A DNA stretch of 64,000 bases, taken from the NCBI GenBank assembly GCA_964016885.1, contig OZ024742.1:64232001-64296000 (forward strand). Direction: 5' to 3'. The stretch's first letter is position 1; each line of letters begins with the position of its first letter. Position numbers and translations under genes: made by a program. A model generated the notes under the pieces. It saw only the letters and a program-made list of their open reading frames with translations. It was not told the DNA's origin and searched no databases. Origin of the DNA: Eledone cirrhosa (lineage: Eukaryota). Shown here in pieces: positions 1 to 64,000 of this stretch.

Positions 1-289
1 TGTTTAACCTTTGTTAAGTTATGTTCCTAACACCAGCTTAATAATGAGAAAATAAGTTAGTTATATTATTTTCAAAAAGATTTTAAAATTATAGGCAGTG
101 TCTTTTATCAGAAATATAGTAATGAAAGTGTTAAACTTAAATGGCTGGTACAACATATAGGTGTGACTAAGAGTTTCCATGAGGTGGTTAAACAATTTAA
201 CATGAGGAACCAGATTAGAAAGGAATAACTTTGATTGTTGAGAGGGAGAGAGATGAAATGGGATGGATACACACACATATATATATATG

Positions 290-1640
290 GAACTTCTGGA
301 ACTCTCACAGTCTAATCTGGCCCTCGCAATTTGGATATATCCCTAACTCCAGCTGTTGTGATTAACTTATCGAGTTTACTGATGGCAGTTCATGGGTGGA
401 TGTTGTTTACCTTGACTTTGCTGAAGTGTTCAATTCTGTGCCACACAAAACACTTATGGCAAAACTCTCTGCAATGGGTGTGAAGGATGATCTTTTTAAC
501 TGGTTGAAGTCCTTTATTGTCAGTGGAAGAGAGGTAGTCACGGTTCTAGGACAGCATTCCTCACCATATGAGATGTCATCTAGAGTACCACAGGGGTCTG
601 TTCTTGGCCCCCTTTTGTTTGTGGCATATATTAATGACAGATGCCAACTTAAGGAATGCCACAGTACTGAAATATGCAGATGACATCAAGCTGTACTTTG
701 AGATAAAAAGGACAGATTCTGAACACTATAGATCTTGCCTGCAATCTGACCTGGACACAATGCAACAATGGATCACGAACTGGCAACTCAAGCTGACTGT
801 GGACAAGTGTACCACCATGCATTTTGGGAGTAAAAACCCAGCGTCCACATACTCCCTCCACAACACTAATATCAAGAAATCTTCTTGTAAACGTGACCTG
901 GGCATTACTGTCAGCAGCAGTGATTTGCGTTGGACGGAGCACGTCTCTAAAATTGTCAAGAAGGCCGAGGGTGTCTAGGCATCACTCAGCAAGACCTTTG
1001 TCAGCTATCTATTTAAAGCTGTATATAGCTATGGTGCGGCCACACTTAGAATTTGCATCACCAGTCTGGAACCCCTATCTTGTTCAGAACATTGACCACC
1101 TGGAAACTGTTCAGGGACATGGAACCAAGTGAATGCCCTCCATCAGGCATCTACCATACTCTGAACGCCTTGTTTCCCTGGGCATGGATACATTGAAGCA
1201 CCGACGTCTGGCAACTGACTTGGTAAACAGCCACAGAATTATTAACCATCTTGCCAACAACAACCCTGAGTACCTTTTTGATTTCCATGTGTCTAACACA
1301 CGTGGGCATGCCAACGAAGTCAGAAAACAGCACAGCTCCCATGACTTTCGGAAACATTTTTTCATGCTCAGAGTTGCTGAAGCATGGAACAAACTACCTG
1401 CATCAGTTGTTAGCTGTCGAGACACTGCATCCTTTAAAACCTCCATGCTTCCTGAGTTTCACCAACACTACACCTAATATTCCCCCTCCATACACACGCA
1501 CATATGTATATCATGACTCATACACTATTCACTTTCTTGACATTTGTATATTATTCTATGTACTATACATGCACCTTTGATGAGTTGTAGTGCACCTGAG
1601 CACTGTACACAATAATTTCATTATTATTTTATTATTATAT
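290..1640 (+). mobile_element. 5'-truncated CR1-clade LINE (frameshifted reverse transcriptase C-terminus plus 3' UTR)
   Basis: Fragments DVVYLDF..FNSVPH, VPQGSVLGPLLF, YADD, RDLGI, VRPHLEFASPVWNPY, TRGH..FF.LRVAEAWNKLP across shifted frames; 3' stem-loop GTGC-ACCTGA-GCAC and (ATT)n tail. Confidence 0.92.
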
Positions 1641-1660
1641 AGATACACACACATATATAT

Positions 1661-1952
1661 ATATTGTTATACTTTGGGAGAGTCATGCTGCCAATAAAAA
1701 CACATGCACCAGTTGGTTTTCACTTCAATTTATTATAAACTTCCAGCTCACAAAAACAAGATGACATAGGACAGAACAATGGGCACACACAAAATAACAA
1801 AGGTCAGAGAATGTGTGACTTCAGGATCTTTGACAACAAACAACCATCTGGTTATTAAAGTAACCAACTAGAAGTTTATAATAAATTGAATTAAAAACCA
1901 ATAGGTGTGTGTATTTCTATTGGCAGCCTGACCTCCCAAAGTATAACAATAT
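1661..1952. repeat. TA-flanked insert with about 82-bp imperfect inverted arms (Penelope-like inverted structure or MITE)
   Basis: 1661-1742 is the reverse complement of 1872-1952 (atattgttatactttgggag...tttattataaactt). Confidence 0.7.
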
Positions 1953-2006
1953 CTGTTTCAACACATTTTCAGATAAGAAATATTGCAAAACAAATACAAA
2001 AACGAA

Positions 2007-2042
<36 letters not shown>

Positions 2043-2579
2043 AAGCGTACTGCTGATTAAAATTATTCCCTCATTTGAAATTTGTTATCAATGCAAAGAT
2101 TGATGAATGCCTTCACTTCACATTGTGTGACATACAGCATGTAGTCATTGGCACAGAGGGCTATTGAGGTGGGGAAAACTACTACTCACATGCTTAATAA
2201 TAATAGTTTCAGTTATAATAATGGTTTCTGATTTAGGCACAAGGCCAACAATTTGGGGGGGAGGGGAAGTTGGTTGAATCGACCCCAGTACGTTACTGGT
2301 GCTTTATTTTATCGACCCCCATAAGGATGAAAGGCAAAGCTAACCTCAACTCAAATCATAAAGGAGTGTAACTCTACGCCGTAAAGCATGTTGTCCAATG
2401 TTCTACCGATACAGCCAATCCACAAAGTTGCCGACAGGATTTGAACTCAGAATGTAGAGTTGGAACAAATACTGCAAAGCATTTGTTTAATGCCCTAATG
2501 CTGCAGCTTGATATCTAGCAATCAAAATACTGACAGAAGAACAACTAAATGCTGAATAAATAGAAGAAATAATGTTGAT

Positions 2580-3045
2580 GACCTCCATGCTTCCTGAAAT
2601 TCGCCATGTGTGTATCATGACTCGTGCACTGTTCATTTTACTGATGTTTGTGCATTGCCCTATGTACTGTACATGCACTTTTTTGATGAGGTGTGGTGCA
2701 CCTGGGCACTGTGCACAATATTTCGTTATTGTTATTATATCATGACTCATACACTGTTTATTTTCCTGACATTTGTACATTATTCTATGTACTATACATG
2801 CACCTTTGATGAGTTGTAGTGCACCTGAGCACTGTACACAATAATTTCATTATTATTATTATATTACTACACCTGATACCCCCCCCCCTCCATAAACACG
2901 CACACATGTATATCATGACTCATACACTGTTCACTTTCCAGATATTTGTACATTATTCTATGTAGTATACATGCACCTTTGATGAGTTGTAGTGCACCTG
3001 AGCAATGTACACTATAATTTCATTATCATTTTATTATATTATATG
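2580..3045 (+). mobile_element. Three tandem copies of the CR1 3' UTR
   Basis: Repeats of tatcatgactcatacact...gatgagttgtagtgcacctgagcactgtacacaataat(att)n, the same sequence as 1500-1640. Confidence 0.85.
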
Positions 3046-4084
3046 ATAATGATGATGGTGATAATAATAATAATAATAATAATAAAGATGACAATAATAA
3101 TGTAAAAATCTTTAACAACACCTTTGGAAGAGTGTGTACTGAATTAACGATGAAACCATAGTTGATTCACCTAGTAGAAATAACAGTCAAATCACCACCT
3201 ACTTTCTTAAAAATAAATAAGAAGAGAGAACACATTAGCTAGTGTAATCCAAAACATACTATGTTGGGGTGGTCTGTGTGATCAGGGTTTAGCTGGGGTT
3301 AAACAATGACTGCTGCTGCATATAAGTGACTGGTATACAGAATTTTGCTAGGTGGAGGAGGAGAGGGGCAATTTCCAAAGTGATAAGTAAATGTCATGAA
3401 CTATTGTAAAGAGGTAGAGAGATTAATAATAAACTAGAAAGATTAGCATTGAAAGGAGATTCATGTCCCTCTAGCAATCAGCTGCAACAACAGGCAGTTC
3501 ACTTTTTTAAAATAGATCAAATCTGTGCCACAAGAAGAAGAAGATAGATATTTAGACAGCCAATGCCTTTTATCATCCAATGATAGATAAACTCAATTTG
3601 ATTTTGTTGTTTCCAGAGAAAACTAATGTAGAGGTTTGTGCAATCAATGTATGTCACAGAAAAATTACATAAATATGGAGAAATATAGAAAACAGTTACT
3701 GTATATACTTATGTATAAGTCACACAGATAGATAAGTTACATCTTCATTTTACATACAGCATTCTTGGTTGTTTATGTATTTAGTTTAGAATAGGTACAC
3801 CATATCCCTGTGTGTTGTAAGATGTAATATATATATATATGTGTGTGTGTACATATATATATATATATATGTATATACAGTTTATATATATGAAATGGTG
3901 GAATCCAAACACAGAAAATAACTGCAACAACAGTCAACCGCTATCAATAATAATAGCTTTAGAAAAATTGGGTATAATACCTTTTGGGACAGAAAAAGAG
4001 TGGGCAGCAGCCACTCCATATATATTGCTTTATGTATCCAGTTTGGAATAGATGCACCACATCCCTGCATGTTGTAAGAGGTGC

Positions 4085-4129
<45 letters not shown>

Positions 4130-4489
4130 TTAAACACAAGTATATCAAGTAGATTACATAACAGTGTTAGGAAATAAATCTTTTTTTAAAAATGTATAGA
4201 AAGTAGTTTCTTTTTTTTTGCTTTTTCTTTGGTAGAGAACCACAGCAATTTATAGGTAAATAAGTAGAAGTAGTAAGAGAGGTTTAGATTTTTTTCTTTT
4301 GTTTTTGTTATGAAGGTGAAAAAACAGTTGAGAAAGAGAGAGAGAGAGAGAGGAGAAATAGAGAAAAAGAGAAGAGACAGATACAGAGAGAAGTGGGGAG
4401 AGCATGTTGAAGAAATTCTTTGATGGAAACCATTTCTGAAAATAGAAAATGAAAATAAATGAATATATAGATTCTAATCAAACACAATA

Positions 4490-4770
4490 CCCCATCCCTC
4501 ACTGACCACACAACATCACTAACATCAGCACCACAAACAACATTACCATCACTAACCACCGATAATACCTCCCCCATCTCTCACCGACCACGCAACAACA
4601 CCAACATCACCAACAACGTCATCAACACCAGCATCACAAACAACATTACCATCACCAACACCAATAATACCTCCCCCATAACACCAACATCACTAACGTC
4701 ATCAACACCAGTATCACAAACAACATTACCACCACCAACACTGATAATAGCTCCTCCATCTCTCTCTCAG
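4490..4770. repeat. Degenerate C/A-rich tandem repeat
   Basis: About three recurrences of cacaaacaacattaccatcac. Confidence 0.65.
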
Positions 4771-6479
4771 ACTACACAGTAGAAAAAGGCCACAAAATTG
4801 AGTTTAAGAAGAAGCCTATAACATTTTATATCAACTGTCAGTATTGATCTGGTAATTATATTATTGATCCCCCAGAAGAATGAAAAGCAATGTCAACCGT
4901 GGCAGGATTTGAACTTGGAACATAGTAAAGAAATACAGCTAAAAACTACATGGTATTTTGTCCAAATGATCTACTGATTCTGTACATTTACTGCCCTAAA
5001 ATAATATATAAATGCTATAAAGTGTTTAGCATAAAGGGCATCCAGCTGTAGAAAGCCAAGCCAAGAACAAAACATGTGGCAACCCATCTAACCAACACAA
5101 ACATGGAAAATAAATGTATAATGATAATAATCATGCCAATGAGGAAACCTATAAGTGCTGATTTGATCTGTTAGAAATAGCAGCTAAATATCCCTCATGT
5201 GTTATGTCTGAATAAAAGACAGATAGTCTTTCATCATAGACCTGTTGGATCATGGCTGACCTGAGGCTAAACAACAACAAAGTACACATACTTTCTTTAA
5301 TTGGTTCCTGCCAGTTAGTTGTAGCAACAATATAGAGGAGTTTTCTGATATCAATATATAGTAAAATATTTTCTGAAACATGAAGGGAGATCTTAAAGAC
5401 TGATGTTTACCTAGTCTCATGATATTAACTCTTAACATTCTGCAATGATTTAGCACAAAAGATCTAAAAACAGGTTTGTTAATTCAAATGTTTATAGTAT
5501 CTTTACCAGTGGACAGATCATTGTGAAAATTTGTAGTATTAGAGTAAATATTAAACATGATGTAGTCACAGTGCTGTTTAATACTTTTGAAGAATGTCTT
5601 GCTAATGTGGTTTGTTGATTCAAATATTTATAGTATCTTTGCTAGAAGACAGATCATTGCGAAAATTTACAGTATTAAAGTAAAGGCTTTAATGTTTAAC
5701 ATGATGCAGTCGTTTCAAGAATGTCTTGCTAATGTGGTTTCAAGTGGTACAGTTGCCACTGTATAACAGGTAATGCTCCTCCATGATCTGGTACAATAAG
5801 TTATAGCTAATCTATATGAGGTACCTACCCATGTGTAGCCACTCAACCAGGGGTACCTACCTAGGTATATCCAGTTTATACAGGGTACTTTCATGGTTTG
5901 GAGACTATTTACAAAATCACTGCTGCCACCACTACCACCTTCACAGATACCACCCAACAAAGTGACCAGTCTGGATAAAGGCCCTTCCATCACCCACAGT
6001 ATGCTCTTATTATTCTCTCCAAATACTTCTTGTTCTCTACAGAGATCTAATTCAATTTATGAAAACACCACAAAGAGCAATCATTCTAACTCCTCTAGCT
6101 ACCGAGTTTTCAGTTTTATTTCCAAAACCACAAAGGTACAAAAAACAGTCATAAACAGCTGACTTCTTCATAATGAGTCTCTCTCTCACTCTCTGACCTT
6201 AATAACCACAGTGTAGTTTCCATCAAGTCAAGAGACCAGTGCTCTCCCACTATCTCTCTTTCTTGACTGTGGCTCATTCAATAGACAAAAATAAATTTCT
6301 TGTGATGATGGAGACTGAAAACATGTGGTGTATAGTTAGTGGCTAGAGGCTTGGAATACAGTAAATAAGATTTTATATATTTTATCAGTTAGACTGATGT
6401 GAAGAAAGGAGAAAGTTTTTCTCGGGTTGATCACGTGATCAAATATTTGCAACAGTCAACCCTACTGAAGGCATCTAAA

Positions 6480-6940
6480 GGTCAGGTGGTGGTGTTAAAC
6501 AAGCTGAGATTGTCTACCACCCAATGGCCAGGTGGTGGTAGTGATGCTAGCCTGGGAAACAAATTAAGTCTACCATTCAAGGACCAGGTGATGGTATTAA
6601 ACAGGATGTCAAATTAAGTCTATCACCCAAGTACTATTTGGTGGCAGTGGTGATCTTAAACTGACCAACAGATTAAGTTTACTACTCAAGTATCAGACGC
6701 CATAGGTAATATTAAACAGGATGTCAAATTAAGTCTACCACCCAAGTACTAGTAGGTGGCAGTGGTGGTGTTAAACTGACCACTCAAGTATCAGGTGGCA
6801 GTGGTAATATTAAACTGGGTGTCAGATTAAGTCTACCACTCAATTAGCAGTTGATGGTGATATTAAACTGTGTGACAAATTATGTCTACTACCCAAGCAC
6901 CATGCGGTGGTGTTAAACTGGCCAACAGATTAAATCTAGC
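6480..6940. repeat. Degenerate minisatellite of about 50 bp; a related inverted copy lies at about 23870-24030
   Basis: Recurrent ggtggtgttaaac...attaagtctaccacccaag. Confidence 0.7.
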
Positions 6941-7128
6941 ACACAAGAACAGGTAGAGTACATCCAATGAACTTCCATACAGTTTCACTGTATTAAATTC
7001 ACTCACAAGGCTTAGATTGGCCTGGCACTAAGGATGAAACCTAAAACCATGTGGTTGTGAAGCAAACATTCTAACCACACAGCCATCAAGATTTAGAGGA
7101 GTACAGTTAAAATTGTGGATATTTTTAC

Positions 7129-7918
7129 TGCTTACCAGTTAAACAAAACATGATTTAATATAACTTTAGCTTGTCAAATATTGCTTACCTGGTAAACATG
7201 ACATGATTTAATGTGACTTTAGCTTGTCAAATATTGCTTACCTGGTAAACATGACATGATTTAATGTGACTTTAGCTTGTCAAATATTGCTTACCTGGTA
7301 AACATGACATGATTTAATGTGACTTTAGCTTGTCAAATATTGCTTACCTGGTAAACATGACATGGTTTAATGTGACTTTAGCTTGTCAAATATTGCTTAC
7401 CTGGTAAACATGACATGATTTAATGTGACTTTAGCTTGTCAAATATTGCTTACCTGGTAAACATGACATGATTTAATGTGACTTTAGCTTGTCAAATATT
7501 GCTAACCTGGTAAACATGACATGGTTTAATGTGACTTTAGCTTGTCAAATATTGCTTACCTGGTAAACATGACATGGTTTAATGTGACTTTAGCTTGTCA
7601 AATATTGCTTACCTGGTAAACATGACATGGTTTAATGTGACTTTAGCTTGTCAAATATTGCTTACCTGGTAAACATGACATGGTTTAATGTGACTTTAGC
7701 TTGTCAAATATTGCTTACCTGGTAAACATGACATGGTTTAATGTGACTTTAGCTTGTCAAATATTGCTTACCTGGTAAACATGACATGGTTTAATGTGAC
7801 TTTAGCTTGTCAAATATTGATAACCTGGTAAACATGACATGGTTTAATGTGACTTTAGCTTGTCAAATATTGCTTACCTGGTAAACATGACATGGTTTAA
7901 TGTGACTTTAGCTTGTCA
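7129..7918. repeat. 53-bp tandem array, 15 copies, overlapping the nicalin stop codon
   Basis: Unit tgcttacctggtaaacatgacatg(a/g)tttaatgtgactttagcttgtcaaatat; units start at 7129, 7182 ... 7871. Confidence 0.97.
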
Positions 7919-7965
7919 GACATTTGGACAGACTTTTGCAAAAAACCTTTCAACAGATGGAAATT
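7897..7965 (-). CDS. NCLN: Nicalin last coding exon with stop codon
   Basis: Acceptor ctttctcttctccag; [22 protein letters not shown]. The KLKSH end fits a KxKxx dilysine ER-retrieval motif, comparable to human ...KAKTQ. Confidence 0.85.
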   Translation of the reverse strand, partial: NFHLLKGFLQKSVQMSDKLKSH

Positions 7966-10900
7966 CTGGAGAAGAGAAAGAAAATATTAAAGTAAGTTTT
8001 AAAATGAAATGAGACCACACATACACACATTGTTTAATCATCAGTGTGTGTGTGAGTGTAAGAAGCTTCTCCATTTAGAATAACTAGAACATAAATAAGG
8101 TTTGTTAAGTAGAAACTTCATACAATTATTATTATGGATTGGCAGGATCATTAGAGGGTCGGACGCCATGCTTTGCAGCATGGAGTTACGTCCCTTTACG
8201 ATCTGAGTTCAAATCCCGTCGAGGTTAACTTTGCCTTTCATCCTTATGGGGTCGATAAAATAAAGTACCAGTAATGCACTGGGATAATTGCTGGCCTTGT
8301 GCCAAAAGTAGAAATCATTATTATTATTATTATTATTACACAAGGCAGTGGATTGGCAGTATTGGTAAAGGGTCAGACGCCATGCTTTCCAGCATAGAGT
8401 TACGGCCCTTGCCATTCTGAGTTCAAATCCTGCCGAGGTTAACTTTGCCTTTCATCCTTACGGTGTCGATAAAATAAAGTACCAACAATGTACTGGGTAA
8501 TTGCTGGCCTTGTGCCAAAAGTAGAAACAATTATTACATAGGCCAGTGGATTGGCAATATCGGTGGAGTGTTGGATAAAATGCTGAGTGATATTTGTTGA
8601 CTACGTTCTGAGTTCAACTTTGCACTCCCCCGCAAATTGCTAACCTTGTGCCAATGTTAGAAAGAATTAATATTATGGATTAGTAGTATCAGTAGAGCAT
8701 CAGACACCATGCTTTGCAGCATAGAGTTATATCCCAAGGTTAATAGCCACATAGTTTATGTTCATATAATGTGTGCAAGAGAACAAATGTTATTAGTCTA
8801 AAACAGCCACTTCACTGTTAATAAGTTCACCTACTGAATCCTCAATATTTTTATGTCAGTTTTTCCATGCTGGCATGGGCTTGACAAGATCTTTTGAAGC
8901 AGTATTCTAAGCCTGGATGCTCTTCCTTTACTTGTTTTTAAGTAAAGTACTGATTTTTATGTCAAACCACAGGGAGATAAACAAACGTCACTACAGATGG
9001 CGACACATTCACACAAATGTATAGTTTCGGTATTCTAAATACACTCCCAATTAAACCTATTTACTCAACTTTTATATACAATGTGAAAATAGTGAGAAAA
9101 ATGCTGACCAAACTGAAAAATAATTAAAACCCCTTTTAGATCCCATTTGAATAACATTTTTCTGAGGTATGTCAATGCTGCTGTTTGTTACCACCATCAT
9201 CATACATCAGCTTTCCATGTTGGCATAGGTTGAGCAACCTGACTCACTCATTACATTCCCTGTTTGGCATGGTTTCTATGGTGAATGCCCTTCCCAATAG
9301 CAACCAACTTATTGGGTGCATTTTTCATAAAAATAGTACTATCAATTTACAAAGTGGATCGTGCCGCGCCATCGAGGCCGAAACAAATGAGATCGTGTAG
9401 GTGTCACGACAAAAAAACACACAGTCCACGCTGTAATGTGGCCGTGTAGGCAACACGGTAAAAACCTCCCAGACCCACACTGTAAATGTGGTTGGTGTTA
9501 GGAAGGGCATCCAACTGTAGAAAACCTGCCAGACAGTCCTATGCGAGCAAGACAATCACTCTTGCCTCAAGTGGGAAAACCCCCGTCCAAACCCATGCAA
9601 GCGTGGAACACGGACGTTAAACGTTGATGATGATGATGATGATGATCGAGTGCATTTTATAACACTAACACTTTACAGGGTGTACTGGGTGTATTTTATT
9701 GTAGCAACATCATTTTTATGACTATTATTCTGTGCTGGAATGAGTTGGAGAAGTTTCTATTAAAGCAGTATTCTATAGCTGGTGCCTTTCTTTTTCAAAA
9801 ATATAGTAATTTGGTACAACTTAATGTAGGAAAGAGTAAGTGATCTTCTAGGTCTTTACAATAAAGTGTAGTAACATTGTATTCTCAAAGCCTTTAAGGA
9901 TTGTAGTAGTGTTGTAAGAAATGAGGTAATATTGTAAGCAATGTAGTACTGTTGCAAGGACTGTAGTAGTACAGTATAGATTGTAGTAGTAAGATTTAAG
10001 TGACTATTTTGTGATTTCAGGGTAGAAAGAAGTATGGAATATACTTACTTGGACAATAAGATAAACAACAGCTAAATAGGCTCCAATGCCAACAGCTAAG
10101 AAGAGATCAAAGATAGCTGGTTTCACACTGTAAATAGTATAAAGTATATAACATTTATAAAGTATTAAACATTAATATTTATAATTAATTTAATAATTAT
10201 ATTTCCTTGGGTGAGCCAGTAGAGATATTGCAGAGAATTTTTCCTTCAGAAGATAGAAGAGGTAAATATTCCAATTTGCAGCAGGAGAACTGGTCAGAGG
10301 AAATGTCCAGCAAATCCAAAGTAGGTTGGTCAATGTTGAAGAAAAACAGTTGAGCGCAATGATGTGAGTAAGTTCAGATAAGTTTCTTTTAAGTAGCAGA
10401 CCGCAGAACGAACGTGCATAAAAATGCCCAGCAAGTGACGTCAAATTTACGACGCAAGGTGTCGCAATTTTTTTACTGGCATTAATAAAGTAGCTCGTGG
10501 CTGAACTATTCTTTGAGATGAATAGCAATGAGTGTTTTAGTAAAATCCACCACGCGGGAAAATGACGAAACGAAGAAGACAAGATGGCTGCTCGAAAATG
10601 AAAGAGGAAGGCAGCAGTCGCCATATTGGTTGTTGGTCTTAAACAAAAGCTTGGTTGAATGAGAAAGACACGAGGTGTAATTTTCAGAAAAAGAAATATG
10701 TTAAAAAATGAAAGAGTCCAATTTAATGAATGGTTCGTAATAAGATGTAGCGAAAGTATAAACAGCCAAGTTAGAAGCATTTGAACGTTGTCACTACGTG
10801 AGGTGGGAATAGAAATTTTTTTTGTTTTTCTTCATTCTTCAGTTGGTGTTATTTTACGTTAGGGTGTCGCCATTTTAGTGGTTGGTGTTTCTGTACGTCG

Positions 10901-12665
10901 GGTCACCATTTTAGTGTTGGTGTTTCTGTACGTCGGATCACCATTTTAGTGTTGGTGTTTCTGTACGTCGGGTCACCATTTTAGTAGTTGTTGGACCCAG
11001 GATTATTTACTTGAGTAAATATCACCGGAATCCAACTACTAATTTTATACAGAAAAGGATAAGATATATTTACAAAACACCATATCGAATACAAGTCTTC
11101 ATTTGATTGTAACTCTGTTATAATTGTGGTACACAAATATCCTCGCACATATTTAGGTATAGTCCAAGCCCGTGATTAACATGTTCATCTTCCGTGTTGT
11201 CGGTTCGAAGGAAAGCGCCAAAGAGAGAATATATCTTCGGTGTAAACGCGCCTGGCCCAAGGCCAGGCAGCCAAAAGGTGAAAAGAGGAAGATAGCTTTC
11301 AGCTCTCTCCTTTATAGTTCCCTGGACGGAAGTCACAAAGAAGGTTCTGGAATTTCAACGGGAAGTAATTCCAGCTACTTCTTGTCCAGAGAGCGCTACA
11401 TATTTCCTAATACATGCTTACAGTCATACATATAAAAACAAATTAACTCCCAACCATTTCACTATATATCATTTCATATTTGCTTGTATATTAACTCTTT
11501 TGATACTGCTGTCTGATACTCTCCCTGGTTTGCTTTGAAGTGTTTATATTTATCTAAAAACTTGTCAGAATTTTATGTGAGAATCTTTGTTAAGTTATGC
11601 TCCAGAAATCAATTTAATAATGTTCAATAATATTGCAAAATCCCTCGAAATTCTTATTTTCAAAACTATTTGGAAACCATAAATAGGGTGTTTCATTGGA
11701 AAACATTAAACTACAAAGACCATGGTTTTCTCTGATAAATATTTGTTGACTCACACATTACAGACTCCACTGGCAGTATCGGTAGAGGGTCGGACAACAG
11801 GCTTTGCAGCACAGAGTTACGCTCCTTTCTGATCTGAGTTTAAATCCTGCCGAGGTTAACTTTGCCTTTCATCCTTACAGGGTCGATAAAATAAAGTACC
11901 AGTAATGCACTGGGATAATTGCTGGCCTTGTGCCAAAAGTAGAAACAATTATATTACACAAGCAAGTTTTCTTCTTCAAAGACAAAAGCTAATTCATTCT
12001 GGAAATCTGCTAAAATTTTACAAATGTAAAACATTTTTTTGTAAATATAGCTGATGCTAAATAATTGCTCAAATCTCCAAGTCATACTCATCATGAGTCC
12101 TTTTTTGAGGCAATATTTTACAGTTGGGTGTCCTTCCTGACACCAAACCTTTTAGTCACCTCTTACAACATGCAGTGATATGGTTTACTATTACTAAACT
12201 GGATACATGAAAGTTACAGACTATATAAATATATTATCACTGTATGTTACTGTATATATATATATATATATACAGAATTGAACGAACATTATTCTGCCGT
12301 CACAGAACTAAAACCCTTTTTTCCCACTACAAGCCGAATATTACATAAAAGAGGGACATCCCCCAACTATATAAACCTTAATCTAGTTAGAAAAATATAA
12401 AAACAATCTCTTCTCAACATATATTAATAACCTTAAATTACCATACTAATAATGAAAAGATATGCTGATGAAAATAGGTACAAATATGCGATAATGAATG
12501 TGTCTAAAAACGTCCATAAGTATGTATATATATGTGAAAATGTATATAAATAAGTAAATATATATATATGTTTGATGTGTATAGTTAGATGTAAGTGTAT
12601 TCATGTATTAAAGTGCTTATATATATATATATATATGTGTGTATGTGTATATGTGTGTGTGTGGG

Positions 12666-12718
<53 letters not shown>

Positions 12719-12743
12719 ATGTATATATATATATATGTGTATG

Positions 12744-12776
<33 letters not shown>

Positions 12777-14376
12777 GTATGTGGATGTGTATGTATGCGT
12801 ATGTGTGTACACATGGACTAGAGTATGTATGTATATATGTGTGTGTCTATACGTGTGTAAATATAAAGATAAGTTGAGTATGAAAATGTATACACATGAG
12901 CGCGTATGTATGTACATGAATACATGTGTGTATATATATGTGTATGCATGTGTATATATATGTAAGTATGAATATGTGAATTGTGAGTATATGTATTTTG
13001 TAGAGGTGTGCAAATATATTTGTGTGTGAATGCGTGGGTGAAAGAATAAGTACACTTGAAAGAAAAATTTAAGTCTGAATGTTAAGTGCAAACACAAAAC
13101 CAACCACGCATATCTTTACTATCTCTAATCCTTCTATAGATTTAGAAAAATAACCAATAATATATTCCATAAAAAATGTCAAAACAACAGATGGGAATCT
13201 AATTACTCACTGCCACCAAGAATTCTCACTGCTATCGAAAAACCACTCCTTCAACTATTCTTCTAACAACTTCACCCCTCCCTCCTAATATTCTCTATAA
13301 AAACTAAATAGGTCCTCAGTAATATTATTCTGATGAAATGACAGTAAATAATAACATTGAAATATTGAATGTCTGCATAACTAAAAGTTTGTAGATAGCT
13401 GTTTTAGGTTATGTAACTGTTATAGAAACACGTGTCAATAAATTCCTTTCAACTAAACTGTATCCATTCAAATCTTTCTATATATATATATATATATATA
13501 TATGTCTGATGGTAGTTAAGATGCTTCCATAGGCAGTATGCTGGTTGAGCACTCTATGCTCTTACAGAGCAGAGTATGATATAATAGAAAACGACAAATC
13601 AGTGATGCATCTGAACTCAATTTATTGTGTGTTACAATTGTTTTGCCGGTGGACAGCTCGAGACATGATCATTGTGTGGATCTGTCTGATTCTGGACCTG
13701 CAGGTTCGACGGACACATCTAATGATTTTGGAGCATATTCTCTCATGTGAGAGAATATGATTTTTCACTGTTTTTCGTTTTCTATTATATATATATATAT
13801 ATATACATGGAAAGTTATATTTAAAATTGTTGGGTTACAACTAGTAAATATTTATAACTGATATAAAAGCACTCGACAAATATTTGGAGTATATTTACAA
13901 TATTAAATAAATGGAAACTATATTTATAAAACCATATTTATTTCATTATATATATTTCGGGGATATCATATTAACAATATGCTATGCCTTCCTCAGACAA
14001 AATACAATATAAACAGTTTTATAGATAAATAGATTCGACATACCGTTATAACACCGACTTCCATTTGAAGAGGTTTAAGCTGGCAGTGAAAAAATTTTAC
14101 ACATTTTCTCTCTTTCTTTCTCTGTGTAAAATTTTTTCACTGCCAGCTTAAACCTCTTCAAATGGAAGTCGGTGTTATAACGGTATGTCGAATCTATTTA
14201 TCTATAAAACTGTTTATATTGTATTTTGTCTGAGGAAGGCATAGCATATTGTTAATATGATATCCCCGAAATATATATAATGAAATAAATATGGTTTTAT
14301 AAATATAGTTTCCATTTATTTAATATTGTATATATATATATATATATATAAATATATATATTCTCTCACATGAGAG

Positions 14377-14408
<32 letters not shown>

Positions 14409-14449
14409 TATATATTCTCTCATGTGAGAGAATATGATTTTTCGTTTTC

Positions 14450-14498
<49 letters not shown>

Positions 14499-17400
14499 CA
14501 CACACCTACTTAAACTTTATAAATATAACATCACTGTATGAAGTTGCATTGATATATTATCATCTCCACTTTAACATCTTTTTTCCATACTTGTATGTGA
14601 CAGTATGGTTTTTATGGCTGGATGCCCTTCCTAATATCAACCACTTGACAACATGTAACTGATACATTTTATTGTGGCACCAGCACTACTGCCTGACAGG
14701 ATGGACTTGGTGTTTTACATTGGCTTGGGTGTATTTTTTATTGTGAAATACCTAAAGTTACAGAATATATCTAAACTATAATAAAGTAAGGAGCGCGGGA
14801 CTGCGTACGGTTTATAATTTTTTATCCCATTAGTAAAATAAGTTGGATTACTTTGAATAAATAATGAATGAATATTACATAATTTATCTACTAAATTTTG
14901 TGGCTGTTGATTAAATATATTTTGTTTATTTAAAGATTCACTTCTTTAAAATTTCTGAAATGTCAACACTTCCGGTTGTCCATCGCCTAAATAAACATAC
15001 TAATTTTCTCCTAATGCAGTTTATATATAATATCGTCTTTTTTAATGTATCATGGATTACATTACTGATTAAATAAGACAGTGTAACACAGTCTTCGTTC
15101 AATTTCTGTGTATTATATATTGTCAATTACGATTTTATTTGATGTATCATATCTACATGTATATATACCTGCGTATAATATCAATATACACACTACACAG
15201 GCTAGCAGAAAACCTCCCAGAGGGTGGTTTTTCTGCTAGTATATATAACTAATCTGTGTGTATCCAGTTTATAATACAATGTATCATTATATGTTGTAAT
15301 AAATGACAAAAAAGGTTAGCACCAGGAAAAGCATGCAGCCAAGAAATATTGCCGTAAAAAGGACACCATGGTGAATATGAAGCTTAACAAAAGGCTCATA
15401 AGGCTAACCTGTCCTTTACAGAGAAAATGCCCTTAAAAGGCTTGATGTTGTTATTGTTGAAAGACATGTACTTACTTGTATGCATTCATTGAGTATACAG
15501 CACCATCATAGAATAAGAACTCTGGATCTCTAGAAAATTAAATTAAAATATTTGAAATAATTGTTGTGATCTCTACATAAAATACATTATTCTACTCAAT
15601 ACTCTGAAAGGGATGGCAATAGAGTCAGTGGTGAATGCTGTGACGGGAAATGGAATGAGATTGCTGGGTCATGTGTTGAAGGAGGATGAAAGTGACTGAA
15701 TGAGATGAATCGAGTCAGAGATGAATATGAAAAGAAAAGGAGTGAAATGGTTGGGTTAAGTGTTGAGGAAGGATGAAAGTGACTGGGTGAAAGGAATAGG
15801 GCCAATGATGAATGTTGTGGAAATAACTGTTACAAACTTGTTCAATACTATTTAAAACTGTTACTAACTCATTTAACCCTTTTGATAACAACCAGCTTAT
15901 AACTGTCCTAGATTTATCATATAAAACTGTCCATTTTAAAACATTCAAACTTAACATTAAAACCTTCCATTATGATTTAATTTAAGAATTTCTTTTGTTA
16001 AATAATGCTCCAAACATAAATTTACTGAGGAAAAAGTGATTTTGTTATACACCTCCAAATTTGTTATAGTTTTATAAATAAATTGAAACACATAAGCAGT
16101 ATTTCATTAGAAATATGGTAACAAAAAGCTCAGGTTGGGTTTTTAAAAATGTTATTTTTTTTAAGATGAAATAACTGAAGATATGTTTATTTCTTTCCTT
16201 GTTTTACTTCTGACAGTTGGAATACAAACACAATGATTTAACACTTTTGATTCCAAATCACTTGTAACTACCCATGTTGCTACAATACAAAACTGTTTGT
16301 TTTAAAGTGCTTATCATCATCATCTCCATCATCATCATCATCATTTAACGTCCATCTTCCACGCTAGCATGAGCTAGACGGTTTTGTTCCATTTGATGCA
16401 GGAATAATCTAAAAACCCTCCACTATAATTTGATGTAAAAGCCTTTGTTAAGTTCTGTTCCAAACGCCAGTTTAATAATTACTAAAGCCATTTAAATTCT
16501 TTATAATTTTCAAAATTATTCAAAAATCATAGACAATATCTTTCATTAGAAATATGGTAACAAAAGGATTAAATGATCCTGGAAGTAAAAAGAGAAAATA
16601 AACAGACCATAGAAGTTACCTTTTATCAGCTTTCATCCCTGACACACGGATATCTTTGAGATAACGTGACAATGTTTCTTCCAGATTTGTGATAATGCTA
16701 TGATCTTTCGGAACAAGTGGTGTTGCTCTAGGCTGTGATGTAAGACAATCCAGCCAAGCTGTTATTAATTCTTCTTGAACTTCCTGTAATTAAATTCAAT
16801 GGTTAAAAATAGTTAGAAACAAAATGAGGGAAGATGGTAATTATATAAATAGATATTGAATTAATTTTGTTGACTAAGAATGCCTATCATATGTATGTCT
16901 GTATAACCATCATCCCATTTTATGTCCATTTCTCCATGATTGCATGTGTTGGAAGAGTCCTATACAGCAGTCTAGCTCCACTTGTCACATTCCTTTATCA
17001 TCACCTCTGTGAGGTTCAGTGTTTTGAGGGGGGGGGGGGGGGGGGCAGTATATGCCTGTTGTTGCAAACGTCATAATGATACCATTTATAAAAGCCTGCA
17101 GTGATATTTGTTTATGTCCCCATAAACAATACATCCTGCAGCATAGCAGTTCGACTGACATCAGCAGTATGTATACTGTACTTATATTAAGATGATATGG
17201 GTTGATATCAGGAAAGGCATCAAAACATGCTCAAAACAACTCATCCAACAAATGTAAGCATGGAAAAGGCAAATATGATGATGACGAAGAATACATTTAT
17301 GTATTCAAAATAAATATAAAATCAGACACAACATATTTACTATCAGGGAAAACATGTTAAATGATGGTATATGTGCATATCAGAAGTGACTAAAAGAGTT

Positions 17401-20400
17401 AGTGTAAAGAAGGGCATCCAGCAGTAAAACATTGCCTCAAAAAATCCTGTCCAACCCATGCCAGCATGGAAAAGTTGACATAAAAGCGATGATGATCATA
17501 TATATATATATATTTTTTTAAGGCTAAATTTGAGTTTTGTTACTCTGAAGTTTTTCCTTACAAGATCATCAGAAGAGACTGAGTGTTATCTGATGACCTT
17601 GTGAGAACACAGGAGAAACTCCAGAGTAATAAGACTCGAACTTGATCTTAATAAAGAAAATATTAATCTTTACTATAGTACTGAGAACTAATTCTCATGA
17701 CCAATCATCAACACAGAGTATATAACAGAATAAAACTTGATTCACTCTTGTTTAATTCAGTCTATTGTTTGTCCATTTACACTAGTTTTCTCAATTAGTC
17801 AATGTAAAATTTTAGAGGTTTAAAGATTTCAACATTTCCAAACCTTAGATTTTTCACAGGACTTTTAGAGGCAAGGCAATGTTTAATAGCTGGGTGCCCT
17901 TCCTAATGCCAACTCATTTAGTTATGTCACCTCTCGTGACACACAGGGCTATGGTGTACCTATTCTGAACTGGGATACACACCATGTACAAACAAAAACA
18001 ATATTTATCCATAGTGCACGTCAACTGACAGATCACTGTCATATTTGATAATTTTCTTGAAATTCAAAACTGAAACATTTATTTAATCCACAAGGATAGG
18101 TTATTCTCATACTTGTGAAGGCACTTGCTTAAAATTCCAAGAATGTTAACAAATTCAACAGTCACCTAAAGAAGGTTGGAAGGTATAACAACTGAAACAT
18201 TGTGACTATAACAACTAATATAAGGACATTAGTCTGAATAAATCAGTGTATAATAATTGCTTCTACTTTTGGTACAAGGCCAGCAATTACCCCAGTGCAT
18301 TAATGGTGCTTTATTTTATTGACCCTGTAAGGATGAAAGGCAAAGTTAACCTCAGCGGGATTTGAAATCAGACCATAAAGGGCCATAACTCCATACTGCA
18401 AAGCATGGCATCCAACCTTCTACCAATACTGCCAATCCAATAATAATAATTCCTCATCTCAGAAACTTAATGTTTAAGATTCTACATTCCTATAAAAAGG
18501 CAAAATAAAAAAAATTAAAAATCAATATTTACCAGACCATCTGTAAACAAACGAAACTGGCCTTGATTTGTCAAATTATAAATATGGCGAGCTAAAGCTT
18601 CAGCTATTATCTGAATATTACGGCTGAGTATGCTGGTGTCAACTCGAGACCTAAACATAAAAAAAAGAACAATAATTTAGTAATTATTTTTATTATTTCA
18701 ATATAATTAAATAAAAGATATTGTCATAACCATTCATGTTAAAATGGCCAACATTGGGTGTGTGTAAATAAATGGAGTGGAAGAGAAAACAGTTAAATAC
18801 ATGCTTAACATTAATAGATGGCGTGGAAGAGAAAATTGTTAAATACTTGCTTAACATTAATTAATAGATGTATGTAAAGGAGTAGATATTTTACTTGCCT
18901 AACATCGAGAACGGTAGCCCTCTCATTAGTCTTGTGTGTATCCAGACGAGAAAGACTGAATGCAGGCAGTCTCTTTATGCTGAATCTCTCGTGTTCCCAG
19001 GCTAAAGTATCCTCAGCCAAATTTATCTTTTTATGTATCATCTTAAATTCCACATCAGGGAAAAAATTTTTGGTTATTTCTTCTAAATTCTGGAAAAGAT
19101 ACAAAGGATAACTTAATTCTTAACATCATATACCACATAAAGTCTCATTAACAAGACATACTTGAAAAGTATGAAACAGCACTGATTACATCACATTAAA
19201 AATTAAAGACTTTACTTAAGTATTGCAAATTTTCATAATGATCTGTCTATTAATAAAGATATAAACATCTGAATTAACAATCACTTGAAACTATAGTAGT
19301 AAAACATTCTTGAAAAGTATAAAACATCACCATGACTATCACATTAAAAATTAATGTAAATTTTCCCAATGATCTGTCCACTAGTAAAGACACTATAAAA
19401 ACATGAATTAACAAACCTATTTCTGGAAATTTTCTGCTAAATAATTAAAGGATGTTAAGAGTTATAGATAAAATGTAGGGGTATGGGGAAAAACAAAACG
19501 AAAAGTCCCATTGAATAAGACTGTTATAATATACAAGGAAAAGACCCACCTTTTATAGGTCCTTTATTGACCTTAAGTTGTCATTCTCCTACAAACAATC
19601 TGGGAGCAATAGATGAGATCTATTCTCAAAATAGCCATCTTGTTCAGAATTTAGTGTTTATGCTCTCAACTACATCTTTTAATTTATATCACTTTTCATG
19701 TGATACAGGATGTTAAACCAGATATTTGTATACAATACTTGCTTTCTGCATTTATATGAAGAAAACTTAATTATAGGGTTGAGAAGGCTCTTTAGTTGTG
19801 TTAAGGATGCGATAATATCGCTAGTGTTGGTGCAATGATAAAATGCACAAAATACATTCTGTAAAATGTTGGGATGTATGTAAACAAGATGCAAGCCCTT
19901 GGCCTCACTGGGGAGTCAGTGGATCTGATTAAATACTGACTTGGTCTGTGATGCCTTGTCTAACCCATGTCAGCATGGAATAGACATTAAATGATGATGT
20001 TGAATCAAATACAAAGGATATGTGGAATAGAATGAAAAGAGATGGATTTTTTCATTTACTTTCTATTGTTCATTATGTCAACATTTGTATTCAGTTTGGA
20101 TACATACATTCTAAATTCAATTCCAGATTAGTAATCAGTAAATTTCCTCTAAAATGTTTATGAACAGTGATTGCAGGATTTAACCCTTTTGCTACCATAT
20201 TTTAATGAAAAACACTGCCTATGATTTTCAAATAATTTTGAAAATACTTATTTGAAGTGATTTAGTAATACAATTAACTTTTAGTAAGTTGGTAAATATA
20301 AACATTTAAAAATAACTAGATTCATATTGTAGAACCAGGGATCGGTGGAGAATTAGCAGAGTTGTTAGAACGTCGGATATGATGCATTGCAGTATTGATT

Positions 20401-23400
20401 CCAGCTCTCTGTGCACTCTGAATTCAAATCCCACCAAGGTCAGCTCTGCTTTTAATCCTTTCAAGATCAATGAAAAAAAGTACCAATCCAGTACTGGGGT
20501 TGATTCTTCCTCTATATATCTTTCTCACTCATTCTCAATCTCTGGAAAAATCGGCTATTTTCAGACCTGGTTAGGGGATGGGCTCTGCCAGGTTTAAAGT
20601 GCCCAAGATATACCATATATCATGACAACATCTCTATGACTACATCAGGAGTTTTAAAACCATACATACATATATTGTAGAGCCAGAGACAGTTCCAGGT
20701 AGTTTGGTATTAAAAGGTTAAAGATTTTGACATTATCAAAGTTTAGTTTAGCATAGAAAAAGAAAAGAACGTACTTTTAAGAATATTCCACCAGCACTAT
20801 CTTCTCTGGGTGGTTTAGAAACATGTAGGTTGAGGGTGTTACCACTCCCAATGGTATCCAGACATAACACATAGGCTACATCTGTTAACTGGTTGTTATC
20901 TGAAAAAAAGCAATGTCATGGGTTATCAGCAAACTGGNNNNNNNNNNNNNNNNNNNNNNNNNNNNNNNNNNNNNNNNNNNNNNNNNNNNNNNNNNNNNNN
21001 NNNNNNNNNNNNNNNNNNNNNNNNNNNNNNNNNNNNNNNNNNNNNNNNNNNNNNNNNNNNNNNNNNNNNNNNNNNNNNNNNNNNNNNNNNNNNNNNNNNN
21101 NNNNNNNNNNNNNNNNNNNNNNNNNNNNNNNNNNNNNAGAAAGACAACATTGTTATGAGTTGTATTAGTTTACTAGTCATAATAACTGCATTGTGTTAAT
21201 TCATATTTTCAGGAAGATAATCAATAAACGAAGTGAAGTAACATTGTTAAAGTAAGACCAATCATGCTACCATAGCTCTCATTACACTGAAACTACTTTC
21301 CACTATCACATATTCTTTCCAGTGTCAAACATTTAATATCTTATACTGAACATTAATGTGCCTCCTGCTCCTTACACTGATTAACCCTTTAACATTTAAA
21401 CTGGCCACATCTGGCCAGAATTCTCTCACCTCTTTCTGTTCAAACTGGTCATAACCAACCACTCATACTGATGTTAAGGTATTGTTCTCAAAATAAATAA
21501 TATCAAAATGTCATAGATTTGATATTATATGAGATAAAGCCTTTACTGCGAAAATACAATAGTAAATATAGAGTAATATAAATGCTAAAGGGTTAAAACA
21601 AAATATAAACTACAAACTAAGAAACCAGAGTTTATAAAGGAGGAGTTAGTTACTTACCAGTTGACTCCAGACTGTCTTCAATCCAGCGCTTAGTCCCCTG
21701 GTAGTTAAATTTACCACCTCCAGTCAATAAAAACACCAAATTATATCTGTTGCCAGTTAAGGAATATAGGAGAAGGAGTAAAGAAAGTTAATAAATGTGA
21801 AGTTAGAGGAGGAAAACCTAGAGAACGGAGTGACAAGAATGGACCTATAACACCTAGTCGAGTCATAGGGGTAACAGTGACATACAGCATTTCTTGGGAA
21901 TTTTAAACCTGGCAGAGCCCATCCCTCTCCAGGTCTGAAAACACAGCCAATTTCTTCCAGAGAAAAGAGAGAGAGAAAATAAGAAAGATATAGAGAAAGA
22001 ATCATCCTCAGTACTGGACTGGTACTTTATTTATTGACCTCAGAACGAATACTACAAAGCATTCAATCTGATGTTCTCAAAACTCTGCAAATTCGCCACT
22101 TACAGAGAACAGAGAGAGCACCACTAATAGCAGAGATAGCACAGTTAGCACCACTTATAGTAAAGGAGTTAGCCACTGAGTCTGTTTTGTATCCTGTCAC
22201 TGATACTGTGTCATGTCAAAGTTCACCATTAATATGTAAATAGTTACACATATAATGAACTGCTAATAAGAAAAGAACTTGAGTTAATGTTTTATCATCA
22301 TCAATATCATCATTTATTATCTGCTTTCCCTTCTAGCAAGGGTTGGATGGTTGTCCATAGACCAAGTCTGTATTAAAGCGGGGCTACTAACTTCCAGATA
22401 GGCTGAGGGGTATGTATCACACTTACATACAGTCATATCGAGTGTACACTGTAAATATTGTATGTAAAATGGGAGTGAAACCTATCTACTGAACCTACAA
22501 AACCTTAATTTAAAATATATGGTACAGTGTAAATGCTGTATGCACCATATATAGGTGAGTCAAACAAGTATATATGGCCTATGGAATATTATGGTAGTGT
22601 TTACAATTAGACAGACTGAACAGCAATTGCTGATCTCTGAGTCCAACATGTCACCTCAATCAACTGAAACTTCCCAGAATCTAAGTAAAATGGTACAGAA
22701 TATAAAAGGATACTTTGCATGTGTTCGAGAATTGGTGTAAAGTTTGGAGAAAAGTCGAGCCAGTTCAAGAAGGGTTACAACTCCACTTCCATTAGAATCA
22801 GCTCCCTCAGATAAACCCTGAAAAGGTAAAACATCAAAAACTATAACAAATCTTGTACTTGTTATCAAAGCAATCATGCAATGTTGGAGAGAAATAACCA
22901 AACTTGTTCAGTATTTCAGCAAGTATTAAAGTGTTGAACTGATGAGTAAAGTGTAAACTATGTGACAAGAGTTATTGACAACATGTAGAAACTCACACTA
23001 TGGATGTAGTACTGAAGTCATGTTATAATTAACATGTAATAAATAACTAATATTGAAGTCATGTAATACTGAAGTTGTGTAATAATTAACATGTAATATT
23101 GAAGTCATGTAATAGCATAATATTAAAGATGTGTAATAATCAACATGTTATAATTAACATGTAATACTAAAGTCATGTAATAATTAACATGTTATAATTA
23201 ACATGTAATACTAAAGTCATGTAATATTGAAGTCATGTAATAATTAACATGTACTATTGAAGTCATGTAATAATTAACATATAATTAACATGTTAAATAT
23301 AACATAACTTTAGTATTACATGTAATACTAAAGTCATGTTATAATTAACATGTAATACTAAAGTCATATTATAATTAACATGGAATACCGAAGTCATCTA

Positions 23401-26400
23401 ATAATTAACTGTAATATTGAAGTCTTGTAATACTGAATGACAGAGAATAAGCTAAGACTGGAGGGAAATGCTTCAATAGATATGTGATTTTAATCTACAT
23501 GAAAGCCAAAGTAGGGATGAACTGAAAGAGAAACTGAGTATAAGAACAATGAAATTTAGTGTGCAAGAGAGAAAACTGCACTGGTATGGCCATGTGATAT
23601 GTAAGGAGCTTAAACATTGATTGGGTGAAGAAGTGCCAGGATTTCCCAGAGAAAAGTCAAGGAAGATCTGGGCAGAAGTGATGAGAGCAGATCTTGATAT
23701 GCTGAACCTCACAGATTAAACGACAAAATAAAGCAATGTGTGGAGGGATTCTGTACTGAAAAAGTGTCATTCAACACAAGAAAGCATATAATAATTAAAT
23801 GTTGACAATCTGTAATCTCATAAGACAATGATGTTAATAATAAAGGCTTAGGTAGTAGATATGTCACCCAGTTAACATCAATACCTGGCCTTTGGTGGTA
23901 GACTTAATCTGCCACCTAGTTTAACACCACTACCTGGTCCTTGGTGGTAGACTTAATCTGTCATTGAGTTTAACACCACCACCTGGTCCTTGGGTAGACG
24001 TAATGTGTTATCCAGTTTAACACCACTACCTTGTAAAATTTCATTAAGACATAACTATGTTGAAACCACTCCAAATAGCTTCTGGTTTTAAGATACTTTA
24101 TTATCTCCCTTCCATGAAGGTGCGTGGCTAAGTGGTTAGGGTGTTGGATTTATGATCATAAAGTCATACGTTCAATTCCTGGACAAGGTGGCACACAGTG
24201 TCCCTATCTATATGTCCCTCCCACCTAAAGGGTTTCATGTCCCTATCTTCCTACAAAGATAGCTCTCCACCCTAGCAACATGTTTCCCCACCCTGCCTAT
24301 ATATATTCTTCCACCCATTCTCGCCCTACATAGTTGGTCTGCCTCACCATACCTAGATGTCCTCTGCACCTACCTAAAGAGGTCACCTATGTCCCCTCAC
24401 ACTACCTCAATATTCCCCACCACACCCTACTGAACAATGTAACAAGATATAACAAATCAAGAACATCTCTAATCATATACCAGCTCTATCAAGGTTAACT
24501 TGGAATGAAATCCCAACTAGACATCTCTAGATTAATGCAACAATAACTCAAGTGGTGAATTAATATACCAGATATGAAGACGAAGCTTAGTGGTTAAGGT
24601 ATTGGTCTCACCACCATAAGGTTGTAGGTTCAATTCCAAGACAGGGTGATATGCTCTTGAGCAAGAAGACACTTCATTTCATATTGCTCCAGTTCACTCA
24701 GTTGAAAATGAGTACGCTGTGATGGACTTATACTCTCAATCGACATATGTCCATGAATACAGAATAAACTCTGGGCTTTGTCTGACCCATGCATCATCAT
24801 CATCACAGGTCTATTTTTCATGTTTGCATCGGTTAGAAAGGTTGTCACATTCTGAGACTAGACAGGTCAGATGACTGAGTCTTGCTCATATGTTCCATTC
24901 TAACACAGTTTCTTCAGCTGGATGCCTTTCCTAACGACACTTTACAGTGTTTTACTGTGGAACCAGCACTATCACTTTATAGGGTAGAGTGGTATTTTTT
25001 TTTTATGGCATCAGAACTACCACTTTAGAGAGTGGGATGGGTGCCTTTATCATGGTGCCAGCACCACCACCGTCAAGTTGTGGCATTAAGTGACAAAGCT
25101 ATAACTAACTCTAACATAGGTTTCTTCCCTTAACAACTACAAAGGTGATCATCATCATCATCGTTTAACGTCCATCTTCCACGCTTGCATGGGTTTGGAT
25201 AATGAATATAATTGTTGCGTACTTACTGGTGCTATACCCATTGAGTCATAATGAGCAACTATGATGACACTGGGTAGCTGTTCTTCAATACCATAGCCTG
25301 CTAACCGACCCTGCAAAAGGGAAAGAATATCATATAAATGGAGGAGATATCAAACACATAGGGGAGATATCCCATACATGGAGGAGATATCCCATACATG
25401 GAGGAGATATCCCATACATAGAGGAGATATCCCATACATAGAGGAGATATCCCATACATAGAGGAGATATCCCATACATAGAGGAGATATCCCATACATA
25501 GAGGAGATATCCCATACATAGAGGAGATATCACATACATGAAGGAGATGTCACATACATGAAGGCGATATCACATACATGAAGGAGATATCACATACATG
25601 GAGGAGATATCACATACATAGAGGAGATATCCCATACATAGAGGAGATATCCCATACATAGAGGAGATATCACATACATGAAGGAGATGTCACATACATG
25701 AAGGAGATGTCACATACATGAAGGAGATGTCACATACATGGAGGAGATATCACATATATGGAGGAGATATCACATACATGAAGGCAATGTTATATATATA
25801 TATATGAATGAGATATCACATAAATGGAGGAAATGTTATATATATGAAGGAGATGTTATATATATGGAGTAGATATAACATATATGAAGGAGAAAGCTAA
25901 GAAACAGTGTTTACTGGAGAAGAAAGCTAAGATGTGATGTTTATTGAAGAAAAAAGTTAGGAAGTGATGTTTATTAAAGAAGGAAACTATAAAATGGTGT
26001 TTATTAGAAAAAAAAAAGCTAGGAAGTGGTGTTTACTGGAAAAGAAGGAAATTATAAAATTGTGTTTACTAGAGAAGAAAGCTAGAAAGTGTTGTTAACT
26101 GAAAGTGTAGCCTCGTAACACTGCAATGGCTGGTGAAAACAGTAAAAGTGTAAAAAAATGACATATTTCCTCCATACCTGAATGTTAGTGATTTGAAAAT
26201 CTGGCAGGGCCTTAGCCTGAGCCCCAGCAACCACCATTTGGAAGCCATTAGCTGAGGCAGCACTTAACAAGGCTGGAAAAAAATGAAAAATAAATAAAAT
26301 TAAAATTAAATTTTAAATAATATGAACAAAATTCAGATTAAGAACAATGTACTTAATGACAGCACATCTTTCTAAATTGTATATCTTAAAACAATAGTTA

Positions 26401-29400
26401 ATTTTCTAATTTAATAAGTTTTGTTTTCTATTTCATCCTCATTTAACATCCATCTTCCCTGCTAGGAATGATTGAAGCACTCTTCTCTAACAAAGTCAGT
26501 ACTCAAGTGGTGCTACTGACCCCACAGACAAGCCAGGCACCTACATTTCACATATGATCCCACATTCTACCAAGTGCATTTTATCATGACACCAGCACTT
26601 ATCAAAGGCTGGTTTTCATGGCTAGCAGACTGGTCTATCTAGGATAACATTAACATATGATATAATACCTACATAACAACAGTATATACACACCTGGCCA
26701 CTTCGTCTCTACAAGCAATATTTTTTAATTTGGAGTTTTAATGTTTTGTCAAGAAGGGAAACCCTCATAATTCTTATTTTTTCAGGGTCTCAGATATAGG
26801 TAGGAAACATGAAAGTAACTTGAAACCAGAGATATAGTCCAAATGATTGCAACAGAATGTACTCTATTAAAGACAACCAAGGACTATGTGGTGGTATTAA
26901 ACTGGGCAACAGTTTAAGTCTACTACCAAGAGGGACAACAACAGGATTAGGACTCAAAATACAAAGAACCAGTACTTTATTGATGCCAAAAGGGTGAAAG
27001 GCAAAAATAACCATCACAGGAATTGAACTCAGAACACAAGGAAATAGAATGAATACGATATAGCATTTTGTCTGATGCTCTGACAACTGCCAGTTTGAGT
27101 GAATGTAAAATCTGGCAATCTGTGTCATATCTAATCACTAGCATTGGTACAGAACACAATATTGCTGAGCTATTGAAGAAGAGAGACAAGATTTATAACA
27201 AAAACAAAGCACAACTAACTCATCAACTCACCTTCGAGAGCACTTGGTGCTTGATCTCCAGTTGACAAATGCTTCACATCTATGTAGATGTTTGTTAGGG
27301 CCTCACTCTCGTAGGCAAAGAACACAGGAATGCTGGTCTCTTCCAACAGAAGCTCTCTTTCAAGGCTGTACAGTCTCTGTTAATAACACCATCATGGATT
27401 ACAATCATTGCAGAAGCCTTACTAGATCAGTAGCAACTAACACTAGATCAATATCAATTAATACAAATTCATTAGCAATCAACAACAAATCAATATCAAT
27501 TAGCACGAAACATGCAATACTTAGTTCAGGTAACTATCAAGATATGGTGAATACCCCTTTCATTCACTTATTCTAATAAGACACTGCCTATGATTTTCAA
27601 ATAATTTTGAAAATAATCAAGAATTTGGGGAGATTTAGTAATATAAACTTTGTTATCAAGCTGGCATTTGGAGCATAAGGTTTCTTGCATCAAATTATGA
27701 CCAAAGGTTTTTAGATAAATATAAGCACTTTTAAACAAACAGCTTTGTATCACCGAATCAGAAGTTTCAGATAGTTTGGTATGGAAAGTGTTAAATGAAC
27801 ATTCTAATCGGAGTCAGAAATAGCTATCAGATCATGTGGGAGTGTAAACTCCAATATTTTCTACTCAGTAAAAATACTGGCTTTAGGTTGAATTGTTCCC
27901 ACTGACAAAATGCAGGTTGTACAGGGTGTGGGATTTGAACTCAGAACTGAAATAGATACCAGAAAGCATCTTGTCTGAAGTACTAACAATTGTTAATAAA
28001 ACACCCTTGGACTGGTACTTTACTTATTGATCCCAAAATGGTAAAAGGTAAAGTTGATCCCGCTAGGATTTGAACTCAGCACAAAGAGCTGGAGTACCAA
28101 AAAGCATTTAACCTGAAATTATAACACTGCCAGTTCATTGCCTACAATATATCAATGTCTTATTCAAAGAGAGATTTATCTCTCATCTTAAGGCCATGAA
28201 ATATTGTGTATTCAGTTTAAAATAGGTACACTACATCCCTGCAGGTTAAAAGAGCTTATATATATATATATATACAACAAATTTAATATATTAATGTATT
28301 GAGTACCTTACTGTGGTTGCCCCTGATTGAACCCAGGACTAATATATATATATATTCATTTATTATGGCTAAGTGGTGAGCCTTGTTACTCTGCAGTTTC
28401 ACTTGCACACTCACAGGATCATCACAAAAAATTCATTCTCACATCCATCAATAACACATGTATATGAGTTGGTCTTTCACGATACATCCAACCCTTGCTA
28501 GCAGGAAAAACAGACATTAAATAATGATGACGACAATGATGATGTTGTGTATCCAGTTTACAATAGGTACACTGTATCCCTGAATGTCATAAAGTGAGTA
28601 ATTATTATCTTTATCATCATCCTTTTTACATCCACTTTTCCAGGCCTACAAGGGTTGGGCAGCTTTTTCCAATACAGATTCCTGCCATTTGTTATGGCCT
28701 TTCATCATCTCCTCTGAGAGGTACAGTGTTTTGTGATTTGTTCTTACCACTTCTGCACAGGTTTTCCTTCTCTTCCTCTACTGCAACTTCCCTCCACTTG
28801 AAACTCCTTACAGTTCTTCATCCAATGATCATCATCTATACACATCATATGGCCATACAAACACAGTCTTGCACAATACATTTGATTTCTCTCCCAACCC
28901 ATCCAAACTTTATGTACATTAACATGATATATCCCTCAGAACATGTGCGTTTCATTTCTCCAGTGTATCCAGTTTAAAATAAGTAAACTGCATCCATGTG
29001 TCTTATAAGAGGTAACATATATATATATATACCTGGGATGAGGTGATAAAAACAGACCTTGCACAATTGCACCTCTCAAAGGCAATGACTCAGTATCAAG
29101 ATTTTTGGTGTTATGCAGTAATACAGAAGACCCGTCTTCCCATGTGCATGGGTTGAAACATACATTCTAGTATGCACCGCTTAACCCCTATCCTCCACCC
29201 ACGTCCTAACACCCCCACCTCCACCCACTCCCCACAGTAAAGTGGTCGTTTTGGTGCCAAAACAAAAAGCAACCAGCCCAGACTGTAAAGTGATCGATAC
29301 AGTGCCATGATAAAAAGTACCCAGTCCTCACTGTAAAGTGGTTGTGTAGGTGTCATGACAAAAAGCACCCAATCCCCACTGTAAATGTGGTTAGTGTTAG

Positions 29401-30613
29401 GAATGGCATCCAGCTGTAGAAACCAAGCCAGAAAAATTAGCTTGGAAAATAAATGTTAAATGATGATGATGTCATATATGCTGTGTCTATCCAGTTTTGA
29501 ATAAGTACACAGTATCCCTGTATGTCTTAAGAAGCAACTAAAGAGTTGGTGACAAGAAGGGTATCTGGCTGTAAAATATTGCTACAAAACAGACCTGTCA
29601 TGGGGCACACAAAGCCAAGCCCTGCTTTAGAAGGGAAAATGGCTTTAAATTGCCTGTTGTCAATGCTGTGAAAGCGGATATGTGTATGAACTCTGAAAAT
29701 CTCCTTGGGATTTATGACTGAATCACAACCAGATCAGAACTGGTTATAACTGGATCTTGATTGTTCCATAATAATTAGTATCAATTTATTATTTGTGCAC
29801 TAATTAATCCTGGATCACCCAAGTGTTTTTATTAAACCTTTTGTTATCAATCCACCTGAAACTGCCTTGGTTTAATGGTACAAACTTACTCATTTTAAAA
29901 TGGCTATACTTAATATTAACACTTCAGTCATATTTTCATTGAAGAAATGTTTTTTCAGTAATGTTCTAAACATCAGTTTACTAATGAAAAGGTTAATTAT
30001 TTTATTAAATTCCTCAAAATAATTGAAACCCTCAAGCAGTGTTATATTATCAGAAATACTGTGAGGAAAGAGTTAAGAAAATTACTAATACTTCACTGAC
30101 CTCTTTCTCCTCAACAGTAATGTTTCTGAAGTTGTCTGGTAGAAGGACTAACACAGCTCCTACGTTCTGGTTGACCAGTTTGCGGTAGCTGACCACAGTC
30201 AACTCCCGAAGTCGTACTATGATGCAACGACGAGTCAACATCTTAGCATCAACAGACCTTGCTTCCATATTGACAAATGAGCTCCGACATCCTGCAAAAG
30301 AAAAAAAAAATACTCACTTTACTCAGCAAGAGAGTGAGAGTGAGTGTGTGGTGTGTGGTGTGTGGTGTGTGGTGTGTGTGTGTGTGTGTTTATACATACA
30401 CACACACACTGCAGTAGCTACAACACTATCACAGCTTAAAACACCCATAGCAAAACATGTTTATTATATATAAACAGATCATATATACCTTCATATACAT
30501 CTCAATTATGAATATCACTATGTTAGTGCTACTATTCACACACACACACACACACATCATCACCATAGTTTAACATCCAATTTCCCACCGCGCGCGCGTG
30601 CGTGCGTGCGTGC

Positions 30614-30651
<38 letters not shown>

Positions 30652-33600
30652 GGTAAACAGAAACAACACAAACGGTATTAGAAAGAGCATCCAGTCATAG
30701 GATTCTATCTGAAGTCTTGTTCAATCCTTGCTAGCACAGAAAAATGAATGAAAAATTAATGATGATGATATGTGTGTGATTTAATTATATTTTTACTATT
30801 TGTTGCATTGGATTATTTATCATCATCATCATCATCATCATTTTACGTCCGCTTTTCCCTGTCATGTATATACATATATCATGCCTACCCATGCGCATGG
30901 ATTCAAATATACATCTAGTGGGCACCTCTTAACCACTATACCCCCTTCCATACACCTCCCACGCCCCAACACCCACTTCTGTCCACACCACAATTACACT
31001 GTAAATTTATGTTGGTATCACAACAAAAAAGCATCCAGCCCACACTGTAAAGTGGTCATGTTGGTATCATGAAAAAAAAGCACCCAGCCCACACTGTAAA
31101 GGAAGAGCACCCAGCCGTTGAAACCTAGCGAGAAACAGTTCTATATGAGCAAGACATGGTCACCTGACCCGACTTGTCTTTAATGGGATAACCAGTCTAA
31201 CCCATGCTAGAGTGGAAAATGGACATTAAATGATGATGATGATGATATATAGTATTAAAAAGGTCGAAGGCCATAATCAGTTGATTTAGGTTTATTTATA
31301 ACTTTTGCTGAGGGCTACCAACAATACTGATAGCCAAAGCTCTTTAGACAGCATAAAAACCTTTAAATAAATTGAAAATATTAAAAAACTTCCTCGAAAA
31401 TGCTTTTTTCTTTTCATGATACAGGGGACAGCAGACTGTTGATGTTTCTTTGCTGGCCTGCTCCTAATTGTGTGTGTGTATATATATATATATATATAAT
31501 CAAGCAATAATATACATATGTAAGAGTAAAAGTAATACTATCACCATTTCTTTTACATGTGTGTGTGCATAGAGGTAGAGGAATGTTTTATTTATAGATC
31601 ATATGTGGTGGGTACCACAGTAACACCACCACCACCACAGTCCCTGCATCAATAGGCATGTGTTTAGCAGTCACAAAACCACCCTTGAGAAATTATTTAG
31701 CCTAGGCGTTATTTGCATATAGGGGTCCCTAAATGGAGGGTGAAATAGAGAGGGAAAGGAAGACTAGTAAAATAGAAAGGAAAAGACATGTGAAATAGAG
31801 AGAGGGAGAAGATGTGACAGAGACAAAAAATAGTGAAATAGAGAAAGAGAGCGACCTGTGTAGGTTTAACTGGCCTCCAATGAGGTTGTATCTAATAAAA
31901 GGTTTCTTGGGTGTCCCAGTCCTATAATTTTGTTACCGCTCACACCTATATAGGTTTAGCTGGCCTCCTACAAGGTATCTTATAGGAGGCTTCTTGGATG
32001 TTTAATCCTTTAGCATTTACATTACTCTATATATATACTATTATATTTCTACTGTAAATGCTTTACCTCACATAATATCAAATCTATGAGATTTTGATAT
32101 TATTTATTTTGAGAACAATACCTTAACATCAGTATGAGTAGCAAGTTACAGCTAGTTTGAACAGAAAGAGGTGAGAGAATTCTGGCCGGATATGACCAGT
32201 TTAAATGCTAAAAGGTTAAATGATAGGGGGCTCCAATTCTATCATGAAAAGTAGTGTGTGGATTTGAACTCTAACCCCATGAACCCATATCTGATTGACT
32301 CAGCCATCTTACCCTATCCTTGTTCTTGTTATTTAGCTCCCTATCAGCCTCACAATCACAGATATGCTAGCCATAAAAATTCCATCTTTGTGTATATCTA
32401 TGACTACATTAACCAATGTCCTTCTTTTTTAAGGTGGTGGCACATGATTTGGCTGTTATTTCTAGTAGGTCAAGTTACTATGTACAGGTTCCCATTACTA
32501 TTCATGTATTTCAGTATGCATTAAAGATAGGGGCAAGGCAGGGAGAATCCCTGTATTATCTCAAACTTAATCAACTAGTTGACCTTTCATGATAAGCAAT
32601 ATTTATTAATGGAGGATCACATATAAGGAGGAGATATAGTGTGGTGTAGGTTCGTTGTAGCATAGTGGTGGTGATAATGGTGTAGTGTCGTGATTATGGT
32701 CCATGGATAGTTATGTGTATATTGTAGTAACTTCCCAATCTGATCAGTCATTCTCAGTGCTGTTTTTTCATTATAAATAGATAACATATCTTAGATTCAG
32801 ACCACTTAATGTGAAACTCCTCAAATTCCACTGATTATATGAAGGAGATGACACAGGACTGGGTTGTATTATGATATATCACTAGTCAAAAGACCCGTAC
32901 AAACACTACTACACTAAAAGTAATTGTGGTGAGAGATCAGAGGCTAGAGAATTTGGAAATTGAACAGAGTCATGTAGAGTTTGAGAGGACTCTTCAGGCT
33001 GGTTGAGCAAGTGATAATCTCTCTGGTGCTATGATAAAATGTACTCGGTACACTCTGTAAACTTAACATTAGTTCCATGAAAAATTTACCCAGTTCACCT
33101 AGTAAGATGGTTGGTATTTGAAATGGCATCCAGTCATAGAAACCATGCCAAATATGTTCCATAACGAACAAGATAAGTTGCTCCAGCCCATCTGGTTGAA
33201 GATCGTAACAACCCACCCCACCCATGCCAGCATGAAAGTGGACATTAAATGATGATGTCAGCTAATACATTGATTATACATTTATTTCAAATATTTATAT
33301 TTAAGATAGGATATACTTCTGGGTTTGACCGTTTCAAATGTTTATATGTAAGATATGATATAATACACAAGTAGGCCATTGAAGTGTTTTCTGTGGGCCT
33401 CAGACCTTTGCAAATATTTATATGTAAGATGATATCATATACACGTGAGTTGAGAACAATACTAAGAACCTGAAAAGTGAGATATTACAAAAAGAGGTTG
33501 CTGATCCCTTTTGTAGAACAATTAATAGGTTGATATTTTCAGGTGAACAACAGATGCCAACCAATATACCAGCTATGAAATATGATAAGCCAACCAACAT

Positions 33601-36600
33601 ACTAGCTATGAAGTAAAACTATACATGTTGACATAGAGACCATCTCAGTTAACTCAACACCCAATACCACATTAGCAAGCCATTCATGAAAAGAAGAAAC
33701 AGCACAATAATTGCATAGCATTAAAGTCTTTAGTTTACTGCAAATTTTCACAACAATCTGTCCACTAGTAAAGATACTGTAAACACTTGAATTAACTTGT
33801 TTTTAGACATTTTCCACTAAATCTTTACAGGATGTTAAGAATTAATAAACATTGCAAGTTAGGCTGGTAGTAATTAGACCCCTTAGTGTCAGGCAGGTAA
33901 GCTGTTTTTTTTTTGTTTTTTTATATAATCAATAAATAGAAGCTACTAAGGTGAAGGATAAGCATGTTTAGGTAGATTAAGTCAATAGAGAGCTAATCAG
34001 CTTAAATTTAATCTTCCCTACATTAAACTTACACTTGACACAAGTTGATAAAAATCACACACACTCCAATTAAATATTGACTTGGTCTCTAACAGCCCAT
34101 CCAACATGGAAAAAGTGGGTGTAAAATGATGATACACACATACACATATAAGAAAAGTCATCAAGGAAAAAACAAGAATACAATTTCTAAATAAGTCCCT
34201 ACCTTGACATGCCAGAAATAGGAGCCAAATCTCACCCTATCTTGACATACTAGAAACAGCAGCCAAATCCCTCCCTCAAATCACACCCTACTGGAGCAAA
34301 AACAATTTTTATTTTTTGTTTTGGTCTGGGGGAAGTGACAGTGCCCCATGGTTTTCACATGTCCTCAAATAGATAATTGTTTCTACTTTTGGCACAAGGC
34401 CAGCAATTACCCCAGTGCATTACTGGTACTTTATTTTATCGACCCCTTAAGAATGAAAGGCAAAGTTTACCTCGGTGGGATTTGAACTCAGACCATAAAT
34501 GGCCGCAACTATATGCTGCAAAGCATAGCGTCCGACCCTCTACCGATACTGCCAATCCCCTCAAATAGATAATATTGATGTGTTTGATGTTGCAAATAAT
34601 GTACTATGGTGAAGATATGTGGCCTAGTGATTAGGGTGTTAGACTCATGATAAAAATCATGGGTTTGATTCCTGGACCAGGTAGCATGTGTTCTTAAGCA
34701 AGATACATTCTGTTGCTTTTTATGATAGAACACAGCCCTCTATCATTTAAATGCCTAAGAACCTTTCTATGAGAAGTCAGCAAAACATACATAGGTGTGA
34801 GCTGTAACCATATATGTGTGTGCATGGTAGAACTGGGTTCCTATCATTAAAACATCCAAGAAACCTCCTATGAGAAGTCGCCTTGTGAGGGGGCCAACCA
34901 AACCTACATAGGTGTGTGAGCTGTATATTTCTTTTTTTTTTTTCATTTCGGATATATCATGATCAAGTATAAGATAAGAGTGTCATGTCTGGAACACATT
35001 CAGTTTACAGGTTTGCTTGATTAAGGCTGACCTGAGGCTAAAGAACAAGCCAAACATTACCAAGTCAAAATCAATCAAGCTTACCTATGACCACAAAGGC
35101 ATTCCAGTTATCACCATCTCGTCTTTTTTTAAAGTGTATGAATTGTTTTATCCAATTCCAATGTGCCCTTCGTTAAACAACAAAGTATGATGAGAGAGGT
35201 TTGGCTGTTATGTCTAGTAGGCCGAGTTAGCACGTTGCCAGCATAAAATCTCTCTCGTGGCCAGTAGTAGTGGAATGGTGCTTTATTTCTCCTCATCTTT
35301 TGACTGACAGAAACTAAAAGAAAAATCAATAGACCTCACCCCCTACCCCAACCAATACTGAAGTAATCGATGATGTTGGCCCAGCAGATAGTAACATGAA
35401 AACAAGAGAAGTGGTTGATGAAGTAATGTTTGTGATATATAAATATAATTGTTTTGAGGAATGTTTCACTTTTAGGTCTATGAAATGATACTGGATAAAA
35501 AGTGCAAATCTTAAGCAAGATTCTTTCTTGAGACTCATATCCGACTGCCTCGTTAAACTAATTTATTGGTGGGCGGCAATTGAGTGAAAACAATGTTTTG
35601 GGGGTGCAAGTTATTAGCAGTAAAAAAAATTGTTTTAATTAAAAATAAATCATTCGGGAAAAGAAAATTCAGTTTGATTTTTTTTTTTTTTTTTTTATGT
35701 TCAAAGGATGTACAACTAAAAGGCTTTCAGTTATTTCCTTCAGTTTCTCTTACATATTATTATCTGCATTTTATCAAGAATTTATTTAAATAAAAATGTA
35801 AATCTATGTCGGCTAGACAAACAGAGACCAACGTGAAATTGCTAAATACAGGGAAGCCAGAGAACGACATTATTAACATATTTGCCTTTCATCCTTACGG
35901 GGTCGATAAAATAAAGTATCAGTAATGCACTGAGATAATTGCTGGCCTTGTGCAAAAAAGTAGAAAAAAATTAATAACATATTTGGTTCATAACAAAATA
36001 ACTGATAATTGAATTTACCACATGTATATGCACCTGTTTATGTGCATCTTCTAATTTTAATCATTCGGAGATACAGCAGGTGCGTGGTTCGATTCCAACA
36101 AATGGTACCGTCATATTAAACCTGTGCCCATTTTATCATAAAATTCTTAGTGTTATTATAGAAATATATATTCTTAGTGTTATTATAGAAATATATATAT
36201 ATATTTCCGTGGGAAATATATATATATATTTTCTCTTAGTGTGATATCGATTAAACCTACCTTCTAATATGCTGCAAAAGACTTTTTCGCCAGAAAAGAG
36301 AGTGGGGAGACTTAAGTTTTCTTTATCATTTCTATTTCTTTCGGTTTTTTCGTGTGTTACTAACTAATCTTACCTCGGAACATGCTGCAAAGGACCAAAG
36401 GACTTTTCTCTCCGGAAAACGAAGGGAGGAGAAGGGGAAACCTCGGATTAATCACCCCTTTCTCTCGTAATTAGGACTACAGGAGTAAAGAAAAATGCCG
36501 GGGCGGAAAAGGTTCGGACCCGAAGGCCCTCCATTCAATCTCCGTTTTCTGAGAGGGGGGGGGGGGGGTCCTTTGCAATATATTAGAAGGCAAGTGTAAT

Positions 36601-37528
36601 TGACAGAACACGAAAACCCGAAGAAAATAAAGTTTTTCCCACAGATATCTGTGAGGATGTCTTTCTATAAATTTACCAAATTCTTAACCGTTATATTGTG
36701 TGCGTGTGTTAAATATAGTATTGAAATAAACTTAAGGAAAACCAACAAACGTGTTTAAATATTCCAATAGCTGCTTTTAGAGTAAAAATATATACACAAG
36801 CGTGTCACTAACTCAACCGGCTAGATGTAACAAACCTGACTAGTGTATGTGTGTGTGCGTGTATGGTTAGTTTAATATTAATTTTATTATAACAGGTTAA
36901 TTGCATTTTTGTGTGGTGTTTTGGCTAGTTTAGGCTTGTATTTAGTTGCATCATAGCTCTGATACTGGTTGAACAAAGGTCCTGTTGAAAGGTCTGGTAG
37001 CAAACCTGACTAGTGTATGTGTGCATATATATATATACGTGTGTGTGGTTAGTTTAATATTAATTTTATTATAACAGGTTAATTGTATTTTTGTGTGGTG
37101 TTTTGGCTAGTTTAAGCTTGTATTTAGTTGCATCATGGCAAGAACAAAGGTCCTGTTGAAAGATCTGGTATGAAGGGCTTTTCTATTAGTGTATTTTGGG
37201 CTAGTTTAGGCTTATTGGATTTTTTTTGTTGGGTATGGTTGTGCAAGGGGATATTTTATACACATAGTATTCAAACAGCGTCACTGAAAGAGGACCATTA
37301 AGGTTAATAAAGTATTGATTTATTTAACCAAGCAAAAAGACTAATTATTTTGTTGGGTAGAGAAGATAAAGTACACGGCGTGAGAAACAAGAATGGACCT
37401 ACAAAACCCCAATTCAAAATGTTTGTACTGTATAGCTGTGAAGTAGCGATTTAAATACGAGTATATGCACGCTATACACAAACATATATATACCTCATTG
37501 CTGGCAAATAGTTATATTTTTATACTTG

Positions 37529-37591
<63 letters not shown>

Positions 37592-37814
37592 TATACTGTG
37601 GGGTGGTTATAGTCTATAATTATTGGGAATATGACCATCCCAAAATATAATACTGGTTCAACATACAATTTCACATCAAGAATCTTGCAAAACATACAAA
37701 AACAATGCGTGTGTGTGTATACATATATATATATATATATACACACGTGTACATGCATTGGTGTAAAGAATCGTAGGTGTATATGAAATCATAATATAGA
37801 AGAATGTATGTATG

Positions 37815-37858
<44 letters not shown>

Positions 37859-37859
37859 C

Positions 37860-37912
<53 letters not shown>

Positions 37913-37917
37913 TATAC

Positions 37918-37964
<47 letters not shown>

Positions 37965-38472
37965 TTGTTGCTAACGAACATGTTTTCACATTAAATAAAT
38001 GGTTATATGTATTCACACGTACACATGTACGTGTGTGTGTGTGCATTGCAATGAAGGATCGTAGATGTAAATATAAGATATGTATGTTTGTGTGTGTTGT
38101 TGCTACTGCTAATGGAGATGCGTTAAAATATAAAACACTAGAGATATATGTGTTGTGTGCCGCTCCTTGTTTAGAGAGCAACAGAGGCTGGGGCGGAGAA
38201 GCCATAACAAAATACTGGCAGAAAAGAGATGACTATTACCAATGCTGCTTCATTCGTGTGTATGTTTGATAGATAAAAGGAAATAGGGCAATGGTGTTAC
38301 CGTATGCAGTGCCGTGTAAATCATATTGGTGCATCCTGTAGACAGCAAATTCGTGTGCCGCCCTCGCTGGAATCACAGGAGACATGAGAATCAAGAGAGG
38401 CACAAAACATATAAAAGTCATCGGAAAATTGTTCCGAAACATTTCAAAAACTTCCCCCGCTTCGTCAAACAT
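7897..38472 (-). CDS. NCLN: Nicalin (nicastrin-like ER membrane protein, M28-like fold), complete spliced CDS of 14 coding exons, 559 aa
   Basis: Join (minus): 38472-38301, 30291-30101, 27376-27232, 26272-26178, 25310-25227, 22817-22714, 21746-21658, 20899-20775, 19089-18899, 18650-18533, 16783-16620, 15529-15476, 10127-10049, 7965-7897 = 1680 nt with compatible phases. Motifs [59 protein letters not shown] and VKPAIFDL match nicalin as I recall it. Confidence 0.96.
8135..8735 (+). mobile_element. Head-to-tail cluster of tRNA-derived SINEs (two full, two partial)
   Basis: tggattggcag...gagttcaaatcc (B box)...ctttgcctttcatcctta...gtcgataaaataaagtacc...ggccttgtgccaaaagtagaaa(tta)n. Confidence 0.85.
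9405..9646 (+). mobile_element. Second SINE family with RTE-like 3' end and (GAT)n tail
   Basis: aggaagggcatcca.ctgtagaaaacc...aacccatgc.agcgtggaa..ggacgttaaacg(atg)n; many copies in the window. Confidence 0.75.
10049..10127 (-). CDS. NCLN: Nicalin exon 13 (C-terminal transmembrane helix)
   Basis: [26 protein letters not shown]; donor GTAAGT. Confidence 0.94.
10190..11430 (-). mobile_element. LTR-retrotransposon fragment: putative 5' LTR (about 10990-11430), multiplied PBS and leader
   Basis: Minus strand begins with TG, has TATAAA at 11316-11311, then TGGTGACCCGACGT complementary to the tRNA-Trp 3' end; CpG-rich relative to the flanks. Confidence 0.65.
10842..10985. repeat. 35-bp tandem repeat (three copies plus one degenerate), each carrying a PBS-like motif
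   Basis: gttggtgtttctgtacgtcgggtcaccattttagt at 10881, 10916 and 10951. Confidence 0.9.
11770..11955 (+). mobile_element. tRNA-derived SINE
   Basis: Same family as the copy at 8135. Confidence 0.85.
12273..13480 (+). mobile_element. Putative 3' end of a Penelope-like element with an internal TA/TG microsatellite and a terminal hammerhead motif
   Basis: Flanked by (TA)n; short [11 protein letters not shown] reading at the 5' edge; hammerhead motif plus AATAAA at the 3' edge. Confidence 0.5.
13326..13440 (+). ncRNA. Type I hammerhead ribozyme motif with palindromic stem III and a long stem II insert
   Basis: TATT-CTGATGA-(88 nt)-GAAA-CACGTG-TC-AATA. Confidence 0.6.
13896..14330. repeat. Perfect 208-bp inverted repeat with a 19-nt spacer
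   Basis: 13896-14103 is the reverse complement of 14123-14330. Confidence 0.97.
14222..14287 (+). ncRNA. Type I hammerhead ribozyme motif (mirror copy at 13939-14004 on the minus strand)
   Basis: TATTTTGT-CTGAGGA-stem II (CATATT/AATATG core)-GAAA-TATATA-TA-ATGAAATA. Confidence 0.6.
14770..15240 (+). mobile_element. Non-autonomous Helitron-like element
   Basis: 5' A|TCTAAACTATAATAAA; 3' hairpin CTAGCAGAAAACC...GGTTTTTCTGCTAG ending in CTAG|T; no terminal inverted repeats or target-site duplication. Confidence 0.6.
15476..15529 (-). CDS. NCLN: Nicalin exon 12
   Basis: [17 protein letters not shown]; donor GTAAGT. Confidence 0.93.
16620..16783 (-). CDS. NCLN: Nicalin exon 11
   Basis: [55 protein letters not shown]. 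Confidence 0.94.
17586..17632 (+). ncRNA. Type I hammerhead ribozyme motif
   Basis: TTAT-CTGATGA-CCTTGTG AGAA CACAGGA-GAAA-CTC CA GAG-TA-ATAA; a decayed inverted copy lies at about 17530-17572. Confidence 0.7.
18255..18445 (-). mobile_element. tRNA-derived SINE
   Basis: Reverse complement of the 8135/11770 family. Confidence 0.85.
18533..18650 (-). CDS. NCLN: Nicalin exon 10
   Basis: [39 protein letters not shown]. Confidence 0.94.
18899..19089 (-). CDS. NCLN: Nicalin exon 9 (followed by a GC donor)
   Basis: [64 protein letters not shown]; the frame requires AG|GCAAGT. Confidence 0.93.
20775..20899 (-). CDS. NCLN: Nicalin exon 8
   Basis: [42 protein letters not shown]. Confidence 0.95.
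20938..21137. other. Assembly gap (200 N) in nicalin intron 7
   Basis: N run; exons 7 and 8 join in frame across it. Confidence 0.99.
21381..21596. mobile_element. TTAA-flanked piggyBac-like MITE
   Basis: TTAA-CCCTTTAACATTTA ... TAAATGCTAAAGGG-TTAA; related copies at 32002-32219 and 40133-40509. Confidence 0.7.
21658..21746 (-). CDS. NCLN: Nicalin exon 7
   Basis: [29 protein letters not shown]; donor GTAAGT. Confidence 0.95.
22714..22817 (-). CDS. NCLN: Nicalin exon 6
   Basis: [35 protein letters not shown]. Confidence 0.95.
22980..23435. repeat. AT-rich compound minisatellite (14- and 16-bp units)
   Basis: Alternating catgtaataattaa and catgtaatactaaagt. Confidence 0.85.
23470..23760 (+). 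mobile_element. Decayed RTE-clade LINE 3' fragment
   Basis: ELKEKLSI...[12 protein letters not shown]-like reading. Confidence 0.6.
25227..25310 (-). CDS. NCLN: Nicalin exon 5
   Basis: [28 protein letters not shown]; donor GTAAGT. Confidence 0.95.
25336..25892. repeat. 20-bp minisatellite (more than 20 copies) next to nicalin exon 5
   Basis: Unit gaggagatatcccatacata and variants. Confidence 0.95.
26178..26272 (-). CDS. NCLN: Nicalin exon 4
   Basis: [32 protein letters not shown]; acceptor ttttccag, donor GTATGG. Confidence 0.95.
27232..27376 (-). CDS. NCLN: Nicalin exon 3
   Basis: [48 protein letters not shown]; AG acceptor, GTGAGT donor. Confidence 0.93.
30101..30291 (-). CDS. NCLN: Nicalin exon 2
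   Basis: Acceptor ttttgcag; [28 protein letters not shown]...GAVLVLLP...EEKE; donor GTCAGT. Confidence 0.95.
32002..32219. mobile_element. TTAA-flanked MITE
   Basis: ttaatcctttagcattta...taaatgctaaaaggttaa. Confidence 0.7.
34372..34558 (-). mobile_element. tRNA-derived SINE
   Basis: Same family, reverse orientation. Confidence 0.85.
36831..37170. repeat. Direct tandem duplication of about 170 bp
   Basis: caaacctgactagtgtatgtgtg...ggtcctgttgaaag.tctggta occurs twice. Confidence 0.85.
38301..38472 (-). CDS. NCLN: Nicalin coding exon 1 (start codon, signal peptide)
   Basis: [57 protein letters not shown]; donor G|GTAACA. Confidence 0.95.
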
Positions 38473-40132
38473 ATTTCTGCTATGTATAATTCCAATGAAG
38501 ATTGCTGAAAGTTATTGTTTAAAACAAAATCTTTGATATTTTTAGTCGATGTATCTATCCAAAGGTTGTGGTAATACAGCGACCGAGGGACGGATCGAAC
38601 CTCCGACAGTTTCCTTTACAACTAAGGCAAGAAATGTTATATTACTTGCTTGCAATACATCTTAGTTTTTCAAAAAAGAAATGACTATACATTTTGCAGA
38701 TTGAATGTATAAAAATGCTGAGCTAAATTGAAGGTATGCAAGGTAAGAGAAACAGGACTGACAGACAAGCAGACAGTGAACCGGCGGAGGAAACACTTCT
38801 CACATGGAAATATAACCAGAACGAGGCTATTAGGGGAGAACTTATGTTACTGAGTTTTTATCGACAATGTTTCGAATATTTTTGAATCAGTTCCAAATAT
38901 AAACTATATTTCATAGAATTATAAATAATTTAGAAATTGTATTCTGTAATTATTTCTTTGAAAAAGGCCCGAAGAATGTGTAAATTTTGAATTGATTAAC
39001 TTACACGTTTTACTTGTGACAATGATGGCTCCCACATTGACCCTGTCAGGTCAGAGCTAATAGTGCAAAGGTTTGTCATTGTATCCTCATGTACAATATC
39101 ATCATTCTATGGCGTGTCTCGTTTAGTATATTAGCTATAACAGAATTGAAACAGATGAGAGAAAGTCGATCTAAGGCATTTAAAATAATTTAGGCCATTA
39201 AAAATAATTTAAAACATGAGTTTCATAATCGGTTTTTAGGTTGTTTTCCGTGTTAGCATGGGTTGAGTGTGAATTTTTGAGGCAGTTTTACGGTTGGTCT
39301 GCTATGTTAGTGTGATAGCTGTAATAATAGTATTAGTTGTGATACATACTGTTAAATATGTTGTAAACACCTTATGCTCCTTTCAACTTTGTTGCGGCAA
39401 AGGCGGGTGTCATTCTATACGTAGCTGAACGGAATAAATTACTGAAGTACTGTAATTTATTGATAAATTATTTTTCAGCATTCGAGATTTCCTTCAAAAG
39501 CTAGGAAACTAACAACGAAGTTATATTATCGTTGGTGAGATTCCTGTGGGTCCTTGGCTATTCCAGCACCTCAGTCACGCTATCACTCAGCCTTACCAAA
39601 GTCTCAGGTGATGCTCCTGGTGAAGATGCTTGACTATTGCAGCTCCTCACTCAATCTGTTACCCAATCTTATAGAGATATCAGGTGATGCTGCCTAGCAT
39701 TTTTAGATTAGATAATGCTCCTGGTGAAGGTGCTTAGCTATTTCAACACCTCAGTCTCACTATCACCCACATTAATGCTGAAAATGTTTATTGTTGCCTC
39801 AAAAATTGCTAGAAGGCAATACCAATATTCCCTGTACTTATGTGTAATTCAGTGTGCATGTCTTCTTTTTTCTTTCTATTGATTTGTTGCTTTTGTAAAT
39901 CATATTCAGGATATGAATAATACATCTATTATTAAACAGCTTCATTAAGCAATTCACTTTGTCCTAGGTTTGATTCCACAATATAGTATCTTAGGAAAGC
40001 CATAGCCTTGGATCGACCCAAGGTTTGTGAGTGAAATTAGGTAGACAGAAAGTGCAGCCTGTTTTATGTACTGTATCTGTAATTCAAAGGGCCAGTTGTG
40101 TGATGCAGTGTGTCATGCTGAATCTCCTTGAA

Positions 40133-40509
40133 TTAATCCTTTAGCATTCACATTACTCTATATATACTATTGTATTTTCACAGAAAAGGCTGTATCACTA
40201 ATAATTGTCTCACATAATATTGAATGCCGAAAAGGCTTTTTACCATACATAAAATCAAATGAGATTTTTTGTAATACCTTAACATCAGTATGAGTTAGGA
40301 GTTAGATATTAATTAGTCTTTTAGACCTGTTCGGCTTTCAAAATTGCCCACTGCATGTGAATATATTTATACACAAGCTCTCTAAAAATCCTCAGATAGC
40401 AAAAACGTCTTTCATTCGTCGGTATGAGAGACCGGTTACAGCTGGTTTGAACAGAAAGGGGTGAGAGAATTCTGGCCAGATATGGCTGATTTAAATGCTA
40501 AAGGATTAA
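40133..40509. mobile_element. TTAA-flanked MITE, longer variant
   Basis: Same termini as 21381 and 32002, with extra internal sequence. Confidence 0.65.
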
Positions 40510-40725
40510 GGATACAAATGTCTGTGAAATGTTCATCTACTTACACAATAATTTCATGAACAGGCTATTCTATTGATTGAACAACTGGAACACTCATTGT
40601 CGAAGTCAATGGTTGTTCATTCCATAATTAAACACCAAAATTGATATGTCTTTCTATCTCTAGAACATTGTCTTTCAGTGATAGATCTTCCTGCTAGACA
40701 AATTAAAAATTGCAAAACAATAGAG

Positions 40726-41740
40726 TACAAGGGTCAGCTGAAAAAATTACAGGCTGAACAAGATACTCTCATGGAATGTGACCAAATGAGGTTTATTTTT
40801 CAACATAGTCTCCTTTGCAATCCACACATTTCATCCATTGGTCTTGCAGTGCTTGAATCCCAATTGAGAAAAAGATTTCATCCTGTTGGTAAAAAAAAAA
40901 AATCATCTACAGCAGATATGATGTTATCATCACTGTCATACTGATTCCTAACCAAGTGTTTTTTCATGTTGGTGAATAGATGATAGACAGATGGGGTCAA
41001 ATCAGGAGAATAGCGAGGTTGATCAACCAGTTCAAATCCACAGTCACACACAGCAGCCATTGAAACCAAGGACTTGCGTGCTGGAGTATTGTCCTGATGA
41101 AACAAGACCCTTTTCATCAGCTTTCCTGGATGTTTGGTCTTGACAGCCTTTCGTAACTGCCTCAGCAAGTTGGCATAGTACTCTCCATTGATGGTGTGGC
41201 CCTTTAGAAGATAGTCAATAAAGACAATTCCTTTTGCATCCAAAAAACTGAGGGCATCACCTTCCCTGCAGATGAAATGACCTTGTCCTTCTTAGGAGCA
41301 GGTGAGGAGGGTTGTTTCCACTGTATTGACTGTCTCTTTTGTTTCTGACTCAAAGTGATGAACCCAACACTCATCCTGGGTTAGGAAATGTTCAAGGAAA
41401 CCAGCTGGATCAGCCTCAAATATTGTCAGGTTTTCCCGTGATGTGATCAGCCTGGTGGGCTTTTGATCAGGTGTCAGAAGATATGGCATCGACCAAGCAG
41501 AAACCTTCGTCATGCCAAGTTGATTGTGCGGAATATTCTCTCACAGGATATGCTAATAGCATTGGCTATTTGATTTATAGTCAATCATCTGTCACCCATC
41601 ACCATGTGGTGAACACAATCAATGTTTTCCTTGGTGATGGCAGTTGCAGGACATCCAGACTTTGGACTATCTTCAAGACTTTCCATTCCCCTCCTGAATT
41701 CAGCTGCCCACTTTTTCACTCTCGATAAAGCTGGGGGTTC
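40726..41740 (-). mobile_element. Mariner transposon relic with a frameshifted DD34D transposase
   Basis: LTQDECWVHHFE, DAKGIVFIDYL..GHTINGEYY, FHQDNTPA, YSPDLTPS.YHLF; terminus TA-CAAGGGTCAGCTGAAAA. Confidence 0.9.
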
Positions 41741-42143
41741 AACTATTTTCCTGCATCACATACCTCAGCACCACCCACATACCACACATCTTCTCTAGCA
41801 GTCACGCATCCTCAACATAGCAATCACTTGTCACTTCTAACAATTACACACCCCCAACAGAGCAAATTCTGATCTTCCTCTTCATGACCAGAAAATACTT
41901 CAGCTCAAGTGAAACCCACCATAGATTGCTGTTTTCACATTTGGAATGGCATTGTTTCCCCACCTGGGACATTGTTGTTCCCACAACTGTGATAGTGCTG
42001 CTGCTACACACCCAGACAATATAGACTTTATTTGCTACCATTACTACAGTGACTCTTCTCAAAAGTTGGCTGGCTGGTTTTGTCTGGCCTGGGTAACCTA
42101 CTTAGTCCTGCCCCCACCCAGTCATTTATCACTCACTTTATTT

Positions 42144-42330
42144 GGATTGGCAGTATTGGTAGAGGATCAGACACCATGCTTTCCAGCATAGAGTTACGTC
42201 CCTTTATGGTCTGAGTTCAAATCCCGCCGTGGTTAACTTTGCCTTTTATCCTTACGTGGGTCGATAAAATCAAATACCAATAATGCACTGGGATAATTAC
42301 TGGCCTTGTGCCAAAAGTAGAAACAATTAT
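42144..42330 (+). mobile_element. tRNA-derived SINE
   Basis: Same family. Confidence 0.85.
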
Positions 42331-42469
42331 TATCATCATCATCACCATTTAACATCCATTTTCTACACTAGCATGGGTTAGACAAGTCAGATTAGATGAT
42401 TATGTCTTGCTCATAGGAAACTCTTTCTGGCTTAGTTTCTATGGCTGGATGTCCTTCCTAACGCCAACA

Positions 42470-43105
42470 ACATTTACAGTGTGGACTGGATGCTTTTTAA
42501 CATGGTACTAAAACAACTTTACAGTGAGGACTGGGCGCTTTTTGTCATGCCACGAAAACAACCACTCTACAATGTGGACTGGGTGTTTTTTATCATGTCA
42601 TCAATATGACCACTTTACAGTGTAGTCTGGCACGTTTGTAGCATCACTAACATGATCACTTTACAGGGTGGACTGGGTGTTTTTCATATTGTGTCGCTTA
42701 CATGACCACCCTGCAGAGTGGACTGGGTGCTTTTTGTCATGTCACCATCATGACCACCTGATAGGGCAGACTAAGTGCTCTTTGCCATGTCACCAACCCA
42801 ACAACCCCATAGGGCATACCAGGCACTTTCTGTTGTGCCACCAACATGACCACTTTACAGTGGACTAGGTTCTTCCTGTAGTCTCTCCAACATGACAACC
42901 TGACAGGGTAGGTTGAGTGTTTATTTGTCATGTCAACAGTATAACCACCTTGCAAGGAGGGTTAGGTGCTCTATTGTCATATTACCTAACACAGGAGGTT
43001 TGGTGCTCTTTTATCATGACACCAACATGAGCACTCTACATGATAGACTAGGGGCTTTGTGTCACCAGCATTACCACTTTATAGCGAGTACTGAGAGCTT
43101 TTAAC
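42470..43105. repeat. Degenerate tandem array of about 47 bp amplified from a SINE-internal segment
   Basis: Recurrent cactttacagtg.ggactgggtgctttttgtcatg..accaacatgac. Confidence 0.75.
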
Positions 43106-43299
43106 CATTTCAGCAGCATTGTGGGAGAGCATGTTCAGCTTTCCATACTTGTATACATGGGTTGGTCAAGAGAGGTGCATCATGTGGAAAGTGTAGGTGC
43201 ATGTACGTAGGGTGGGGATTGAAGAGGGTAGGGTACTTAGGTGGTTAGGGGTGGAGTGATTAAGACATGGGAGGAGTATGAAAAGGGAGGGTGAGAAGT

Positions 43300-44200
43300 G
43301 GTGCATACTAGAAACCACAAGATGCTGCTTCATCCCATGCACATGGGAAGGTGGGTTTCTGCAGTACTGCATAATGCTGGAGATCACGATCTTGTGTCAT
43401 CACTTTTGAGAGGTGCAACTGTGTGAGACCAGTTTTTATCATTTCATTTGAAGCTTTCCTAGGTCTTCCTCTTCCATAGCTACCATCAATTTTTAGTGCC
43501 CTGCACCTTTTTATACAGCTGTCATCCTTCATACGCATCATATGTCCATACCAATGCAATCTCCTCTTTTGCACACTGCATCTAATTCCTCTTATGCACA
43601 GTTATGCTTTGCTATTCATGTATTACACATCCATCAAAGCATAGAAGCTTCATTTCTTTCCAATCTTCACAGGTTCTCTGCACATAGTGCCCAGGTCTCA
43701 CTACTATGCAACATTATTCTTTTGTATACATGCATCATACAATCTGCCCTTCATTTTGAGGGAAAAACCTTTTGTAGTTAGCAGCGGTAATAGCTCACTA
43801 TTGTACTTTCAGAACACCCACCTCCACTGTTAATTTGGTCACCTAGGTAACAGAAACTATCAACTACTTCAGAGCCCTCTGGGCATTTAAAGGAACTCAT
43901 ATCTGGTGAACTCTTACTACTTACTATGCCAGTGCATCAACCACATAAAAACCTACATTTTGCTAGCCTGGCTGAGATACCACTACATCCTCTTGTGTAC
44001 CCATAGTTTGCATTTGGGACATAGGATGGAATTTCTACCTTCTGCTTTCCTGCACACTGAGCAAGGCCATTTCCCTGAGGTAATCTAGGTCCTATTTTCT
44101 TTACATACTAGGACTTTAGTCTTTGTCAATTTGACTCTAGGTCATGCTTCCAATTTCTAATCTCTTTTCCCAGAAAGTCAATCTTCTGGAATTCTCTCTC
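43300..44200 (-). mobile_element. RTE-clade LINE 3' fragment
   Basis: QKRRLHWYGHMMRMKDDSCIKR..GRGRPRK; upstream GKWPCSVCRK-type zinc-knuckle remnant. Confidence 0.85.
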
Positions 44201-46561
44201 TGACATTTTTCCTGCATCAGTCGACTTACAATTGTTCAAGTCACATTAACTGTGTTTAATTCACTAGTTTTGGAGGGTATGACCATTTCTCCTTTTTATT
44301 CATTTCTTTTAAAATAGGTACACCATGTCCCTTTTTGTCATAAGTGACTATAGCATCTGGCTACAAAAAACCCCTCAGAAAATCCTGTCCAACCCATGCC
44401 AAATATCGACCACAATTATGAAACACAGCCTAATGAAGTTGTTGCTGATACTGTGAAGTCCTGAACTGTAAAACTCTGGACCACAATTATAAACAACACG
44501 CTATGAAATGCTGAATTGTAAAATTATTGGCAACTACTCTAGATCACAACCTACTAAATTGTTGGTGATCCTATGAAATGCTTCATCATGAAGTAGAATA
44601 GTCAGCGTATATCCCTCTGTGTAAGCCATTCACCTTGGAGTTGAATGTGACAGTAGGATGTGAACTCAATCACTACCACTTATAAAATATTCAGGTCTAT
44701 AGTGACCTTGTCATGTGATTCAAAATCAGACCAATGGCATATAAATAATTGACCAAATGTTGAGGTTCAATCCATAAATCTATCATTGGTCAGTCCAGAT
44801 ACATACTGCCTGTGTTTAGTTGAAGATCATATTGTCCCTTCTGTCTGTTTGTTGTTGTTTGACCATAGATCATCCCTATTCAAATACGATGAGTTGGCAA
44901 AGCTGTTAGAACATCAAATAGAAACCCTGCAGTATTTGTTCCGACTCTCAGCAATCTGAGTTCAATAAATAAAGTACAAGCCTGACAGTGGATTGGTGGA
45001 ATTGTTAGAGAATTGGTTAGAATAACTGGTGGTATTTGTTCCAGCTCTCGACTTCTGACATGAAATCTTGCCATGGCCTACTTGGGCAATAGATTTAGCT
45101 CTTGATACCAAGCTGTTTGAAACCACACCTGATTCTATGATACTAAGTTGTTTATTTTAGAATGTTCATAAATGTACACAATAATTTTCATTATTATCGT
45201 AATTTGATGGTGCTATGATACAAAGCTGTTTGTATTTATCTAGAAACCCTCCATTATAATTTTATGTAAGAACCTTTGTTAACTTATGTTCCAAACACCA
45301 GCTGAACTATTTAGTAATATAATTAACTAAGTTAATTATATTACTAAATCATTGCAAAATTATTTGAAAACCATAGTGTTTTTATCAGAAGCTTGGTAAC
45401 AAAACAGTTAATCTGTTGTCCAGTTTAGGGCCATTACCTAGCTTTTGAGTGTCTTTAGTGGATTCTACTGTGTTGCAAGCATTTAGGCAAGATCTCTAGG
45501 TTGAGGATACCTCCCCTCCTTTCCCTTCTCTTTCACTAAACAATAGAAAAAAAAGTTGTTACAATCCTAATGTATGAACCACTGATATATAAGCCAGAAT
45601 ACTGGCATCTTTTTCTTACTGACTCAACCAGTTGTGGCTTTGGAATTTTGATGAAAGAAAACAAAAAAAAAAAGAAAAGTATTGGAGATTATAAAGTTGT
45701 ACATAATTTATTTTAAGTAAAAAAAACAACAACAATTTAAAAATTATTTTCATAAATTTTTATAATACAAGATTGAATAAGCATGCAAGTTTCTTGCTGA
45801 TAAAAGTGTGTATGGCAGATAGAAAGATGCAACTTAAATTGGATAGTTTTGCAATTTCATCATCAAAATTATTAGTGTACTGTATTGTTATATATTTAGT
45901 TTGAAGCACTGGAGCAGAAAAAATATTAAAAATAAAAGTGTGTCAAAGAGGGAATGAGAATTTAAAAAATAGAATTATTTAAAAAAATCATTTGAACAGA
46001 AAAAAATTATACAGGAGTGCTTAATGTATAATCTTTATTAGAGAAATGTTTTATTTCATTATTTGTATAATTACAAAGGCTTATTGGAAGATTTAAAATA
46101 GGCAATAATATTCACGGGATTAACAGCAAAAATATTATGACAGTGAATTAAATTCGGTAATGTATATTTATAAAAAAAATTATGAAAATCACATACCCTT
46201 GTTTTTTGTAAAATATCCAGACAGCATTAGAATAATGAATGACTGTTTGATAATGTCTAAATTTCCCTCTAGTTAGAGAAATGGCACTTGAGTGAAGGAA
46301 TATCAAGGCTATATTAAGACTCACAGCACACACAATAACATGAGTTGTAAACAAAAATATCAAGTTGCCATTATTTTCTTTTAATATAGTAAAAGAAATT
46401 GGTAAATAGTTGTTGTATGTATCTATTTTTTAAATATTTCATATTTTTTTCTTTTCTTCTAAAAAGGATTTAATAGACTTTGAAAAAAGATAACAAAGAA
46501 TAAAGTAAAATTAGTTTCTACTGTACAAACTGGAAGAGTTTTGATTAAAAATAACAAAGTG

Positions 46562-46617
<56 letters not shown>

Positions 46618-47654
46618 ATATATATAACAACACTGGTAAAAGAAATATCGTTGTTATAAGAGTTGAGCAAACAGCTATAGTCTGAAGGAGGGGGAGGTTA
46701 GCAGCCTCAAGTGATTTTATTATGCACACCATTGTTTGACCACAGTGACTGTGGTATTGAAACAAATATGTAAGAGGGGAAACAAAAATTAAATGGCTAA
46801 CGTTTTCATTGCATTATAACATTTCTCTGGGCTATATAAAACCTAAGTTTTGTAGAAACAGTCAGTTCCCAGTCATTTTTCATGATTCTGGAAGAATCTT
46901 TCTCAAAAATGCCAGCAATATTCACTTTACAACTACTTGCTGTGAGATAAAGGATTCTTTAGTGCAGTTAATAAAGAAACAGTACTCCTGACTATTTCAG
47001 TGAAATCTCTGCCAATTCTTGTTTGAATTTTGATTCATTTCAAACAAGAAAACTTTTTATAAAATAAATGAAACTGTAGAGCAAAGGATTTATTTACTAG
47101 ATGTCAGTTCCAGTTGTCCATTTGTAATCAAAACATTGACTTGAAAAGTCAGGCAATCAGGAAGGGCATTGTCTTTGAAAACCGGGAAAACAAGACATTG
47201 ACTTTGAAAACCAGGCAGTTAGGACAAGATAATTATTGTCACTAATGGTGAATAAATAAATCAATAGAAAACCTTATCTACTAAATATTTTTTTTTATAA
47301 ATGTTTCTGTTTAAAATCTTAAAAATGTAATATAGAGACGTGAAGTTTTAAAAATATATTAGAAAAAATAAAAATATAAAAAATGTAGGCACATTAAAGT
47401 GATAGACGCAAGATGTAATATAAACAAATTATATTGTATTATGGCAGATCTTTTGGCTTTATCATTAAAGTATGTTGCCAAAAACATTAACAAAATATTA
47501 TGCCAAAGACAAATTGAAATTATATAATATATGCACAGGTATATTTGTATGTGTGTATATGTTTGTGCCTATATATATAATGTGTGTGTGACTTTATGTA
47601 TATATGTGTGTACTTATATATATATGTGTGTGTGTGTGTGTGTATGTTTGTACC

Positions 47655-47691
<37 letters not shown>

Positions 47692-49178
47692 ACGTGTTAA
47701 ATATTATGACTTTTAGACAGAAAACAGAAACATTCCAGGAAAATTATTTTTAAGTGTGAATGTTTACTCAGCAGTTCCAAAATATCTTTTCTGTTTAATA
47801 ATAATAATAATAATAATAAAGTCTGGTGTGATCAGTGCTGCAATATTGTGTGAGAGTAACAGCATTGGTCAACCAGAAGTCCATAAGAGAACAAAGAATG
47901 ACCATTAAAATTCCCTGAACTTTCACAAATAACTGGAACTAATAATAATAACAACAATAATAATATATATATGTGTGTGAATCAAACCTCAGGTCATAAC
48001 ACAGTTAGTAATGGGGTTTTTGTTTTGTATTTTTGCACAGTAAACCAAAATTCTCCTCGGCCCGACCATCGAAGTTATGGCAACACAAACCAGTCTTTCT
48101 TTTTTGATATCATTATATCAAAAACAAAGAAAAATAAATAAATAAAAAATGGTCACCATACCATTGTTGACCAGCATGTCAGCTATTCCATCTAACCAAC
48201 CAGCCATCCAGCTATCCAAATTTCTGATTAATAGCACTTGGCTTTTACTCCACTTCAAACCAACCAATGTGTGTGTGTGTGTGTGTGTATGTATGAATTA
48301 TGTGAAAAGGTTAAAAAAAATATATTCAGTCTTTTATTAAAATATAATGTGGAGGGGAGGCAGAGAAAAAAAGTTTTGTAGTGTGGAGAATGGGGAATGA
48401 AACAGTAAAAATTGTGGCACAGATGTGATTATAACAGACATAAATATGTGGTTACATGAGATGAAATTATAGATGTCAAAAATATTTCAGGAATTGAAAC
48501 AACCTGTGATGGAAGCCAACGTTAAAACTGGAACTAATGAACAATGATTTGTAGTGTTTCTTCATTATCAATAGAATGGAATTGGCAGTGGACTAATTAT
48601 TGGTACTGGATTGATTTTGGTGGTATTATAGGAAAGAGACATAATATAGCAATAGGCAGTAGAAGGGTGAGAGAGAGTGTGAATGGGGAATAGTGAGAAG
48701 AGAGTGATTAGAGAATGGGGAGAGGAAAGTAATTAGAGAAGGAGATGAAGAAAGGGGAAAGTGATGAGAGAGGAGGCAAGGAAAGAATGAGGAGAAAGTG
48801 ATTAAAGAGACGGGGAGTTAAAAGGGAGAGAGAAAGTCGAAGAGTAGGAAGGATAGAACAAGAATACAAAGAGAAGATGAGGAGATGAAAAGGGATGAGA
48901 GAGAGAGAGAGATTCATTTATCAATATAAATGTAAATGAAAGGTGTAGGTGGTGGCATGAGTGGTGGTAGTAGAGAAGATAGTAATCAGAAGAATTGCTG
49001 TTTGTTTAAGTGAAAGGTGGTGGTGACATGGGTGGTCATGGTGGAGAAGGTGGTAGTCAGAAGAATTGCTGTATCAGTCATCATCTCTGGTCAGCACAAA
49101 GACTGTTGTTGCTCACATGGTCAGACAGATGTAAGTAATAAGGAAGTCGTCAATCTGTTCAGCAGCATCACACTGTCT

Positions 49179-61819
<12,641 letters not shown>

Positions 61820-63409
61820 CTGAAATACACAATAAATATATTATCTTGTAGATGGTTGTCTAACAACATGTGCTTCCTTTCCTATCTACCATTTCTTTTC
61901 TTTTTTTTTTACTCTTGTCTATCTTTCTTTTTCTCTCTCTCTCATTCTATTTTCCAATGAAGGACTAACATCTGAAATGTTAAGACTCTTTTCCAACTGT
62001 ATTGACCGTGAAACTAATACACGTTTATTGTATTGTATTATTATTATTTTTCCTTGTTATAGTTGCTATTGTAGTTGATAACTTTTGTTACATAGGTGAC
62101 CTAATTAGCAGTGAATGTGGGTGTTCTGAAAGCAGTTGCCAGAATAAGAATGGGAAGAAGTTACCTAGACTAACAAAAGTGAGTTTCTATCTGAGAGTGA
62201 CAGGTAGACTGTTTGATGTTTATGTACAAAGTATGAAACTGCAAGATTGTGAAATAGCTTTGAAAACAAAGGCTATGTAAAGGCTGAAAAAAAATGGGAT
62301 GAGTATGTTTGAATGTATGTTTTATGTTAGTGTGGATGAATGATGAAACACAAACAAGCTGAGAGAAAAACTGGATACGAGAGGAATCAGATCTAATAAT
62401 GGAATAATTGTACTGAAGAAGACTCACCCAAGATATGCAAACTTAGAAAAATATAAGATTGAGAGAACTCTCGTATTCTCAAGGACATAGTGACCTCTCT
62501 AGTGGTTGACATTAAGAAGAGCATCCAGTCATAGAAACCATGCTAAAATGGAATGTATATGAGCAAGATGTAGTCATCTAGGGGTTAGTAGCTCAGACAG
62601 AGAATTGATTTAGTCTGTAATGACTTGTCCAAATCATGCCAGCATGGAAAAGCTGATGTTGAATGTTAATGATTATATATTCATGCAGGCATGGCTAAAT
62701 GGTTAATAAGTTTACTTTGTAATTATGACAACCAAGTTTGGTCCTACTGTGTCTCATCTTGGACAAGTGTCATTTACCATAACCATGGTATGTGTACGTA
62801 TGTATGTGTATATGTAATATATGTATGATGTTTAGATACAAAGTCTGAAATTGCATGATTGTGAAATAACCTTGAATGCAAAGGATAAAAAGAAATATAT
62901 ACATATGTATACATAAAGTCTGAGGTGCTGAGACTGGAGAGACCACAAATCAGGGTAGTACTCTATGCATGGGAAGAAACAAATTCAGCTTGCTGAATAC
63001 AAGCTGAAACCGCTAGGCATCACAGTTGTGTTTTTACCTTCCTTTAACCCATGCTAGCGTGGAAAACGGACGTTAAACGAAGATGATGATGATGATGATG
63101 ATGATATATATTCCCTTCTGCAGGTTATGAATCCCACCACCACACTCCTATCAATGCCTCCTCAATGATGCTGCTATGATAAAAATGCACCCAGCCCACC
63201 CTGCATGGTAGTAGTACCAGAGTCACGATAAAATGTTCCCACTGCATGCTGTTAAGTGGTTGCTGCTAGGAAGGGCATCTAGACATAGAACCCAGGCCCA
63301 AAATGGAACATATGAGCAAGACATGGTCCCCTGACTAGACTAGCTTCAACTAGTTTAACTCATGCAAACATGGAAAAATAATGTTAAAAGATGATGATGA
63401 TAATAATAA

Positions 63410-63592
63410 TAATTGTTTCTACTTTAGGCACAAGGCCAGCAATTACCCAGTGCATTACTGGTACTTTATTTTACCGACCTCGTAAGGATGAAAGGCAAAG
63501 TCAACCTCGGCGGGATTTGAACTCAGATCGTAAAGGGACATAACTATGCTGGAAAGCATGGCGTCTGACCCTCTACCGATACTGCCAATCCA
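63410..63592 (-). mobile_element. tRNA-derived SINE (young copy)
   Basis: Same family. Confidence 0.88.
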
Positions 63593-63599
63593 CCACCCT

Positions 63600-64000
63600 T
63601 TAATAATAATAATAATAATAATAAAATATTGTGTACAGTGCTCAGGTGCACTACAAGTCATCAAAAAGTGTATGTATAGTACATAGGGTAATGTACAAAC
63701 ATCAGGAAAATGTACAGTGCATGAGTCATGATACACACGTGTGCATGTGTATGGAAGGGGTACATCAGGTGTAGTTTTGGCGTATTTCGGGAAGCATGAG
63801 TGTCTTAAAGGATGCAGTGTCTCGGCAGCTAACAACTGACGCAGGCAGTTTGTTCCATGCTTCAGCAACTCTGAGCGTGAAAAAATGTTTACGAAAGTCA
63901 TGGGAGCTGTGCTGTTTTCTGATTTTGTAGGCATGTCCATGTGTGTTAGCCACATGGAGATCAAAAAGGTGCTCAGGGTTGCAATTAGCGAGATGGTTAA
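63600..64000 (-). mobile_element. CR1 LINE 3' end, continuing beyond the window
   Basis: THGHAYKIRKQHSSHDFRKHFFTLRVAEAWNKLPASVV, 3' UTR and (ATT)n tail; same family as 290-1640. Confidence 0.9.

What the first reader, a model, noticed from the sequence alone, without database searches (positions are those of the whole stretch)
7129..7965. The nicalin stop codon plus a downstream splice donor is amplified 15 times as a 53-bp tandem array
On the sense (minus) strand each unit reads GAC AAG CTA AAG TCA CAT TAA ACCATGTCATGTTTACCAG|GTAAGCAATATTT. That is the last six codons (DKLKSH), the stop codon and a near-consensus 5' splice site. The first donor is 19 nt after the true stop, and later ones lie at 72, 125 nt and so on. 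Under the established 50-55 nt exon-junction rule, use of the first donor would escape nonsense-mediated decay (NMD) while use of any later one could trigger it. The copy next to the original (7818) has a weakened donor (GTTATC), as does the copy at 7500 (GTTAGC). Inference: a copy-number-variable array that could tune 3' UTR length or mRNA stability.
Basis: partly seen in the sequence, partly recalled or inferred. Interest (0 to 1): 0.75.

Follow-up and report, generated by a model that had tools for sequence, protein, structure and literature searches.

The report
Repeated splice donor behind nicalin stop
In an octopus-type genome the end of the nicalin gene, its stop codon and a splice-donor-like signal just behind it stand 15 times in a row; the repeat is real and resembles repeats known from several human genes, and the cell likely splices at the first signal, so the extra copies are probably passengers rather than a dial on messenger RNA level.

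Summary
Observation confirmed. Fifteen 53-bp units (7123-7917, minus strand) each repeat the last six nicalin codons, the stop and a donor, at 19, 72 ... 761 nt behind the stop; 12 donors are intact, 3 weaker. The stop is the true one (540 of 559 residues match O. sinensis nicalin). The array is single-locus, and sequencing-run word depth (9.2x and 9.4x against 9.5x and 9.8x expected) argues against an assembly artefact. A strong acceptor at 4435 suggests a 3.4-kb 3'UTR intron. No RNA was available, so donor use and NMD are untested. The layout is the known donor-spanning minisatellite (human F7, CBS, 6-16, LMNB2, PDGF; amphioxus mirages), where the first donor, or the first three, are used. 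The region holds 13 young arrays in 464 kb, and this scan noted the same layout before on other DNA of this genome (SHOC1, GTF3C4). Best reading: an old duplication, recent expansion, first donor used, neutral passenger (0.6). The NMD dial stays possible (0.15): these donors are strong and 53 nt apart, where mammalian tests favour downstream sites, and the nearest copy is the most weakened. Interest 0.27.

The parts
7897..38472 (-). nicalin (NCLN) coding region, 14 exons, 559 aa
   Evidence: 540 of 559 identical to O. sinensis nicalin; all 13 introns GT/GC-AG
10049..10127 (-). coding exon 13 (upstream neighbour, 79 nt)
7878..7965 (-). exon 14: last 22 codons, stop, 19 nt of UTR; 88 nt if donor 1 is used
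   Evidence: 3' border inferred, no RNA
7897..7899 (-). true stop codon TAA
7872..7880 (-). donor 1, CAG|GTAAGC, 19 nt behind the stop; 8 of 9 consensus matches, predicted U1 duplex -11.0 kcal/mol (13 coding donors: -3.0 to -10.7)
7865..7917 (-). unit 1 (the functional gene end)
7812..7864 (-). unit 2, donor weakened at +3 and +5 (GTTATC; 6 of 9; -5.6 kcal/mol)
7176..7811 (-). units 3-14, near-identical young copies; 11 intact donors; unit 8 weakened
   Evidence: mean 0.9 differences per pair among units 1-14, maximum 3
7494..7546 (-). unit 8, donor weakened at +3 (GTTAGC)
7129..7175 (-). unit 15, old diverged copy (7 of 47 differences, CTG|GTAAGC), continuous with the unique downstream flank
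   Evidence: seen with its flank in contigs of 3 of 4 runs
6115..6120 (-). first AATAAA behind the array, with an upstream TGTA and a GU-rich stretch downstream: candidate poly(A) signal for an unspliced form
   Evidence: motif only
4435..4458 (-). candidate acceptor of the 3'UTR intron (first exon base 4435; intron 3,442 nt from donor 1)
   Evidence: best of 382 AG sites in 7128-31; sites this good occur once in 28.6 kb of nicalin introns
3100..4435 (-). candidate terminal 3'UTR exon, poor in dispersed repeats; end unknown
   Evidence: no canonical hexamer in 4435-3050; inferred

Best explanation
This is a locus-specific 53-bp minisatellite whose first unit is the real end of the nicalin coding sequence, and it likely lies at the start of a 3'UTR intron that is probably spliced from the first donor, leaving the other 14 copies as likely passengers. 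Origin (inferred from sequence): a slippage duplication of about 54 bp covering the last codons, stop and donor made two copies long ago (unit 15 has since diverged at 7 of 47 bases); the first copy plus the junction then expanded recently, probably by misalignment on the 13 bases that old and new copies still share, and is turning over with a 5'/3' polarity. Splicing (inferred): exon definition from the acceptor at 7965 would pair with donor 1 (88-nt exon; the gene's exons are 54-191 nt), and the array would leave with a 3.4-kb intron ending at 4435. The junction would sit 19 nt behind the stop, below the 50-nt NMD distance. A small leak to unit 3 or later is likely; it would not change the protein and may be degraded. 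Copy number would then have little effect on expression.
For: Shown: anatomy and unit variants; real stop; real array; young arrays are common here, 13 with 10 or more copies and 90% or more identity in 464 kb, up to 218 copies, so expansion needs no special cause; 3,337 tandem triplets of the donor 8-mer genome-wide, of which this array would give 7 by my count. The bases before unit 1 resemble the inter-unit junction, and unit 15 runs into the unique flank. Unit 15's donor differs at -2 while donor 1 keeps the consensus and its codons, which fits donor 1 having been the used one (inference, no outgroup). [quoted passage not shown]
Against: No transcript evidence at all. Two strong donors 45 nt or more apart splice about 100% from the downstream site in HeLa cells and in vitro (PMC3413131 passages); spacing here is 53 nt, F7's is 37, and the intact donor is the gene's strongest by predicted U1 pairing. 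CBS and 6-16 use two pseudo-sites besides the authentic one. Two of the three variable positions among units 1-14 hit the donor (+3, +5), both in the nearest competitor (P = 0.077 for the 9-nt donor window, 0.009 for +3..+5 chosen after the fact), a hint that downstream donors are not fully inert. Predicted folding leaves donor 1 no more open than the others. The acceptor score was built from this gene's own 13 acceptors, and the candidate exon has no canonical poly(A) hexamer. All precedents are mammalian or cephalochordate.
Confidence: 0.6

Rival explanations
1. Competing-donor dial: a sizeable share of transcripts uses downstream donors, lengthening the 3'UTR by multiples of 53 nt and placing the junction more than 50 nt behind the stop, so NMD lowers nicalin mRNA; donor-weakening variants, above all in unit 2, and copy number set the level.
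For: 12 strong donors 53 nt apart; downstream preference at 45 nt or more; partial use of pseudo-sites in CBS and 6-16; variants fall on +3 and +5, with unit 2 hit twice; 3'UTR junction-triggered NMD is reported in animals, plants and a fungus.
Against: 11 of the 13 young copies 2-14 keep a perfect donor, which is hard to square with a costly leak; F7, LMNB2 and PDGF use the first site only; arrays arise freely here; the rule is uncharacterised in many lineages and no octopus UPF1/NMD paper was found; no polymorphism data.
Confidence: 0.15
2. The donors are mostly unused: exon 14 is terminal, the transcript reads through the array and ends at the AATAAA at 6120 (about 1.8-kb UTR) or at an ATTAAA inside a unit, so the array is a 3'UTR VNTR that changes UTR length directly.
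For: AATAAA at 6120 with an upstream TGTA and a downstream GU-rich stretch, in repeat-free sequence; ATTAAA in all 15 units; no canonical hexamer in the candidate distal exon.
Against: A consensus donor within 55 nt of a stop has P about 0.002 by chance; a top-scoring acceptor follows; 6400-7000 and 4500-5800 carry dispersed repeats like the gene's introns; bound U1 is known to suppress nearby cleavage (recalled, not from a call).
Confidence: 0.14
3. A downstream donor (unit 14 or 15) is the main one, giving a 777-830 nt exon with the whole array kept in the mature 3'UTR, tolerated because junction-dependent NMD is weak in this animal or on this mRNA.
For: Intron-proximal rule for strong, well-spaced donors; unit 15 carries the original intron start.
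Against: Exon far longer than the gene's 54-191 nt exons; in F7, forcing distant sites led to exon skipping, which here would remove the C-terminus; unit 15's donor is the weaker at -2.
Confidence: 0.08
4. The array is an assembly artefact or has a very different true length.
For: Near-identical units; no laid contig spans the array.
Against: Word depth on the two collapsed unit contigs is 9.2x and 9.4x the unique depth, against 9.5x and 9.8x expected from the assembly; units carry position-specific variants.
Confidence: 0.03

Closest known systems
Human F7 intron 7 37-bp VNTR, with 6-16 (25 pseudo-sites), CBS intron 13 (15-20 units), LAMIN B2 (10-15 x 100 bp) and PDGF intron 4 (16-18 x 81 bp); PMC1557585: abstract, introduction, results section 6 and discussion read; the primary papers on the other four genes not read
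   Same: First unit spans an exon-intron border, so the donor is reiterated in the intron; similar unit length and copy number.
   Different: Here the unit includes the stop codon and the intron would be in the 3'UTR, so donor choice cannot change the protein, only UTR length and junction distance; the donor is closer to consensus than F7's and the spacing (53 nt) is above the 45-nt threshold; animal is an octopod; usage untested.
Amphioxus 'mirage' minisatellites (Adh3, globins BflGb6, BflGb9); PMC3087553: abstract and section 16 read
   Same: Tandem copies of an exon-intron border in an invertebrate; homogenised inner units with a diverged boundary unit, as unit 15 here; splicing reported undisturbed.
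   Different: Those are at coding exons and were shown length-variable between haplotypes; not tested here.
Duplicated strong 5' splice sites in mammalian test substrates; PMC3413131: passages read
   Same: Strong identical donors more than 45 nt apart.
   Different: Two sites in engineered substrates, not a 15-fold array behind an internal exon; predicts the opposite outcome to F7.
Splicing-associated tandem repeats in humans (spl-TRs); PMC10078293: start of abstract in the listing and passages seen
   Same: Repeat length can shift splicing in cis.
   Different: Needs population genotype plus RNA data, which are absent here.

Membership tests
Donor-spanning minisatellite (F7/CBS/mirage type) | Head-to-tail array of 10-100 bp units at one locus | tested here: met
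Donor-spanning minisatellite (F7/CBS/mirage type) | First unit contains exon sequence of the host gene | tested here: met
   last six codons and stop
Donor-spanning minisatellite (F7/CBS/mirage type) | First unit spans a used exon-intron border | tested here: inconclusive
   consensus donor (P about 0.002) and candidate acceptor, but no RNA
Donor-spanning minisatellite (F7/CBS/mirage type) | Donor reiterated in sequence in later units | tested here: met
   11 of the 14 later units identical to donor 1
Donor-spanning minisatellite (F7/CBS/mirage type) | Most upstream donor preferred | not testable with these tools
   no RNA run listed
VNTR | Copy number differs between alleles or individuals | tested here: inconclusive
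   one sample only; its mean depth fits about 15 units
Regulated splicing-coupled NMD through a 3'UTR intron | Alternative junction 50 nt or more behind the stop | tested here: inconclusive
   geometry met for donors 2-15, use not shown
Regulated splicing-coupled NMD through a 3'UTR intron | Isoform stabilised by UPF1 loss or translation block | not testable with these tools
   needs experiment; no octopus paper found
Regulated splicing-coupled NMD through a 3'UTR intron | Arrangement conserved in related species | not testable with these tools
   no relative's DNA served; only proteins of other octopods

The most novel reading that the evidence does not exclude
A minisatellite that captured a stop codon plus its 3'UTR donor works as a heritable expression dial in a cephalopod: downstream donors are used, trigger junction-dependent NMD without changing the nicalin protein, and the nearest competing donor has been weakened by selection to hold the leak down. 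It would be a natural allelic ruler (19, 72, 125 ... nt) for the 50-nt NMD rule in a mollusc.
Probability: 0.12. Interest if true: 0.65.

Novelty: new member of a known kind. Interest (0 to 1): 0.27.

Why it matters
As a passenger it is one more donor-spanning minisatellite in a genome that has many, useful mainly as a marker and a warning for annotation. Its one special feature is position: because every donor lies behind the stop, donor choice changes only UTR length and junction distance, so ordinary RNA-seq at this locus would separate the 'first donor' rule from the 'downstream donor' rule, and test the 50-nt NMD rule in a cephalopod, without a frameshift confounding the result. My searches of the held library listed no 3'UTR example of this layout; subscription papers are not covered.

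Tried and rejected
RNA evidence: no RNA holder listed; this says nothing on expression. X4 (22% of words) had no cover on either exon and a repeat-only profile, so it gave no splicing information. Metagenome scan with a 20-base exon pattern: 3 loci, none extends beyond 20-22 bases, chance matches. Retrocopy as a transcript witness: a 95%-identical 370-bp copy of 3497-3868 on contig C2 has no poly(A) tail and no junction; no retrocopy of the last exon. Structure as a silencer of downstream donors: the array folds with z = -6.2 against whole-sequence shuffles, but against arrays of shuffled units 10 of 200 fold as well (z = -1.9; 13 other arrays range -1.8 to +1.9), and donor 1 is predicted as paired as the rest: marginal, not used. 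Genome-wide enrichment of tandem donors: 3,337 triplets against 1,660 for the reversed motif, but counts are of overlapping matches dominated by few long arrays (the first 100 listed all lie in one array), so no enrichment is claimed. Earlier findings near this place, by nicalin sequence, and by stop/donor/NMD words: none. PMC2812944 (passages): repeats at exon borders can form introns; no evidence for an intron inside this array (the unit has no pyrimidine tract).

Full report
Observation. On the minus strand 15 units of 53 bp start at 7917, 7864 ... 7175 (TRF 7129-7918, 14.9 copies, 97% matches). Each reads the codons for DKLKSH, TAA, 19 bases and a donor. Donors lie 19, 72 ... 761 nt behind the first stop (7899-7897). 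Twelve read CAG|GTAAGC; unit 2 has GTTATC, unit 8 GTTAGC, unit 15 CTG|GTAAGC. A search of G000 with 7760-7965 gave 7 matches, all within the array.

Host gene. One exon found nicalin of Octopus sinensis as best hit, 95% identical. Fourteen exons from 38472 to 7897 give 559 residues and one stop, 540 of 559 identical to that protein. Four of five members of its cluster (O. sinensis, two O. bimaculoides isoforms, Argonauta) end in KSH at the same place; the O. vulgaris model has a different tail. The stop in unit 1 is therefore the true stop, and the animal is an octopod by protein similarity.

Is the array real? Four runs of one study were listed, none recorded as RNA. In three runs of one sample, two short contigs lie on the unit with depths of 71/73/45 and 73/78/45, and the diverged unit 15 appears with its unique flank. 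Against three unique contigs per run (I left out a fourth, 9674-10200, whose depth in X3 was 37), pooled ratios are 9.2 and 9.4; the assembly predicts 9.5 and 9.8 (per run 7.9-10.6). The tool warns that such depth is no exact copy number, and the sample may be the assembly's own, but the agreement argues against an artefact. The fourth run had nothing laid there. Variation between animals could not be tested.

Is there an intron? A MAG|GTRAG motif occurs 41 times outside the array in 464 kb, so one within 55 nt of a given stop has P about 0.002. The intact donor has 8 of 9 consensus matches (3 of the 13 coding donors reach 8) and the best predicted U1 duplex, -11.0 kcal/mol against -3.0 to -10.7 (the U1 motif was recalled). 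Of 382 AG sites downstream, 4435 scores best (10.3; next 7.1; true acceptors 0.9-13.8 on a matrix built from them). Sites this good occur once in 28.6 kb of nicalin introns, once on the plus strand and six times on the minus strand of 464 kb, so support is moderate. Sequence behind 4435 is poor in dispersed repeats down to about 3100, but so is 5800-6400. The candidate exon has only variant poly(A) hexamers, while an AATAAA with plausible context lies at 6120 and every unit has ATTAAA. A 3,442-nt 3'UTR intron is likely, not shown.

Origin (inference). The nine bases before unit 1 resemble the eight-base junction between units, and unit 15 runs into the unique flank, so a duplication of about 54 bp came first. 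Unit 15 differs from the others at 6-9 of 47 bases, while units 1-14 differ on average at 0.9. The first copy plus junction has thus expanded recently, probably by misalignment on the 13 bases still shared with the old copy. A variant 2 nt behind the stop is T in units 9, 10, 12-15 and C in the others, a polar pattern with a diverged boundary unit, as described for amphioxus mirages (PMC3087553 section 16).

Background. In 464 kb around the window 17 arrays have period 15-200, 5 or more copies and 85% or more identity; 13 have 10 or more copies and 90% or more, one per 36 kb, up to 218 copies; 1 of 17 (this one) carries the donor motif. Genome-wide, 3,337 overlapping triplets of the donor 8-mer at 30-60 bp spacing exist (reversed control 1,660; not a test of enrichment). 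Unchecked notes of this scan describe the same layout in SHOC1 and GTF3C4 of this genome.

Which donor? No RNA could be examined. Precedent for the first donor: in human F7 only the most upstream of 5-9 identical donors is used, the next one only after mutation, and distant ones lead to exon skipping; LAMIN B2 and PDGF use the authentic site only; CBS and 6-16 use two more (PMC1557585: abstract, introduction, section 6, discussion). Exon 14 would be 88 nt with donor 1, 194 with unit 3 and 777 with unit 14, against 54-191 nt for the gene's other exons. Against: two strong sites 45 nt or more apart splice about 100% downstream (PMC3413131 passages), and this array has strong sites 53 nt apart. 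Two of three variable positions among the young units hit donor +3 and +5, both in unit 2 (P = 0.077 for the donor window), yet 11 of units 2-14 stay perfect. Folding gives no preference.

NMD. Junctions 50 nt or more behind a stop can elicit NMD, the role of the junction complex in flies was disputed, and many lineages are uncharacterised (PMC6173133 passages). No paper with octopus, UPF1 and nonsense-mediated was found.

Verdict. A real new member of a known kind of repeat, most likely spliced at the first donor (0.6). The post-stop position makes it a clean test locus; five searches of the held library (listings only) showed no 3'UTR example, and no supplements were consulted. Interest 0.27; 0.65 if the dial (probability about 0.12) proves true.

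Noticed in passing
window 25327-25893: A 20-bp x 28 array inside nicalin intron 4 ends just before the pyrimidine tract of the acceptor at 25310; it may cover the branch-point region.
   Followed up: no
window 18898-18893: Nicalin intron 9 has a GC donor (TAG|GCAAGT), with an in-phase-shifted GT four bases on.
   Followed up: partly
window 3497-3868 and G000:C2:26186826-26187187 (L051 3827-4188): A 370-bp piece of the candidate 3'UTR exon is copied at 95% identity on another contig, fused to a 284-bp truncated fragment of the LINE-like element also found at window 1356-1639 and next to a minisatellite; no poly(A) tail. Looks like a captured or templated insertion.
   Followed up: partly
P0105: The O. 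vulgaris nicalin model has a different last exon (ends VSFS) from the other four octopod proteins; may be a gene-model error or a disturbed last exon worth checking for a similar repeat.
   Followed up: no
window 51672-52850, minus strand: WD40-repeat exons of the upstream gene (Pfam WD40); recalled resemblance to TRAF7, not tested.
   Followed up: partly
window 13700-14450: Large inverted duplication around 14130-14140 (mirror sequence on both sides, with TA runs) inside nicalin intron 12, seen by eye.
   Followed up: no
window 550-1640, 40881-41540, 56643-56969: Transposon remains: reverse transcriptase fragments (PF00078) and a mariner-type transposase fragment (PF01359).
   Followed up: partly
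window 20938-21137: 200-base N gap inside nicalin intron 7.
   Followed up: no
G000:C1:177886587-177898600: A 12-kb or longer array of about 45-bp units, each with CAG|GTAAGA followed by GA runs; host gene not examined.
   Followed up: no
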